Source of the DNA: Candidatus Deferrimicrobiaceae bacterium
GTDB lineage: Bacteria > Desulfobacterota > Deferrimicrobia > Deferrimicrobiales > Deferrimicrobiaceae
Reading direction: 5' to 3'
Length of the DNA: 64,000 nt
NCBI GenBank assembly: GCA_963792415.1
Contig: CAWBVY010000001.1
Span: forward strand, 62,025 to 126,024
Shown: positions 1 to 64,000 of the stretch, piece by piece
Position numbering within the stretch: position 1 is the first letter of the stretch
Layout: each line of letters starts with the position of its first letter
Made by a program: the position numbers and the translations under genes
Notes under the pieces: generated by a model
The model's input: only the letters and a program-made list of their open reading frames with translations
What the model was told of the DNA's origin: nothing
The model's database searches: none

Positions 1-1410
1 GACGCACGTCTTCCCCATCTGGCGGGCGACGACCGCCGCGTGGGACGTCATCCCCCCCTTCGCGGTGAGGATCCCCCGGGCCACGCCCATCCCGTGGATG
101 TCGTCGGGACTCGTCTCCTTCCGGACCAGGACCACGTCCTTCCCCTCGGTGGCCCACTCCACCGCCCTGTCGGAGTGAAAAACCGCCACGCCGGTCGCGG
201 CGCCGGGGGAGGCCGGGAGCCCCCTTGCGATGACGTCGAGCCTGGCCTTCGGGTCGATCACCGGGTGCAGCAGCTGATGGATCTGGCGGGGCTCGAGGCG
301 CAGGAGCGCCTCCTCCTTCGTGATCAGCTTCTCCTTGACCATGTCCGCGGCGATCTTTACGGCCGCGGCCGGGGTCCGCTTCCCGTTCCGCGTCTGGAGC
401 ATGTACAAGGTTTTTTTCTCGATGGTGAACTCGAAATCCTGGAGGTCCCTGTAATGCTTCTCCAGCTTCGCGGTGATCCGCATCAACTGGTCGAAGACCT
501 TCGGGAAGTCCTTCTTCATGTCGCGGATCGGGCGCGGGGTGCGGGTACCGGCGACGACGTCCTCGCCCTGCGCGTTGACGAGGTACTCACCGTAATACTC
601 CCTGGCGCCCGTGGCCGGGTTTCGCGTGAAGCCGACGCCGGTGGCGCAATCGTCGCCCATGTTTCCGAACACCATCGCCTGGACGTTCACCGCCGTGCCG
701 ATGTCGTCCGGAATCCCGTTCGTCTTCCGGTAATATTTCGCCCGGTCGTTGTTCCACGATCGGAACACGGCGTCCCGCGCCAGTTCCAGCTGGATCCGCG
801 GATCCTGCGGGAACTCCTTCCTCAAGCTCCTTTTCACGAGCGCCTTGAACTCCCCGCACACGTTCATGAGGTCTTCGGCGGCCAGGTCGACGTCGTAGGC
901 GACGCCGCGCTCCTGCTTCTTTTCGGCGATGATCTGTTCGAAACCGCTCTTGGGGAGATCGAGCACCGCGTCGGAAAACATCATCAGGAAGCGGCAGTAG
1001 GAATCGTACGCGAACCGGGGGTCGCTGGACTTCCTCGCAAGCCCTTCCACCGTCTTGTCGTTCAGCCCGAGGTTGAGGACCGTTTCCATCATGCCCGGCG
1101 TGGGGAACTTCGCCCCCGACCGGACGGAGACGAGCAGCGGGTTTTTCGGATCGCCGAGCTTCCTGCCGATCGCACGCTCGAGTTTCGCGAGGTTCGTGGC
1201 GATCTCCGCCTTGAGATCCTGGGGAAGTTTTCCGCGATTCCTGTAATACAGGCTGCACGCCTCGGTGCCGATGGTAAACCCCGGAGGAACCGGCATGCCG
1301 AGGTTCGTCATCTCGGCGAGCCCCGCTCCTTTCCCGCCGAGGACGTCCTCCATCGCGCCGTTCCCTTCGGCTTTCCCCCCCCCGAAGAAGAAGATCCGTT
1401 TCACCGCCAT
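1..1410 (-). CDS. ppdK: Pyruvate, phosphate dikinase, N-terminal part; the gene runs off the window start.
   Basis: Reverse-strand translation from ATG at 1408-1410 reads MAVKRIFFFGGGKAEGNGAMEDVLGGKGAGLAEM...PVPPGFTIGTEAC, the PPDK ATP-grasp N-terminus. A GGAGGAG RBS sits upstream. The frame stays open to position 1. The ORF table did not list it because it is truncated. Confidence 0.85.
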   Translation of the reverse strand, partial: MAVKRIFFFGGGKAEGNGAMEDVLGGKGAGLAEMTNLGMPVPPGFTIGTEACSLYYRNRGKLPQDLKAEIATNLAKLERAIGRKLGDPKNPLLVSVRSGAKFPTPGMMETVLNLGLNDKTVEGLARKSSDPRFAYDSYCRFLMMFSDAVLDLPKSGFEQIIAEKKQERGVAYDVDLAAEDLMNVCGEFKALVKRSLRKEFPQDPRIQLELARDAVFRSWNNDRAKYYRKTNGIPDDIGTAVNVQAMVFGNMGDDCATGVGFTRNPATGAREYYGEYLVNAQGEDVVAGTRTPRPIRDMKKDFPKVFDQLMRITAKLEKHYRDLQDFEFTIEKKTLYMLQTRNGKRTPAAAVKIAADMVKEKLITKEEALLRLEPRQIHQLLHPVIDPKARLDVIARGLPASPGAATGVAVFHSDRAVEWATEGKDVVLVRKETSPDDIHGMGVARGILTAKGGMTSHAAVVARQMGKTCV

Positions 1411-1425
1411 TCGCCGCTCCTCCGA

Positions 1426-3516
1426 TCACCCTGGTTTCGATTGCCCGGGAGACGCCACCTTCGAAAAATCCGCCACCGACGCGAAAACCGCCGACAGCCC
1501 CTTCAGGAGGGCGAGCCGGTTGTTCCGGACCGATTCGTCCTTCGCCATCACGAGCACTTTTTCGAAGAAGGCGGCCACCAGCGGCTGGAGCCCCGCCATT
1601 TCGCGGAACGCCTCGCCGTACCGCCCGTCTCGGGCCGCCGCCACGACGCGGCCCGAGACATCGGCCGCTGCCGCGTGGAGTGCCCGCTCTTCGTCGTGTT
1701 CGAAGAACTTCTCCGAGACCGCGAGGGGACCGTCGTACGCCTTGGTGATGTTGATCGCGCGCTTGAAGACCTCCGCGAGGGGATCGAACGCCGCGTCCCC
1801 CCGGAAGGCGACCAGCGCATCGAGCTTCGCCCGAAGGTCCACCACGTCCGTGAGCCCCGGAGCCAGGACCGCCTCGACGAGGTCGGCCGGCGCCCCCTGG
1901 GAAACCAGGAGGTTCAGGTAGCGCGCGACGATGAATTCGAGGACCTTCTTCCGCACCTCGGCGGCCGGCAAGGTGAGCTTCGGCGCGAGGGTCGCGAGGG
2001 ACCGGTCCACCAGATCCGCGATCGGGATCCTGAGCCCCCGCGATTCGAGGATGGTGAGGATCCCCAGCGTGTGACGCCGGAGGCCGTAAGGGTCCGCGGT
2101 TCCGGTAGGGATGAGGCCCACTCCGAAGCAGCCGCACACCATGTCGATCTTGTCGGCGATCGCCGTCGCGGCCCCCACGTCCGTGGACGGAAGGTCGTCG
2201 GACTGTCCCTTCGGCAGATAGTGCTCGAACACGGACTGCGCGATCTCGGCCGACTCGCCGGTCTTCGAAGCGTAGTGCCGACCCATCACCCCCTGCAGCT
2301 CCGGAAACTCCTTGATGACGCCGGTCGTCAGGTCGGCCTTGCTGAGGAACGCCGCGCGGCGGCAATCCTCCGCCTTCTCGGGGAAACCGAAGGAGGCGAC
2401 GAACTCCCCGATATCGGCCATCCGCTCGACTTTTTCCCAGTACGTTCCCATGTCCGCCTGGAAAAGGACTTTCTTCAGCGCCTCGGAGCGGGCGAACAGG
2501 GGCTTCTTCAGGTCGTCCCCGTAGTAAAACTCGGCATCGGAGAGCCGGGCCCGGAGGACCCGCTCGTTCCCGGCGACGACCACCGACTCGTCGGGAACGA
2601 TCATGTTCGAAACGAAGGCGAACCCCGGGAACAGGTCTCCCTTCGCATCCTCGAAGACGAAATATTTCTGGTTGTTCCTCATCGAGGTGACGAGAACCTC
2701 CCTGGGAAGCGAGAGGTACTTCTCCTCGAACCGCCCCACCATGACGACGGGGTATTCCACGAGGTTCGCCACGGTCTCGACGAGCGGTTCGTCCTCCACC
2801 CACGTCATGCCGATTCGCTTTTCGGCCTCCCGGATCCCCTGGCGGATCCTCCCCTTCCGGTCTTCGAGGTCCACGAGCACCCGCGCCTTCGCAAGCATTC
2901 CGGGATACGCCTCGGTCGACGGGAGCTCGATGGCCGCGGGGGCGAGGAACCGGTGCCCGAAGGTCGTCCGCCCCGCGGCGACGTTGCCGAACGAAAACGG
3001 CAGGACCTCGTCCCCGTACAGCGAGACGATCCAATGGACCGGGCGGGCGAACCGCACGTCGAGGTCGGCCCACCGCATGGACTTCTTGAACGGAATCGCG
3101 GGGAGGAAGTCGGCGACGATCTTCGGAAGGATCTCCTGGACCGGGCGGGCCGCCTCCTCGCGAACGAAGCCGAGGTAGTCGCCGCGATCGGTCGGAAACA
3201 CGGTAAGTCCGGAGACGTCGATCCCCTGGGACTTCGCGAATCCAAGGGCCGCCTTCGTCGGCTTGCCGGCGGCATCGAGCCCCACGCTCTTCGGCGGGCC
3301 CATCACGGTCTCTTTCGACGCCGCCTGACGGTCCTCGAGGTCGCGGATAACGTACGTAAGCCGCCGCGGGGTGCCGTAGATGTCGACCTTCCGGAAGGAG
3401 AGGCGGGCCTTTTTCAGCGTCCCCTCGAACTGCTGGCTTCCGAACCAGAGCGCGGGGCCGACGAATCCCGCCGGGATTTCCTCGCAGCCGATCTCGAGCA
3501 GGTAGTCACGTTCCAT
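1426..3516 (-). CDS. glyS: Glycine--tRNA ligase beta subunit
   Basis: 696-aa ORF with full-length similarity to GlyS and the classic glyQ-glyS tandem. Confidence 0.95.
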   Translation of the reverse strand: MERDYLLEIGCEEIPAGFVGPALWFGSQQFEGTLKKARLSFRKVDIYGTPRRLTYVIRDLEDRQAASKETVMGPPKSVGLDAAGKPTKAALGFAKSQGIDVSGLTVFPTDRGDYLGFVREEAARPVQEILPKIVADFLPAIPFKKSMRWADLDVRFARPVHWIVSLYGDEVLPFSFGNVAAGRTTFGHRFLAPAAIELPSTEAYPGMLAKARVLVDLEDRKGRIRQGIREAEKRIGMTWVEDEPLVETVANLVEYPVVMVGRFEEKYLSLPREVLVTSMRNNQKYFVFEDAKGDLFPGFAFVSNMIVPDESVVVAGNERVLRARLSDAEFYYGDDLKKPLFARSEALKKVLFQADMGTYWEKVERMADIGEFVASFGFPEKAEDCRRAAFLSKADLTTGVIKEFPELQGVMGRHYASKTGESAEIAQSVFEHYLPKGQSDDLPSTDVGAATAIADKIDMVCGCFGVGLIPTGTADPYGLRRHTLGILTILESRGLRIPIADLVDRSLATLAPKLTLPAAEVRKKVLEFIVARYLNLLVSQGAPADLVEAVLAPGLTDVVDLRAKLDALVAFRGDAAFDPLAEVFKRAINITKAYDGPLAVSEKFFEHDEERALHAAAADVSGRVVAAARDGRYGEAFREMAGLQPLVAAFFEKVLVMAKDESVRNNRLALLKGLSAVFASVADFSKVASPGQSKPG

Positions 3517-3574
3517 CGGAATTCCTCTTCGCGGGTGGTTTCTTTGCGGGCCGTTTCATGAACAGGCCACCGAC

Positions 3575-4453
<879 letters not shown>

Positions 4454-4481
4454 CGTTCCCTCCCGGTGAAAGTGATAGGGA

Positions 4482-4511
4482 TAGTTATCATCCGGCGGGA
4501 GGGGTTGTCAA
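4482..4511 (-). promoter_or_regulatory. Candidate sigma70 promoter for glyQS: perfect -35 TTGACA and a weak -10.
   Basis: On the minus strand, TTGACA (forward 4506-4511) is followed 17-18 nt later by ATAACT/TAACTA, about 25 nt upstream of the glyQ GTG. The -10 element is poor. Confidence 0.2.
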
Positions 4512-4552
4512 GCCAAATCATTGAAAAATTGAGGGGTTATAGCACTCGAAGG

Positions 4553-5287
4553 TCATTTCTTGCCCAGGCTCCGGAGACGCTTGCCCAAGCAATACTCGAC
4601 ATATCCTGGGATAACCGTCCGTAATTCCTCGGCAATCACAACAGGAATCCGGAGTCGACCCCGCCCCGTGGTCTTCCCCGCCTGCAGGGCGCGCCATGTC
4701 TTCACGGCGCCGAGGGAGAGGGGGACCCCCCCCAGGGGGTTGCAGGCTCCGCACAGGACCCCCCCCTCTGCATCGAGAAAGCGGTACGACCGACCCTCCT
4801 TCTCCCTGCATCTCCGGCACCCGGAGAGGTCGGGCCCCCACCCGGCGATGACGAGGAATTCGGCCTCGGCCCTTCGGGCGGCCTCCGGCGGCGACTCCCC
4901 GTCCGCGATCGAACGCAACCCCCGCAGAAGGACCTCGAACGCCCGCGGCTTCCCCCCCCCCTGTGGAAAAAGCTCCGACGCGATCTCGAGCAGGTGGTCC
5001 GCGTGTCGCACGCGTTCCCAATCCTCCACGATCCCCCAGAAACTCCGGTTCACGGAGGCGGAGGAAAGGACGGCCATCCGCCCCGTATGCTGCGTCCACG
5101 CAATGTCGAGGAGGACGTACCGCTGCAGGGCGCCGCCGAACCGTTTCCGGCTGCGCCACGCGGATTTTCCGACGGTCACGAGAACTCCGGCGTCCCGGGT
5201 GAAGAAGGTGAGGCGTCGGTCGGCCTCCCCGAGGTCGATGGCGCGGGCGAGGAATGCGGGAGAGGAGTGGAAGGAGGGCCGGATCAC
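4553..5287 (-). CDS. recO: DNA repair protein RecO
   Basis: OB-fold N-terminus (…AFLARAIDLGEADRRLTFFTRDAGVLVTVGKSAWRSRKRFGGALQ…) and a C-terminal zinc motif (CRRC…CGAC). The start is placed at a GTG that overlaps the rodZ-like stop (GTGA), by alignment to E. coli RecO. The longer ORF-table start is an R-rich extension. Confidence 0.8.
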   Translation of the reverse strand: MIRPSFHSSPAFLARAIDLGEADRRLTFFTRDAGVLVTVGKSAWRSRKRFGGALQRYVLLDIAWTQHTGRMAVLSSASVNRSFWGIVEDWERVRHADHLLEIASELFPQGGGKPRAFEVLLRGLRSIADGESPPEAARRAEAEFLVIAGWGPDLSGCRRCREKEGRSYRFLDAEGGVLCGACNPLGGVPLSLGAVKTWRALQAGKTTGRGRLRIPVVIAEELRTVIPGYVEYCLGKRLRSLGKK

Positions 5288-6043
5288 TGGCCGAAGGTGA
5301 TCTTCTGGACCTGCCCCCGTTCTCCGAACGGCGGCAGCCGCCGGCCGTTCAGCGTTCCCGTGACGCCTCCCGCGTTGCCGAGTTTCAGGGTGATCCGTTT
5401 CCCGGCGTGGATGCTGATCTTGTCGCCGGCGTACAGCATCACATCGATCGGGTCGCCGTCGTCGAAGCTGTACATCACCCACGCGAGCTCGCTCGCCTCG
5501 AGGAACAGCTGGAAGGGGCCGACGAGGGGGCCGGAGTCGCCCACCGCCGTCACCGACGACGCAGGTTCCGCCGGAGCCGGCGGGACCTGCGTCGGTGGAA
5601 CGGCCGGCGCCGTCGTGTTATCGACCCCTGAAGGGAGGGCGACCGCCGGCGGGGAAGGAACCGCGACGACCGCGGGGGGCGGCGACGGCAACGGACGGCG
5701 CTCGGTGTGGAGGGACACCCAGGCGAGGATCAGTCCGACAAGAAGAACCGCCCCGGCGGCAACGGTGTAGGTCGCCCGGCGGCTCCCCCGCTCCCGCTCC
5801 CGCTCCACCCACCCGAACCGAAGCTGCGCGGCCATTTCGCTGTCGTCACGGATCCCGATCGACTGCTCGTACTCGGCGAGAACGGCCCCCGGATCCTCGG
5901 AGAGGTATTTGGCGTAACGCGCGGATGAAGCCGGTGGAGAACACGCGCTCCGGGAAATCCCGGAAGTCCCCTTCCTCGATCCCCGCGAGATACCGGCGAC
6001 TGATCCGAAGCTCGGTGGAAACCTGGTCGATCGTCTTCCCCAT
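5284..6043 (-). CDS. rodZ: RodZ-like protein (N-terminal XRE-type HTH, TM helix, C-terminal DUF4115), interrupted by an apparent 1-nt frameshift near 5913-5918.
   Basis: The HTH (MGKTIDQVSTELRISRRYLAGIEEGDFRDFPERVFSTGFIRA…) starts at ATG 6041-6043. After FIRA the frame decays. The +1 frame continues …YAKYLSEDPGAVLAEYEQS…MAAQLRFGW…, a TM helix and DUF4115 (…DPIDVMLYAGDKISIHAGKRITLKLGNAGGVTGTLNGRRL…). Confidence 0.7.
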
Positions 6044-6087
6044 CCTCTCGCGGCGTTCCTTCCAGGAGGAACCGGCGTATCCCGGCC

Positions 6088-6843
6088 TCATCGCTTCCCC
6101 GGTCCGAGCAGCGTCACGTAGGACGCCGCCTGTTTTCTTTCTTCGGGATCGCTCGATACCGTGAGAACCTTGTCGAACGCCTTCAACGCATCCTCCGGCC
6201 GCGAGAGGCGGAGCCAGGCGCGCCCCAGTGCCATCCAGCCCGGGGAGTAGTCGGGAAGGACCTCCACGCAGCGGGTGAGGACGGACGCCGCGTCGGCCCA
6301 CCTTCCCTGTCCGCCGAGGACCCCGGAGAGTGCGATATAGGCCGGTGCGTACCGGTCGTTCGCCCGCAACGCCCGCCGGTAGGCACCCTCCGCGTTCGCG
6401 GGATCCCCTTTGGCGCGATACGCCTCGCCGAGATTGAAATACGCCCGTTCCGGGGTCTTGTACATCACGTTCGCCGCGGCCGCCTCGAACTCTGGGATCG
6501 CCTTGTCCCACTCCTTGCGCTCCGCGAGGACGATGCCGAGGTTGTTCCGCGCCTCGGCGTAATCCGACTTCATGGAAATCGCCCGGCGGAGATGCTCCTC
6601 GGCCTTCGACAGATCGCCGCGCGCCTGGTAAGTGAGGCCGAGAACCATCTCCACTTCCGCGTTCTCCGGATCGAGTTCCGATGCCTTCGTCAGCTCCTGC
6701 ATCGCCATCGGCAGGTTCCGCTGGTCGAGATAGGTCACGCCCATCCGCATCCGCGCATCGGCTTCCTGCTTCCGATTCGCGGAGTTCCCGGCGCACCCCG
6801 CGAGGATCGCCGCGAAGAGGCATACCAAGGAGAGGAACGGCAT
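6088..6843 (-). CDS. TPR-repeat lipoprotein (PilF/TadD-like)
   Basis: Lipoprotein signal MPFLSLVCLFAAILAGCAG (lipobox LAGC) followed by TPR repeats. Only the C-terminal 251 aa of the 547-aa table ORF look like protein; the upstream part is R-rich junk. Confidence 0.75.
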   Translation of the reverse strand: MPFLSLVCLFAAILAGCAGNSANRKQEADARMRMGVTYLDQRNLPMAMQELTKASELDPENAEVEMVLGLTYQARGDLSKAEEHLRRAISMKSDYAEARNNLGIVLAERKEWDKAIPEFEAAAANVMYKTPERAYFNLGEAYRAKGDPANAEGAYRRALRANDRYAPAYIALSGVLGGQGRWADAASVLTRCVEVLPDYSPGWMALGRAWLRLSRPEDALKAFDKVLTVSSDPEERKQAASYVTLLGPGKR

Positions 6844-6857
6844 TTCCCGGGGACGGA

Positions 6858-7715
6858 TCACAGGTATTTCCCGATCAGAAGGTCGAGGCGCCGGCGTGCC
6901 GCCGGCGGGATCCGCTTCCGGTCCGTGATGATCGCGTATTTCAGCGCCTCGCCGCACCGGCACCCCCCCGGAAGAGGCAAGCGGAGGGCGATCTCCCGGA
7001 CGATCCTCTTCGAGTTCTCCACGTTGCGGCGCAGGAGGTCGAGAATCGCCTCGATCGACACATCGTCCTGCGTCTCGTGCCAGCAGTCGTAGTCGGTCGC
7101 CAGCGCGAGCGTCGCGTAGCAGATCTCCGCTTCGCGGGCGAGTTTCGCCTCCGGCATGTTCGTCATCCCGATGACATCGACCCCCCATTTCCTGTAGATT
7201 CGGGATTCGGCGCGCGTGGAGAAGGCCGGCCCCTCCATGCAAAGGTACGCCCCCCCCCGATGGACGCGCCGTACGACCTTGCGCGCCGCCGCGTACGCCA
7301 CGGCGGAGAGGTCCGGGCAGACCGGGTCGGCGAAGGCGACGTGCCCCGCCACGCCGTCGCTGAAGAAGGTGTTCGGCCGCAGCCGCGTGTGATCGAAGAA
7401 CTGGTCGACGACGACGATGTCTCCCGGCCGGATCCGTTCCTTCATGCTGCCGACGGCCGAGATCGAAAGGATCGCCCCGGCGCCGATCTTCTTCATCGCG
7501 TAGATGTTTGCGCGGTAGTTGATCTGCGAGGGGGAGAACCGGTGTCCCTTCCCGTGGCGGGGCAGGAACGCGAGCGTCCTCCCCTCGAGCTCGCCCACGG
7601 TGATCGCGTCGGACGGCGCGCCGAAGGGCGTCCGGACGACGACCTGCCGGACGTTCTTCATCCCCTCCATCTCGTAGAGGCCGGAACCGCCGATGATGCC
7701 AAGGATGCCCGTCAT
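6858..7715 (-). CDS. mtnP: S-methyl-5'-thioadenosine phosphorylase
   Basis: 285 aa with MTAP/PNP-family conservation (GIIGGSGLY…, MTNMPEAKLAREAEICYATLALATDYDCW). Confidence 0.9.
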   Translation of the reverse strand: MTGILGIIGGSGLYEMEGMKNVRQVVVRTPFGAPSDAITVGELEGRTLAFLPRHGKGHRFSPSQINYRANIYAMKKIGAGAILSISAVGSMKERIRPGDIVVVDQFFDHTRLRPNTFFSDGVAGHVAFADPVCPDLSAVAYAAARKVVRRVHRGGAYLCMEGPAFSTRAESRIYRKWGVDVIGMTNMPEAKLAREAEICYATLALATDYDCWHETQDDVSIEAILDLLRRNVENSKRIVREIALRLPLPGGCRCGEALKYAIITDRKRIPPAARRRLDLLIGKYL

Positions 7716-7776
7716 GAAACCTTCCTTCCACCGCGTGGAATAACCTATAAGACTATAGGCAGATCGGGAACGGCGC

Positions 7777-8835
7777 TCAACCCCTTTTTCCCCCGGCAGC
7801 GATCCGCAATTGCCCGCAGGCGGCGCGGATATCGGCGCCCCTCCGCTCGCGGGTGATCGTCTGGACCCCTCCCGCGATGAGAATCTTCCGGAACCGGATC
7901 AGCGTTTCCGCCTCCGGCGCCCGGTGCGGCGACCCTTCGTGCGGGTTGCAGGAGATGAGGTTGACCTTGATCCGCCCGCCGCGGAACAGGCGGGAGAGCG
8001 CAAGGGCGTCCTCGGCCGAATCGTTCACGCCCGCCAGCAGGACATACTCCGCGGACACCTTTCGCCCGCTTTGCAATGGTATCCGCCGCATCGCGGCGAC
8101 GACCTCCTTCAGCGGATATTTCCGGTTGACCGGCATCAGGAGGGAACGGAGATCGTCCCGGGCGGCGTTGATCGAGACCGCGAAGCTGACGGGGAATCGC
8201 AGCGCGAGCGGGAGCATCTCCGGAACGATCCCCGCCGTGGAGACGGTGACCCGCTTGCCGGAGATGCCGAACCCGAACTGCGAAAGGAGGATCCCGATCG
8301 CCCGCGAAACTTCCGGAACGTTCAGCAGCGGCTCCCCCATTCCCATGAAGACGACGTTCGACAGGCGCTCCCCCCGTTCCGCAAGTCGCTTCGCGGCGAA
8401 ACAGGCCTGCTGGACGATCTCGGCGGAGGTCATGTTCCTCTGGAAGCCGGCTTCGCCGGTCGCGCAGAAGCCGCACAGGAGCGGGCACCCCACCTGGGAG
8501 GAGATGCACAAGGTGCGCCGCCCCTCGTCCGGGATCAGGACGCTTTCGACCGCCTCGCCGTCCGCGAGCCGGAAGAGGTACTTCTCCGTCCCGTCGGAGG
8601 AGATCTCGACGCGCTCCGCCGTGAAACCCGAAATGCGGCACGACGCCGCGAGGATTCCCCGCAGCTCCTTCGACAGGTCCGTCATCGCGGCGAAGTCGCC
8701 GGCATGTTTCTGATAGATCCAGCGGAAGAGCTGCCGGGCGCGGTACCGCTCCTTCCCCCACCGGGATAGGAACTCCTCCAGCTCGGGGAGCGTCATCCCC
8801 TTCAGATCCATCCGTTCGGCACTCACGCCCGTCAT
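7777..8835 (-). CDS. rlmN: 23S rRNA (adenine2503-C2)-methyltransferase RlmN (radical SAM)
   Basis: 352 aa with CPLLCGFCATG radical-SAM motif and an RlmN/Cfr family profile. Confidence 0.9.
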   Translation of the reverse strand: MTGVSAERMDLKGMTLPELEEFLSRWGKERYRARQLFRWIYQKHAGDFAAMTDLSKELRGILAASCRISGFTAERVEISSDGTEKYLFRLADGEAVESVLIPDEGRRTLCISSQVGCPLLCGFCATGEAGFQRNMTSAEIVQQACFAAKRLAERGERLSNVVFMGMGEPLLNVPEVSRAIGILLSQFGFGISGKRVTVSTAGIVPEMLPLALRFPVSFAVSINAARDDLRSLLMPVNRKYPLKEVVAAMRRIPLQSGRKVSAEYVLLAGVNDSAEDALALSRLFRGGRIKVNLISCNPHEGSPHRAPEAETLIRFRKILIAGGVQTITRERRGADIRAACGQLRIAAGGKRG

Positions 8836-8928
8836 CGTTTCACTTTACCACTGCCAAACGCCTGCCGGGACGACGCTTCTCCGAAGGGGGGCTCCCCGCT
8901 CGCATCCGGGACTCCCCCTAGGCTGCGC

Positions 8929-9038
8929 CGCCTCGGAGGGCGGGGCTCCGTTCGTGGCTCGCCGTGCGGTGAACCTGCACGGCTGCGCTTTACCTCACTG
9001 CGCCCCCCTCCTGCGGCGACTCCGCCGGACCCTCCCGT
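8929..9038. repeat. Intergenic structured repeat, module 1, copy A (110 bp).
   Basis: 96% identical over 110 bp to 40893-41002. It contains hairpins CGGAG-GGCGGGG-CTCCG and GCCGTGCG-(A/G)TGAACC-(C/T)GCACGGC. The A/B difference in the second hairpin turns a G-C pair into a G-T pair. Confidence 0.8.
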
Positions 9039-9066
9039 TCCGTACGCCGCACCGTGGAACCCCCCG

Positions 9067-9138
9067 TGTGCCCCCCGTTTATCCTACAGCGGGGGTACCC
9101 CAGGGAGCGCTATTCGTATGGGAGTGGGGTGCGCTCAC
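9067..9138. repeat. Intergenic repeat, module 2, copy A (about 70 bp, contains palindrome GGGGTACCCC).
   Basis: About 85% identical to the reverse complement of 41021-41090. Relative to module 1 the orientation is opposite in the two copies. Confidence 0.75.
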
Positions 9139-9146
9139 CTCTGCGG

Positions 9147-9186
9147 AAAAAAGCCCGGGTTGCGTTCCCGCAACCCGGGCTTATTT
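9147..9186 (-). terminator. Rho-independent terminator of icd; symmetric, so potentially bidirectional.
   Basis: AAAAAA-GCCCGGGTTGCG-ttcc-CGCAACCCGGGC-TTATTT. On the minus strand this is a 12-bp GC stem followed by UUUUUU, 20 nt after the icd stop. Confidence 0.75.
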
Positions 9187-9205
9187 CGGCAAGATTGGCG
9201 ATCGG

Positions 9206-11491
<2,286 letters not shown>

Positions 11492-11896
11492 TTAACTTAC
11501 AATATCCAAATCACTGAAAAAGTAGCTTATTTCTGTTTTTGCCGTCTCCGGGGCATCGGAGCCGTGGACGATGTTCTGCTCCACGTTGTCGGCCAGGTCG
11601 GCCCGGATCGTCCCCCGGTCGGCCTTCTTCGGATCGGTGGCCCCCATCAGGAGACGGTTGCGCGCGATGACGTTCTCCCCTTCCAGCACCATCGCGACGA
11701 TCGGGCCCGACGACATGAATTCGGTGAGCGAGCCGAAGAAGGGACGCTCCCGGTGGACGGCGTAGAACCCCTCCGCCTCCTTTTTCGTGAGGTGGAGCAT
11801 CCGCATCGCCACGACGCGGATCCCCGACGCCTCGAACCGCCGGATCACCTCGCCCACGACCCCCTTGCGGACCCCGTCGGGCTTCACGATCGACAA
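11492..11896 (-). CDS. ndk: Nucleoside-diphosphate kinase
   Basis: …SIVKPDGV…, the HGSD active site, and [19 protein letters not shown] start, with an in-frame stop just upstream. Confidence 0.9.
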
Positions 11897-11923
11897 GGTG
11901 CGCTGCGATTCCCGCGGGGTGCG

Positions 11924-12472
11924 TCATTTCGCCTTCGCCTTCGCGAGGCCGTACCCGGCCATCAGCGCCTTCTTGTTCAGCTCTTCCGTCCCCTTCGGGA
12001 CGCGGGAGAGGACCGCCTTCTCCACCGCCTCGATGCTCACCTGCCCGGACATCGCGGCGATGGCGCCGATCGCCACGATGTTGGCGACGAACGCCTTCCC
12101 GATCTCCTCGGACGCGGTCCGGATGATGGGAAGCTTGATCACCTTGAAGGTCCCCTTGGGGATCTCCTTCACGAAGTCCTCGTCGACCAGCAGGGTGCCG
12201 TTCGGCTTGATATCCTTGTAATACTTCGAACACGCCTCCTGGGTGAGGGCGAGCATCATGTCGATCTCGGTGGCCTTCGGGAAGTCGATCGTCTTGTCGG
12301 AGATGATGACCTCCGACTTGGAGGCGCCGCCGCGGGCCTCGGGCCCGTACGACTGGCTCTGGACGGCGGTCTTCTTGTCGTAGATGGTCGCCGCCTCGGC
12401 GAAGATGACGCCGGCGAGGATCAGCCCCTGCCCGCCGGAGCCGGAGAAACGGATCTCGTATCGTCCGCTCAT
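11924..12472 (-). CDS. korC: 2-oxoglutarate:ferredoxin oxidoreductase, gamma subunit
   Basis: 182 aa from ATG 12470-12472 (MSGRYEIRFSGSGGQGLILAG…), the Por/Kor gamma fold. The longer table ORF upstream is spurious. Confidence 0.85.
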   Translation of the reverse strand: MSGRYEIRFSGSGGQGLILAGVIFAEAATIYDKKTAVQSQSYGPEARGGASKSEVIISDKTIDFPKATEIDMMLALTQEACSKYYKDIKPNGTLLVDEDFVKEIPKGTFKVIKLPIIRTASEEIGKAFVANIVAIGAIAAMSGQVSIEAVEKAVLSRVPKGTEELNKKALMAGYGLAKAKAK

Positions 12473-12477
12473 CGGTT

Positions 12478-13311
12478 TCAGGCCCTCCCCTCTCTCTGCT
12501 TCTTCAGCCGCTCGACGAGGCCGTAGTAGGTCTCGCAATACTCGGGGACCCCCTCTTTTTTGAAGAGAACGCCCATGGGGAATTTCCCGGCGGTCTTCTC
12601 CGGCGGCAGCTTCTCGAACGCCACGGCCGGGATGTAGGTGTCCTTCATCCACAGGAGCATGTCCGTGGGGCTCTTGAACTTGTTCCGGCGGCCGTGCGTG
12701 GTGGGGCAGGCGTTGATGATCTCGACCACGGAGAGCCCCTTGTGCTGCATCGCCTCGATGATGAGCTTGTCGAGCCCCGCCGCGTGGTAGGCGGTGCCGC
12801 GGGCCACGAAGCTCGCGCCCGCACCCTTCGCCAGTTCCGGGATGTTGAAGGACGGGTCCACGTTGCCGTACGGCATCGTGGTGGCCAGGTGGCCGGACGG
12901 GGTCGTCGGGGAGTACTGCCCCCCCGTCATCCCGTAAATGAAGTTGTTGAAGACGAGCACGGTGATGTCGATGTTCCTGCGGCATGCGTGGATGAAGTGG
13001 TTCCCGCCGATCGCCGTCGCGTCGCCGTCGCCGCTGACCACGAGGACGTGCTTGTCGGGCTTCGCCATCTTGAGCCCGGTGGCGAAGGGGAGCGCGCGCC
13101 CGTGGGCGGTGTGCAGCGTGTTGAAGTCCACGTAGCCGGGGAGGCGGGAGGCGCACCCGATCCCGGACACCATCGCGATGTCGTCCCGGTTGAGCTTCAG
13201 GGTGTCGACGACGCGCAGGATGGACTTGAACACGATGCCGTAGGTGCACCCCGGGCACCAGATGTGGGGCAGCTTCCCGCCGCGGATGTACTGATCGTAG
13301 TCGAACGCCAT
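12478..13311 (-). CDS. korB: 2-oxoglutarate:ferredoxin oxidoreductase, beta subunit (TPP-binding)
   Basis: 277 aa with the TPP motif GDGD…N and a Cys motif CPGC. Confidence 0.9.
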   Translation of the reverse strand: MAFDYDQYIRGGKLPHIWCPGCTYGIVFKSILRVVDTLKLNRDDIAMVSGIGCASRLPGYVDFNTLHTAHGRALPFATGLKMAKPDKHVLVVSGDGDATAIGGNHFIHACRRNIDITVLVFNNFIYGMTGGQYSPTTPSGHLATTMPYGNVDPSFNIPELAKGAGASFVARGTAYHAAGLDKLIIEAMQHKGLSVVEIINACPTTHGRRNKFKSPTDMLLWMKDTYIPAVAFEKLPPEKTAGKFPMGVLFKKEGVPEYCETYYGLVERLKKQREGRA

Positions 13312-13312
13312 G

Positions 13313-14443
13313 CTACTTGACCTCCTTTACCTTGGCCAGGATCTGCGCCGGGTTGATCGGGTCGCCGTCGACCCGGTAGATCCCCTCCACCTTGCACCGG
13401 CACTTCGCGCACCGGTCCACCTCGAAGATGATCTGGCCCAGGGAGAGTTCTGGAACGATGATCCCCTTGACACGCCCGGAAAGCTCGGCGACCTGCTCCT
13501 CGGGGAACGGCCAGATGGTCAGAGGCCGGAACAGCCCGGCCTTGATCCCTTCCGCCCGGGCCGCCTCGACCGCCGTTTTCGCGGAGCGGCCGGAGACGCC
13601 GTAGGCGAAGATGGCGACGTCCGCGTCCTCCAGCAGGTACTCCTCGTACCTGATGATATCCGCCTTGTTGGCCTCGACCTTCCGCATCAGCCGCAGTTCG
13701 TCGGTGTGGATCCTCGGGGAGGCGTTCACGGGGAAGCCGTCGGTCCCGTGGTTCAGCCCCGTCACGTGATACCGGTACCCCTCGAAGAAGTTCGCCATCG
13801 GGGGGACGTCGCCCTTGCTGTCGTCGTACGGCAGGTACTCGGAGGGCGGACAGGTCGGCTTCGTCCGGTTGATGACCTCCAGGACGCCGGCGTCGGGGAT
13901 CTCGATCCGCTCCCGCATGTGCCCAACGATCTCGTCGAACGCGATGATCACCGGGGTGCGGTACTTCTCCGAGAGATTGAACGCCCGGACCGTCTCGGAG
14001 AAGATCTCCTGGACGTAGGCCGGCGTGAGGCAGATGACCGGGTGGTCGCCGTGCGTCCCCCACTTGCACTGCATGATGTCGCTCTGGCCGGGGCCGGTCG
14101 GAACGCCGGTCGACGGGCCGCCGCGCATCACGTTGACGATGACGCAGGGGATCTCCGTCAGCATGGCGAACCCCATGTTCTCCTGCTTGAGCGAGAAGCC
14201 GGGGCCGGAGGTGGCGGTGAGGGCCTTGCTGCCCGCGAGCGAACCTCCGATCACCGCCGCCATCGCCGCGATCTCGTCCTCCATCTGCAGGAAGACACCG
14301 CCGATCTGCGGAAGCCGCCTCGCCAGATACTCGGCCACCTCGGTCGACGGGGTGATCGGGTAGCCGCCGAAGAAGGTGCACCCCGCGTAGAGGGCCCCTT
14401 CCGCGCACGCCTCGTTACCCTGGAGCAGTTTGATCTTGCTCAC
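13313..14443 (-). CDS. korA: 2-oxoglutarate:ferredoxin oxidoreductase, alpha subunit
   Basis: 376 aa from GTG 14441-14443 (VSKIKLLQGNEACAEGALYAG…) with a GGAGAG RBS. The rest of the 1015-aa table ORF is an R-rich artefact. Confidence 0.85.
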   Translation of the reverse strand: MSKIKLLQGNEACAEGALYAGCTFFGGYPITPSTEVAEYLARRLPQIGGVFLQMEDEIAAMAAVIGGSLAGSKALTATSGPGFSLKQENMGFAMLTEIPCVIVNVMRGGPSTGVPTGPGQSDIMQCKWGTHGDHPVICLTPAYVQEIFSETVRAFNLSEKYRTPVIIAFDEIVGHMRERIEIPDAGVLEVINRTKPTCPPSEYLPYDDSKGDVPPMANFFEGYRYHVTGLNHGTDGFPVNASPRIHTDELRLMRKVEANKADIIRYEEYLLEDADVAIFAYGVSGRSAKTAVEAARAEGIKAGLFRPLTIWPFPEEQVAELSGRVKGIIVPELSLGQIIFEVDRCAKCRCKVEGIYRVDGDPINPAQILAKVKEVK

Positions 14444-14481
14444 CGTAATCTCTCCTTTGTCCGGGTTCGTATGGTGGAACG

Positions 14482-14715
14482 CTATTTCTTCTCCACGAAG
14501 ATGGCGAAGTCCGGGCACCGCAGCTCGCAAGCCATGCAGATCGTGCACTTGTCGATGTCCACCACCCTCACCTTGAACACGTCCATCCCGAGCACCTTCG
14601 TGGGGCACAGCTTCACGCAGATCTCGCACCCCTTGCAGTAGCGGGGGATGATGCTGATCTTGACCTTCGAACTCTCGGTCGCCTCGATCTTCTCCGCAGC
14701 CTGTTCCGTCGCCAT
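14482..14715 (-). CDS. korD: 2x[4Fe-4S] ferredoxin, oxoacid oxidoreductase delta subunit
   Basis: 77 aa with two CxxCxxCxxxCP motifs. Confidence 0.85.
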   Translation of the reverse strand: MATEQAAEKIEATESSKVKISIIPRYCKGCEICVKLCPTKVLGMDVFKVRVVDIDKCTICMACELRCPDFAIFVEKK

Positions 14716-14733
14716 CGGTTCCCGTCCCTTCCT

Positions 14734-15615
14734 TTAGTTGGCTTTCAGCCCAAGACGGCGGGCCAGGGTCTTCCCCATGTCGGAGGGCGTCTCGGACACG
14801 GAGATCCCCGCCGCCTTGAACGCCTCGATCTTCTCCGCAGCGGTCCCCTTCCCCCCGGAGATGACGGCGCCCGCGTGTCCCATCCGCTTCCCCTTGGGGG
14901 CGGTCTGGCCCGCGATGAACCCCACCACCGGCTTGGTCACGTGCGCCTTCACGTAGGCGGCCGCCTCTTCCTCCGCCATCCCGCCGATCTCGCCGATCAT
15001 GATGATGGCCTCGGTCTTCGGGTCGGCCTGGAAGGCGGAAAGGACGTCGATGAAGTTCGTCCCGTTGATGGGATCGCCGCCGATGCCGACGCAGGTGGAC
15101 TGCCCCAGCCCCACGCCGGTCACCTGGTGGACCGCCTCGTAGGTCAGCGTCCCGGACTTGGAGACGATGCCGATGGTGCCCGGCTTGTGGATGCTGCCCG
15201 GCATGATGCCGATCTTGCACTCCCCGGGCGTGATGACCCCCGGGCAGTTCGGCCCCACCAGCCGGGTCTTCTTCCCCTCCATGAATTTTTTCACCTTGAC
15301 CATGTCGAGGATGGGGATCCCCTCGGTGATGCACACCACGATGTCGAGCCCCGCGTCGAACGCCTCGCAGATCGCGTCCGCCGCGAACGCCGGGGGTACG
15401 TAGATCACCGACGCGTTGGCGCCGGTGGCCTTGACCGCATCGGTCACGGTGTTGAAGACCGGGACGCCCTCCACCTTGGTCCCCGCCTTGCCGGGGGTCA
15501 CGCCCCCGACGATCTTCGTGCCGTACTCCAGCATCTGCTTCGCGTGGAACGTCCCCACGGAGCCGGTGATCCCCTGAACGAGAACCTTGGTGTTCTTGTC
15601 GATGTATATGCTCAT
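14734..15615 (-). CDS. sucD: Succinate--CoA ligase (ADP-forming) alpha subunit
   Basis: 293 aa with conserved SucD sequence including the phosphohistidine loop (MGHAGAVI). Confidence 0.95.
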
Positions 15616-15627
15616 GGACGCGCCCCC

Positions 15628-16797
15628 TTAGTTCGCCCGGCCGGCGGCGGCCAGGACGACTTTCCTCGCCGCGTCGCCCATGTCGGCTGCGGAAATGATG
15701 TTGAGCTTCGACGCCGCGAGGATCTCCTTCCCCTTCTCCACGTTCGTCCCCTCGAGCCGGACGACCAGGGGGACCGTGAGACCGAGGGACTTCGCCGCCG
15801 TCACCACGCCTTCGGCGATGATGTCGCACCGCATGATCCCCCCGAAGATGTTCACGAGGATCGCCTTCACGCCCGCGTCGGACAGGATGAGCCGGAAGGC
15901 GTTGGTCACCTGCTCGACGCCCGCGCCGCCCCCCACGTCGAGGAAGTTCGCCGGGTTGCCGCCGCAGCTCTTGATCATGTCCATCGTGGCCATCGCCAGC
16001 CCCGCGCCGTTCACCATGCAGCCGATGTTGCCGTCGAGGCGGATGTAGGAGAGGTCGTGGTTCGACGCCTCCGTTTCCGTCGGGTCCTCCTCGTCGAAGT
16101 CCCGAAGCGCCTGGATGTCCTGGTGGCGGTACAGGCCGTTGCTCTCGAAGTTCATCTTCGCGTCCAGCGCGACGATGTCGCCGTCCTCGGTCAGGACGAG
16201 CGGGTTGATCTCGACCAGGGAGCAGTCCGTGCCCATGAAGGCGTTGTAAAGCCCCGTCATCAATTTCACCGCTTTCCCGGTAAGCTCCTTGGGGATCCCC
16301 AGCCCGAAGGCCAGTTTCCGGGCCTGGAACGCCACCAGGCCTACCGCCGGGTCCACCCACTCCTTCAGGATCTTTTCCGGGGTGTTGGCCGCGACGGTCT
16401 CGATGTCCATCCCGCCTTCCGTCGAGGCCATCACGACGACCTGCGAGGTCGCCCGGTCGACGATGATGCCGAGGTAGAGCTCCTTCTGGATCTTCCCCGC
16501 CTGCTCGACCAGGACGCGCTTGACCTTTTTCCCCTGGGGGCCCGTCTGGGGGGTCACCAGGGTCATCCCGATGATCTCATGGGCGTACTTCCGCGCCTCG
16601 GCGGAGGTCTTGGCGAGCTTCACGCCGCCGCCCTTCCCCCGGCCTCCCGCGTGGATCTGTGCCTTGATCACGACGGGTGTGCCGAACTCCTCGGCGATGA
16701 CCTCGGCCTGCGCCGGGGTGTCCGCCACCTTCCCTTTCGGCACGGTGACGCCGTACTTCGCCAGAACGGCCTTCGCCTGGTACTCGTGTATGTTCAT
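15628..16797 (-). CDS. sucC: Succinate--CoA ligase (ADP-forming) beta subunit
   Basis: 389 aa starting [17 protein letters not shown]…, a canonical SucC. Confidence 0.95.
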
Positions 16798-16855
16798 ATC
16801 CTCCGGCTCCTCCCGGTTGATTTGTGATCGATCCGATCCTTCGCGGGCGCGGGGT

Positions 16856-19087
<2,232 letters not shown>

Positions 19088-19091
<4 letters not shown>

Positions 19092-21196
19092 GGGGCCTCC
19101 ACGATGGTCATCCGGCAATCGATCGCGCGGATGCCTTTCCCTTTCGGCAGGACCAGCAAGGGGTTGATGTCGAGTTCCTGGATCTCCGGGAAGTCGCACG
19201 ACAGGCGCGACACCCGGATCAGCGCCTCCACGATCGCTTCCTCGTCCGCAGGCTCGCTCCCCCGGTATGCGGCGAGAAGAGGCCAGGCGCGGATCTCCCG
19301 GACCATCTCCTCGGCGTCCCGACGAGAAACCGGGGCCACCCGGAAAGAGACGTCCTTCAGCACCTCCACGTAGATCCCGCCCAGCCCGAACATCAGGAGC
19401 GGACCGAACTGGGGGTCGCGGCTCATCCCCACGATGAGTTCCCTGCCTCCCGTGACCATCTCCTGGATGGAGACGCCGGCGATCCAGGCCGATGGGGCCA
19501 GCCGGCGAACGGAAGAGGTGATCTCCATGAAGGCCCGGGCCACGTCGTCCGCGCCGCGAAGGCCGAGTCGAACGCCTCCGACATCGGTCTTGTGCAGGAT
19601 CTGCGGCGAGACGATCTTCATCGCCGCGGAATCGCACCCCATCTCCCGGTACGCCGCGACGGCGTCGTCGCTCGTCCCGGCGAAGGCGTGGCGTGGAAAC
19701 GTGAACCCGTAGGCTTCGAGGATTCCGCGCGACTCCTCCTCCCCGAGCGCTCTCCGCCCACCGGCAAGGGCTTCGGCCACGAGGCGCTTCGCGCTCTCCG
19801 GGGGGGTCGACGGGGCCTCCTCCTCCCCCTGCCTGCCCTCCGAGCGGATGCGGGAGTATCGAAGCATCGCGGAAAGGGTCTCCACCGCACGTTCGGGTAC
19901 CGCGTAGTTCGGGATGCCTCCGTCGCTGAGGATCCGGCGCGACGAGGCCACCGTGGCCTCTCCCAGGAAGGAGGCGAACACGGTCTTGCGGGAACCGGCG
20001 AAGGCGGCAACGGTCGCTCTCGCGGTCTCCTCCGGCTCCGTCATCGCCTGCGGCGTCAGCAGGACGAGGACGGCGTCGATCGACGGCTCGTCCCGGAGCG
20101 CGGAGAGTACGCTCCCGTACCGGTCCGCGCGGGCGTCCCCGATGATGTCCACCGGGTTCCCCAGGCTCGCCGTGGCCGGAAGCGCGGGAAGGATCCGCTC
20201 CCGAAGGGAGGCGGAGACCCCGGGGAGGGAGATGCCGAGGAGCGAAGCCGTGTCCGCAGCGAGGATCCCGGGCCCTCCCGCGTTCGTCAGGATCAGGAGC
20301 CGATCCCCCCCGGGGAGCGGCTGCATCGCGAATCCGAGGGCCAGGTCGAAGAGATCCTCCACCGTCTTCGCCCTGAGCACCCCGCCCTGGCGAAACGCCG
20401 CCCCGTAGGCGCTGTCGGAGCCTGCGAGGCTCCCCGTGTGGGAAGAGGCGGCGCGCGCGCCGGCGGCGGTCGCTCCCGCTTTCACGACGATGACCGGCTT
20501 GCGGGGGGTGACGTTCCGGGCCGCGCGCAGGAACCGGCGACCGTCGTCGATGCTCTCCACGTACCCGAGGATGACACGGGTCGACGGATCGTCGGCGAGG
20601 AACTCGAGGATGTCCGACTCCGAGATGTCGGCCTTGTTCCCGAGGCTCACGAACTTGGAGAAGCCGACGTTCCGGCCGATGGCCCAGTCGAGCACCGCGG
20701 TGCAGAGCGCCCCGGATTGGGAGAAGAAGGAGATGAATCCCTTCGGGGGCGTCCCGCGGGAGAACGATGCGTTCAGCGAGGCGTGGGTATCGATCAGGCC
20801 GAGGCAGTTGGGGCCCAGCACACGGACCCCCGCGGACGTCGCCGCCTCGCGCAGGGACCGTTCGAGGGCGACCCCCTCCCCCCCGATCTCCTTGAACCCG
20901 GCGGAGATGACGATCCCCGCGCGCATTCCCTTCGCCGCAAGCAGGGGAATCCCTTCGAGGATGGCTTTCGGCGGGACGACGAAGACGCCCAGGTCGACGG
21001 GCCCGGGGATCGCGTCGATGGACGGGTACAGCGCGTGGCCGAAAAGCTCTCCGCCGCCCGGATTCACCCCGTAGATCTTCCCCTGGAACGCGGCCTGCAC
21101 GAGGTTTGCGAACACCCCGTACCCGACTTTCTCCGGGTTTCGGGACGCCCCGACGACGGCAACCGACCCGGGATGGAACAGTTCACCAGGTAGCAT
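19088..21196 (-). CDS. acd: Acetate--CoA ligase (ADP-forming), fused alpha/beta (NDP-forming acyl-CoA synthetase family)
   Basis: 702 aa with CoA-binding, succinyl-CoA-synthetase-like and ATP-grasp domains. The catalytic-His region reads SSHTGSLAGS. Confidence 0.85.
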
Positions 21197-21215
21197 GGCC
21201 CCTCTTTGACGCGGG

Positions 21216-23008
21216 CTACTTCTTCTCCGGCGCCGTCACCCGGATCGAAAGCTCGCGCAGCTGCTTCACGTCGACCCCGGACGGGGCCTCCGTCATGAGG
21301 CATGTCGCTTTCTGCGTCTTCGGGAAGGCGATCACGTCGCGAAGCGACTTCGCGCCCGAGAAGAGCATCGCCAGCCGGTCCAGCCCGAAGGCGATCCCGC
21401 CGTGCGGCGGCGCGCCGAATTCCAGCGCCTCCAGAAGGAACCCGAACTTCACCATGGCGGCTTCCGGCCCGATGTTCAGCAGATCGAACATCCGCGACTG
21501 AACGTCCTTCCGGTGAATACGGATGCTTCCCCCGCCGATCTCCGAGCCGTTCAGCACCATGTCGTACGCCTTGGCGCGGACCTTCCCGGGATCCGTCGCG
21601 AGCAGCGGGAGGTCCTCGTCCAGCGGCGCCGTGAACGGGTGGTGCATCGCCCCCCACCGCTTCTCCTCCTTGTCCCACTCGAGGAGCGGGAAGTCGGTCA
21701 CCCACAGCAGGTGATGCAGGGAGGCGTCGATCAGCCCGAGCTTTTCCCCGAGGTGGAGGCGGAGGCGTCCGAGGGAGGAGCACGCCACGTCGAACGAGTC
21801 GGCCACCAGCAGGATCAGGTCCCCCGTCTTCGCGCCCGCCGCTTCCCGAAGGGAGGTCAGCTGTTCAGCGCCGAAGAACTTCGCCAGGGAGGAGGTCAGC
21901 CCCGCATCGGTCACCTTGAACGAGGCAAGCCCGGAGGCCCCCCCGATCTTCGCCACCTCTTCGAGCGCGGCGATTTCGGAGCGGCTCGATTCGGCCATGC
22001 CGGGCGCCGTGATCGCACGGATCACGCCGCCGCGCGACGCCACCTCGGCGAAGACACGGAAGTCGGTCTTCGACAGGAGCGCCGTGTGATCCGTGATCTC
22101 GAGCCCGAACCGGGTGTCGGGCTTGTCGACCCCGAACCGGTCCATTGCCTCCCGGTAGCTCATCCGCGGTATCGGGCTCCGGATCTCTTTGCCGAGAACG
22201 TCCCGGAAGACGCGGGCCATGAGCCCTTCCATCATATGGAAGATGTCGTCCCGGTCGATGAACGACATCTCGACGTCGATCTGCGTGAACTCGGGCTGCC
22301 GGTCGGCGCGCAGGTCCTCGTCCCGGAAGCACTTGACGATCTGCGCATACCGGTCGTACCCGGCGATCATCAGGATCTGCTTGAACAGCTGCGGGGACTG
22401 GGGAAGGGCATAGAACATCCCCGGATTGACGCGGGACGGCACCAGGTAGTCCCGCGCCCCCTCGGGGGTGCTCTTCGTCAGCACCGGCGTCTCCACCTCG
22501 AGGAATCCGTTCTCGAAGAAGTACTCCCGCACGGAGCGGGCAAGCACCGCGCGTTTCATGAACATCGCCTGGATCGACGGCCGCCGGAGGTCGAGATAGC
22601 GGTACTTGAGGCGGACGTTTTCGGCCACGTCGGAGTCGTCCTCGAGCGAGAACGGGATCGGTTTCGACTCGTTCAGGATCGCGAGCGCGGTCGCCGACAC
22701 CTCCACCGCTCCCGTCGGGAGGTTCGGGTTTTCCGTGCCCGCGGGGCGACGGCGGACGACGCCGCGCACCGAAAGGACGTACTCCACCCGCAGGGCGTCG
22801 GCCTTCGCGTGCGCTTCCGGAGAGGTGACGGGATCGATGACGACCTGCGCCAACCCCTCCCGGTCGCGCAGGTCGACGAACACGAGCCCCCCGTGGTCCC
22901 GCCGCCGGTGGACCCAGCCGCACAGGACAACCTCCTTGCCGATGTCCTCCGGCCGGATCCGGCCGCAGTAGATGGTCCTCTTGTGTTCCGGCAGAAACGC
23001 GTCCAACG

Positions 23009-23012
<4 letters not shown>
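21216..23012 (-). CDS. aspS: Aspartate--tRNA ligase
   Basis: 598 aa from GTG 23010-23012 ([19 protein letters not shown]…) with an AAGGAGG RBS. The start overlaps the hisS stop (GTGA). The 400-aa N-terminal extension in the table is spurious. Confidence 0.9.
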
Positions 23013-24267
<1,255 letters not shown>

Positions 24268-24271
<4 letters not shown>

Positions 24272-25656
24272 GGGGCGCTCTGGGTGTGGGCCAGGTAGAC
24301 GACGTTCCGGGTGGATTCCTTCCCGCGGTACATCGCCTGGTCCGCGAGGGTGAGCAGGTTCTGCTTCGTGGTCGCGTGCTCGGGGAACGCCGCGATCCCC
24401 ACGGAGATCGTCAACCGGATCCGGAGCCCCTCCTCGTTGACGAACACCTCCTCTTCGACCATCTTCCGCATTCTCTCGGCGACGATCATCGCCTCGTGCG
24501 CGTTGGTCTCGACGAGGAGGACGACGAACTCGTCCCCTCCGTAGCGGACGACCGTGTCGGAATCCCGGACGCACGCGCGCAGGACCGTCCCCACCTCCAC
24601 CAGGACGCGGCTGCCGATGAGATGGCCGTGGGCGTCGTTGACCCGCTTGAAGAAATCGATGTCCATGAAGAGGACGCAGAAGAAGTTCCGGTACCGCTCG
24701 GACCGCTTCATCTCCCGGTCGAGGACCACGTTCAGGTAGCGGCCGTTGTACAGCTTCGTGAGGTCGTCGATGTAGATCAGGCTCTGCGCCTGCGCGTTGC
24801 GTTCCGCGTTGATCAGGGCGAGGCGCGCCTGCCGCTGGAAGAAGTTGAGCAGCGACGAGTTGAGGGCCTCCGAGTCGGGTGTGCCCCGCAGCCCCAGCAA
24901 GGCGTATACCCTGGACCCCGGGCCGAGGTCGAAGGGCACGGAGAGGAGGATGCGGTTCTCCGAGAGGAACCCCGCGCCGCCGGACGCGGACGCGTTCAGC
25001 GTGTCGGCGTGGGTCAAGGTCAGGCCGGGACCCGGCGTCGCGAGCTTCTCCCCGAAGCGCCGGAGAAAACCGGCGGGAACGATGTCATCGGGGAACCCGA
25101 GGGACGCGAGCATCGCGCACGGCCCTCCCCCCTTCTCCCCTCCCCGGAAAAGGATCCCGAAGGAAGATCCCAGCGCTTCGCGGAACTTTTCGAGGATCGT
25201 GGGGGCCAGCAGAGCCATGTCGGTCGAGGTGATCACCGGGATGCAGAAGTCGAACATTTCGTCGAGCGACAACCTCCGGTGCAGTCCGTAGCCCGAGAAG
25301 AGGTACTTCTCGACGCACGGGACGACGGTTTGCGCAAGGGATTCCTCGAAGAGGATCTCGGACACCCCGCCTTTCAGGGCTTTGACGACCGACGGGCCTT
25401 CCTTCTCCCCGAGGATGAGGATCATCGAGGTCTTGGAGGCAAGCGCAAGGAGGTCCTTCACGTACGCCTCCGTCCCCTGTTCCTTCGAGAATTTCCGGGC
25501 GACGATGACGGAGAAATTTTCCTTGCGGAGGGCTTCCGCGCCGCTTTTCCAGTCGGAGAGGATCGAGAAATGCACACCCTTCATGGAGGGAACCCGAACC
25601 ATCTCCTCGATGCGATTCGCGTCGGGGGCGAGGATCAGGACGCGTTGGGCGGTCAT
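24268..25656 (-). CDS. Diguanylate cyclase: pseudo-receiver N-domain, a middle domain, and a GGDEF domain with intact active site and I-site.
   Basis: RYGGDEF active-site motif, RDSD (RxxD) I-site and a DxLT motif. The start is taken at [12 protein letters not shown], with a GGAG RBS 7 nt upstream. Confidence 0.8.
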
Positions 25657-25702
25657 CGGCGCACTCCAGCGCCGCACAGGAGAATCCGCGGCAGGGAAAC
25701 CG

Positions 25703-28078
25703 TCACATCAGACTCCAAAGACATTTCCATACATCCCCGTGCCCTGACTGCGCAAAAAAGACCCCCCTGCCGTCGGAACGGACCGTAAATGCCCCATTTT
25801 CCAAGACGAAAAGCTTTTGCGAAAGTATCAGATTCCCCTCGGTAAAACAACGGCTATTTTGCGCGACCACGGCGTCGGGCCTGCAGAACGCGGTCCATCC
25901 CGCGGGGTCCGCTCCCGGGGATCCGTGGTGGGGCAGGAACAGGACCCTCCGTTCCCCCGCTGCCGTCGGAAACCGTCCCCAGACGGAAGCCCCCTTCTCC
26001 ACATCCCCGGGCAACCACATCGACAGGATACCAAATCGAATCTCAAGAACCATCCCCCCTTCATTCGCTTTCCCTCCCTCCCCCGGATTCGCGGGGCCCC
26101 GCACGACGACTTCGGCTTCGCCGAACCGTTCCCGCGCCCCACTGCGAACGGTCCGCAGCGGCCCGGCCCAAGAGGCGACGGCGGGACCGAACGCCTCCCG
26201 CGGAATCCCTTCCGGGATCCAGATCTCGCGGACAGGCAGCGCGGCAAGGACCGCAGCCGCGCCCCCGTAATGGTCCTCGTGGGGGTGGGTCAGCGCGAGG
26301 ACGTCGATCCGGCGGATTCCCTGGTTCCGCAGGAACGGGAGAACCGCGCGCGCTCCCGCGTTCCCGCGGAGGGCGCTCCCGCAGTCGATCAGCATATGCG
26401 CGCGCCCCGGAAACGATACGACGTGGGAGGCGCCTTTTCCCACGTTCAGCGCCGTGAGGGAAAAATCCCGCCGGGGGAGCGCCGCATAAGGGGCGTGGAT
26501 CCCGCAGAGGAAGAGCGCCGCGGACAGGACGGCCGCGGGCCATGGCCGCCTGCCGCGCCGGAGGAGCGCGATCGTCCCCGCCACGGCGGCCGCCATCGAA
26601 AGAGCCGGCCACGCGATCCCCGACGGAGGGACGGGGAAGCACCCCGCGCCGGACCCGGAGAGCCGATCCAGCAGCGAAAGTGCGAGCGTCAGCCCGTCCG
26701 CAACGACGCGGACCACCGGGGCGAGCGGATCGACGCCGAACACCCCCCCGACCACCGCGACGGCCGCCCCGGCGACTCCCGCCGTCCCCAGGATCGGCCC
26801 GAACAGGACGTTCCACAAGATCGCCCCGGAGGGGACCGCCTGGAAAAAGGCGGCGGATACCGGCAGCGTCCCGAGGAACGCGACGGTCGCGGCGACCACC
26901 GCCTCCTTTACCCACCAGGTCGCGCGCGGCCGCCATCCCGTCCCCCTCCCTCCCTGCGAAGCGGCGTGGTTCGCGATGAGGAAAAAGGTCGCCCCGTAGG
27001 ACAGGAGGAAGGAGGGGGAAACGATCTCCGTCGGCTTTGCCGCGAGCGTGAGGAGAAGCATCCCGGTCCAGACGATCCCGGGTGCGCGGACGCCCAGCCG
27101 GCGCCACAGAAGGACCGCGATCGTGATCATGCCTGCCGAGCGGACGGCCGGCGTGGGGGCCCCGGCCAGGAAGACGTAGGCCCAGGACGCCGGCAGCGCG
27201 AGGAGCGCCGGCAGAAGGTTCAGGTCGGGGGTTCCGTGCCTCCTTCGGAACGCCCAGATCCCCGACCGCAGGAGGAAGACGGTGAGGAGGTGGAAGATCG
27301 CCACGTTGACGCCCGATATGGCGAGAAGGTGGGCGAGGCCGGTCCGGCGCAGCAGCGTGACCAGCGGGTGGGAGTACGGCGGAACCTCTCCGGTCGCCAG
27401 GGAAAGCAGGTACAGGGAGCCGTTCGTGGTCCCGGCGACGCGCTTGACCCACTCCCCCGTTTCCCGACGCGCGCGCGGAAATGGATCCCTCCATCGATCC
27501 GCTCCCGCCGCTTCCGGGAGGAGGACGACCTTCGCGGCGTCGGCGGAAAATGCGTATTGCGCCCCCTGCGCCATCGCCGCCCACTCCCGCGGGATCTCGC
27601 CGGGATTTCCCCTGCCGCGCACCGGATGCAGGCGCCCGGCGGCGCGAACGCGTGCCGGGAAAGAAACCGAAAGGTCCGGATTCCGGATGTACAGAAGAAC
27701 GGTTCCCAGTCGGATCGATTTCGTACCGCCCGGCAGGGAGAGCACCGAACCGCGCGCGGCGGCGGCCCATCCGGAATCGGTGACGCGGACCTCATCGATC
27801 ACCCCATCGAGAAGCGCCTCGTTGTCGATGTACGGCAGAACGTTCCCCGGGGCGACGAGAGGAACCCTGCCGGCGGTCAGGGAGCCGCACAGCGCGGCGA
27901 CGGCGCAGGCCAGCGGTATCTCCCGGAAACGGAAGGATGCGAGGCCGAGGGCCGCCAGGAGCAGAACCCCGGAGACGGCGAGTCCCGAAGGCCCGGCGGC
28001 CAGCCCGAGGAAGAATCCGGAGAGGAAGGCGAGGAGGAGCAGGTACAGCGGCCCCTGCCCGCGGAACGGATGGTCCAT
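25703..28078 (-). CDS. comEC: DNA internalization-related competence protein ComEC/Rec2
   Basis: 791 aa with DUF4131, a polytopic competence domain and a C-terminal metallo-beta-lactamase (HPHEDH). Confidence 0.85.
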   Translation of the reverse strand: MDHPFRGQGPLYLLLLAFLSGFFLGLAAGPSGLAVSGVLLLAALGLASFRFREIPLACAVAALCGSLTAGRVPLVAPGNVLPYIDNEALLDGVIDEVRVTDSGWAAAARGSVLSLPGGTKSIRLGTVLLYIRNPDLSVSFPARVRAAGRLHPVRGRGNPGEIPREWAAMAQGAQYAFSADAAKVVLLPEAAGADRWRDPFPRARRETGEWVKRVAGTTNGSLYLLSLATGEVPPYSHPLVTLLRRTGLAHLLAISGVNVAIFHLLTVFLLRSGIWAFRRRHGTPDLNLLPALLALPASWAYVFLAGAPTPAVRSAGMITIAVLLWRRLGVRAPGIVWTGMLLLTLAAKPTEIVSPSFLLSYGATFFLIANHAASQGGRGTGWRPRATWWVKEAVVAATVAFLGTLPVSAAFFQAVPSGAILWNVLFGPILGTAGVAGAAVAVVGGVFGVDPLAPVVRVVADGLTLALSLLDRLSGSGAGCFPVPPSGIAWPALSMAAAVAGTIALLRRGRRPWPAAVLSAALFLCGIHAPYAALPRRDFSLTALNVGKGASHVVSFPGRAHMLIDCGSALRGNAGARAVLPFLRNQGIRRIDVLALTHPHEDHYGGAAAVLAALPVREIWIPEGIPREAFGPAVASWAGPLRTVRSGARERFGEAEVVVRGPANPGEGGKANEGGMVLEIRFGILSMWLPGDVEKGASVWGRFPTAAGERRVLFLPHHGSPGADPAGWTAFCRPDAVVAQNSRCFTEGNLILSQKLFVLENGAFTVRSDGRGVFFAQSGHGDVWKCLWSLM

Positions 28079-28127
28079 GGGCCGCGGTTAACGGCAAAAT
28101 CCATACCGCTCCCCTGCGGAGAAGCGT

Positions 28128-29795
28128 CTATTTTGCGGGCGCTCGTTTATCTCCGAAGGCGGCGCGGGTGCGGCGGGAGCGGTGGAAGGTGATCGCGAAG
28201 CGGTGGGCCTCGTCGCGGACGCGCATCAGCAGGTGCAGCACCGGGTCGTTGGGCGGGAGGTGGAGCGGGTTTTTCCGCCCGGGCAGGAACACCCGTTCCC
28301 TGAAGACCTTCTCGCCGCCGCGGACGCGCTCCTTCGCGAGGGAAAGGAGAGGGATCTCCTCCCTGCCGGCGGCCCGCATCGCCGCCGCCGCCGCGGAGAG
28401 CTGCCCCTTCCCCCCGTCGACCAGGACGAGGTCCGGCATCCCGCCGAAGTCCTCGTCGTGGGCGAACCGGCGGCCGACCACCTCTTCCATCATCGCGAAG
28501 TCGTCCGGGCCGACCACCCCGCGCACGGAGAATTTCCGGTACCACTTCTTCGCGGGCTTGCCGCCGAGGAACGCGACCATCGACCCCACCGCTTCCGTCC
28601 CCGAGAGGTTCGAGATGTCGTACCCCTCGATCCGCGCCGGCGGACCCGGCAGCGAAAAGAGGGCCGCCATCCGCCCCGCCACGCGGTCGTACGCCTCCTC
28701 CTTCTCGCGGCGCATCCGCGCTCCTTCCGCGGCGTTCCGGCGGGCGAGATCCGCGAGCCGGAACCGCTCCCCCCGCAGGGGAACGCGCACCGCGACGGGC
28801 CGACCCGCACGCTCGGAGAGCGCGGCGGAGAGCGCCGCGCGGTCGGTCACCGGGAACGGGAGGAGGATCTCGCCGGGAAAGAACGCATCCTCCCCATAAT
28901 GGTGCAGCAGGAAGGAGACGATCGCCTCCTCCTCCGGTCCCTCCCACCGGAAGTGCCGCTGGTGCGCGTCTTCAATGCGCCCGTTCCGCACATAGAGAAC
29001 GGCCGCCGTCACAGCGGGCCCGACGCGATGCCAGCCGACGGCGTCGACGTCCCCCCCGACGGTCCGGACGACGCGCTGGCGCGCCAGGGTCTTCGAGACG
29101 ACGGCGATCCGGTCCCGGACCTTCGCGGCCTCCTCGAACCGCATCCCCAAGGAGAGCGCATTCATCTCCGTTTTCCATCGGGCAAGGAGTCCGCGGTACT
29201 CGCCCCGGAGGAATCGCACCGCGTCGTCGACGACGGGGAGGTACCGCTCCCTCGTGACCAGGCCGGCGCACGCGCCGAGGCACCTTCCCATCTGGTGGTT
29301 GAGACAGGGCCGCGTGCGGGAGGCGAATTTCCGCCGCGTGCAGGAGCAGAGCGGGAAAAGGCGGAGCAGTTCCCGCATCGTTTCCCGGATCCCCCGCGCC
29401 GAGGAGTACGGGCCGAAATACGTCGCCCCGTCCCGCGCCGCCCTGCGGACCAGCTCGGGGCGCGGGAACGCCTCGTTCCGGTCGATCCGGAGGAGCAGGT
29501 ACTCCTTGTCGTCGCGAAAGAAGATGTTGAAGGGCGGGCGGTGCCGCTTGATGAGGGTGTTCTCGAGGAGGAGGGCCTCCTTCTCCGTGGCGGTTACGAT
29601 GCACCGGATCTCCCGGACCCTTGCGACGAGGTTCGGGATGGCCGGCCGCCCGTCCCCGCCCGGAACCGAATAGTTCCGGACGCGGGCCCGGAGGTCCTTC
29701 GCCTTCCCCACGTACAGCACCTTCCCCCGGCCGTCGCCCATGATGTAGACGCCGGGGGAGCGCGGGAACGTCTTCCAGTCCGACGGGATCCCCAT
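28128..29795 (-). CDS. uvrC: Excinuclease ABC subunit C lacking the C-terminal (HhH)2 domain
   Basis: GIY-YIG (GVYIMGDGRGKVLYVGKAKDL), the UvrBC motif and the RNase H-like endonuclease domain are present. The protein ends at …DEAHRFAITFHRSRR…. Only 49 nt separate it from comEC, so there is no room for a helix-hairpin-helix domain. Confidence 0.85.
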   Translation of the reverse strand: MGIPSDWKTFPRSPGVYIMGDGRGKVLYVGKAKDLRARVRNYSVPGGDGRPAIPNLVARVREIRCIVTATEKEALLLENTLIKRHRPPFNIFFRDDKEYLLLRIDRNEAFPRPELVRRAARDGATYFGPYSSARGIRETMRELLRLFPLCSCTRRKFASRTRPCLNHQMGRCLGACAGLVTRERYLPVVDDAVRFLRGEYRGLLARWKTEMNALSLGMRFEEAAKVRDRIAVVSKTLARQRVVRTVGGDVDAVGWHRVGPAVTAAVLYVRNGRIEDAHQRHFRWEGPEEEAIVSFLLHHYGEDAFFPGEILLPFPVTDRAALSAALSERAGRPVAVRVPLRGERFRLADLARRNAAEGARMRREKEEAYDRVAGRMAALFSLPGPPARIEGYDISNLSGTEAVGSMVAFLGGKPAKKWYRKFSVRGVVGPDDFAMMEEVVGRRFAHDEDFGGMPDLVLVDGGKGQLSAAAAAMRAAGREEIPLLSLAKERVRGGEKVFRERVFLPGRKNPLHLPPNDPVLHLLMRVRDEAHRFAITFHRSRRTRAAFGDKRAPAK

Positions 29796-29798
29796 CGC

Positions 29799-31787
29799 TC
29801 AGCGGGTTGACAGCTCCGCCTTCTCCAGGGCGAGAAGGCGGTCGCGCAGGTCCGCCGCGCGTTCGAAGTCGAGTTTTTTCGCCGCCCGCTCCATCTCCTT
29901 CCGGATCTTCCGAAGGAGTTTCGCGAGCTCTTCCCGCGAGGAGAAGCCCGGCTCCCCGACGGACGGGGTCACGTAATCCGCCTCGCACGCCTGCCCGATC
30001 GGATCCGCGATCATCTTCCGGATCGTCTCGGGGGTGATCCCGTGCTCCCGGTTGTACGCCACCTGCCGCTCCCTCCGCCGGCCCGTCTCCGACATCGCCT
30101 CCCGCATCGACCCGGTCTCCCGGTCCGCGTACAGGATGACCCTTCCGGACACGTTGCGCGCGGCGCGGCCGAACGTCTGCACGAGCGACCGGGCGGAGCG
30201 GAGAAAACCTTCCTTGTCGGCGTCCAGGATCGCCACCAGGCAGACCTCCGGCAGGTCGAGCCCCTCCCGGAGCAGGTTGATGCCGACGAGGACGTCGAAC
30301 GTCCCGAGCCGGAGGTCCCGCAGGATCTCGACCCGCTCCATGGTGTCGATGTCGGAATGGAGGTAGCGCACCCGCACGCCCTGCCCCTCGTAATGCTCCG
30401 TGAGATCTTCGGCCATTCGCTTGGTGAGGGTCGTGACCAGGACCCTCCCCCCGGCGGCGGCGCTTTTCCGGATCTCCCCGAGAAGATCGTCCACCTGCGT
30501 CCGCGCGGGGCGGACCTCGATCTCGGGGTCGACGAGCCCCGTGGGGCGGATGATCTGCTCCACCACCGCACCGACGCTCTCCCGCAGTTCGTACTCGGCG
30601 GGAGTCGCCGAGACGAAGATCACCTGCCCCACCCGGCCGTTGAACTCCTCGAACCGGAGCGGCCGGTTGTCGAGCGCGGAGGGGAGCCGGAACCCGAAAT
30701 CCACCAGCGTCTGTTTCCGGGACCGGTCGCCGTTGTACATCCCGTTCAGCTGGGGGACGGTAACGTGGGACTCGTCGAGGAAGGTGACGAACCCCTTCGG
30801 GAAGTAGTCGAGGAGCGTGTACGGCGGCTGGCCGGGGGCGCGCCCGTCGAGGTGGCGGGAGTAGTTCTCGATGCCGGAGCAGAACCCCATCTGGGAGATC
30901 ATCTCCAGGTCGTAGGTGGTCCTCTGCTTCAGCCGCTCCGCCTCGAGCGGCTTCCCCTGCGCGTGAAGCTCCGCGAGCCGCCCTTCCAGCTCCTCCCCGA
31001 TCCCGTGGACCGCCCGCTCGAGCTGATCCTCCGGCGTCACGTAGTGGCTGGCCGGGAAGATGACCGTTCCCCTCAACTCCCGGATCCGCGTACCCCGGAG
31101 GGGGTCCACGTGAAGGATCCGGGCGATCCGGTCCTCGTCGTACTCGATCCGAAGGACCTTCTCCTCCTCGTACGCGGGGAACAACTCGACCGCGTCTCCG
31201 CGGACGCGCAACGTTCCGCGGTGGAAGTCCACGTCGTTTCGCTCGTACTGCAGGTCGATCAGGCGGCGCAGGAGCGCGTTCCGGGGGAACTCCGCGCCGA
31301 CCTCGACGCGGACGGTCATCCGCCCGTAATACTCCGGGGAGCCGAGGCCGTAGATGCACGACACGGAGGCGATCACGATCACGTCGCCGCGGGTCATCAC
31401 CGATCTCGTGGCGCTGTGCCGCATCTTGTCGATCTGCTCGTTGATCGAGGAGTCCTTGTCGATGTAGGTGTCCGTGTGCGGGAGGTACGCCTCGGGCTGG
31501 TAGTAGTCGTAGTAGGAGACGAAATACTCGACCGCGTTTTCGGGGAAGAGGGATTTGAACTCGGAGTAGAGCTGCGCGGCGAGCGTCTTGTTCGGGGCGA
31601 TCACGAGCGCGGGCCGGTCGACGGCGGCGATGACGGAGGCCATCGTGTACGTCTTCCCCGACCCGGTCACGCCGAGCAGGACCTGGCGCGCAAGCCCGTG
31701 GGCGAGCCCCTCGGAGATCTCGCGGATCGCCCCCGGCTGGTCCCCCGCGGGGGCGAACGGCGCCGCAAGCTGGAACGTGGAACTCAA
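29799..31787 (-). CDS. uvrB: Excinuclease ABC subunit B
   Basis: 662 aa with helicase motifs GVTGSGKT and DESH. TTG start directly after the cysS stop. Confidence 0.9.
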
Positions 31788-31788
31788 G

Positions 31789-33233
<1,445 letters not shown>

Positions 33234-33237
<4 letters not shown>

Positions 33238-34424
33238 CCCTCCGCACCTCCGCCGTTTTCCGGGCGCGACCCCCGGAGCAGGGCCACCGCCCAGGCGGAG
33301 ATCCCTTCCCCGCGCCCCTCGAACCCCATCCCTTCCGTGGTCTTCCCCTTGACGCTCACGCACTCCTCCGGCACCGACAGGATCCCGGCGATGGAGGAGC
33401 GAAGCGCGTCCGCCAGCGGGGCGATCCGCGGAGTCTCGCAGACCACGACGGCATCGAGCCCGAGGAGGCCGAACCCCCCGGACGCCATCCTCCCCCGGGC
33501 GTGCGCGAGGATCGTGCGGCTCGAGATCCCGAGGGTCTCCTCCCGGCCGGGCGGAAAATGGAACCCGATGTCCCTGTCGCCCATCGCCCCGTAGATCGCG
33601 TCGGCCACGGCGTGCAGGAGAACGTCCCCGTCGGAATGGCCGAGGAGCCCCGTCGGGTGGTCGACCCGCACCCCCCCCAGCCACAGTTCCCTCCCGGGAA
33701 CGAGACGGTGGGCGTCCCCCCCGAGCCCGACCCGGAAATCCGGATCCCCGGACACGAACCCCGCCGCCATCCGGAGGTCCTCGGGAAGCGTGATCTTGAG
33801 GTTCGCCTCCTCCCCGGGAAGGGCGACGACCGGATGGCCGGCCGCCTCGACGAGGGAGGCGTCGTCGGTCCCGGCGCGCCCCTCGCGCGCGGCGAGGGCG
33901 TACGCCTCCCGGAGGATTTCGGCGCGGAACCCCTGCGGGGTCTGGGCGCGGAGGAACTCGGACCGGTCCCGCGTGACGAGGGTGCCGGCCGCCTCGTCCC
34001 ACGTCTTCACCGTGTCGCGGACGGGGATCACGGGGACCGCCGCCCCGTGCAGGAGGGCCTGTTCCGCGCACCGGTCGAAGAGGCCGGGGGTCGCGAACGG
34101 CCGGACCGCGTCGTGCACGAGGAGGATCGATGCTTCCTTCGGCACGGCGGCGAGGGCGTTGCGGACCGAGTCGTGGCGTTCCGCCCCCCCCTTGACCACC
34201 GCGATCACCTTCGGGAACCGGCGGTACGCCTCGCCCGTTTCGGGAGCGGCGTCGGCGGGGAGGGCGAGGACGATCGCGTCGACGCTGGGGGCGGCGGAAA
34301 CCGAGGAGAGCGTCCGGTCCAGGAGGGACCGGCCGCCGACGGAGAGAAACTGCTTCGGCACGGCGGAACCCATCCGGCGCCCCGTTCCGCCAGCGACGAC
34401 GATGACCACCGTACCGACCAACAC
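33234..34424 (-). CDS. ispDF: Bifunctional 2-C-methyl-D-erythritol 4-phosphate cytidylyltransferase / 2-C-methyl-D-erythritol 2,4-cyclodiphosphate synthase
   Basis: IspD N-half (VAGGTGRRMG…) fused to an IspF C-half (…HSDGDVLLHAVADAI…). Confidence 0.9.
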
Positions 34425-34509
34425 GCCTCCGGAATGGATCGGGAACCGACCGATCCCGGGGAATCGGGTCCGCGACAGTTAGTGAGGAACCGCGAAGAAG
34501 CCCGTCGCC

Positions 34510-34998
34510 CTAAAGGTTCAGGAACTTGCGAAGATCCGCCTCGACGACCGCCTCCGTGACGGATTTCGCGATGGAAATCTCCTTCACGAGCAGGGAACGC
34601 GCCGAGTCCAGCATCTTCCGCTCGCCGAAGGAGAGGGCCTTCCCGTTTTTCAGGAGGAGAAGGTTGCGCAGCACCTCGGCGATGTCGAACGGGGAGCCGG
34701 ACTTGAGCTTTTCCATGTACATCCGGTACCGCCGGTTCCACGGCTTCGGCTCGAGCTCCACCTCGCGTTCCTTCAGGATCTTGTAGACGGAGCGGACCGC
34801 CGAGGCGTCCATGATCGCCCGAAGGCCGACCTGCTCGGCGTTGCCCATCGGGATCATGATGGTGATCCCCGTGTCGAGGATCCTCAGGACGTAAAACGAC
34901 TCCTTCTTGCCGTCGTTGAAGCACTTCGTCTCGATCTTTTCGACGATTCCGACCCCGTGTGCGGGGTATACTGCCATATCCCCTGCCTTGAAATCCAC
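34510..34998 (-). CDS. cdnL: CarD/CdnL-family RNA polymerase-binding transcription regulator
   Basis: 162 aa from GTG 34996-34998 (VDFKAGDMAVYPAHGVGIVEKIE…) with a GGAGG RBS. The table's ATG (MRKYP…) lies inside the promoter spacer and is rejected. Confidence 0.8.
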   Translation of the reverse strand: MDFKAGDMAVYPAHGVGIVEKIETKCFNDGKKESFYVLRILDTGITIMIPMGNAEQVGLRAIMDASAVRSVYKILKEREVELEPKPWNRRYRMYMEKLKSGSPFDIAEVLRNLLLLKNGKALSFGERKMLDSARSLLVKEISIAKSVTEAVVEADLRKFLNL

Positions 34999-35050
34999 GC
35001 GGACCTCCAGAGGATTCTTGCCGACGAGCAGGATCCCTTTTTTTCGGTGT

Positions 35051-35079
35051 ATTATAGGGTATTTTCGCATTAACGTCAA
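35051..35079 (-). promoter_or_regulatory. Strong sigma70-type promoter for cdnL.
   Basis: On the minus strand: TTGACG, then 17 nt (TTAATGCGAAAATACCC), then TATAAT. The predicted transcription start is near 35043, giving an about 45-nt leader to the cdnL GTG. Confidence 0.7.
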
Positions 35080-35094
35080 CGCGAGGCATCCTCG

Positions 35095-36162
35095 ATGCAA
35101 TCGACCGTCTGGTTCACCGATCTTTCCGCGCGCCCGGGGAACAGCCTGATCGACAAGACGGGGGCGCTCCTGCGGGCGGCCGGGATCCGGGAGCGGATCG
35201 GACGGGGCGCCCTGACCGCCGTCAAGCTCCACTTCGGGGAGAAGGGGAACACCGCCTTCCTCCGCCCGATCTTCGTCCGCAAGGTCGTCGAGGAGATCGC
35301 CGCCGCCGGGGGCAGGCCGTTCCTGACCGACACGAACACGCTGTATGTCGGCACCCGGAGCAACGCGGTCGATCACCTGAACACCGCGATTACAAACGGA
35401 TTTGCCTGGGCCGTGGCGGGGGCGCCCCTCGTCGTGGCGGACGGGCTCCGCGGGGAAAGCGCCGTCCGGGTGCCGATCGCGGGGAGGATCTTCCGCGAGG
35501 TTTCGATCGGGGCCGAAATCGTTCACGCGGACGCGCTGGTCGTGGTCACCCATTTCAAGGGGCACGAACTCTCCGGGTTCGGGGGTACGCTGAAAAACCT
35601 CGGGATGGGTTGCGCGGCGCGCTCCGGAAAGCTTTCCCAGCACTCCTCGGTGTCGCCCGCCGTCGATCCCTCGGGGTGCACGGGGTGCGGGACCTGCGTC
35701 GCCCACTGCCCGTCGGGAGCGATCGTCGTCATGGAAACGAAGGCGGCGATCTCGCAGGAATCGTGCATCGGGTGCGCGGACTGCATCGTCGTCTGCCCCG
35801 AGGGGACGGTGAACGTGGACTGGAACGAGGCGTCCTCGACGGTACAGGAAAAGATGGCCGAGCACGCGCTCGGGGCCGTCTCTGGGAAGCGGTCGTCTTC
35901 CCTGTTCCTCTCCTTCGTCACCCAGGTCTCCCCGTATTGCGACTGCTACGGCCACAACGACCGCCCGGTCGCGCCCGACGTCGGGATTCTCGCTTCCGAC
36001 GATCCCGTGGCGCTCGACCAGGCGTGCGTCGATCTCGTCATCAAGGCGTCGGGGATCGACCCGTTCCGGGCGACGCACCCCTCCGTGGACTGGTCCATCC
36101 AGCTTTCCCGCGCGGAGGAACTGGGCCTGGGAACCCGCGACTACCGGCTGGAGTCCCTGTGA
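35095..36162 (+). CDS. DUF362-domain protein with an inserted 2x[4Fe-4S] ferredoxin module
   Basis: 355 aa. A DUF362 fold with CTGCGTCVAHCP and CIGCADCIVVCP ferredoxin motifs plus extra Cys (CDCYGH). Confidence 0.75.
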   Translation: MQSTVWFTDLSARPGNSLIDKTGALLRAAGIRERIGRGALTAVKLHFGEKGNTAFLRPIFVRKVVEEIAAAGGRPFLTDTNTLYVGTRSNAVDHLNTAITNGFAWAVAGAPLVVADGLRGESAVRVPIAGRIFREVSIGAEIVHADALVVVTHFKGHELSGFGGTLKNLGMGCAARSGKLSQHSSVSPAVDPSGCTGCGTCVAHCPSGAIVVMETKAAISQESCIGCADCIVVCPEGTVNVDWNEASSTVQEKMAEHALGAVSGKRSSSLFLSFVTQVSPYCDCYGHNDRPVAPDVGILASDDPVALDQACVDLVIKASGIDPFRATHPSVDWSIQLSRAEELGLGTRDYRLESL

Positions 36163-36956
36163 CCCCGGAACGGAAGCTGTACGCCGGGATCGACATCGGT
36201 TCCCTCTCCACCGACGTGGTCCTGCTCGACGGGAACCTTGAAGTCGTCGGATCGGCCATCACCGCCACCGGCGCCTCCACGCGGAAAGCCGCCCGGGAGG
36301 CGCTCGACGCGGCCCTCCGGGCCGGAGGGGCGGCGGAGCGGGAGATCGCCTTCACCGTCGCGACGGGGTACGGAAGGGAATCGGTGGAGGGGGCCGACCT
36401 CCGCGTCACGGAGATCACGTGCCACGCCCGGGGGGCGCGGCGACTCTTCCCCGACGCGCGCACGGTCCTCGACATCGGCGGGCAGGACAGCAAGGTGATC
36501 CGGCTGGGTCCGGACGGAAAAGTCGCCGACTTCGCCATGAACGACAAGTGCGCCGCGGGGACCGGGAGGTTCCTCGAGGTGATGGCCAGGACGCTCGAGA
36601 TGGACCTGGAACGGATGGGAGAGCGCTCCCTCCTCGCCACCCGGTCGCTCACCGTGAGCTCCACCTGCACGGTCTTCGCCGAATCGGAGGTCGTTTCCCT
36701 CATCGCTTCGGGAGCCGCGCCGGAGGAGATCGCCTGGGGGGTGCACCTCGCGATCTCGGAGCGGATCGCCGCCCTCGCGGAGCGGCCCGGGATGGCTCCC
36801 CCCGCGGTCCTGACCGGCGGCGTTGCGAAGAACCCGGGGGCGCGCAAGGCGCTCGAGGACCGGTTCGGGATCCGCTTCCTCGTGCCGGACGAGCCGCAGC
36901 TCACCGGCGCGCTGGGCGCGGCGCTGATCGCCTTCGAGCGCGCCGCGGCCCTCTAG
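36159..36956 (+). CDS. BadF/BadG/BcrA/BcrD-type ATPase (HgdC-like CoA-substrate-specific enzyme activase)
   Basis: 265 aa from GTG 36159-36161, overlapping the DUF362 stop (GTGA). Acetate/sugar-kinase fold (LYAGIDIGSLSTD…) with the cluster-bridging Cys region (MNDKCAAGTGRFLE). Confidence 0.75.
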   Translation: MTPERKLYAGIDIGSLSTDVVLLDGNLEVVGSAITATGASTRKAAREALDAALRAGGAAEREIAFTVATGYGRESVEGADLRVTEITCHARGARRLFPDARTVLDIGGQDSKVIRLGPDGKVADFAMNDKCAAGTGRFLEVMARTLEMDLERMGERSLLATRSLTVSSTCTVFAESEVVSLIASGAAPEEIAWGVHLAISERIAALAERPGMAPPAVLTGGVAKNPGARKALEDRFGIRFLVPDEPQLTGALGAALIAFERAAAL

Positions 36957-38128
36957 GCCCGGGAGCGTTCCTCGCGCAGGATCGCGAAGAATCGGTCGAT
37001 CTCCTCGGGGGTGTTGTAGAAGTGCGGGGAGACGCGGATCCCCTTGGCCCGGTGGGAGCAGACCGCCTTCCGGTTCAGGAGGGCCCTCCAGAGGGCGGCG
37101 TTGTCCGCCTCCGGAACGCGGAACGTGACGATCCCCGACCGCTCCTCGGGGTGGTCGGGGGAAACCAGCAGGCACCCCTCCTCCCCCACCCGTTCGCGGA
37201 TCCGCTCCGTGAGGCGGCGCACCCGCTCCCAGATCCGGTCCACCCCGAGCGACAGCAGCAGCTCGAGCGAGGCGTTGAACGCCGACAGGCCGACCGTGTT
37301 CATGCTTCCCGGCTCGTACCGCCGGGCGTCGGGGGAAAGGCGGAAGTCGTAATTCTCGAAGTCGAACCGGTTCTTCACGGAGTGCCACCCGAGGATCACC
37401 GGCTCGACCATCTCCATGACGTCCCGGGAGATGTAGAAGCCGCCGATCCCCTCCGGCGACAGAAGCCATTTGTGGCCGTCCGCGGAGAGGGCGTCGATGC
37501 CGAAGGACTTCACGTCCATCGGGAGGACACCCAGGGACTGGATCGCATCCACACAGAAGAAGATGCCGTGCCTCTGGCAATACTCCCCGATACCCGCCAG
37601 GTCGTTCCGGTATCCGTTCGAAAATTCCACGGACGAGAGGGTGATCAGGCGGGTCTTCCCGTCGCACGCGTCGAACAGGTCCTCCTTGCGCACCCTCCCC
37701 TCGCGCGCGGGGACCATCCGGACCTCCACGTTGCGCGTCCGGAGCCGGAGCCAGGGATACACGTTGGAGGGGTACTCGACGTTCGACGTGACCAGGTTGT
37801 CCCCTTCCTTCCAGGGGAAACCGGCGGCGATGAAGGAAAGCCCCTCGGAGGTGTTCTTCACGAAGGCGATCTCGTCCGGTGAGGCGCCGACGATCCGCGC
37901 GAACCGGCCCCGCGTCTCGTTCGCCAGCTCCTCCCATTTCCGGAGGCGGAAGGCGCCCTCGTCCCGGGCGAGCTGCAGCATGTGGATCCCCGCCTCGGCG
38001 GAGCTCGCCGGGATGGGCGATACGCCCGCGTGGTTGAAGTACAGGAAATCTCCGGTGACCGGAAACTCCGCGGCCCGGATCGGCTCGACATCGATCGGCA
38101 AAGTGTCCCCCCAGGCCGGCCTTTTCAA
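36953..38128 (-). CDS. Class-V aminotransferase / cysteine desulfurase-like PLP enzyme; start uncertain.
   Basis: PLP fold with SADGHKWLLSPEGIGGFY (Lys-PLP region). The N-terminus …LPIDVEPIRAAEFP… is typical of SufS/IscS-like enzymes. Candidate TTG starts at 38128 or 38101. Confidence 0.7.
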   Translation of the reverse strand: MKRPAWGDTLPIDVEPIRAAEFPVTGDFLYFNHAGVSPIPASSAEAGIHMLQLARDEGAFRLRKWEELANETRGRFARIVGASPDEIAFVKNTSEGLSFIAAGFPWKEGDNLVTSNVEYPSNVYPWLRLRTRNVEVRMVPAREGRVRKEDLFDACDGKTRLITLSSVEFSNGYRNDLAGIGEYCQRHGIFFCVDAIQSLGVLPMDVKSFGIDALSADGHKWLLSPEGIGGFYISRDVMEMVEPVILGWHSVKNRFDFENYDFRLSPDARRYEPGSMNTVGLSAFNASLELLLSLGVDRIWERVRRLTERIRERVGEEGCLLVSPDHPEERSGIVTFRVPEADNAALWRALLNRKAVCSHRAKGIRVSPHFYNTPEEIDRFFAILREERSRA

Positions 38129-38159
38129 GGCCGGTCCGGTTATACGGTATAATATTTCG

Positions 38160-38972
38160 ATGGTTTGGTCAGGCGAAAACACATTGCGGTACAGCCGGAA
38201 CATCCTCGTCGAGGAACTGGGAGAGGCCGGACAGGAGCGGCTCTTCGCGTCGTCCGTGCTCGTCGTGGGCGCCGGGGGGCTGGGGTCCCCCGCCCTTCTC
38301 TACCTCGCCGCCGCGGGGATCGGACGGATCGGGGTGATCGACGACGACCGGGTGGACATCTCCAACTTCAACCGCCAGGTGATCCACCGGTCCGACGCCG
38401 TGGGCCAGTGGAAGACCGCCTCGGCGGCCGCGGCGCTGCGGACGTTCCGGACGGACCTGACGGTCGACGCCTACCCGGAGGCGCTCACCGCGGCGAACGC
38501 CGCCGCGCTGTTCCGGAAATACGACGCCGTCGTGGACGGCAGCGACAACTTCCCGACGAAGTACCTGTGCAACGACGCGGCGGTGGTGACCGGCCGACCG
38601 CTCGTGCACGCCGGGGTCCTGCGGTTCGGCGGCCAGATGCTCACGGTCGTCCCCGGCGCGGGACCTTGCCTGCGGTGCGTGATCCCACGGATCCCGTCGC
38701 GGAAGGACTCCCCCGGGTGCGCCGAGGCCGGCATCGTCGGCGCGGCCGCGGGCGTCGTCGGCGCGTGGCAGGCGATGGAGGCGATCAAGCTGCTCTCGTT
38801 CGCCGCACCGTCGCCGGCGGGGAAATTGCTGACCATCGACACGCTTTCGAACGAGGTGTCGTGCCTCACGGTCGTCCGCGACCGGTCGTGCCCCGCGTGC
38901 GGGGAAGATCCCCGGATCACGGAGCCGCTGTCCGACGCCGAATACGATCCCGAACGGAGTTGCGCCGTATGA
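38160..38972 (+). CDS. ThiF/MoeB-family E1-like adenylyltransferase; probably MoeB, given the adjacent mogA.
   Basis: 270 aa with the GAGGLGS nucleotide loop and a C-terminal CxxC…CxxC zinc motif. ATG at 38160, with TATAAT immediately upstream (38148-38153). Confidence 0.8.
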   Translation: MVWSGENTLRYSRNILVEELGEAGQERLFASSVLVVGAGGLGSPALLYLAAAGIGRIGVIDDDRVDISNFNRQVIHRSDAVGQWKTASAAAALRTFRTDLTVDAYPEALTAANAAALFRKYDAVVDGSDNFPTKYLCNDAAVVTGRPLVHAGVLRFGGQMLTVVPGAGPCLRCVIPRIPSRKDSPGCAEAGIVGAAAGVVGAWQAMEAIKLLSFAAPSPAGKLLTIDTLSNEVSCLTVVRDRSCPACGEDPRITEPLSDAEYDPERSCAV

Positions 38973-40009
38973 GCCTCCCCGCGACCCTCTCTCCTCCACG
39001 GAAGGCGGTCATTCTCCTCTCGGGGGGGCTCGACAGCACCCTGGCGGCCCGCATCGTCCGGGACCAGGGGATCGAGCTTCACGCGATCCATTTCACCTCG
39101 CCGTTCTGCACCTGCTCCCACAAGGGCCCGGGGAACGGGAACGGGTGCCGCTCGGCGGCGCAGGAGGTCGCGGTGGGGATGGGGATCCCGATCCGGACCG
39201 TTTCGAAGGGCGAGGAGTACCTCGAGATCGTCAAGCGCCCCCGGCACGGCCGGGGGTCGGCGATGAACCCGTGCATCGACTGCCGGATCTTCACCCTGCG
39301 GAAGGCGAAGGCGTTCATGGAGGAGATCGGCGCCTCCTTCCTGGTCACCGGGGAGGTCGTCGGGCAGCGGCCGATGTCCCAGCGGGACGACGCGCTGCGC
39401 GGCATCGAGAAGCACAGCGGATGCGCGGGGATCATCCTGCGCCCGCTTTCCGCCCACCACCTCCCCCCCTCGCTGCCGGAGCGGGAAGGCTGGGTGGACC
39501 GGGAGAAACTGCTCGCGATCACGGGGCGCTCCCGCAAGGAGCAGATCCGGCTCGCGGAGGAGTTCGGAATCGGCGACTACCCGTGCCCCGCGGGGGGATG
39601 CATGTTGACCGACCGGACCTTCTCCCTCAAGGTGCGGGATCTCCTCGACCACCACCCTTCCTTCGGGATGCACGAAGTCCTCCTCCTGAAGGCGGGCCGC
39701 CATTTCCGCGTTCGGGGGATCCGGGCGATCGTGGCGAAAAGCGAGGGGGAGAACCGCCGGCTCGAGGCCCTCTGCCGGGGGAGGGACACCGTCTACGTGG
39801 CGCACAGCCACCCGGGCCCGTCCGTGACGCTCCTGGGCGGAAGCGAGGAGGAACGCCTCGATCTGCTCTCCCGGATCTTCACCCGGTACGGCAAGGCTGG
39901 GTCGGTCGGTTCCTACGAAATCCGGGAGATCGCGCCCGGCGGGGAGCGACTCGTGACCGTGCCCGAAAACCCGGACTTCGAGGAGGTCGGGCGTGGACTC
40001 CTCTGCTGA
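38969..40009 (+). CDS. PP-loop ATP pyrophosphatase, ThiI-like adenylation domain, without THUMP or rhodanese domains; it has CxxC and CPxxxC motifs plus an uncharacterized C-terminal domain of about 120 aa.
   Basis: SGGLDS PP-loop. …NPCIDCRIFTLRKAKAFMEEIGASFLVTGEVVGQRPMSQ…ILRPL…DYPC… is colinear with the ThiI PP-loop domain. ATGA overlap with the E1 gene stop. Confidence 0.65.
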   Translation: MSLPATLSPPRKAVILLSGGLDSTLAARIVRDQGIELHAIHFTSPFCTCSHKGPGNGNGCRSAAQEVAVGMGIPIRTVSKGEEYLEIVKRPRHGRGSAMNPCIDCRIFTLRKAKAFMEEIGASFLVTGEVVGQRPMSQRDDALRGIEKHSGCAGIILRPLSAHHLPPSLPEREGWVDREKLLAITGRSRKEQIRLAEEFGIGDYPCPAGGCMLTDRTFSLKVRDLLDHHPSFGMHEVLLLKAGRHFRVRGIRAIVAKSEGENRRLEALCRGRDTVYVAHSHPGPSVTLLGGSEEERLDLLSRIFTRYGKAGSVGSYEIREIAPGGERLVTVPENPDFEEVGRGLLC

Positions 40010-40880
40010 CAAACGGAACGGCGCCCCGACGCCGGACGACCTTCGCCGCTACGAGGCGTTGCTCGAGGAGCTCCGCCGGATGGGGTCGGCCGTCGTCGCC
40101 TTCAGCGGCGGGGTGGACAGTTCGTTCCTGCTGCACGCAGCGAAGGCGGCGATGGGAGACCGGGTCCTGGCCGTCACCGCGACGTCGCCGACGTACCCCC
40201 GCTCCGAGCGGGAGGAGGCTTCGCGGCTCGCCCGCTCGTGGGGCGTGGCGCACCGTCTCGTCGAGTCGAACGAGCTGGAGATCCCCGGCTTCTCCGCGAA
40301 CCCTCCGGACCGGTGCTACCACTGCAAAAAGGAGCTGTTCGGGATCCTCGCCGGGATCGCCCGCGAAGAGGGGTACGCGGCCGTGTGCGACGGATCGAAC
40401 GCCGACGACCGGCACGACTTCCGGCCGGGGCGCCGCGCCGCGAAGGAGCTCGCCGTCCGCAGCCCGCTGCTCGAGAACGGACTGGGCAAGCCGGCGATCC
40501 GCCGCCTGAGCCGGAGCTTCGGTCTCCCCACGGCGGACCGCGGTTCGTTCGCGTGCCTCTCCTCGCGCTTCCCGTACGGAACGACGATCGACGAGGAGTC
40601 GCTGCGACGCGTGGAGGCGTGCGAGGAGGTGCTGCGGGGGTTCGGATTCCGGCAGTTCCGGGTGCGCGTCCACGGCGCGGTGGCGCGCATCGAAGTGGGG
40701 ACGGACGAGATCCCGCGCCTCTTCGAGCCGGAGATCTCCGGGGCGATCCACGATCGGTTCCGGGAGAACGGCTTTCTCTACGTCTCCGTGGACATCCGGG
40801 GGTACCGCACGGGTTCGATGAACGAGGGGCTGCCGGCATCGACCCTGGGACTCGTCGCAGGACCGCCCGAAGATCTGTAG
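39993..40880 (+). CDS. LarE-family PP-loop ATPase (TIGR00268 sulfur insertase), three-Cys [4Fe-4S]-type
   Basis: FSGGVDSS PP-loop. …ACLSSRFPYGTT…FRVRVHGAVARIEVG… matches LarE. The Cys in CYHCK plus ACLSSR indicate the Fe-S-dependent, non-sacrificial class. GTG start with a GAGGAGG RBS. Confidence 0.8.
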   Translation: MDSSADKRNGAPTPDDLRRYEALLEELRRMGSAVVAFSGGVDSSFLLHAAKAAMGDRVLAVTATSPTYPRSEREEASRLARSWGVAHRLVESNELEIPGFSANPPDRCYHCKKELFGILAGIAREEGYAAVCDGSNADDRHDFRPGRRAAKELAVRSPLLENGLGKPAIRRLSRSFGLPTADRGSFACLSSRFPYGTTIDEESLRRVEACEEVLRGFGFRQFRVRVHGAVARIEVGTDEIPRLFEPEISGAIHDRFRENGFLYVSVDIRGYRTGSMNEGLPASTLGLVAGPPEDL

Positions 40881-40892
40881 GTGAGGCTCCAT

Positions 40893-41002
40893 CGCCTCGG
40901 AGGGCGGGGCTCCGTTCGTGGCTCGCCGTGCGATGAACCCGCACGGCTGCGCTTTACCTCACTACGCCCCCCCTCCTGCGGCGACTCCGCCGGACCTCCC
41001 GT
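40893..41002. repeat. Intergenic structured repeat, module 1, copy B (110 bp), immediately after the LarE-like stop.
   Basis: See copy A at 8929-9038. Confidence 0.8.
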
Positions 41003-41020
41003 AACGGGACACTTAGTGCG

Positions 41021-41090
41021 GCGGCGCACCCCACTCACCTACGAAATGCGCTCCCTGGGGTACCCCCGCCGTAGGAAGAACGGGGGGTAC
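41021..41090. repeat. Repeat module 2, copy B, in inverted orientation relative to copy A; overlaps the last about 18 codons of mogA.
   Basis: Reverse complement matches 9067-9138. It contributes the aberrant MogA tail …GGDCTPRSSYGGGTPGSAFRR. Confidence 0.75.
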
Positions 41091-41568
41091 AGTCGCCGCC
41101 TTCGCCGCGGATCTTTTCGATCGCGTGGGGGAGGGCGGGAAGAAGAACCGCCAGGTTCTCCGTGGCGCCGCCGGGGCTCCCCGGCAGGTTGACGATCAGC
41201 GTCTTCCCGCGGATGCCGACCACGGCGCGGGACAGCATCGCCGCGGGTACCCGCTTGAGGCTTTCCGCCCGCATCGCCTCCGCCATCCCGGGTACTTCCC
41301 GGTCCAGGATCTCCCGGGTGGCGTCCGGCGTGACGTCGCGCGGGTCGACCCCCGTTCCCCCGGTAGTCACGACCAGGTCGAGCTCGAGCGCGTCGCAGAA
41401 GTGGAGAAGGGCGCGGCGGATGAAGGAAACCTCGTCGGGGATCACCACCTGCTGCGCGATCTCCGCGGGAAGCGACCGGAGCATCTCCGCCACGGCGGGA
41501 CCGGAAGCGTCGGGACGCTCCTTCCGGAACGACCGGTCGGACATGGTGATCACGGCGGCGCGGAACAC
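41035..41568 (-). CDS. mogA: Molybdopterin adenylyltransferase MogA/MoaB family
   Basis: 177 aa with …AAVITMSDRS… and the TTGGTG motif. GTG start with a GAGGGG RBS. The C-terminal about 18 aa are encoded by the repeat element. Confidence 0.85.
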   Translation of the reverse strand: MFRAAVITMSDRSFRKERPDASGPAVAEMLRSLPAEIAQQVVIPDEVSFIRRALLHFCDALELDLVVTTGGTGVDPRDVTPDATREILDREVPGMAEAMRAESLKRVPAAMLSRAVVGIRGKTLIVNLPGSPGGATENLAVLLPALPHAIEKIRGEGGDCTPRSSYGGGTPGSAFRR

Positions 41569-41578
41569 GCGGCGCCCC

Positions 41579-43018
41579 TCAGTTCTTCAGGATGTTCGAC
41601 TTGAAGATCAGCTTCTCGTGGTCGTCGCCGTCTTCCGGGAACGAGGCGTGGCCGAACCGCACCTCGACGCGCGCGTCCCTGGCGCGGCGGCGGATCTCCT
41701 CGGCCTCGGCGGCGATCGCCTTCTTGATGCGCGGGATCGCGCTGATCTTGCCGTCCTCCGCCTCGGGAAGGATCATCCCGAACTTCGCCTCGCTGATCCG
41801 GGCCACGATGTCGTACTCGCGAAGGGTGGCGCGGATCGCCTTCGCCACCTGCTTCATCACCCAGTCCGCGCGACCGGCGCGGGAACGCGATCCCGCAGGC
41901 ACGTGCGCCTGGATCTCGCAGATCATCAGGACGAGTCGCCGCTGGAACCGCTTCGCCCGGCTGATCTCGTGCAGCAGGCGCTCCTGGAAATACTTGAGGG
42001 TGGGCAGCGAGGTCGTCTCGTCGAGGTTCCTCAGCCGGTCGTTCCGCTCGTAGGCGATCGCGTTCGCGACCGCCTTCTCGACGTACTTCAGGAATTTTCC
42101 GAACGTCGCGAGGTCCTCGGGGGTGAACGAGGAGGGGAAGAACGTCTTGTGGGGAAACTTGTCGAAGATCGTGGCGGTCCCGAGAATCTCCCCGTCACCC
42201 TGGAGCGGAATGCACGCGAGCGTCCGGGCGACCCCGGAGAATTCCTGCCAGCCGGGCTCCTGCGAGGCGTCGCGCACGAGCACGGACGGCTCCCCCTTGA
42301 GGACGGCGGTAACCGCCTTCTTGTCCATGAGGAAGAGGTCCTTCTGCTCCCCTTCCGTCTTCATCCCGTAGTACTCGCGAATCCCGTACTTCCCGGTTTC
42401 CGGGTCGAGCAGGCGGATGACGCACGTCTCGGCCTCGAGGATGAGGCAGGCGGAGGTGGCCACCAGCTTGAGAAGCCTGGTCAGGTCGAGCGTCGAGATG
42501 ATGTTGATCCCCGCCTCGTTGATCGCGGCGATCTTCGTCATCCGGAGGGCGGCGGACTCCTCCCGCAGGGACACCCCCACCGCGTCCGAGAGGAGGACGG
42601 CGGCGTCGGTGACCACCGACAGTTTCTCCTCGGGGAACTCCCCCTCGGAGACCGTCTGCACGACGAGCACCCCGTTGGGCTCCCCGGAGGAGAGGAGCGG
42701 GAACATCAGGACCGTCCCCCGCTTGCGGCTGTTCTCCGGCCTTTTCCCTTCGGAGAGGATGATGGGACGGTGCTCGGCGAGGCTGAGTTCCTCGAGCGTG
42801 CCTTCCGCCGGGAAGTGGAATTCCGGGGCGCCCGGCGTCGCGCGGCGGGTGCTGGTGCGAACGTAGAAGTCCTCGCTGTCGCGATCGAACAGGAGGACGG
42901 AGACGGTGCCCCCGCCGAGCCAGGCGGACAGCTCTCCGGAAAATTCCCGCAGACGTTCCTCGATCGGCTTCGCCGAGCGGAGGATCTCCCCGGCCTTTCT
43001 CGTGAAATCGTCGGGCAC
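41579..43018 (-). CDS. GAF-domain protein with a C-terminal degenerate GGDEF domain (no GGDEF motif; probable c-di-GMP-related regulator rather than a cyclase)
   Basis: 479 aa. Tandem GAF-like regions, then a GGDEF-fold with RISEAKFGMIL in place of RxGGDEF. Confidence 0.7.
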   Translation of the reverse strand: MPDDFTRKAGEILRSAKPIEERLREFSGELSAWLGGGTVSVLLFDRDSEDFYVRTSTRRATPGAPEFHFPAEGTLEELSLAEHRPIILSEGKRPENSRKRGTVLMFPLLSSGEPNGVLVVQTVSEGEFPEEKLSVVTDAAVLLSDAVGVSLREESAALRMTKIAAINEAGINIISTLDLTRLLKLVATSACLILEAETCVIRLLDPETGKYGIREYYGMKTEGEQKDLFLMDKKAVTAVLKGEPSVLVRDASQEPGWQEFSGVARTLACIPLQGDGEILGTATIFDKFPHKTFFPSSFTPEDLATFGKFLKYVEKAVANAIAYERNDRLRNLDETTSLPTLKYFQERLLHEISRAKRFQRRLVLMICEIQAHVPAGSRSRAGRADWVMKQVAKAIRATLREYDIVARISEAKFGMILPEAEDGKISAIPRIKKAIAAEAEEIRRRARDARVEVRFGHASFPEDGDDHEKLIFKSNILKN

Positions 43019-43019
43019 G

Positions 43020-44135
43020 CTATTCCCCGTCCATCGTTACCCGGATCCGCAGCCGGACCGGGTTTCCCGCCGAGTCGAGGAACAGCGCCGGCAAAACGGC
43101 CTGCCCGCCGGGAGCGACGAAGGGCGTCTCGAACTTGAGAAAGGTGAGTCCCGATCCCTCGTCGTCGGCGGACACCGTGAAGGACGGCGGCGGGACAGGC
43201 TCGGCAACGGATGGCGGTGGAATTGGCGGTGGTGCAGGAGCTGCCGGCGGCGGTGGTGGCGGCGGTTCGGGCCCCTTTTCCGGGATCTCGACGTCGATCA
43301 CCGAAAGTTCCTCGAACTCCACGGCCGGTTTCGGCGCTTCCGAAGACCGGAGCGTGGTCGGCTGCAGGTCGACCTCGGCAACAACGGGGTCGGGCGACGC
43401 CGCGGGGGCGACCTCGCCGCCTTCCCGGATCTCCTCGACGTCGGAAATTTCCTCGAGGGGCTCGGCCTCCTGCGGGCCGAAGGTCTTCCCGATCCGCGCG
43501 TCGGCGAGTTCCCCCAAATCGTCGTGCGCCGCCATCTCCCCCGGCATCAAAAGGGTTTTCCTGAGGTGGGAGAAGACCATCCTGGAGATCCCCACCAGCG
43601 TCTCGGTCACCCCCTTGCCGGTGGGCGCGACCGCCTCGAATGTGGGAACGTGGAGGAAATTCAGCGCGGTGTCCAGTTCCGCAACGGGGGCGGCGTTCCG
43701 GAGGTCCCGCTTGTTGTACTGGAGGACGAACGGGAGTTCCTCGAGCTTCTTCCCGTAGGACGAGAGGTTGTCCATCAGGTTCTTCAGGCTCTCCATGTTG
43801 CTGTTGACCATCTCCCGCTGGGAGTCCGCGACGAACACGACCCCATCCACGCCCTGGAGCACCAGCCTCCGGGTGGCGTTGTAGAACACCTGCCCGGGCA
43901 CCGTGTAGAGATGGAAGCGGACCTTGAACCCCTTGATCTGCCCCAGCTCGATCGGGAGGAAGTCGAAAAAGAGGGTCCGGTCGGTCTCGGTGGGAAGGGA
44001 GATCAGGCGCCCCTTCTGCTCCGGGCGCAACATCTTGTGGACGATCTCGATATTGGTGGTCTTGCCGGAGAGGCCCGGGCCGTAATAGACGATCTTCGCG
44101 CTGAGCTCGCGGGTCGCGTAGTTGAAGAGGGCCAT
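43020..44135 (-). CDS. mglA: MglA-like Ras-family small GTPase with a 170-aa C-terminal extension (acidic linker, poly-Pro tract, small C-terminal domain)
   Basis: The N-terminal about 195 aa are nearly identical in pattern to MglA (KIVYYGPGLSGKTTN…LISLPTETDRTLFFDFLP…TVPGQVFY…QYNKRDL). It then continues in frame with …PEPPPPPPPAAPAPPPIPPP… and about 55 more residues. Confidence 0.85.
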   Translation of the reverse strand: MALFNYATRELSAKIVYYGPGLSGKTTNIEIVHKMLRPEQKGRLISLPTETDRTLFFDFLPIELGQIKGFKVRFHLYTVPGQVFYNATRRLVLQGVDGVVFVADSQREMVNSNMESLKNLMDNLSSYGKKLEELPFVLQYNKRDLRNAAPVAELDTALNFLHVPTFEAVAPTGKGVTETLVGISRMVFSHLRKTLLMPGEMAAHDDLGELADARIGKTFGPQEAEPLEEISDVEEIREGGEVAPAASPDPVVAEVDLQPTTLRSSEAPKPAVEFEELSVIDVEIPEKGPEPPPPPPPAAPAPPPIPPPSVAEPVPPPSFTVSADDEGSGLTFLKFETPFVAPGGQAVLPALFLDSAGNPVRLRIRVTMDGE

Positions 44136-44151
44136 CGGTTCCCCCGGATCG

Positions 44152-44628
44152 TTAGTGACGCTGCGCCAGCAGCCGTCTTGCCTCCTGCCGCACCACGGCC
44201 GAAAGGCTGCGGTTTTGCGACAGGACCTTCAACTCGCTGGTCTGGTACGACTTCAGGAACCGGATCGCGGCCGGCGGCGGGGTCCTCGGGTTCTGGACCA
44301 GCGCGCTGATTACCAGCCGGTTCGCCGTCCATTGCCGGCCTTCGGCGATGAACCGGAGCACATCCTCGTGGGTCAGGGAGGATGCCGCGTAGGAGATGAT
44401 ATCGTCCTCCGTCACTTTCGGGCTTCCGATCACCGCGCGGGCCACCATGCTGCTCGCGTCCCGCGACAGGATCCGGCGGACCTCCCGGTTCCCCTTGACC
44501 GCGAGCTCCACCTTCTCGGGCACGGAGAGCCGGGCGACCTGCGAGGCGATGGAACTGCGCTCCTCCTCGCCGATCTGCCGCTCCTCCGTCAGGTTCGGTC
44601 CGGCCTGCGCGACTCCGGGACCTTTCAC
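44152..44628 (-). CDS. Hypothetical alpha-helical (HEAT-like repeat?) protein, 158 aa
   Basis: Non-biased sequence (…LSVPEKVELAVKGNREVRRILSRD…EDVLRFIAEGRQW…ISALVQNPRTPPPAAIRFL…) hidden inside an R-rich 737-aa table ORF. GTG start overlapping the EF-G paralog stop (GTGA), preceded by a purine-rich RBS. Confidence 0.5.
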   Translation of the reverse strand: MKGPGVAQAGPNLTEERQIGEEERSSIASQVARLSVPEKVELAVKGNREVRRILSRDASSMVARAVIGSPKVTEDDIISYAASSLTHEDVLRFIAEGRQWTANRLVISALVQNPRTPPPAAIRFLKSYQTSELKVLSQNRSLSAVVRQEARRLLAQRH

Positions 44629-46709
44629 TCCTCCTCCTCTTCCCCCATCTCCTTCTTCGACTCGGCGATCACCTTCTCCGCGATGACGGCCGGGGTCTCC
44701 TCGTAGTGTGACACCTTCATCGTAAATTGTCCGCGCCCCGAGGTGATCGAACGGAGATCGGACGAATAGCGGAGGACCTCCGCCAACGGCACCTGGCACC
44801 GGACGATCTGGCTCTTCCCGAGGGCGTCCACCCCAAGGACCCGTCCGCGGCGCCCGTTGAGATCCCCGATGATGTCCCCGACGTTCTCCTCCGGGATGAC
44901 GACCTCCATCTCCGCGATCGGCTCGAGAAGGACCGGCTTGGCGGCCAGCGCCGCTTTCTTGAAGGCGAGGGACCCGGCGATCTTGAACGCCATCTCGGAG
45001 GAATCGACGTTGTGGAACGAGCCGTCGAAGACGGTGGCCTTCACGTCCACCACCGGGTATCCCGCGATGACCCCCTTGCCCATCCGCTCCACGATCCCCT
45101 TTTCCACCGCCGGGATGTATTGGCGCGGGATCGACCCGCCCACGATCCCGTCCACGTACTCGAACCCCTTCCCGCGCGGCTGCGGCTCGAGGCGGATCCA
45201 GCAGTCGCCGTACTGCCCGCGGCCGCCGGTCTGCTTCTTGTGCTTCCCCTGGGCTTCGGCCTTCCCCTTGAGCGTCTCGAGGTAGGCGATCTTCTGCGTG
45301 CGCAGCTCCACCTCGACGCCGTACACGCGCTTCAGCTTCTCGACGGCCACCTCGACGTGGGTCTCCCCCATCCCCGCGAGGATGAATTCGTTCGTCTGGG
45401 GATCCTTGCGGAAACGGAGGGTCGGGTCCTCCTCGATCATCCGGGAGAGGGAGCTTCCCAGCTTGTCCTCGTCGTTGCGCGTCTTCGGACGGACGGCGAA
45501 GGAGATGACCGCCTCCAGGGGGGACGGCCGCTCGAAGACGATCGGGGCCTTCGGATCGCACAGGGTGTCTCCCGTGGAAGTCTCCTTGAATTTCGCCACC
45601 GCGACGATCTCCCCCGCGGAGGCCGACCCGAGCCCCTTCTGCTTCTTCCCCTCCAGCCGCAGAATCTGCCCGATCCGCTCCACCGCGTCCTTGCTCGAAT
45701 TCAGCGGGGACATGTCCGGCGTGAGCGTGCCGGAGAAGATCTTGAAGATGGAGAGCTTCCCCGCGTACGCGTCCGCCAGCGTCTTGAAGACCTGGCCGGA
45801 GAACGGCGCGTTCACGGAGATGGGCCGGTTCTCGGCGGCCTTCTTCTTCGGGTTGGTCCCCTCGACCTCTCCCCGGTACGAGGGATCCGGAAGGGCGAAG
45901 TTGACGAGGTCGAGCACCGGCTGGATCGCGATGTTGCGCAACGCGGAGCCGTAAAGGACCGGGAGGAACCGCATCGCCCGCACCCCCGCGCGGAAACCGG
46001 CCCGGATCTCCTCGTCCGTGAGGGCGGTCCCCTCGAGGAACTTCTCGATCAGCGCGTCGTCGGACTCGGCGCACGATTCGACGAGCTTCTCCCGGGCGCT
46101 CGAGGCATCGGCGGCCAGGTCGGCGGGGATCTCCTGGAGGGTGAACTCGCCGGTGTCGCCCTTGTACACCATCGCCTTCATCCGGAACAGGTCGACCACG
46201 CCGCGGAACCCGGCCTCCTTCCCGAGCGGCAGCTGCACGGGCACCGCGGGCACCTTCAGGATGTCGGCGATCTCCTCGACCGCCTTCGCGGGGTCGGCGC
46301 GCTCCCGGTCCATCCTCGAAATGAAGGCGATCACCGGGACGTCCGCCGCCCGCGCCAGGTTCCACATCTTCTCGGTCTGGACCTCCACGCCGGAGACGGC
46401 GTTCACGACGAGGATCGCGCCGTCCAGCACCTTGAGGCAGGACCGGGTGTCCGCCTCGAAGTTGATGTAGCCGGGGGTGTCGGCGAGGGTGACCTCGACC
46501 TTGTCCCAGGCGTAGTGATGGAAGGAGGTGCTGATCGTGATCTTCCGCCGGATCTCCTCCGGGTCGTAGTCGAAGTTGGAGCTCCCGTCGTCCACCTTGC
46601 CCATCCTGTCCGTCGCCTTCGCGTTGAACAGAAGGGCCTCCGCCAGCGTCGTCTTTCCCGCTCCTCCGTGCGCGATGATGCCGACGTTCCGGATCTGCTG
46701 GATATCCAC
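44625..46709 (-). CDS. Elongation factor G family translational GTPase (EF-G paralog)
   Basis: 694 aa with G1 AHGGAGKTT, DTPG, NKMD and EF-G domains II-V. Divergent from canonical fusA (AHGGAGKTT rather than AHIDAGKTT). GTG start with a TAGGAGG RBS. Confidence 0.85.
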   Translation of the reverse strand: MDIQQIRNVGIIAHGGAGKTTLAEALLFNAKATDRMGKVDDGSSNFDYDPEEIRRKITISTSFHHYAWDKVEVTLADTPGYINFEADTRSCLKVLDGAILVVNAVSGVEVQTEKMWNLARAADVPVIAFISRMDRERADPAKAVEEIADILKVPAVPVQLPLGKEAGFRGVVDLFRMKAMVYKGDTGEFTLQEIPADLAADASSAREKLVESCAESDDALIEKFLEGTALTDEEIRAGFRAGVRAMRFLPVLYGSALRNIAIQPVLDLVNFALPDPSYRGEVEGTNPKKKAAENRPISVNAPFSGQVFKTLADAYAGKLSIFKIFSGTLTPDMSPLNSSKDAVERIGQILRLEGKKQKGLGSASAGEIVAVAKFKETSTGDTLCDPKAPIVFERPSPLEAVISFAVRPKTRNDEDKLGSSLSRMIEEDPTLRFRKDPQTNEFILAGMGETHVEVAVEKLKRVYGVEVELRTQKIAYLETLKGKAEAQGKHKKQTGGRGQYGDCWIRLEPQPRGKGFEYVDGIVGGSIPRQYIPAVEKGIVERMGKGVIAGYPVVDVKATVFDGSFHNVDSSEMAFKIAGSLAFKKAALAAKPVLLEPIAEMEVVIPEENVGDIIGDLNGRRGRVLGVDALGKSQIVRCQVPLAEVLRYSSDLRSITSGRGQFTMKVSHYEETPAVIAEKVIAESKKEMGEEEEE

Positions 46710-46749
46710 TCTGACCGTCCTCCTAAAGGGCGTATGTTCCGCGGACTAA

Positions 46750-46913
46750 GTGTTGCGTTTCATAAATTCGGTTGCATTCGAGGCCCGCTGCATCCGCCCC
46801 GGCTTCGTTGCGCTCCCTCACCGTACTTGCCCAGTACGCCTCGGTCGCGACGCCTTGCCGGATGCGGCGCATCGACCCTCTCGGTGCGACACCGTATTTA
46901 TGAAACGCAACAC
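46750..46913. repeat. 164-bp imperfect palindromic element with 22-bp terminal inverted repeats (21/22 matching; 17 outermost bp perfect).
   Basis: GTGTTGCGTTTCATAAATTCGG … CCGTATTTATGAAACGCAACAC. The interior is partly self-complementary (GCATCCG/CGGATGC and others). It lies between the coaX 3' end and the EF-G paralog start. Confidence 0.7.
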
Positions 46914-46927
46914 TTCGCTCCCACGGG

Positions 46928-47695
46928 TCAGGAAAGGTTCCTCTCGTATATAATACGCAGCCCCTCGAGAGTCAAATTCTCATCGATTACGTTGATTTTT
47001 TGCGTCTCGGCGGCGATCGTCCGCGCGAGCCCCCCGGTGGCGATCACCAGGGGGTCGAGGCGGACCTCCTTCCGGATCCGGTCGATGATCCCCTCGACCA
47101 TCGCGACGTACCCGTAGAAGAGCCCCGACTGCATCGCCGCCACCGTGTTCTTCCCGATGACCGTGGCGGGCTTGACGATCTCGATCCGGGGAAGCTTCGA
47201 GGCCTGCCGGAAGAGGGCCTCGGCGGAGATGTTCACCCCGGGGGCGATCACGCCGCCCATGTAGTCCCCCGTCGAGGACACGTAGTCGAAGGTGGTGGCG
47301 GTTCCGAAGTCGACGACGATGGCGGGCCGATGATGCTTCGCGAAGGCCGCCACGGAGTTGACGATCCGGTCCGCCCCGACCTCCTTGGGGTTGTCCATCT
47401 TGATCGAGATCCCCGTCTTGATCCCGGGGCCCACGATCATCGGCGTCAGGCCGAAGTACCGCTCGCACAGCTCGATGATGGTGGGGGTGAGCGGCGGGAC
47501 CACGGAGGCGATGATGATCGCCTTGATCTCCCGGGACGAGAAATCGCTCGCGTCGTAGAGGTTCCGCAGAAGGATCCCGTACTCGTCGCTCGTCTTCTCC
47601 CGGTCGGTCCACACCCGCCAGTGGTGGAGAAGGGCATCCCCCTCGTAGACCCCGAGGACGGTGTTCGTGTTCCCAACGTCGATCACAAGGAGCAT
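46928..47695 (-). CDS. coaX: Type III pantothenate kinase
   Basis: 255 aa starting [12 protein letters not shown]…, with the canonical CoaX/Bvg-accessory fold motifs. Confidence 0.9.
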
Positions 47696-47705
47696 CGGGT
47701 GTTCC

Positions 47706-48614
47706 CTACCCCCTCACCGCCGAAAGTCCAGGATCTCTCCGCTGTGCACCAACTCGATCGCAGGGCCGCCGTCGGGGAGAAAACGGAGCGCCCCGGCCGT
47801 GTCGAGCCCGTCCGCGGTTCCCCACCCCTCGCCCGCCCTGCCGCCGAAGGAGGACGCGCCGCCCCCGGAGGAAGTCGCGTCGGTCCCACCCGTCGCGGAG
47901 CGAGGCGAACCCGCCCCCGAGGAATTCCGCGTACCGCGCCCCGAACGCGTCGAGCAGCCGGGCGAGGAGGTCGACCCGGCGGAACGCCCTCCCCGCGCAG
48001 ATCCGGAGGGACGTCGCCGTCCCGCGGAGATCCGGCGGGAAATCGGCCTCTTCCACGTTCACGTTGAGCCCCACGCCGATCACGACGTGGCGCACGCCGT
48101 CCGGGTCGGACGCCATCTCCGCGAGGATTCCCGCCGCCTTCCTTCCACCGCAATACAGGTCGTTCGGCCACTTGAGGGTCGCGGGAACGCCGACCGCCTC
48201 GACCGCGTCGGCGAGGGCGACGCCGGCCACGAGGGCGAGCGTCGGCGCTTCGACGGTCGGGACGGAAGGCCGAAGCAGCAGGGAAACGTACAGGTTCTTC
48301 CCCGCGGGAGACAACCACCGGCGGCCCATCCGTCCCCGGCCCGCGGTCTGCGCGTCGGCGACGACGACGGTCCCGTGCGGTGCACCGCTTTCCGCCATCT
48401 CCATCGCGACGCGGTTCGTGCTGTCGGTCACGTCGAGCAGAACAAAGTCGGTCCACGGCCCGCCAGAGCGGAGCCGCGCTCGGAGGTCCGCTTCGGAGAT
48501 CTGGCCCCCCGTTTCCCTTTCCCGCCCCGCGATCCGCACCCCCTCGGTAGCATCCCCGGAGGCGAAGCTCCCCTGCCGTTCCTCCAGGATACGGTGGAGC
48601 TTCTCCCCCATCAC
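47706..48614 (-). CDS. birA: Biotin--[acetyl-CoA-carboxylase] ligase BirA, with an apparent 1-nt frameshift in the C-terminal SH3-like domain (around 47830-47836)
   Basis: The catalytic domain is intact (…GRGRMGRRW…KWPNDLY…). After …[14 protein letters not shown] the listed frame becomes R-rich junk. The +1 frame gives a typical BirA end: [38 protein letters not shown]. Confidence 0.75.
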
Positions 48615-48779
48615 CCTCCCGCCGCGTCGAATCCGGAATTACACCTTCATTCTATTAAGCATTTCAGGGGTGTGGAAATCAACCGAAACATGTAGAAAAA
48701 GACAGCAAAGTTTCACGCCACCGGCCCAACCGATACGACATATATTATCGGGAATACAAAGGGAAGGGACCGAAAAACC

Positions 48780-49440
48780 GACTTGAACAAGGGTACTGGA
48801 CACCACCGGGGGACCAGGGACCGTCGAAGAGGATGCTGATCGAACTGCTCTCGGTCTTGTCGAGGGTCTCCCCGCCGCATACTTCGCGATCGTCTGCCTC
48901 GGTTTCTGGAAGAGCTTCGTCCAGACCGGCAAGTGGACCTCCCTGCTCGTGGAAAAATGGATGGGTATTGATGTGCCGAATTGGCTCCACTGGTTTCGGA
49001 GGGACTCTGATCATCCTCCTGCTCGTGTTCCGCCGGGAGTCGCGCCGGCTCTCCCTGCATCCGTGGGACTGGATCGTCGCCCTCGGGGGTTCCTTCACCG
49101 TCCTGCTGGTCCGTCCCGCGGCGGCGACGGTCGTCCCGGAGTTTCTCGGCGTCGCGCTCATACTCGCGGGAACCGCGTTCGAGATCTATGCGAAGATCGT
49201 TCTCGGGAGAAGTTTCGGAATCGTGGCCGCAGACCGGGGGATCGTCGTGGAGGGACCGTACCGCATCGTCCGGCACCCCATCTACTTCGCGCGGAGAGGG
49301 CCACCCTGCTGGTCTGGTTGAGGGTATCATTGGCGTCCGTACACGGAGGTGTTCCGGAGTTCATCCCCGTGACCAATTGCCTGTTCATCAGCATCCTTGC
49401 GCCTCTCTGCACGAGGATGACGGACTTTTCCCACAGCCCG
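48780..49440 (+). pseudogene. Degraded isoprenylcysteine carboxyl methyltransferase / phospholipid methyltransferase-family gene, with at least 2 frameshifts
   Basis: The family motif …VVEGPYRIVRHPIYFA… and TM segments are in frame 1 (48833-49321). The N-terminal TM segments (…GLVEGLPAAYFAIVCLGFWKSFVQTGKW…) and the continuation after RHPIY are in other frames. It sits in a lower-GC patch. Confidence 0.5.
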
Positions 49441-49762
49441 TAGCGCCAGCAGACTGTAAGACGTGGGAGCAACCCAGGAATGACATCGGCGGTCAGGATC
49501 ACCCACGAATGGAGTATCCTGACATGGGCCAATTCTGCTTCTCCAGTGTTCCCCGAAGTACTTAATAGAAATTCACCGCGCGATTCATATTTCTTATGCC
49601 GTTCGGACCACGCCATGCACATCGTCATCTATTTTTTCCAGATTTCGAGGATCCTGTAGTGCCCCGAGGAGCGGATTCTCTCGGAGGACGCCGCGTAGTC
49701 CCCCCCGGGACCCATATCGCGGGCGCGTCCGCTTTCGCCTGATCCCGGGGTCTTCTGACCCT

Positions 49763-50637
49763 TCACGAAGGGGCGACGAACACGAAGGGGTACAGGACTT
49801 CCACCGTGCGTCCCGCCGGCGGCTCGAAGGTCCAGCGACGGACCTTGGCGAGGACGACGTTCACGAACGCGGTGTCGGAGAAGGACCCGTCGGCCGGTTC
49901 GGCGCCCTGGACCTTCCCCGAGGGGTCGATGCGGAAGCGAACGAGCAGCTTCCCTCCAAGGTCGGGGTTTCGCCGGATCGCGTCGGCGTAGACCCCCTCC
50001 AGTTCGGGCAGGCGGTCGCGCACCCGTTTCCGGATCATCTCGCGGATCCAGGCGGGGATCGGCTCCCCGGCGGTGTCCCCGGCCCCCCCGAACATCATCG
50101 ACGCCTCGGTCTCCTTCCCGAACCCCACGCCGGGTCTGCCGGACGCGCGCACGCGGGCCTCAAGTTCCTCAAGGTGCTTCCCCAGGGCCGCGGTCCTCTC
50201 GGGTGCGACGGCGGGGGCGAAATCCCCCGGCCTGGCGGGGCCATCGTTGGTCCAGTGGCGCACCGGGATCCCCCCCGCCTTCCCCTCCCGGCGGGTGACC
50301 GGCGCCTCGGGCACATTGGCCATCCCCGCGTCGAGTTTCTCGAGCCACCGCCTTGCGGCGGGGGGCGCCTTCGGGGCGGGACGGGTCGAGGCCGGCCTGT
50401 CGGAGGACGCAGGAAAGAGTCGGGCCGGGCCGACGACGCGACCGGAGGCGGAGGCGCCGGCAGCTCCTCCGGAAGCTCCGACATCGGCAAATCGGTCAAT
50501 TCCACAACCACCGGCGGGGAGAACCTCATCGTGGGAAACAGCGGCGATATGGCGGACCCCATGACGAACACCACGAGGTGGACCGCGACGGAGAGGATCA
50601 TCATCTTCCGGATGATCCGCTCCTGACGGCGCGACAT
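49763..50637 (-). CDS. TonB-family energy transducer (TM anchor, Pro-rich spacer, TonB_C), with an apparent frameshift in the spacer (around 50395-50410)
   Basis: The N-frame reads MSRRQERIIRKMMILSVAVHLVVFV…PPVVVELTDLPMSELPEELPAPPPPVAS…. The C-frame reads …RRWLEKLDAGMANVPEAPV…LPELEGVYADAIRRNPDLGGKLLVRFRIDPSGKV…VLYPFVFV. Start alternatives are 50664 and 50679. Confidence 0.65.
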
Positions 50638-50686
50638 CCCGTTGATCTCCTGGTAGATGTTCATCTGGAAACCGTTCATCGTCGGT

Positions 50687-51991
50687 TCACAGCTCCGTGA
50701 AGTAGTCCCTGCACGCCCGCTCCACCAATTCGTTGTCCAGCCGGGAGGGAACCCCCTCGTACCGGCAGATCTCCACGACACGGCTCAGCACGTCGTTCGG
50801 GTGGCAGGCGCTCAAGCGAACCCCGCGCCTCGGGTGCTCCTCGTCCAGCAGATGGCGGATGACCTCCGGACGGAACGGAAGCCCCACGCGCTCGCACACC
50901 TGGCGGCAGATCCCGATGTACTCCTCCTCCCCCAGGTAGTCGATCTTGATCTTGTACCCGATCCGTCGCAGGAACGCCTCGTCGGCCAGCTCCCGCGGAG
51001 CGATGTTCGTGGAGAAGAGGATGATCTGGTCGAAGGGGATCTCGAACTTCTTCCCGTTCTGCAGTGTCAGGAAGTCGCGCGCCTTTTCCAGGGGGACGAT
51101 CCAGCGATTCAGCAAGTCGAAGGGGCGGACCAGCTGCCGCCCGAGGTCGTCGATCAGGAAGACCCCCCCGTTGGCCTTCACCTGGAGGGGCGCCTCGTAG
51201 AACTTGGCGATCGCGTCGAAGCTCAGGTCGAGCATCGCCAGCGTCAACTCCCCGCCGGAGACGATCACCGGGCGTTCGCACAGGACCCAGCGGCGGTCGT
51301 ACTCCGTCCGTTCGGTGAGGACGGCCTGCGCCGGGTCCATCGGCTCTCCGAGATCGACGCGGGAGTGGTTCACGGGGTCGAACACGCGGATGACCTGGTT
51401 GTCCACGCAGATGGCGTGGGGGATGAAGACGTTCCCGCTCATGACCTTCGCCAGCCGCTCGGCGATGAACGTCTTGCCGTTCCCGGAGGGCCCGTAGAGG
51501 AAGATGGAGCGCCCGGAGTTGACCGCGGGGCCCAGGCGTTCCAGCAGGCCGGGGGTCAGGATGACCCCCTTGAAGGCGCGGTCCATCGACTCGCGGTGGA
51601 CCGACATCTTCCGGACCGTCTGCTTCCTCGCCACCTCCGTGTACTGCGCGAGGGTGACGGGGGCCGCGCCGAAGTACCCGGAGAGCTGGAGGTACTCCCT
51701 GGCCCTCTCCCGTCCGAGGTCGGTGAGGGCGTGCGTGTACGCGGCGCGGATGTCCCCGCCCTTCTTCACCTCGGCCAGCCGCTCCTTTTTCATGAAATCC
51801 ATCACGTCGTTCGATACGCTGACGGGAAGCGCAAGCTGCTCGGAGATGGACGACAAAGACATCACGCCGCCGAAGTAGAGGGTCTTGCAGGCGAGCTCCA
51901 CGAGGAACCCGAGGGAGAGCCCGGTCTCCTCGACGGTCTTCGGCGACCTGGGCACTACGGACACGCGGATCTTGCGGGTCTCTTCAGTCAA
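50687..51991 (-). CDS. AAA+ superfamily ATPase of unassigned family
   Basis: Walker A GPSGNGKTFIAERLA, Walker-B-like FLIDDLG and a sensor region. TTG start with an AAGGAG RBS 6 nt upstream. The 80-aa N-terminal extension in the table ORF is R-rich and spurious. Confidence 0.65.
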   Translation of the reverse strand: MTEETRKIRVSVVPRSPKTVEETGLSLGFLVELACKTLYFGGVMSLSSISEQLALPVSVSNDVMDFMKKERLAEVKKGGDIRAAYTHALTDLGRERAREYLQLSGYFGAAPVTLAQYTEVARKQTVRKMSVHRESMDRAFKGVILTPGLLERLGPAVNSGRSIFLYGPSGNGKTFIAERLAKVMSGNVFIPHAICVDNQVIRVFDPVNHSRVDLGEPMDPAQAVLTERTEYDRRWVLCERPVIVSGGELTLAMLDLSFDAIAKFYEAPLQVKANGGVFLIDDLGRQLVRPFDLLNRWIVPLEKARDFLTLQNGKKFEIPFDQIILFSTNIAPRELADEAFLRRIGYKIKIDYLGEEEYIGICRQVCERVGLPFRPEVIRHLLDEEHPRRGVRLSACHPNDVLSRVVEICRYEGVPSRLDNELVERACRDYFTEL

Positions 51992-52282
51992 TGTAGGCTC
52001 CTTGTTCCGTGATTGCACCGGCCGGCGAAGATCCCGTCGGGATCTCCCGTGGAAGAACCGGCCGCGCCATGTCCGTGAGGAACAGATCGTAACGGACGGG
52101 GGATGGAATCGTGGTTCCCCGGCCAACGGGGAGATAAAGGACCCCGGGCTTCTCCCGGAGGCCGCGCACTTCCAGTTCCTCCATCCGGAGGGAGTGCGGC
52201 CCGCCGCCTGCGGCCGGCCTTTCCGCCGCAAAGCCGGGGGCGGCGGCGAGAATACAGAGCGCGAGGAACACGACTGCGCGCC

Positions 52283-55200
52283 TCATGGTCCCTTCCCTTC
52301 CTTCGCCTTCGCCGTCATCGTCTCTTCCAGGAGCGCCTGCGCGGTCTCCAGCCGCTTCCGGATCGGAACCGCGAGGTCCGCGGGCCCCTTCTCGTCCTCG
52401 AGCCGGTCCAGCGCGCCGGCGTACCGGTCGAGGGACCGTTCGTAGAACGATCGCGCCCGATCCCGCAACGCCTCCTCGTATCCATCGCGGTCGTCCCCTT
52501 TCAGACCTTTCGGCCGCTGGGAGGCGAGGATCGCCTTCCCGTACTCCACGAGGAGATCGCCGGATAGAAGAGAGGCCTGGAGCGCCACCTCGAGAGGGGC
52601 CTCGCTCTCCGCCTTTTCGAAGTCGCCGAGAGCCCGCCGGAAGAACCGGTCCTTGATGGCGAGACTCTTCTCGAGGGGGACACGGAGGGGCGTCTTGCGG
52701 AACTGTTCGGCCCAGTTCTCCCCGACGGCGATGCGAACCTTCCCCGCCAATTCCGCGAACTCCTCGGGCGCCTCCGCTTCCACGCCCGCGTCCGCTTTTC
52801 GCAGCCCTTCCTCCATCAGGCGGATCGACGCCTTCGTCTCCCCCCGCCGCCAGCCGGCCAGCCCCGTGTACAAGGTGGCGTACGTCCACTTCCAGCGTGG
52901 GTCCGCGTACCGCGCGCGATAGGCATTGAAGCGCTTTTCCGCCGCCCCGGGAGGGCCGTGCTCTTCCGCGAGGCGCGCGGCGTGGAAGAGGAACCGCGGC
53001 GCGGCCTCGCCCTTCGGGAACCTCTCCGCCACGGCCTCGTAGAGTTCCCCGGCCTCGGCGAACTCCCCCTTCTCCTCGAAGAGGGGGCCGACCACGCTCG
53101 CCACCTCCACGGTTTCCTCCCTTCGGGGAAACTCTTTCCGGAAACGGAGGCCGGAACGGATGGCCCCTTCCGGATCCCCCCCCTTTGCGTACAACCGCAT
53201 CGCCCGGAGCAGGTAGATCGGGACCTCCGGCGCCCCGGGGAAACGGATGGAGACCTCCTCGAGCACGGCCGCCGCGCCCGACAGGTCTCCCGCGGCCTCC
53301 TTTCCACCCGCCTCCTTCAGGGAGGAGAGGAGATAGAGATCCTTCGCCCGGGCGCCTGCGCCGGCCCCGACCGAGGGGTCCGAAAGGACGACCGAAGACC
53401 CGCTCCTCGCGGCGACCACATTCCCCTCGAAGAGGGCGGACTCGGCCAGAACCAGGCGAGCCTGGGCGGTCTGCGCCGGGGTGGCGTACCGGCTCCTCTC
53501 GACTTCCGCCGCTACGCGCCGCGCGCGATCATTCTCCCGGGCCGACAGGAACGCGCTCGATGCCCGAAGCCCGAGGGAGGCCGACTTTTCGGAGGGATGT
53601 TCCTCGAGAAGAAGCAGGATGGCGTATTCCGCGCCCCCGGCGGGCGTCTCCTTCCTCTCGTACCCGGCGATCATCGTCTCCGCGTACAGGACGGCCGCCC
53701 GCTCCCCGGTGGCGTCCGACCTCCGCTCTCCCACCAGTTTTTCGAGGAGCAGCACCCCGCCTTCCCGGTCCCCCGAGCCGAGGAGAGCGATGGCCCACTT
53801 CAGGCGAAGTTCCCCATCCCCGTCCGACCGGTCATCCCCCTTCACCAGGAAATACTCCCTCGTCAATGCGGCGGACGAGGAAAGCGCCGAGCGTTCCCCG
53901 GAGCGGATCCCCTCGTCGAATTTTTTCCCGGCGAGGGTCCTGAGCATTGCAGCCAGTTCCTTTGCGGTCTTCTCTCCGACCGGGGCCGGCTGCGACCGTG
54001 CCCAGGCCGAATCCGGTCCGTACTTCCCGCGCAGGGTCAGGGCGCGGTCGAGCGCCTCCCTTTCCCGCCCGACCCGCAGGAGCGACTCCACCGTCTCCAT
54101 TTCGAGGGCCGCAGCGTTCGCGTCCGACGGGAATCGCCGGGCCGCGACGTCGCGCACTTCCGCCGCCCGCAAGGCCTCGCCGCGTTTCTCCTCGGCCTCC
54201 CAGAGGGCGGCGAGGAGGACCTTCCCGCCGCACGTCCCGGCGTTCACGGGGGGGTACGCGTCCAGCCGTTCCAGGGGCGCCTCCCTCCATGCGCGGACCG
54301 AAAGGGAGACGACCTCCCTTTCGAAGGGCGACGGGACACCGCAGGGGAACGAGGGATCGGAAAGGGGTCGGGACAATTCCCGGAGCGCCCCGCCGGCATC
54401 CCCGGACTGGAACCGGACCCAGGCCAGCATGTACCTGGCGACGGCGGAAGCGTCCGGGTTCCCGGCATCCGAGGCCGCGCGGTACCGTGAGATCGCCGCC
54501 GCGGTATCCCCGGCCAGGAGCGCCTCGTGCCCGAGGCGGACTCCGATCACGGCGGAGAGCGGAGAGGCGGGGTACTTCTGGAGGTACTCCCGCGCGGCGG
54601 ACCCGGCGCCCGGGTCTTTCACGGCCAGCCCCAGGGCCGCTCGCAGGTAGAGTCCCTCCTCCCGTCTCGCCCCGGAAACCCCTTCCCGCGGGAGGAGCGG
54701 GAGAACGCGCGCGATCAACTCCTTCTCCTTCTCGTCGGCTTCCGTGCCCGGATACCGTGTCCACCGGTCCCTTCCCTCGGAAAGAACGGAGCCGATCCCG
54801 ATGGCGACGTCGGGCGCGTCCGCCGGCGCGAGGCGGTCGCCGGTCAGGAGGGAAACCGCGCGTCCGAGGGCGGCGAGGGATTCCCCGTGGGCCGGCTCTC
54901 CCGGCTCCAACCGCAGCCGGCGGGCCTGTCCGATCAGGGCGTCCGCCAGCTGACGGTCGACCACGGCAAGAAGGGCGAGCAACTCCGGCTTCCTCCGCTC
55001 CCAGGCGGCGGCCCGCTCCCTTTCCTCCAGGGTTCGCACGACCGGAAGGAGCGCGGTCACGCGGCCGTCGGCGTACGCGATCGATTCCCGCATCACATGG
55101 TCGAGGGGATCCTCCGCCGGCTCCTGCTTCTTCCTCAGGATGTCGAAGTACTGCTTCGTGAAATCCCGCGTTTCGGCGGCCATGGACCGGATCTTGTCCA

Positions 55201-56656
55201 GCTCGTTCAGGAAGAGTCCCACGTCCTTCAGGAGTCCGGGGGCGGTCCCGTCCCTGCCGGTCTCGATGGTGGCTACGGTCGCATCCCGCCGCTCCCGGAT
55301 CCGCTCCCGGAGAAGGTGGATCTCTTCCTGGCTCTTTTCCAGGCGCGTGAGGCGGCGGTATCGCTGGATCGGGTGGCCGAGGTTCTGGAGGGTATCGAGC
55401 GTGGCGGCCATCCGCTCCACCAGGCGGTCGACCTCGATGCCGTCCAGGGACACCTCCTCGATCCTCCGGACGATCTCCGCGATCTCCTCCGCGGTGAGGA
55501 ACCGGAGACCCTCGGGGGACGGCGTGTCCGCCGCTGCCAGGGAGACCGTCCGGTCGGCAAAGAGCATGCCGACCAGGAGTTCCACCACCTCGGCGCGCGC
55601 CGACGCGTCCGGCCCGGGCTCCCGCCAGGAGAGTTCCTGCCGGAGGGCCCGCAGCATCTCCATCTGAAGCCGGAGGGACTCGACGGTTTCGGAACGGCCC
55701 GACGGCTCGGAGGAAGGAGGCGACGGCACGGACAATGCGTCTTCCAGCTCCTTTCCTGCCCGGGTCAGGCGGTCGACCGCCGTCTCGTCGCGCCCGCTTT
55801 CCCTTGCGAGCCCCCCGAGAAGGAGGAGGAACCGGACCCGGTCCTCGAGGGGCCGCCCGGCGATCATCTCGGCCGGCAGATGGTCGAGGGCATGCACGGA
55901 ATTGTCCCCGGCGGCGGCCAGGCCGATCCGGTCCAGCGGGTTCTTCTCTTTCCACAGCAGGGCCTCGAACAGTGGCACTGCCTCGGGGCCGCGTCCGGCC
56001 GCAAGCAACACTTCCGCCCGCGATCTCGATGCCCTCGCCGCAAGAAAGTCGCTCCATTCGCTCCTCCCGGCCTCTTCTTCCACGCGTTGGAAGAGGTTCA
56101 GCGCCGTCGAGGTTTCCCTCCCCTCGGAGGCGATCTGGCCGAGGGAGTACAGGGCGAGGAGCCGGTACGGCTCTTCCGTTCCGACCTGGGCCAGGATGGC
56201 GGAGGCATCCCCCAGCCGTCCCCGGATCCGCCGCAGCCCCGTGCCGTAGGAATACAGGATCAGGGGCGTCCGGATCCCGCTGCGGATGGCGGTCTCGCAG
56301 ACCGCGACGAGGCGTTCGGGATCGTCGTATCGTCCCTGCGCGCTGACGACTTCATCGAAGAGCGGCGCCGCCGCCGTCGCCGGGAACACGCCCAGGCCGA
56401 CCCTCCGTTCGAGAAGCGATGCCGCTTCCGCAAGGAGCCCCAGGGACATGTATCCCTTGAAAAGGGAGCGGGTGCCGTCGATGGTCACCGCGTCGGACGC
56501 CTCGAGACGTGCCATTTCGGTGAGGGAGACGCCGGCACTCGCCGGGAACGGGATGGCAATAACCGAAAACAGGATCGCGCAGGCGAGGAAAGAGAGGAAG
56601 GGTCGTCCGGCGGCTATGGGGGAGAGGGTCGTTTCACGTTTCGAATTGGATTTCAT
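52283..56656 (-). CDS. Very large (1457 aa) secreted TPR/alpha-solenoid protein
   Basis: Signal peptide (…FLACAILFSVIAIPFPASAG). Continuous non-biased alpha-helical repeat sequence over 4.4 kb. GAGG RBS. Confidence 0.7.
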   Translation of the reverse strand: MKSNSKRETTLSPIAAGRPFLSFLACAILFSVIAIPFPASAGVSLTEMARLEASDAVTIDGTRSLFKGYMSLGLLAEAASLLERRVGLGVFPATAAAPLFDEVVSAQGRYDDPERLVAVCETAIRSGIRTPLILYSYGTGLRRIRGRLGDASAILAQVGTEEPYRLLALYSLGQIASEGRETSTALNLFQRVEEEAGRSEWSDFLAARASRSRAEVLLAAGRGPEAVPLFEALLWKEKNPLDRIGLAAAGDNSVHALDHLPAEMIAGRPLEDRVRFLLLLGGLARESGRDETAVDRLTRAGKELEDALSVPSPPSSEPSGRSETVESLRLQMEMLRALRQELSWREPGPDASARAEVVELLVGMLFADRTVSLAAADTPSPEGLRFLTAEEIAEIVRRIEEVSLDGIEVDRLVERMAATLDTLQNLGHPIQRYRRLTRLEKSQEEIHLLRERIRERRDATVATIETGRDGTAPGLLKDVGLFLNELDKIRSMAAETRDFTKQYFDILRKKQEPAEDPLDHVMRESIAYADGRVTALLPVVRTLEERERAAAWERRKPELLALLAVVDRQLADALIGQARRLRLEPGEPAHGESLAALGRAVSLLTGDRLAPADAPDVAIGIGSVLSEGRDRWTRYPGTEADEKEKELIARVLPLLPREGVSGARREEGLYLRAALGLAVKDPGAGSAAREYLQKYPASPLSAVIGVRLGHEALLAGDTAAAISRYRAASDAGNPDASAVARYMLAWVRFQSGDAGGALRELSRPLSDPSFPCGVPSPFEREVVSLSVRAWREAPLERLDAYPPVNAGTCGGKVLLAALWEAEEKRGEALRAAEVRDVAARRFPSDANAAALEMETVESLLRVGREREALDRALTLRGKYGPDSAWARSQPAPVGEKTAKELAAMLRTLAGKKFDEGIRSGERSALSSSAALTREYFLVKGDDRSDGDGELRLKWAIALLGSGDREGGVLLLEKLVGERRSDATGERAAVLYAETMIAGYERKETPAGGAEYAILLLLEEHPSEKSASLGLRASSAFLSARENDRARRVAAEVERSRYATPAQTAQARLVLAESALFEGNVVAARSGSSVVLSDPSVGAGAGARAKDLYLLSSLKEAGGKEAAGDLSGAAAVLEEVSIRFPGAPEVPIYLLRAMRLYAKGGDPEGAIRSGLRFRKEFPRREETVEVASVVGPLFEEKGEFAEAGELYEAVAERFPKGEAAPRFLFHAARLAEEHGPPGAAEKRFNAYRARYADPRWKWTYATLYTGLAGWRRGETKASIRLMEEGLRKADAGVEAEAPEEFAELAGKVRIAVGENWAEQFRKTPLRVPLEKSLAIKDRFFRRALGDFEKAESEAPLEVALQASLLSGDLLVEYGKAILASQRPKGLKGDDRDGYEEALRDRARSFYERSLDRYAGALDRLEDEKGPADLAVPIRKRLETAQALLEETMTAKAKEGKGP

Positions 56657-56978
56657 CCCCGACCTCGGTCCCCGTTCTCTCGATGGTGCCCGCCGGCAGC
56701 TCGAGGACCCCCCGGGCGTTCCAGAAGACCCTGGAAATGCGGTTCCTGCGGAACCGTTCGTACCGTCCCACCACCTTCCCGTCCGGACCGAGAAAGAGCG
56801 CGTCGAACTCGAAACGCATCCCGAAAGAGTGGATGCTGTTGCACGGCCGGATCCAGAGCCCCTCCCCCTCCGCGAGCCCGTCGGTCCGGAGGAGCCCTCT
56901 CATCCGCGGGAAGAATCGGTCCGCCACCCGGACGGCGTCGCCGATGACCCGCCCCCGCGTGAGGTTCCTGACGATCAT
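56634..56978 (-). CDS. DUF192-domain protein (COG1430)
   Basis: 114 aa with conserved DUF192 features (…GLW…PCNSIHSFGMRFEFDALFL…). Confidence 0.6.
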   Translation of the reverse strand: MIVRNLTRGRVIGDAVRVADRFFPRMRGLLRTDGLAEGEGLWIRPCNSIHSFGMRFEFDALFLGPDGKVVGRYERFRRNRISRVFWNARGVLELPAGTIERTGTEVGDEIQFET

Positions 56979-57005
56979 CGGAACGGCCTGGAACCTTGTC
57001 AGTCG

Positions 57006-57101
57006 CTACTTTTTCCCGGTCCGCCGGGACCTTACGTAGATGTAAATCGCGAGAACGACACAAAAAACAACGATCCAGGGAAGGGCATTGCCCAGATCCA
57101 T
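57006..57101 (-). CDS. Small single-TM membrane protein, 31 aa (MDLGNALPWIVVFCVVLAIYIYVRSRRTGKK)
   Basis: AGGAGG, then 6 nt, then ATG. Hydrophobic helix followed by a basic C-tail. It overlaps the tadC 3' end in another frame. It was hidden in a long spurious table ORF. Confidence 0.55.
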   Translation of the reverse strand: MDLGNALPWIVVFCVVLAIYIYVRSRRTGKK

Positions 57102-58084
57102 GTCCGACCTCCTTTGTTGGTTGCCACGGTCATTTTTGAATAGAGCGGAAAAAGTATCCTCAAGACCTGGATGACACCCGGCCCGAGAATGACGATGAAC
57201 AACGCCGGGAACATCAGGAACACGAGCGGGAATACGAGCTTGATGGTCGTCTTCGCCGCGGCCTCTTCGGCCTTCTGCCGACGCCGCATCCGCAGGGAGT
57301 CGGAGTGGACCCGCAGGGACTGCGCGAGGCTCGTCCCCAGTTTCTCCGTCTGGATCAGCATCGCAACGAGGGACTTGACGTCCTCCACCCCGGTTCTTTC
57401 CGTAAGAGCCCGCAACGCATCCTGCCGGGGTTTCCCCGCCACCATCTCCCGGTTGACGATGTCGAACTCTTCGCTCAACGCGGGACTGGAAAGCTTGAAT
57501 TCCTCCGTGATCTTTACGAAGGAGGCGTTCAGCCCGAGGCCCGCCTCGACGCAGACGACCAGCAGGTCCAGTCCGTCCGGGAGGGAGTCCGTGATCTCCT
57601 CCTGGCGCTTGCGGATCTTCGCTCGAAGCACGAAATCCGGAAGGAGAAACCCGGCGATTCCCGCCACGAGGACCATCAGGAAGATCGACTTGCTCGCAAT
57701 CCCGGTGACCTTCCCGTAGACCACGGCAAGGACCACCAGAACGACCGGCAACGCCCAGCGAACCCCAAGGTAGATCTGATACGCTCCCGAGCTCCGGATC
57801 CCCGCCTGGTTCAGGAGGAGGCGTCCGCCGGTAAGTTCCTTCCCCGAAAGCATCTCCACAAGTTCGATTTCCGTGGGCGCTTTCGCGGAAAACCACTTCC
57901 GTACCTTTCCGAGCCACTCTCCCGCGGATGCCACAATCCGGCCGCGGGGAGCGTCCGCCTCCTCCCCCACGATCTCCTTGAACCGTTGCGGCAGCGACTC
58001 CTTCCGGGATTCCAGCCACAGGTACAACCCGATCGATCCGATTGCCGTCGCCAGGAAGATCGAAACCGACAAGAAGAGAATCAA
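57032..58084 (-). CDS. tadC: Tad/Flp pilus assembly protein TadC (T2SS-F family)
   Basis: 350 aa polytopic GspF-like protein. The C-terminal about 25 aa overlap the small ORF and may not all be real. Confidence 0.8.
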   Translation of the reverse strand: MILFLSVSIFLATAIGSIGLYLWLESRKESLPQRFKEIVGEEADAPRGRIVASAGEWLGKVRKWFSAKAPTEIELVEMLSGKELTGGRLLLNQAGIRSSGAYQIYLGVRWALPVVLVVLAVVYGKVTGIASKSIFLMVLVAGIAGFLLPDFVLRAKIRKRQEEITDSLPDGLDLLVVCVEAGLGLNASFVKITEEFKLSSPALSEEFDIVNREMVAGKPRQDALRALTERTGVEDVKSLVAMLIQTEKLGTSLAQSLRVHSDSLRMRRRQKAEEAAAKTTIKLVFPLVFLMFPALFIVILGPGVIQVLRILFPLYSKMTVATNKGGRTWIWAMPFPGSLFFVSFSRFTST

Positions 58085-58097
58085 GGGTTCCCCCGTC

Positions 58098-59060
58098 TCA
58101 GATCTTGATCCGGATGATCTTGCGGATGGCCAGCATCCCGAGGATCTGCAGTGTCACGGCGATGGCGATCATGATCCTTCCGGTCCCCTCGAACCAAAGC
58201 GGTTTCAGGTACTCCGGGTTCATGATCCCGATGAGGACGGCCACTCCGATCGGAAGAAGCGAAAGGATGAATCCGCTCATTCGCGCCTGGGCCGTGAAGA
58301 TCTTGAGCTGTCCCTGGACGCGGAACCGTTCCCGGATCACATAGGCGATCTTGTCGATGATCTCGGCGAGGTTTCCTCCCGTTTCCCGCTGGATCAGGAT
58401 CGCCGTGACGAAGAACTTGACGTCGAGGATGTCGACCCGGTCCGTCATCCCGATGAGAGCCTGTCGAAGGGGAATCCCCAGGTTCTGCTCTTCGAACACC
58501 TTCGAGAACTCGGGGCCGATCGGATCCGGCATCTCCTGGGAGACGAGCTGGATGGCGCCCGTGAACGAGTGGCCGGCCCGCAGGGAGCGGGCGAACATTT
58601 CGAGCGCTTCCGGGAAGTGATTCATGAACCGTTTCAACCGGCGTCGCCGCCTGATGTCGACGATGAGGTTGGGAACGGTGAGCAGGCCGATGCCGACGAC
58701 GACCGACAGGATGGTTGGCCAGTGCAGGATGCGGCCGGCAACGATGCCCACGGAAAAGAGGACCAGGGAGAGGAGGAGGAACGTGCCCACCGGGATCTTC
58801 ATGTCCGCCTGCCGCAACCGCCGGTCGATCCTGGCGGCGATATTCACCCTCGACAGAAGCCGGTTGAGCAGCGGAACTTCGCTCAGCACCTCGTTCTTCA
58901 GGAATTCCGGAACATCCGCGTCCCGCAGGTTGCGGATTTCGAGCAGCGAGATCCTTCTCTTGACCTCCGCTTTCTCGCTGCGCCCGGCCGACAGGAGGAA
59001 GTACCCCCCGACAACCGCCAGGAGAACCAGCGCGAAGACGGCAATGGGGATCCAGATCAT
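58098..59060 (-). CDS. tadB: Tad/Flp pilus assembly protein TadB (T2SS-F family)
   Basis: 320 aa GspF-like membrane protein. Confidence 0.8.
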
Positions 59061-59073
59061 CCTCGGCCTCCCC

Positions 59074-60441
59074 TCACGATTTCCGGTTCGCGAAGATCTC
59101 GGAAGGGAGGTGGATCCCCGCCATGTGGATCATGTCGAGGAACTTCGGCCGGACGCCGCTTGCCCGGAACTGGCCGATGACCTTCCCCTCGGGATCGAGA
59201 CCCTGCTTTTCGAAGACGAAGATGTCCTGCATCACCACCACCTCCCCCTCCATGCCGGTCACCTCGGAGACCTTGACGATCTTCCGGGCGCCGTCGCTCA
59301 GGCGCGCCACCTGGATGATGACGTTCAGCGCGGCGCTGACCTGCTCCCGGATCGCCTTGGCGGGAAGTTCGAATCCCGCCATCAGGACCATGGTTTCGAG
59401 GCGGGAAAGGGCGTCCCGCGGCGAATTGGCGTGGACGGTGGAGATGGAGCCGTCGTGGCCGGTATTCATCGCCTGGAGCATGTCCAGCGCCTCGCCCCCG
59501 CGCACCTCGCCCAGGATGATCCGGTCGGGGCGCATCCGGAGGGCGTTGCGCACCAGGTCCCGCTGGGTCACGGCCCCCCTTCCCTCGATGTTGGGGGGCC
59601 GGGTCTCGAGCCGCACCACGTGCTCCTGCTGGAGGATGAGCTCGGCGGAATCCTCGATCGTCACGATCCGATCGTCGTTGGGGACGGAGGAGGACAGGAT
59701 GTTCAGCAAGGTGGTCTTGCCGGCGCCCGTGCCGCCCGACACCAGGATGTTGAGCCGCGCCCGCACCATCGCGTCGAAAACCTTCGCCATCTCCTCCGTC
59801 AGCGACCCGTTGGCGACCAGGTTCTCCATCCTCAGCGGGTCGATGCCGAAGCGCCGGATGGAGAGCGCCGGCCCGTCCAGCGCGAGCGGGGGGATGATGA
59901 CGTTGACGCGGGAGCCGTCGGGCAGCCGGGCGTCGACAAAGGGCGTGGACTCGTCGACCCGCCGCCCCACCTTGGAGACGATCCGTTCGATGATCGTCAT
60001 CAGGTGGTCGTCGTCCTTGAAGGTGACCTCGGTCTTGTGCAGCTTCCCGTGCTTCTCGATGTACACCTTCTCCGCCCCGTTGACCATGATGTCGGAGATC
60101 TCGGGATCCTGGAGGAGCGGCTCCAGGGGGCCGAGTCCCAGGGTCTCGTGCTGGATCTCGACGACCAGCCGCTCCCGCTCCATCCGGGTGAGCGGGATCC
60201 CCTCGGCGGCGATGAGGCTTTCCACGACGGTCTTGATGATCCCCGAGAGCTGCTCCGGGGAGATCTCGGCGACGGAGGAGAGGTCCAACCGGTCGATGAG
60301 CTTGCGGTGGATGCTGCTTTTGAGCTCCTGGTAGGCGTTCATCTCCGCCGCCGCGACGCTGCGGCGCTGCGCGAGGTCTCCGAACGCCGTGGCGGCACCG
60401 GCACCGTTTTTCTTCGACGCCATCCATTCGTTGATCGTCAT
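59074..60441 (-). CDS. tadA: Tad/Flp pilus assembly ATPase TadA/CpaF
   Basis: 455 aa with Walker [10 protein letters not shown] and Asp/His boxes of the T2SS-E/VirB11 family. Confidence 0.9.
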
Positions 60442-60442
60442 C

Positions 60443-61639
60443 TCACACGCCTCTCCGCCGGAAAAGGTTGTCCAGGATCCCCTTCTTCTTCTCCGGGACC
60501 GCCTTCTTCGGCGCCGGCCCTTCCAGCAGCTCCGCCATCCGGTCGAAGCTTTTGGTGACCTCCTTGTCCGGGGCGACTTCCGAGAGGAGCTTCCCGCGGT
60601 TGATGGAGGAGATCACGGTCGGGTAGTCGTTGGGAACGGAAAAGAAGACCGGGGTGTTCATGATCCCCTCGATGCTCTCCTTCGGGATCTCGTCGTTCGG
60701 AAGGTAGCGGCTGAGGAGGAGCCGCACCCGCTCGTCGCGCAGCCCGATCCGCCCGAAGAGCTCCAGGCACTTCTGGGTGTTCTTCAGGGAAGGGAGGTTC
60801 AGCAGGGACACGAGCAGGACGATGTCGGACATCTCCAGGGCCGTCAGCGTCCGCTCGTCGAACTGGTGCGGCGTATCCACGATAATGTAGTCGAACATCG
60901 ACCGCAGCGTCGAGAGGACCTCCCGCACCTGGGCCGGGGAGATCTGCTCCCCGTCCTCGATGGTCGGCGGGTCGGCCAGGACGTAGACCCCGCTGGCGTG
61001 CCGGACGAGGAGCGTGTGCAGGAAGTCGTAGTCGGCCTTCTCCGCGTTCTTCGCCAGGTCCAGGATGGAATAGGACGAGTTCACGTTGAAGAACATCGTG
61101 ACGTCGCCGTGGGAGAGCACGAGGTCGACCACGGCGACCTTTTTCCCCGTAAGCCGGACCAGGGCGTCCGCGAGGTTCACGGCGATCGTCGTCGTCCCGT
61201 TCCCCCCCTTGTTGCTGAAGACGGAGAGGATCTTCCCCCCGCGGCCCCCCGATTCCTTCCGGGTCGCCTTGAGCTTGGACGCCTTCTCCGCCGCCGCCCG
61301 GAGGTCGATCTCCTTGACCGGCTTGCAGAGGTAATCGTGCGCACCGGCGCGGATCGTCCGCAGGATGAGGTCGGAGTCGGTCCGGTCGGAGAGGGCGACG
61401 AGATACAGGAACGGGAAATCCTTCGCCATCGTGGAGATCGACTCGATCGCCGGTTCGGGGGTGGGGCCCAGCCCGATGATCACCATTTCGGGAAGGTGCA
61501 TCCGGATGATGTCGATGCCGGTCTTGACGGAGTGCGTCTTCCAGCGCACCTCGATGGCGCCGATCCGCTTGCTCAGGATGTCGATCTGCCGGATCGCCTC
61601 CTGGTCCGTCTCGATGATCAGGCAACTGATGCGGTTCAT
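60443..61639 (-). CDS. tadZ: Tad/Flp pilus assembly protein TadZ/CpaE (receiver-like N-domain plus MinD/ParA-type ATPase)
   Basis: 398 aa. The ParA-like P-loop is [14 protein letters not shown]. Confidence 0.85.
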
Positions 61640-61646
61640 TCCTCTC

Positions 61647-61988
61647 CTATTCCACCAGGGAGATGACTTTCACTTCCGTACCCGTGAGGGGACCGCCGCC
61701 GCCGCTGGAGGATCCGCCGAAGGCAGATCCGGGGATGTATCTTCCCGTCACGTAACCGTCTCCCCCTTGCCTCCCCACACCTTCGATCCAGAACCCGGCG
61801 AGAGTGTACCCGACCTGGACGGAGGCGCCCGTTCCCTGCGTTCCACCGGCGCCCCCACCGACGATGGGAATGCTCGGATCATAGATGACGACCCGAACGA
61901 CCCGGGGGGATCCCATTTCGTGGGTATTGGTAGCGTAGTCGCTCGGAAATGTTTGGCTGTAACCTTGCGCATTTGCATCATCGAGCAA
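61647..61988 (-). CDS. Gly-rich hypothetical protein (113 aa), possibly the frameshifted C-terminal continuation of the TadG-like gene
   Basis: Its frame is open from directly after the TadG-like stop (…GIRGFAR*/KVYEALLDDANAQGY…). No ATG start; TTG only. Confidence 0.35.
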   Translation of the reverse strand: MLDDANAQGYSQTFPSDYATNTHEMGSPRVVRVVIYDPSIPIVGGGAGGTQGTGASVQVGYTLAGFWIEGVGRQGGDGYVTGRYIPGSAFGGSSSGGGGPLTGTEVKVISLVE

Positions 61989-62826
61989 AGCCTCGTATAC
62001 CTTGAACGATCGGCCCCATAGCGTTCCCGGTCATCAGGTCGACGGGCAAGGACATGTCGATCGGGAAACACCCGCTGCTGATGAAAGTCCTCAGGTCGTT
62101 CGCGCCCTGAAACGTCTCTCCTCCCACGTTCCCCTGCATGAGGAAGAAATGCCCCGACGACTGTTGCCCGGAGGGGGAGTTATTGTCGGCGCTTGGAGAT
62201 CCCACCTTCAAGGTGATGGCAGCCCCGGGACACAAACCGACGCCCCCTGTGCAATCCTTGTAGATCGTCTCCCCGGGGGCGGGGGAACCGTCGTACTCGC
62301 CGTCGGGAGTCCCGTCACGGTTCGTTCCGTATGCCGGATCGTCAGCCCACGGGTAGGGGATCGCGAACGGCTTGATGCAGTTCACATTCGTCGGAGGGCC
62401 GGCCACCGCGGCCTGCGCCACGGCGCGCGCGGTAATCACTCGATTCGCCATCCCGAGAATCCGTGCGAAAAAGAGATTCGCGTTGCGGGAAGTGACCACT
62501 TCGATCCGGTCCAGCGAGGGAAAGGAGACGGCCACCTCGCCCGCGGGGTCAAGCCGCGTCCGCACCACCACGTCCCGGGACGCGTAATCCCTCGCGCGGG
62601 CGTCGGCTATGCCCCGGATGCTCGAATCGTTCCAGTCCCCGGTCGTAAAAGCGGAAGCGCCGGCCAACGCACCCGCATCGGCGCTGCGCTGGAGTTCGTG
62701 GCGAACGGAATACATGTGGCCCACGTCGATCCCGAGGGCCGCAAGGCCCAGGAGGACGAAAATGGCCAGAGCCACAAAAACCAGTATCTGCCCCTTTTCG
62801 TTTCTTTTCATCGTCGTACCCCTCAT
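61978..62826 (-). CDS. TadE/TadG-like pilus assembly protein (Tad_N domain)
   Basis: N-terminal MKRNEKGQILVFVALAIFVLLGLAALGIDVGHMY is the TadG N-domain. Confidence 0.7.
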   Translation of the reverse strand: MRGTTMKRNEKGQILVFVALAIFVLLGLAALGIDVGHMYSVRHELQRSADAGALAGASAFTTGDWNDSSIRGIADARARDYASRDVVVRTRLDPAGEVAVSFPSLDRIEVVTSRNANLFFARILGMANRVITARAVAQAAVAGPPTNVNCIKPFAIPYPWADDPAYGTNRDGTPDGEYDGSPAPGETIYKDCTGGVGLCPGAAITLKVGSPSADNNSPSGQQSSGHFFLMQGNVGGETFQGANDLRTFISSGCFPIDMSLPVDLMTGNAMGPIVQGIRGFAR

Positions 62827-62848
62827 ATTCCCCTGTTCCCGCGTCGGC

Positions 62849-64000
62849 CTACCAGATCATGTCCGGACTCAGCTCCTCGGGCTTCATCGTCTCCGAGGGG
62901 AGCGCCGGGATCTCGTCCTTGTTCAACGGACGGACGAGCTTCGGCGTGACCATCACCATCAACTCGGTTTCGTTGTTCTGGTACCTCGTGCTCCGGAACA
63001 GGGCCCCCAGGATCGGGATGTCGCCGAGAAGGGGGATCTTGGAGACCTGCTTCAGCACCTTGTTGTCGATGAGCCCTGCCAGGACGAACGTCTGGCCGTC
63101 CGCCAGCTGGAGTCCCGATTCCGCCTTGCGGGTTTTCAACGCCGGGATCCGGAAGCCCGAAAGGATGACGGCGTTGGCGTAATCAAGCTCGCTGACTTCC
63201 TGCGAGACGTTAAGATAGATCTCACCGTTCGGGGAAATCCTCGGCCGGAAAACGAGCTGGACGCCGAACTCCTTGTAGGTGACGGAAAAGGAGGACGTTC
63301 CCGTGCTCCCCGTGGAAATGACGACGGGGAACTCCCCGCCCGCCAGGAACTTCCCCTCCGCGCCGTTGGCGACGACGAGGTTCGGTTCGGCAAGGACCTT
63401 GAGCCCTCCCTTGTCGTCCAGAACGCGCAGGAACGCGGCGAAATCCGGGAACATTCCCGGCTTCGCGATGAAGACGTTCATCATGTCGCTGAACGAGGTG
63501 TTGGGCCCAATATCTCCGATTGCTGGTCACGGAGATTCCCGAAGGTGGGATTGAAATTGTTCGGGGGGCTCAAGGCGCCGCGAAGGGTGTTCCCCTCGAA
63601 CAGGTAGTTGAAGCCGAGCTCCTTCGAAATAGTGCGGTCGACCTCGGACACGCGGATCTGGAGAAGAACCTGCTCGAGCTTCTTCACCTTGAGGAGATTC
63701 ACGACCCCCTTGACGTGCGCCTGCGCGCCTTCCACCAGCCGGGTCTGGGTCACGTTGTCCGTAACCGTGCCGGTGAGGACCAGCTTGTCTCCGGCGGCGG
63801 TCACCTCGAACTCCTCCCCGGGTGCGATTTTCGTGAGATCCTCCCTCACGAGGTCCAGGTTGATCCCGACGACCACTTCGACCGTGGTGGCGACCTCCTG
63901 CTGGCTCCAGTAGACGAGCGTGGTCGTCCCGAAGGCCTTCCCGATGACCATCATCTGCCGGGGGGAGACGACCATGACGTCCGCGGTTTCCGGCCGTGCG
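62849..64000 (-). CDS. cpaC: CpaC/RcpA secretin of the Tad pilus, 5' end beyond the window, with an apparent 1-nt frameshift near 63500-63525
   Basis: The N-part (63481-64000) has the pilus-formation N-domain (…TADVMVVSPRQMMVIGKAFGTTTLVYW…). The C-part (62849-63484) is the secretin domain (…GLKVLAEPNLVVANGAEGKFLAGGEFPV…GDIPILGALFRS…). The two parts are in adjacent frames. Confidence 0.75.

Follow-up and report, generated by a model that had tools for sequence, protein, structure and literature searches.

The interval between birA and a tonB-like gene in the stretch of DNA analysed here (64,000 nucleotides in all, hereafter the window) holds a broken methyltransferase gene into which two pieces of a foreign two-gene module are set, and we consider it reasonably likely that this arrangement came about when two or more structural alleles of a hypervariable island were merged into a chimeric consensus that was poorly polished. 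The mosaic tonB-birA sequence most likely does not exist as such in any living genome. A previous reading, made from the sequence alone, had taken the interval for a degraded patch of about 50% GC left by a decaying, horizontally acquired insertion.

Composition of the interval and the region upstream of birA

To begin with composition, GC content was 58.3% in positions 48615-49762 as opposed to 66.4% in the whole window, and a composition scan placed the interval among the lowest 0.4% of all 1148-bp windows. The GC dip is real and non-random, yet not uniform. GC was 50.9% in 48615-48832, 63.0% (near background) in 48833-49321 and 56.7% in 49322-49762, and the dip resolves into two lobes, lobe 1 at 48615-48832 (about 51%) and a second with its core at 49291-49606 (about 55%). 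The dip noted by the sequence-only reading stands but is milder than it stated; about 50% holds for 48615-48832 and not for the interval as a whole. A third-position GC frame plot showed a plus-strand coding signal with two phase changes across 48860-49520. Compared with the same locus in relatives, the methyltransferase-derived pieces of the window had 63.5% GC (57.6-62.7% for the gene in relatives) and the intergenic region upstream of the methyltransferase had 50.9% (49-56% in relatives); only the 316-bp and 38-bp inserted pieces were private to the window. Read in this way, the low GC needs no special explanation: it comes from an AT-rich promoter region, a membrane-protein gene that has about 60% GC in all relatives and an island scrap of 55% GC.

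Lobe 1 comprises the 218 bp that separate birA from the methyltransferase, and is 94% identical in L002, 91% in L011 and 85% in L005, with one window-specific extra base at 48639. The approximately 75 bp adjoining birA were 90-94% identical even at loci that lack the methyltransferase, and a motif within them, GTTGATTTCCA...TGCTTAATAG, was almost invariant across 55 loci, again including those without the methyltransferase. Read from the conserved columns, this would be a sigma-70 promoter for birA with a -35 element TTGATT, an 18-nt spacer and an extended -10 element TGnTTAATA; a promoter consensus scan over the region returned two sites, compared with 0.4 expected. Further towards the methyltransferase, the palindrome CCGATA-N10-TATCGG was kept in loci where the methyltransferase is, or formerly was, present (22 of 24 positions in L082), and it may be the methyltransferase operator. 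Judged from its conservation, lobe 1 is a predicted promoter region and not degraded DNA. The coordinates of these and the other features are collected in Table 1.

Table 1. Features of the window between and including birA and the tonB-like gene.
Feature	Position	Strand	Basis or remark
birA, biotin-protein ligase; one extra base at about 47831-47835	47706..48614	-	Three-frame translation
Lobe 1, divergent intergenic region with birA promoter and methyltransferase promoter/operator (predicted)	48615..48832	.	50.9% GC; conserved
birA core promoter (predicted), GGTTGATTTCCA...TGCTTAATAGAATGA	48647..48684	-	Alignment of 55 loci
Perfect palindrome CCGATA-N10-TATCGG, candidate operator	48730..48751	.	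Upstream of methyltransferase; read from the sequence
Methyltransferase 5' segment (MLIELLSVLSRV...KWTSLL), -1 at 48868	48833..48952	+	Alignments to relatives
DUF362-derived 38-bp piece, encodes ...HINTHP...	48953..48990	-	44.7% GC; match to L082
Methyltransferase middle segment, ends at catalytic-region motif GPYRIVRHPIYFA, +2 at 49005	48991..49290	+	Partial Pfam ICMT/PEMT match
Left junction, k-mer e.g. CATCTACTTCGCGCGGAGAGGGCCACC	across 49290
SHC-repeat-like gene fragment (core of lobe 2), 316 bp	49291..49606	-	55.4% GC; HMMER match to P0001
Right junction, k-mer e.g. GCCGTTCGGACCACGCCATGCACATCGTC	across 49607
Methyltransferase 3' segment (...HIVIYFFQISRIL / EERILSEDAA / YRGRVRFRLIPG...), +6 (in-frame TAG), +7, +3, -1	49607..49762	+	Alignments
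tonB-like gene, one base missing at 50411	49763..50781	-	Frame analysis; relatives

The interrupted methyltransferase and the source of the inserted pieces

We used BirA to search metagenomes, which gave 80 loci at 68-91% identity, and a genome collection, which gave Candidatus Deferrimicrobium / Deferrimicrobiaceae MAGs at 80-89% identity. In 14 relatives an intact and highly conserved methyltransferase core of 200-201 codons lies beside birA, and the majority of these loci read tonB -> <- methyltransferase, birA ->; across relatives the gene sits between birA and either tonB or island genes. The intact protein of L040 scored 39.0 bits against Pfam PEMT (PF04191, curated cut-off 25 bits) and 34.7 bits against ICMT (PF04140, cut-off 24 bits). 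Like members of this family, the relatives' proteins (200-217 amino acids) exceed both cut-offs and have a multi-helix membrane layout and a C-terminal GPYRxVRHPxY...EE..L motif region. On these profile matches, the methyltransferase at this locus is assigned to the ICMT/PEMT family, of which the relatives' intact protein is a bona fide member.

The window copy differs from the family in carrying at least eight frame-disrupting lesions and an in-frame TAG, and in having 56-75 bp of the domain replaced. We defined window-specific lesions by alignment to seven intact relatives and a survey of all HSPs. The small ones are +2 at 48787 (which disrupts an N-terminal extension used by the relatives' methyltransferase), -1 at 48868, +1 at 48948, +2 at 49005, +6 at 49658 (which creates the TAG), +7 at 49698, +3 at 49711 and -1 at 49750. 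The large ones are an insertion of 37 or 38 bp at 48953-48990 and a segment of about 317 bp (49290-49606) that stands in place of about 56-75 bp. As a result the reading frame changes at 48868, 48948-49005, 49290, 49607, 49698 and 49750, with the stop at about 49658; the longest open reading frame of the patch contains GPYRIVRHPIYF. The raw frames of the window reached only 17.2 (ICMT) and 15.9 bits, below the cut-off, and the longest of them matched only the first half of the ICMT/PEMT domains, whereas the remnant with its private insertions spliced out reached 29.3 bits and matched profile positions 3-94 of 95, the full domain. These alignments and the spliced remnant bear out the earlier description of a multiply frameshifted ICMT/PEMT-family methyltransferase. 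As sequenced, the window copy has no uninterrupted frame and cannot encode a methyltransferase.

The larger insert is not a diverged form of what it replaced. Its similarity to the replaced gene piece was at chance level, so that other DNA has taken the place of that piece, and the idea that its plus frame is the C terminus of another ICMT-family allele was also rejected, as this frame gave no Pfam extension and no homologue. The source was found on the minus strand. A full HMMER search with the stop-free minus-strand frame returned one match, the protein P0001 (E = 1.7e-8), of which the 316-bp fragment covers approximately residues 116-231, antisense to the methyltransferase and out of frame at least three times. 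Two stretches of P0001 recur in the insert: HSWVAPTSYSLLALRAVGKVRHPRAE in one minus frame, with 26 of 26 residues identical, and ARMLMNRQLVTG...GTPPCTDAN, also identical, in the neighbouring minus frame. At the nucleotide level, window positions 49607->49291 were 87.8% identical to positions 8361-8697 of L082, the 44.8-kb ENA contig on which the P0001 gene sits. Word-indexed protein searches with both plausible insert frames found no homologue, and a Pfam search with every frame of the patch gave no match for the insert frames and no mobility domain. A prenyltransferase-repeat reading of the insert, dropped when no Pfam match was found, was reinstated by the match to P0001, although P0001 itself is sub-threshold for this family (22.0 bits, or 20.5 bits for an extended version, against Pfam SQHop_cyclase_C/Prenyltrans, cut-off 26.1). 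In a homologue from L074, repeat motifs can be seen by eye and serve as a lead only. Set against this intact L074 homologue, the window leaves the reading frame at least three times at places where L082 keeps it, and near the 3' end the reverse holds, L082 having lost the frame that the window keeps.

The smaller insert comes from the gene next to that of P0001. Twenty of its 38 bp (window 48975->48956) are 100% identical to L082 positions 9272-9291, in a gene that matches Pfam DUF362 (PF04015) at 37.9 bits (cut-off 24), and the piece was absent from every methyltransferase-bearing relative aligned. Over its first 2059 bp, which hold an AAA-ATPase gene and an intact tonB, L082 matches window 51819->49763 at 92.7% identity. 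Both inserts thus belong to one two-gene module of L082 and keep its order and its orientation relative to tonB, and in the window they are interleaved with correctly ordered methyltransferase pieces. Neither insert has a second copy within the window or in 160 related loci, and the mosaic junctions (Table 1) were absent from all 160.

These matches also settle the nature of the minus-strand open reading frame at 49158-49628, which the sequence-only reading had listed among ORF fragments with no recognizable family. The lack of a Pfam family holds, and the frame as read had no homologue among 5.8 billion clusters. As a gene, however, it was rejected, and an origin was found in P0001 and L082: its 5' two-thirds (49628->49291) are the frame-scrambled SHC-repeat-like fragment and its 3' third is antisense methyltransferase. 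The 156 stop-free codons of the minus frame and a codon-like GC periodicity would suit a functional small gene or RNA, or a small mobile element such as a MITE or IS remnant, at 49290-49762, but the SHC fragment accounts for both the open frame and the periodicity, and we regard this explanation as extremely unlikely. We found no terminal inverted repeats or target duplications at 49290/49607 or 48953/48990, only short repeats of chance quality in the window, and the mobile element was rejected for want of repeats or other copies in the window and the 160 loci. No Rfam family reached threshold, which disposes of a non-coding RNA; the only match listed, radC (E = 0.57, 20.4 bits, cut-off 40), lay elsewhere and is put down to chance. 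An inverted match of 17 of 20 positions between 48650-48669 and 49551-49570, the latter inside the SHC coding fragment, was judged to be chance (estimated p of about 0.1).

Allelic forms of the tonB-birA interval in relatives

Among close relatives the tonB-birA interval takes at least five modular forms between conserved flanks. The simplest are TonB-MTase-BirA (L040 and L089) and TonB-BirA, in which the methyltransferase has been deleted with different end-points (L008, L033 and L085). Others are TonB-521-aa membrane protein-GT2-(MTase)-BirA (L011 and L037), larger alleles with GT87 (L083 and L026) and alleles with the SHC+DUF362 module (L082 and L074). The island genes are low in GC (45-60%), with 47-55% for the 521-aa gene of L011 and 54.7% for the island of L082. 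Remnants are found in several relatives: L011 keeps a scrap from the 3' end of GT2, L083 has a further, partial copy of the methyltransferase, and in L082 the birA promoter is duplicated. At least two lineages (L008 and L033) have lost the methyltransferase through clean deletion, and it is absent in L085 and L037. From these comparisons, the interval is a hypervariable, modular flexible island in Candidatus Deferrimicrobium populations. Because the SHC+DUF362 module is itself an allele of this interval in L082 and L074, the donor of the two scraps is an alternative allele of the same interval.

Flexible genomic islands with cell-envelope glycosyltransferase genes vary between co-occurring strains of one species. 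The tonB-birA interval resembles them in its modular versions, with low-GC GT2, GT87 and membrane-protein genes and remnants. The window differs in having no integrase, tRNA target or flanking repeats, and in holding only a minimal allele and two scraps.

These comparisons bear directly on the proposal that a low-GC insertion, acquired horizontally, is slowly decaying between birA and tonB. Three points speak for it: composition does drop, the gene is disrupted, and in relatives low-GC cargo does accumulate at this site (L011 and L082). Against it, the methyltransferase and the intergenic region are intact and of the same composition in many relatives, with BirA identities of 68-91%. Searches for a tRNA gene, an integrase, terminal repeats or second copies found none in the patch; a tRNA scan of the window made a single call, at 54392-54477, outside the patch. 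Together with the behaviour of the lesions described below, this makes the insertion very unlikely. The earlier claim of horizontal acquisition falls on the 14 relatives with an intact gene of similar composition, the very finding that it had named as its own refutation, and on the promoter kept in 55 loci. Its suggestion of foreign DNA survives for 49291-49606 and 48953-48990, which are foreign to the methyltransferase, and fails for the patch as a whole. As for the synteny it had proposed to check, the neighbours birA and tonB are conserved in relatives, and what lies between them is an intact methyltransferase or variable island genes.

Decay, consensus error or a single event

The damage is not limited to the methyltransferase. 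In birA, the conserved C terminus (ending at about 47714) is out of frame with the rest of BirA, and the frame-repaired protein matches Pfam BPL_LplA_LipB at 82.5 bits. The independent short-read JGI contig L001, which is 99% identical to the window and encodes an identical CoaX protein, differs in birA by exactly one base: the additional base is missing there, and BirA can be read to its end. The insertion is window-specific according to 56 of 92 relatives. The CoaX protein is also on record, in identical form, on a contig of 0.2-1 Mb. Exact-protein look-ups for a separate copy of the broken products gave no record beyond two short contigs that carry CoaX. In the tonB-like gene, the N-terminal membrane helix and proline-rich linker are in one frame and TonB_C is in another, whereas the gene reads through in relatives, including the 92.7%-identical L082 (TonB_C, 29.4 bits). 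The lesion sites in birA and tonB are polymorphic among relatives. The frame breaks of these two genes were not mentioned in the earlier description of the locus.

To ask how the lesions are distributed, we surveyed 16.5 kb with coverage by at least three relatives, and every window-specific frameshifting indel fell within 47831-50411. Uniform assembly error over the contig was rejected on this confinement. We then compared substitutions with indels. Over 349 columns, the SHC fragment differs from L082 by 20 substitutions (6.1%) and 21 one-base gaps, and all 21 gaps are bases missing from the window, 15 of them in homopolymer context; L082 is itself noisy, so that some of the 21 may be L082 errors. 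Over 2059 bp of flank, the same comparison gave 148 substitutions (7.2%) and 2 gaps. The ratio of indels to substitutions is thus approximately 1:1 in the SHC fragment and 1:74 in the flanks, and both L082 and the window are frame-noisy in island DNA and clean in the flanks. For the methyltransferase, dN/dS was 0.15-0.45 on the window branch, compared with 0.18-0.29 on the branch of the intact L011 and 0.22-0.38 for intact pairs, and there is no signal of relaxed selection on the window's branch.

Pseudogene decay in bacteria is deletion-biased and substitution-dominated. The window shares with ordinary decay its multiple frameshifts and premature stop, in a gene that other lineages have deleted, but it differs in that dN/dS is not raised, indels and substitutions are about equal in number, insertions outnumber deletions in the methyltransferase gene body, and neighbouring essential genes are also damaged. 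Lesions that are insertion-rich and indel-dominated, with dN/dS like that of intact relatives, leave the word decaying in the earlier account doubtful. Gradual decay does not leave an indel-dominated pattern of this kind; sequence or consensus error does, and so does a single event in the very recent past.

Several observations give context to this pattern. Contig names in the style of Flye are found for L082 (contig_45770) and for the nearest named MAGs. For the MFD MAGs, Nanopore reads alone were assembled with metaFlye and polished with one round of Medaka, and their authors name microdiversity as a limiting factor (PMC12313526). Nanopore homopolymer indels are described in PMC9262707. Long-read metagenome assemblies keep residual indel and consensus errors where coverage is low or strains vary. 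The source of the window is probably a long-read metagenome assembly with mixed-strain coverage. Like long-read consensus errors, the lesions include one-directional 1-bp gaps at homopolymers, at a polymorphic locus with clean flanks, and a contig of long-read style, L082, is noisy in the same island. Unlike them, the 316-bp and 38-bp allele pieces exceed homopolymer error and need a chimeric consensus. In relatives, contigs built from short reads often stop within 100-400 bp upstream of birA, and L001 breaks off in birA itself, as is expected at a strain-variable locus.

We therefore return to the chimeric consensus, which could have arisen as follows. Co-occurring strains would carry different alleles of the tonB-birA interval, and reads from these strains would be collapsed into one contig, yielding a methyltransferase allele with two colinear scraps of the SHC+DUF362 module in the same orientation. 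Under-polishing would then leave small indels over 2.6 kb, breaking birA and tonB as well. In keeping with an artefact of this kind, the lesions lie only at a locus that is structurally polymorphic, its flanks are clean, and the foreign segments come, colinear, from an alternative allele of the same locus. The 1-bp break in the essential birA, which the 99%-identical L001 does not have, also counts for consensus error. Other observations go against a chimera. The order in L082 (promoter region, SHC, DUF362) does not suit a simple alignment of two haplotypes, so that a further allele has to be assumed, with SHC+DUF362 between tonB and the methyltransferase; L074 comes close to this. The methyltransferase segments carry mostly small insertions and the SHC segment only deletions, an asymmetry that could plausibly result from borderline support in a mixed pile-up. 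Finally, loss of the methyltransferase is natural in L008, L033 and L085, and a real pseudogene would be unsurprising.

It is possible, although we give it only limited credence, that the mosaic is a real and very recent pseudogene, in which recombination or repair (for example, microhomology-mediated template switching) copied two pieces of the SHC+DUF362 module into a dispensable methyltransferase, with some or all of the 1-bp indels, those in birA and tonB among them, being sequencing noise from low coverage of this strain-specific allele. The recurrent loss of the methyltransferase in the clade, which extends to L037, fits this proposal, as does the character of the locus as a recombination hot spot with gene remnants (L011, L083 and L082). 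At the right junction we read an imperfect microhomology, GCCxT...ATCGxCA, between the methyltransferase and the SHC donor, and the 6.1% distance of the fragment from L082 matches the genome-wide strain distance, which would place the donor in the same population. However, two colinear insertions interleaved with ordered pieces of the recipient are hard to obtain by ordinary recombination, there is neither an excess of substitutions nor relaxed selection, birA is broken, and the junctions occur in none of the 160 related loci. A single catastrophic repair event in an uncultured Deferrimicrobium cell, in which a break in the methyltransferase and microhomology-mediated template switching were followed by error-prone synthesis over approximately 2.6 kb including birA and tonB, is very improbable; if it were true, the mosaic would show that complex rearrangements of the clustered, templated kind arise naturally in bacteria.

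If the sequence were taken at face value, three consecutive genes, including the essential birA, would be annotated as pseudogenes, and the locus could be read as a decaying foreign island, although what the evidence indicates is the collapse of a strain-variable locus; the interval therefore deserves a quality flag. For Candidatus Deferrimicrobium, the comparison is useful in bringing out a cell-envelope island with at least five alleles, a methyltransferase that has been lost repeatedly and a predicted birA promoter that is nearly invariant.

Single-base frame breaks in birA and the tonB-like gene

We found that a single added base puts about 45 terminal codons of birA, the essential biotin-protein ligase gene, out of frame in the window; this base is absent from L001, a contig 99% identical to the window. 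In the tonB-like gene, which is unbroken in relatives, the absence of one base cuts the TonB_C domain off from the N-terminal helix and Pro-rich part.

Features of the window and of related loci
Feature	Position	Strand	Detail
birA, +1	window 47831-47835	minus	CTCGCCCGCCC in window; CTC-CCCGCCC or CTC-GCCGCCC in relatives
tonB-like gene, -1	window 50411	minus	GACGCA-GGAAAG in window; GACGCGCGGAAAG in relatives
38-nt motif upstream of birA	window 48647-48684	minus	GGTTGATTTCCA...TGCTTAATAGAATGA
Perfect palindrome	window 48730-48751		CCGATA-N10-TATCGG, 5' of methyltransferase
521-aa multi-pass membrane protein gene	L011 334-1899
521-aa multi-pass membrane protein gene	L082 2056-3620
521-aa multi-pass membrane protein gene	L083 2324-3883
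521-aa multi-pass membrane protein gene	L037 771-2330
tRNA-Gly(TCC) call	window 54392-54477	minus	86 nt, ARAGORN

Gene content and frame noise of the variable interval

In several relatives, tonB is followed by a gene of 47-55% GC for a 521-aa membrane protein, which had no Pfam match and belongs to the variable island content together with GT2 and GT87 genes; in L011, the start of this gene overlaps the tonB stop. The island part of L082, a long-read-style contig, is frame-noisy too (2052-2060, about 3100-3440, 4571-7468 and about 8700): the tonB stop is gone, which fuses tonB with the next gene, the 521-aa and GT87 genes are each split and a frameshift disrupts the SHC-like gene. Comparison of the L082 flanking genes with the window gave only two gaps in 2059 bp.

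Low-GC stretches and a tRNA call elsewhere in the window

Further stretches of 52-57% GC lie at 10400-11450, about 4350-4650 and 61620-62840, and limited inspection revealed no frame breaks in them. The first falls inside an unbroken 743-codon ORF (9206-11437, minus strand); in the last, GC3 periodicity is absent across 1.2 kb, yet there are ORFs of 280-315 codons. The tRNA-Gly call sits within 52291-56506, which is continuous minus-strand coding by GC3 segmentation, and may be a false positive, as its length is atypical for tRNA-Gly.

Upstream elements and loss of the methyltransferase

The motif upstream of birA is near-constant in 55 related loci and more conserved than the BirA N terminus. 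It probably serves as the promoter of birA and may overlap with a regulatory site. In L082 (7850-8009), the birA/methyltransferase promoter region occurs a second time, as a diverged copy that takes in the opening codons of birA (ATGGGGGAG) and lies immediately 5' of the SHC-like gene; apparently the promoter was duplicated or recruited within this island. The palindrome, a candidate operator, is kept in relatives and is still present in L008 and L082, which have no methyltransferase gene. The methyltransferase coding sequence is cleanly deleted in two relatives, L008 (1080-1087) and L033 (4055-4086), where remnants of its 3' end and/or promoter remain. The end-points of these clean deletions differ, and the comparison indicates that the methyltransferase has been lost recurrently and independently.

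Follow-up and report, generated by a model that had tools for sequence, protein, structure and literature searches.

Two putative accessory gene sets downstream of the Tad pilus genes in a Candidatus Deferrimicrobiota genome

A stretch of 64,000 nucleotides (the window) from a genome of Candidatus Deferrimicrobiota (MBNT15) was analyzed. Positions are those of the window, and loci of homologues are given as L numbers. In the direction of transcription, the following genes were located:

62849..64000, minus strand: cpaC/rcpA-type secretin, 5' end cut by the window edge
61647..62826, minus strand: TadG-like (Tad/TadE-G family) pseudopilin-like protein (Pfam Tad PF13400, 2.1e-13)
60443..61639, minus strand: TadZ/CpaE, receiver plus ParA/MinD-type ATPase (Pfam AAA_31, MipZ, ParA, Response_reg)
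59074..60441, minus strand: TadA/CpaF secretion ATPase (T2SSE; PF00437-bearing orthologues 95-98% identical)
58098..59060, minus strand: TadB platform protein (T2SSF; PF00482 in orthologues, tblastn)
57032..58084, minus strand: TadC platform protein (T2SSF; Pfam T2SSF 2.4e-18, tblastn)
57006..57101, minus strand: 31-aa single-pass membrane protein MDLGNALPWIVVFCVVLAIYIYVRSRRTGKK (10 relatives)
56634..56978, minus strand: DUF192 protein (Pfam DUF192, 6.1e-17)
52283..56656, minus strand: 1457-aa Sec-exported, all-helical TPR scaffold (Pfam TPR_19, TPR_21)
51984..52286, minus strand: 100-aa exported protein, signal peptide MRRAVVFLALCILAAAPGFAA/E
50687..51991, minus strand: 434-aa cytoplasmic protein, N-terminal MarR-type winged helix plus divergent classical-type AAA+ domain
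49763..50679, minus strand: 305-aa TonB-family inner-membrane protein (NCBIfam NF033768)

For Tad/Flp membership, a T2SSE ATPase, two T2SSF platform proteins and TadZ are all present. TadZ is 93-96% identical to its orthologues. TadC orthologues stop near 57134, and the window ORF continues to 57032. The window covers CpaC from about residue 63 on, and Pfam Secretin matches were recorded on CpaC orthologues. By tblastn with the intact 443-aa CpaC of L009, cpaC was recovered in two frames, split by a frameshift near 63484-63556. The TadG-like protein (about 378 aa in relatives) is frameshifted near 61975-62027, its C-terminal 107 aa being read in another frame. The TonB-like gene is split by a 1-nt deletion near 50412, as seen against three orthologous DNAs. 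If real, the frameshifts in cpaC, tadG and the TonB-like gene would mean that the Tad system is decaying in this genome.

The first-pass annotation had described a Tad core lacking Flp pilin, prepilin peptidase and a small TadD. The window indeed holds no Flp gene, but its edge cuts cpaC, and Flp pilin genes, tadE and cpaB lie directly upstream of cpaC in 14 relatives. Every relative with upstream sequence has one to three Flp genes, followed by tadE, cpaB and cpaC. The Flp genes carry the G/xxxxEY motif, with PF04964 in L165. Judged by these relatives, the Flp genes are situated just past the window edge, beyond 64 kb, and the idea of a pilin-free Tad system was dropped. The annotation had named pilin and peptidase genes just outside the window as part of the evidence that would speak against its reading, which applies to the pilin but not to the peptidase: no Peptidase_A24 (TadV/CpaA) gene was found in the window, in L165, in L166 or, upstream of Flp, over 7.4 kb of L134. 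Since the prepilin peptidase gene may be encoded away from the locus in published Tad models (PMC6668835), its absence does not exclude Tad/Flp membership. A TadD-like small TPR lipoprotein was likewise found neither in the operon nor in the window or relatives; the reported absence of peptidase and small TadD extends to the relatives' loci.

The ATPase, TPR and TonB-like genes flagged in the annotation are all present on the minus strand, with a third-position GC of 0.85-0.91 and conserved orthologues. Two gene calls were revised. The 514-aa ORF assigned to the ATPase (50687-52231) is over-extended, orthologues of 434-449 aa aligning from the TTG at 51991. The TonB-like gene exists, but the 186-aa ORF taken for it (49763-50323) covers merely the C-terminal 60% of the 305-aa gene. 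Two short genes had been missed: the 31-aa membrane ORF between tadC and DUF192, whose counterparts in L001 and L165 are annotated with 32-36 aa, and the 100-aa gene between the TPR and ATPase genes. After correction, all genes lie on the minus strand and overlap or are spaced by 7-30 nt. The junctions of DUF192, TPR, small, ATPase and TonB-like genes are -23, -4, -8 and +7 nt. The DUF192 and TPR genes share 23 nt at the TPR start, the ATG of the 100-aa gene overlaps the TPR stop codon (ATGA), and the ATPase start overlaps the end of the small gene by 8 nt. At the same locus in L001, intergenic gaps are 1-49 nt. Terminator-like patterns within 48400-52400 did not exceed the count expected from shuffled sequence. 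Because the genes overlap or are spaced by 7-30 nt, the flagged genes and the tad genes were read as one operon, and gene order among relatives agrees with their assignment to the Tad operon. The flagged stretch closes, at the 3' end, one Tad pilus operon (type IVc, Flp) that comprises about 16 genes.

The order in relatives is Flp-tadE-cpaB-cpaC-tadG-tadZ-tadA-tadB-tadC-(tiny)-DUF192-TPR-small-ATPase-TonB-like. It was found, in full or as far as each contig spans, in L001, L004, L005, L007, L089-L161 and L165. From tadC to the TonB-like gene it is maintained down to 36-44% TPR-protein identity, and the adjacency of the TPR giant and ATPase to tad genes is conserved. Natural variants separate the genes. 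L009 and L161 carry tadC-(DUF192)-ATPase without TPR and small genes; L009 also lacks the TonB-like gene, and the L161 contig stops inside the ATPase gene. In L166, TPR-small-TonB-like are present and the ATPase is absent. DUF192 adjoins tad genes also in L020, L069, L071 and L161, and in Firmicutes (PMC12786226). Homologues numbered 95 for the TPR protein versus at least 8000 for the ATPase. The suggestion that four flagged genes constitute one module is contradicted by the variants with ATPase or trio alone. Lineage specificity, also suggested, applies to the TPR giant, the small protein and the TonB-like protein, but not to the ATPase and DUF192. Downstream of tadC, the operon carries two separable sets of putative accessory genes. 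Set A, old and widespread, consists of DUF192 and the winged-helix AAA+ ATPase. Set B is the TPR scaffold, the small exported protein and the TonB-family protein, and is lineage-restricted.

Within set B, the TonB-like protein consists of a cytoplasmic part of about 25 residues, a membrane helix, a proline-rich spacer and an AgmX/PglI-type TonB C-terminal domain. NF033768 (AgmX/PglI domain) scored 72.8-74.2 bits (cut-off 40; 1.8e-20), TIGR01352 27.6 bits on the fragment and 26.7 on the repaired protein (cut-off 27.1), and Pfam TonB_C 23.9 bits in the window and 26.2 in L001 (cut-off 24.6). In the membrane helix of the repaired protein, S30-x3-H34-x6-G41-x3-S45 was found, which is the spacing of the SHLS motif of E. 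coli TonB (S-x3-H-x6-G-x3-S). Its S-x3-H is invariant in L001, L004, L005, L006, L008, L165 and L166. Identity with GltG (NF033760, 52 bits versus 650) or GltJ (NF033761, 33 bits versus 450) was rejected, only the last ~90 residues aligning in either case. ExbB, ExbD, TolQ, TolR or AglRQS were found neither among the scanned window genes nor within 10 kb in L001, L004, L165 and L166.

The TPR giant carries a signal peptide. Its AF2 model (residues 258-1457, pLDDT 85.7) is essentially all helix and matched long TPR scaffolds of generic type. All 95 homologues are about 1,450 aa long. NCBIfam returned only weak YbgF- and BamD-type TPR matches; assignment to YbgF/CpoB was rejected (TIGR02795, 41.5 bits versus cut-off 90.1, residues 1156-1251 only), as was assignment to the TadD pilotins (1457 aa, no conserved lipobox, no TadD-type family match). 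The signal-region cysteine of the window protein is not conserved, and L001 is devoid of any. In the 100-aa protein, an MEE[LIV]EV[RY]G motif (here MEELEVRG) is invariant and the remainder divergent; searches among Pfam, NCBIfam and PADLOC families gave no match. By sequence, the motif resembles a TonB box.

No Pfam or NCBIfam family model covers the ATPase, which scored 17.9 bits against PF00004 (AAA; cut-off 21.2) and 22.6 bits against AAA_16 (cut-off 32.6). Four elements do not vary among 36 homologues: Walker A, a Walker B-like IDD, a sensor-1 Asn and an RR pair. PDB proteins are similar only in the region of Walker A and helix alpha-0, and the central AAA+ region is poorly modelled (pLDDT <50, residues 246-311). 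Assignment to ExeA/GspA was rejected on the lack of an AAA_22 or PG_binding match and on the MarR-type winged helix of the N-terminal domain. At least 1124 clusters (50% identity) match the protein, with 42-50% full-length identity across phyla. Scored as near Tad when at least two Tad core genes lay within 10 kb, it was so placed in 20 of 82 species-level loci, and in 14 of the 41 loci with at least 5 kb on each side. The linkage spans at least six lineages and three architectures, and was seen in Beta-/Gammaproteobacteria, Acidobacteriota, Nitrospirota, Desulfuromonadales and Chloroflexales. The architectures are A24 peptidase-ATPase-cpaB-cpaC... (Beta-/Gammaproteobacteria), ...tadC-ATPase (Vicinamibacteria) and an ATPase gene divergent to the tad operon (Nitrospirota, L013 and L035). 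In Chloroflexaceae, the ATPase gene is directly followed by a lone CpaF-type ATPase gene. In about 70% of sampled species, the ATPase is found in housekeeping neighborhoods (Roseiflexaceae, Thermomicrobiales, Geobacter relatives), and it may therefore have a role broader than Tad.

The explanation that we favor, and to which we give roughly even chances, combines DUF192 and a cytoplasmic ATPase on one side and an envelope trio on the other as two accessory sets of the Tad machine. The functions, protein-protein contacts, energy source and part in piliation that we infer are as follows. The ATPase most likely works at the cytoplasmic face of the Tad machine, with TadA/CpaF or the platform as possible targets for remodelling or regulation; alternatively, it could control transcription of the operon via its winged helix. 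For the TonB-like protein, the energy most likely comes from a proton-driven stator of ExbBD/TolQR/AglRQS type whose genes lie elsewhere. The C-terminal domain of the TonB-like protein would bind the TonB-box-like strand of the small protein and dock onto the TPR scaffold, so that the inner membrane would be linked across the periplasm with the outer-membrane or secretin end of the machine. The arrangement resembles, by analogy, GltG-GltF-GltD of the Myxococcus gliding transducer, and the trio may have a role like that of ExeAB and TadD in secretin assembly and anchoring.

Two other explanations are unlikely, in our view to a similar degree. According to one, ATPase and TonB-like protein act like ExeA and ExeB (GspA/GspB) and the TPR giant replaces TadD, CpaC being inserted and anchored through peptidoglycan without a proton-driven stator. 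ExeA and the TonB-like ExeB are needed for the ExeD secretin to assemble, ExeB binding the secretin periplasmic domain (PMC4098917), and TadD is necessary for Tad secretin assembly (PMC6668835). The lack of a TadD-like lipoprotein in window and relatives and the translational coupling of small, ATPase and TonB-like genes would fit as well. The ATPase, however, has no membrane helix, peptidoglycan-binding domain or AAA_22 match, it and the TonB-like gene each occur without the other (L009, L166), and it is found also in Chloroflexota, where no secretin gene was seen within 10 kb; moreover, a conserved lipobox cysteine is missing from the TPR giant. The other takes the winged-helix AAA+ protein for a DNA-binding regulator or general housekeeping remodeller that is often co-transcribed with Tad genes for regulation only and is non-structural. 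Its divergent position in Nitrospirota and its solitary occurrence amid housekeeping genes in most sampled species point in this direction. Against it stand the identity retained across phyla, unusually high for a pathway-specific regulator, the position between the peptidase gene and cpaB in Beta-/Gammaproteobacteria, the translational coupling to envelope genes in the window, and the lack of a sigma-54 activator GAFTGA motif on reading the ATPase sequence.

Somewhat less probable still is a pmf-driven TonB/Glt-type transducer grafted on the Tad pilus, with the ATPase as a phylum-spanning Tad component acting on CpaF/TadA. Here, force from the inner membrane would pass through the TonB-like protein, the TonB-box adaptor and a giant TPR shaft to the pilus machine, and this mechanical input might, for instance, serve to gate the secretin or anchor it, or to drive movement or retraction of the fibre. 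If true, this would be a hybrid of a type IVc pilus and the Myxococcus gliding motor core, and the ATPase would, independently of the trio, be a previously unrecognized cytoplasmic Tad component. Very improbable is a Tol-Pal/CpoB-type envelope-maintenance unit functionally unconnected to the neighboring Tad operon. In its favor, the C-terminal part of the TPR giant is similar to YbgF/CpoB and BamD, some homologues were given the name 'TolA-binding protein' by JGI annotators, and at L008 a TPR fragment is accompanied by the small, ATPase and TonB-like genes, no Tad gene being detected within 10 kb. But the MAG stretch of L008 is masked and rich in N, and its TPR ORF is truncated, the YbgF score is far below its cut-off, and in all other long-enough relatives the trio directly follows tadC-DUF192 with overlapping start, over the whole range of TPR identity given above.

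The favored explanation, with its two sets, bears on insertion and anchoring of the Tad secretin in lineages without TadD and on cytoplasmic factors controlling the bifunctional CpaF/TadA motor. As the ATPase gene lies within Tad operons of bacteria that are cultured and tractable, e.g. Marinobacter profundi PWS21 (L072), the protein is a concrete candidate for a new accessory factor and open to testing. With the trio, a TonB C-terminal domain combined with a TPR protein in the Glt/Nfs style would be known outside Myxococcota as well, and in connection with a pilus. The trio also bears on the origin of the core complex of the gliding machinery; in bacteria that do not glide, this core has been described as a complex of unknown function (PMC3169522). 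The lineage consists of uncultured, flagellum-less candidate iron-reducers, as described from the related genome SHF-111 (PMC9386147), for which pilus-mediated attachment to mineral surfaces would be ecologically relevant.

Among known systems, the Tad/Flp locus (flp-tadV-rcpCAB-tadZABCDEFG; Caulobacter cpa) has the same core in canonical order, as reconstructed from relatives. Flp, TadE, CpaB/RcpC, CpaC, TadG, TadZ, TadA, TadB and TadC are shared. The TadV/CpaA peptidase and TadD are absent from the locus here, and six genes are additional, namely those for the 31-aa membrane protein, DUF192, the TPR giant, the 100-aa protein, the ATPase and the TonB-family protein. With the TadD/PilW/MshN pilotins, the giant has in common that it is a TPR protein, here in a Tad operon otherwise without pilotin; TadD is roughly 250 aa long, and the giant is about six times its length and has no conserved lipobox. 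The ATPase is similar to classical-clade AAA+ proteins (NSF/Sec18, VAT/p97, spastin) at helix alpha-0 and Walker A. It differs in its MarR-type winged-helix N-domain and in a Walker A-to-B spacing of about 105 residues, compared to roughly 55 in classical AAA proteins. The likeness of the small protein to TonB boxes lies in a 7-residue motif, charged where classical boxes are hydrophobic.

ExeA/ExeB (GspA/GspB) likewise combine adjacent ATPase and TonB-like genes in a type IV filament-superfamily system with a secretin, and ExeB shares a proline-rich region and TonB resemblance with the TonB-like protein. ExeA, in contrast, is a membrane protein with a peptidoglycan-binding domain, while the ATPase here is soluble, with a MarR-type winged helix, and in most lineages is found without a TonB-like partner, unlike ExeA/ExeB.

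The G1 cluster of Myxococcus comprises gltD (1191 aa, TPR, signal peptide), gltE, gltF (89 aa, signal peptide) and gltG (TonB_C plus membrane helix) (PMC3169522). In an AlphaFold model, GltF touches the TonB C-terminal domain of GltG, which docks on GltD (PMC11761067). Differences from this system are the TonB-like protein without FHA or ZnR-GYF cytoplasmic domains, the absence of gltE, gltC and aglRQS nearby, the AAA+ gene between the small and TonB-like genes, and the attachment of the trio to a Tad pilus operon, not a gliding machine. The Nfs system of Myxococcus, a paralogue of Glt, was counted with the same comparison. The trio matches gltD-gltF-gltG of the Agl-Glt G1 cluster of Myxococcus xanthus in gene order and protein types, a likeness of architecture and gene order only: each has a giant exported TPR protein, an exported protein of about 90-100 aa without known domain and a membrane-anchored protein with a proline-rich region and a TonB C-terminal domain of AgmX/PglI type.

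Genes between 44.6 and 64 kb lay on the minus strand and showed strong third-position GC (window GC ~66%). The three ORFs noted in the first-pass annotation downstream of tadC, encoding an exported 1457-aa TPR protein (TPR giant, 52283-56656), an ATPase and a TonB-like protein, were real genes; the latter two had been mis-delimited. ATPase orthologues (63–94% identical, 434–449 aa) gave full query coverage starting at a TTG at 51991, so the ATPase gene was assigned to 50687-51991 and not to 50687-52231. The 186-aa TonB-like ORF covers only the C-terminal portion of a gene encoding 305 aa. In tblastn with the orthologue from L001, a relative's locus, residues 1-89 aligned at 50679-50413 and residues 89-306 at 50416-49763, in a different frame. 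DNA alignment against three orthologues placed one absent base near 50412, and the repaired protein was full length. Also overlooked was a gene for a 100-aa protein with a canonical signal peptide (51984-52286; "small protein"), the ATG of which, at 52286, overlaps the TPR stop codon (ATGA) and which ends 8 nt within the ATPase gene. After correction, the successive junctions between DUF192 and the TonB-like gene measured -23, -4, -8 and +7 nt. The count of terminator-like patterns in 48400-52400 was not above shuffle expectation, and no RNA family was found within the window with Rfam at gathering thresholds. That the flagged genes are transcribed together and act as accessory parts of the Tad system is, in our view, well supported.

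The TonB-like gene was one of five genes broken within 16 kb. The other four, each compared with intact orthologues, and one further overlooked gene are as follows:
63484-63556, single-base frameshift in cpaC
61975-62027, single-base frameshift in the tadG-like gene
48797-49689, plus strand, single-base frameshift in a PEMT/ICMT-like gene
47833-47871, single-base frameshift in birA
57006-57101, minus strand, overlooked gene between tadC and DUF192 for a 31-aa single-pass membrane protein (consensus LPW..VL.IY.YVRSRR)
Because the essential birA was broken as well, indels in a long-read assembly are a likelier cause than pseudogene formation; true degeneration of this genome's Tad locus is the less likely explanation. 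The 31-aa ORF was present in all close relatives examined, was called as a 32–36-aa gene in L001 and L165, and matched no known family.

The locus had initially been described as a Tad core with no Flp pilin, prepilin peptidase or typical small TadD in the window. The 64-kb window contained neither Flp motifs nor an A24 peptidase or CpaB, and its edge cuts the CpaC secretin at about residue 63. The region past 64 kb was inferred from loci of relatives, the closest being L134 (95–98% protein identity). Relatives (L134, L089, L090, L097, L101, L106, L109, L125, L138, L154, L161, L009, L165 and L166) carried tadE, cpaB and between one and three Flp genes upstream of cpaC. The absence of the pilin is a window-edge effect. 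Of the pilin and peptidase, whose presence just beyond 64 kb the first-pass annotation had named as evidence against its proposal, only the pilin was recovered: upstream of Flp, L134 carried genes for propionyl-CoA carboxylase and methylmalonyl-CoA mutase, and L165 and L166 contained no A24 gene. A TadD-like small TPR lipoprotein was encoded in none of these relatives' loci.

The conserved gene order was tadG-tadZ-tadA-tadB-tadC-(tiny ORF)-DUF192-TPR giant-small protein-ATPase-TonB-like. It was kept in L001, L005 and L007 (84–92% ATPase identity), in L004 (68% ATPase and 36% TPR identity) and in L165 (44% TPR identity), in which the entire 17-gene array was annotated; L006 spans only the part from the TPR to the TonB-like gene. 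L008 was set aside as a Tad-free occurrence, being a weak data point with a region masked by N runs and a truncated TPR ORF. Homologue names and taxonomy placed the organism in Candidatus Deferrimicrobiota, formerly MBNT15; the related genome SHF-111 has been described as flagellum-less and as that of a likely iron reducer (PMC9386147).

Natural variants divide the flagged genes into two separable groups. In L009 the ATPase gene directly follows tadC, and TPR, small and TonB-like genes are absent. L161 has the order tadC-DUF192-ATPase without TPR and small genes, the locus ending inside the ATPase gene. L166 has DUF192-TPR giant-small protein-TonB-like, with merely 44 nt at the ATPase position. 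The TPR giant family was lineage-restricted (95 matches, nearly all of ~1,450 aa). DUF192 also occurred beside Tad genes in L020, L069, L071 and L161, and has been found at the end of Tad operons in a Firmicute genome analysis (PMC12786226). In several relatives the operon extends past the TonB-like gene with a ~520-aa polytopic membrane protein (4-nt overlap, no Pfam match), a methyltransferase and a GT2 glycosyltransferase; in Nitrospirota and Pelobacter the same membrane-protein and GT2 pair adjoins the ATPase, DUF192 and tad genes (regions: L001 12227-15363; L005 12333-18202; L166 14967-17401; L020 7207-9574; L071 5662-9795). These genes may constitute a pilin or envelope glycosylation set, which is absent from the window.

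The ATPase is a 434-aa protein with a winged helix (MarR-type) and a divergent AAA+ domain. A word-indexed search returned at least 8000 matches, and an exhaustive search with E <= 1e-30 gave 1124 clusters (50% identity). Relatives are encoded in at least 590 GTDB species. No family in Pfam, NCBIfam or PADLOC was matched at threshold. Among 36 homologues, Walker A (GPSGNGKT, 167-174), IDD (280-282), STN (327-329) and RR (342-343) were invariant. Sequence similarity to solved structures did not extend beyond the Walker A region in the classical AAA proteins Sec18/NSF, VAT, spastin and p97. Some family members (for example P0224, P0239, P0260, P0290 and P0345) are 550–800 aa long, with extensions of 100–380 residues N-terminal to the winged helix. 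Two readings are put forward: the ATPase may remodel or regulate CpaF/TadA or the platform, or it may be a winged-helix DNA-binding regulator. A sigma-54 activator was rejected, as no GAFTGA motif was seen on reading the sequence and the DNA-binding-like domain, of MarR type, sits at the N-terminus; a defence system was dropped, PADLOC having given Walker-A-level matches only.

At least two Tad core genes were located within 10 kb of the ATPase gene in 20 of 82 species-level loci, which were those matching the query profile best and not a random family sample, and in 14 of the 41 loci flanked by 5 kb or more on each side. A locus was counted as Tad-proximal only when it had two or more Tad core genes; PEMT and TadZ matches in or near the ATPase gene were antisense or receiver-domain artefacts and were ignored. 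Three architectures were observed: A24 peptidase-ATPase-cpaB-cpaC...tadZABC (Sulfuricella, Methylotenera, Nitrosomonadales, Marinobacter profundi and other Gammaproteobacteria), ...tadC-ATPase (Vicinamibacteria, L009), and a divergently oriented ATPase gene (Nitrospirota). Chance proximity of a random gene to a ~12-kb locus was estimated by us at the order of 1–2%. The observed 24–34%, spread over at least six lineages, argues for a functional link between ATPase and Tad which is not obligate. In Roseiflexaceae, Thermomicrobiales and Geobacter relatives the ATPase gene lay among housekeeping genes (aat, htrA, clpB, dinG, macB-type ABC). In two Chloroflexaceae MAG loci (L053 9890-12838; L070 9893-12838) a T2SSE ATPase of CpaF/TadA type, its N-terminus rich in Pro and Ala, is encoded by a solitary gene ~20 nt after the winged-helix AAA+ gene; the pair is situated amid the housekeeping genes rpsB, frr and uppS, with no further Tad genes nearby. 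Directly upstream of the ATPase in L033, L039, L040, L045 and L071 (Nitrospirota, Thermodesulfovibrionales, Pelobacter), a recurrent ~560-aa protein (cluster c63), for which the sole match was a weak one to sigma-70 region 3, holds the position that the TPR giant and small protein have in the window.

The proposal of a lineage-specific accessory or adhesion module was therefore not borne out for the ATPase, whose large family recurs near Tad genes in at least six lineages. From the initial description we retain the genes, with corrected bounds, and their membership in the Tad operon, and not their unity as one lineage-specific module. The combination of accessory genes is new, the Tad system itself is of known kind, and the ATPase family is unnamed and widely conserved. 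A literature search for Tad-linked AAA+ or TonB-like accessory proteins returned nothing specific.

The TPR giant carries an N-terminal signal sequence and was 100% identical to the TPR protein P0121. The model of residues 258-1457 was confident (pLDDT 85.7) and essentially all-helical, with a TPR solenoid flanked by long helices. Foldseek matches in the PDB were generic long scaffolds (Ski3, Ctr9, IFT-A, OGT) with TM-scores of 0.1–0.2, none family-specific, and the only sequence matches were to TPRs of YbgF/CpoB-like and BamD-like kind, at scores well under the family cut-offs. A lipoprotein pilotin was rejected, the Cys not being conserved. The small protein diverges fast except for two short motifs, one of them MEE[LIV]EV[RY]G near the N-terminus of the mature protein; by position and alternating pattern, this one is a putative TonB-box-like motif. 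The TonB-family protein comprises a cytoplasmic stub of ~25 residues, a membrane helix with S30-x3-H34-x6-G41-x3-S45, a proline-rich spacer and a C-terminal domain scoring 72.8–74.2 bits with the NCBIfam AgmX/PglI tail model (cut-off 40) and at the thresholds of TonB_C models. S-x3-H was invariant in divergent orthologues, and the spacing matches that of the SHLS motif in E. coli TonB. Stator genes of ExbBD or TolQR type were absent from the window genes scanned and from within 10 kb in L001, L004, L165 and L166. The TPR giant, small protein and TonB-family protein (the trio) could plausibly make up a connector of TonB type that spans the periplasm and links the inner membrane to the Tad machine's outer-membrane end, for assembling or anchoring the secretin or for transmitting force.

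Elsewhere in the window, a GGDEF diguanylate cyclase gene was identified with Pfam (24268-25677, minus strand), and a second ORF (41579-43018, minus strand) is probably GGDEF by synteny with a GGDEF gene of L004. One of the two is located 7 kb downstream of the Tad operon, where the block is syntenic with L004. Tad pili are under c-di-GMP control in other bacteria, and the gene near the operon could be relevant in this respect. A ComEC-type competence channel gene (Competence and Lactamase_B domains; 25703-28078, minus strand) adjoins uvrBC. The remaining window contained housekeeping genes (glyQS, icd, ndk, sucCD, mdh, cysS).

In protein types the trio mirrors gltD, gltF and gltG of the Myxococcus G1 cluster, which comprises gltD (a TPR protein of 1191 aa with a signal peptide), gltE, gltF (89 aa with a signal peptide but no domain) and the proline-rich gltG with TonB_C and a membrane helix (PMC3169522). 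In an AlphaFold-based model of the gliding machine, the TonB C-terminal domain of GltG is touched by GltF and docked on GltD (PMC11761067). The TonB-like protein scored 52 bits against GltG (cut-off 650) and 33 bits against GltJ (cut-off 450) and had no FHA or GYF domains. As it falls outside GltG/GltJ and the TPR giant compares with GltD by analogy only, the parallel concerns the way of working and not family membership. ExeA and ExeB, an ATPase and a TonB-like protein, are required for assembly of a type II secretin (PMC4098917); the ATPase described here differs in being without the defining features of ExeA and in being separable from the TonB-like gene.
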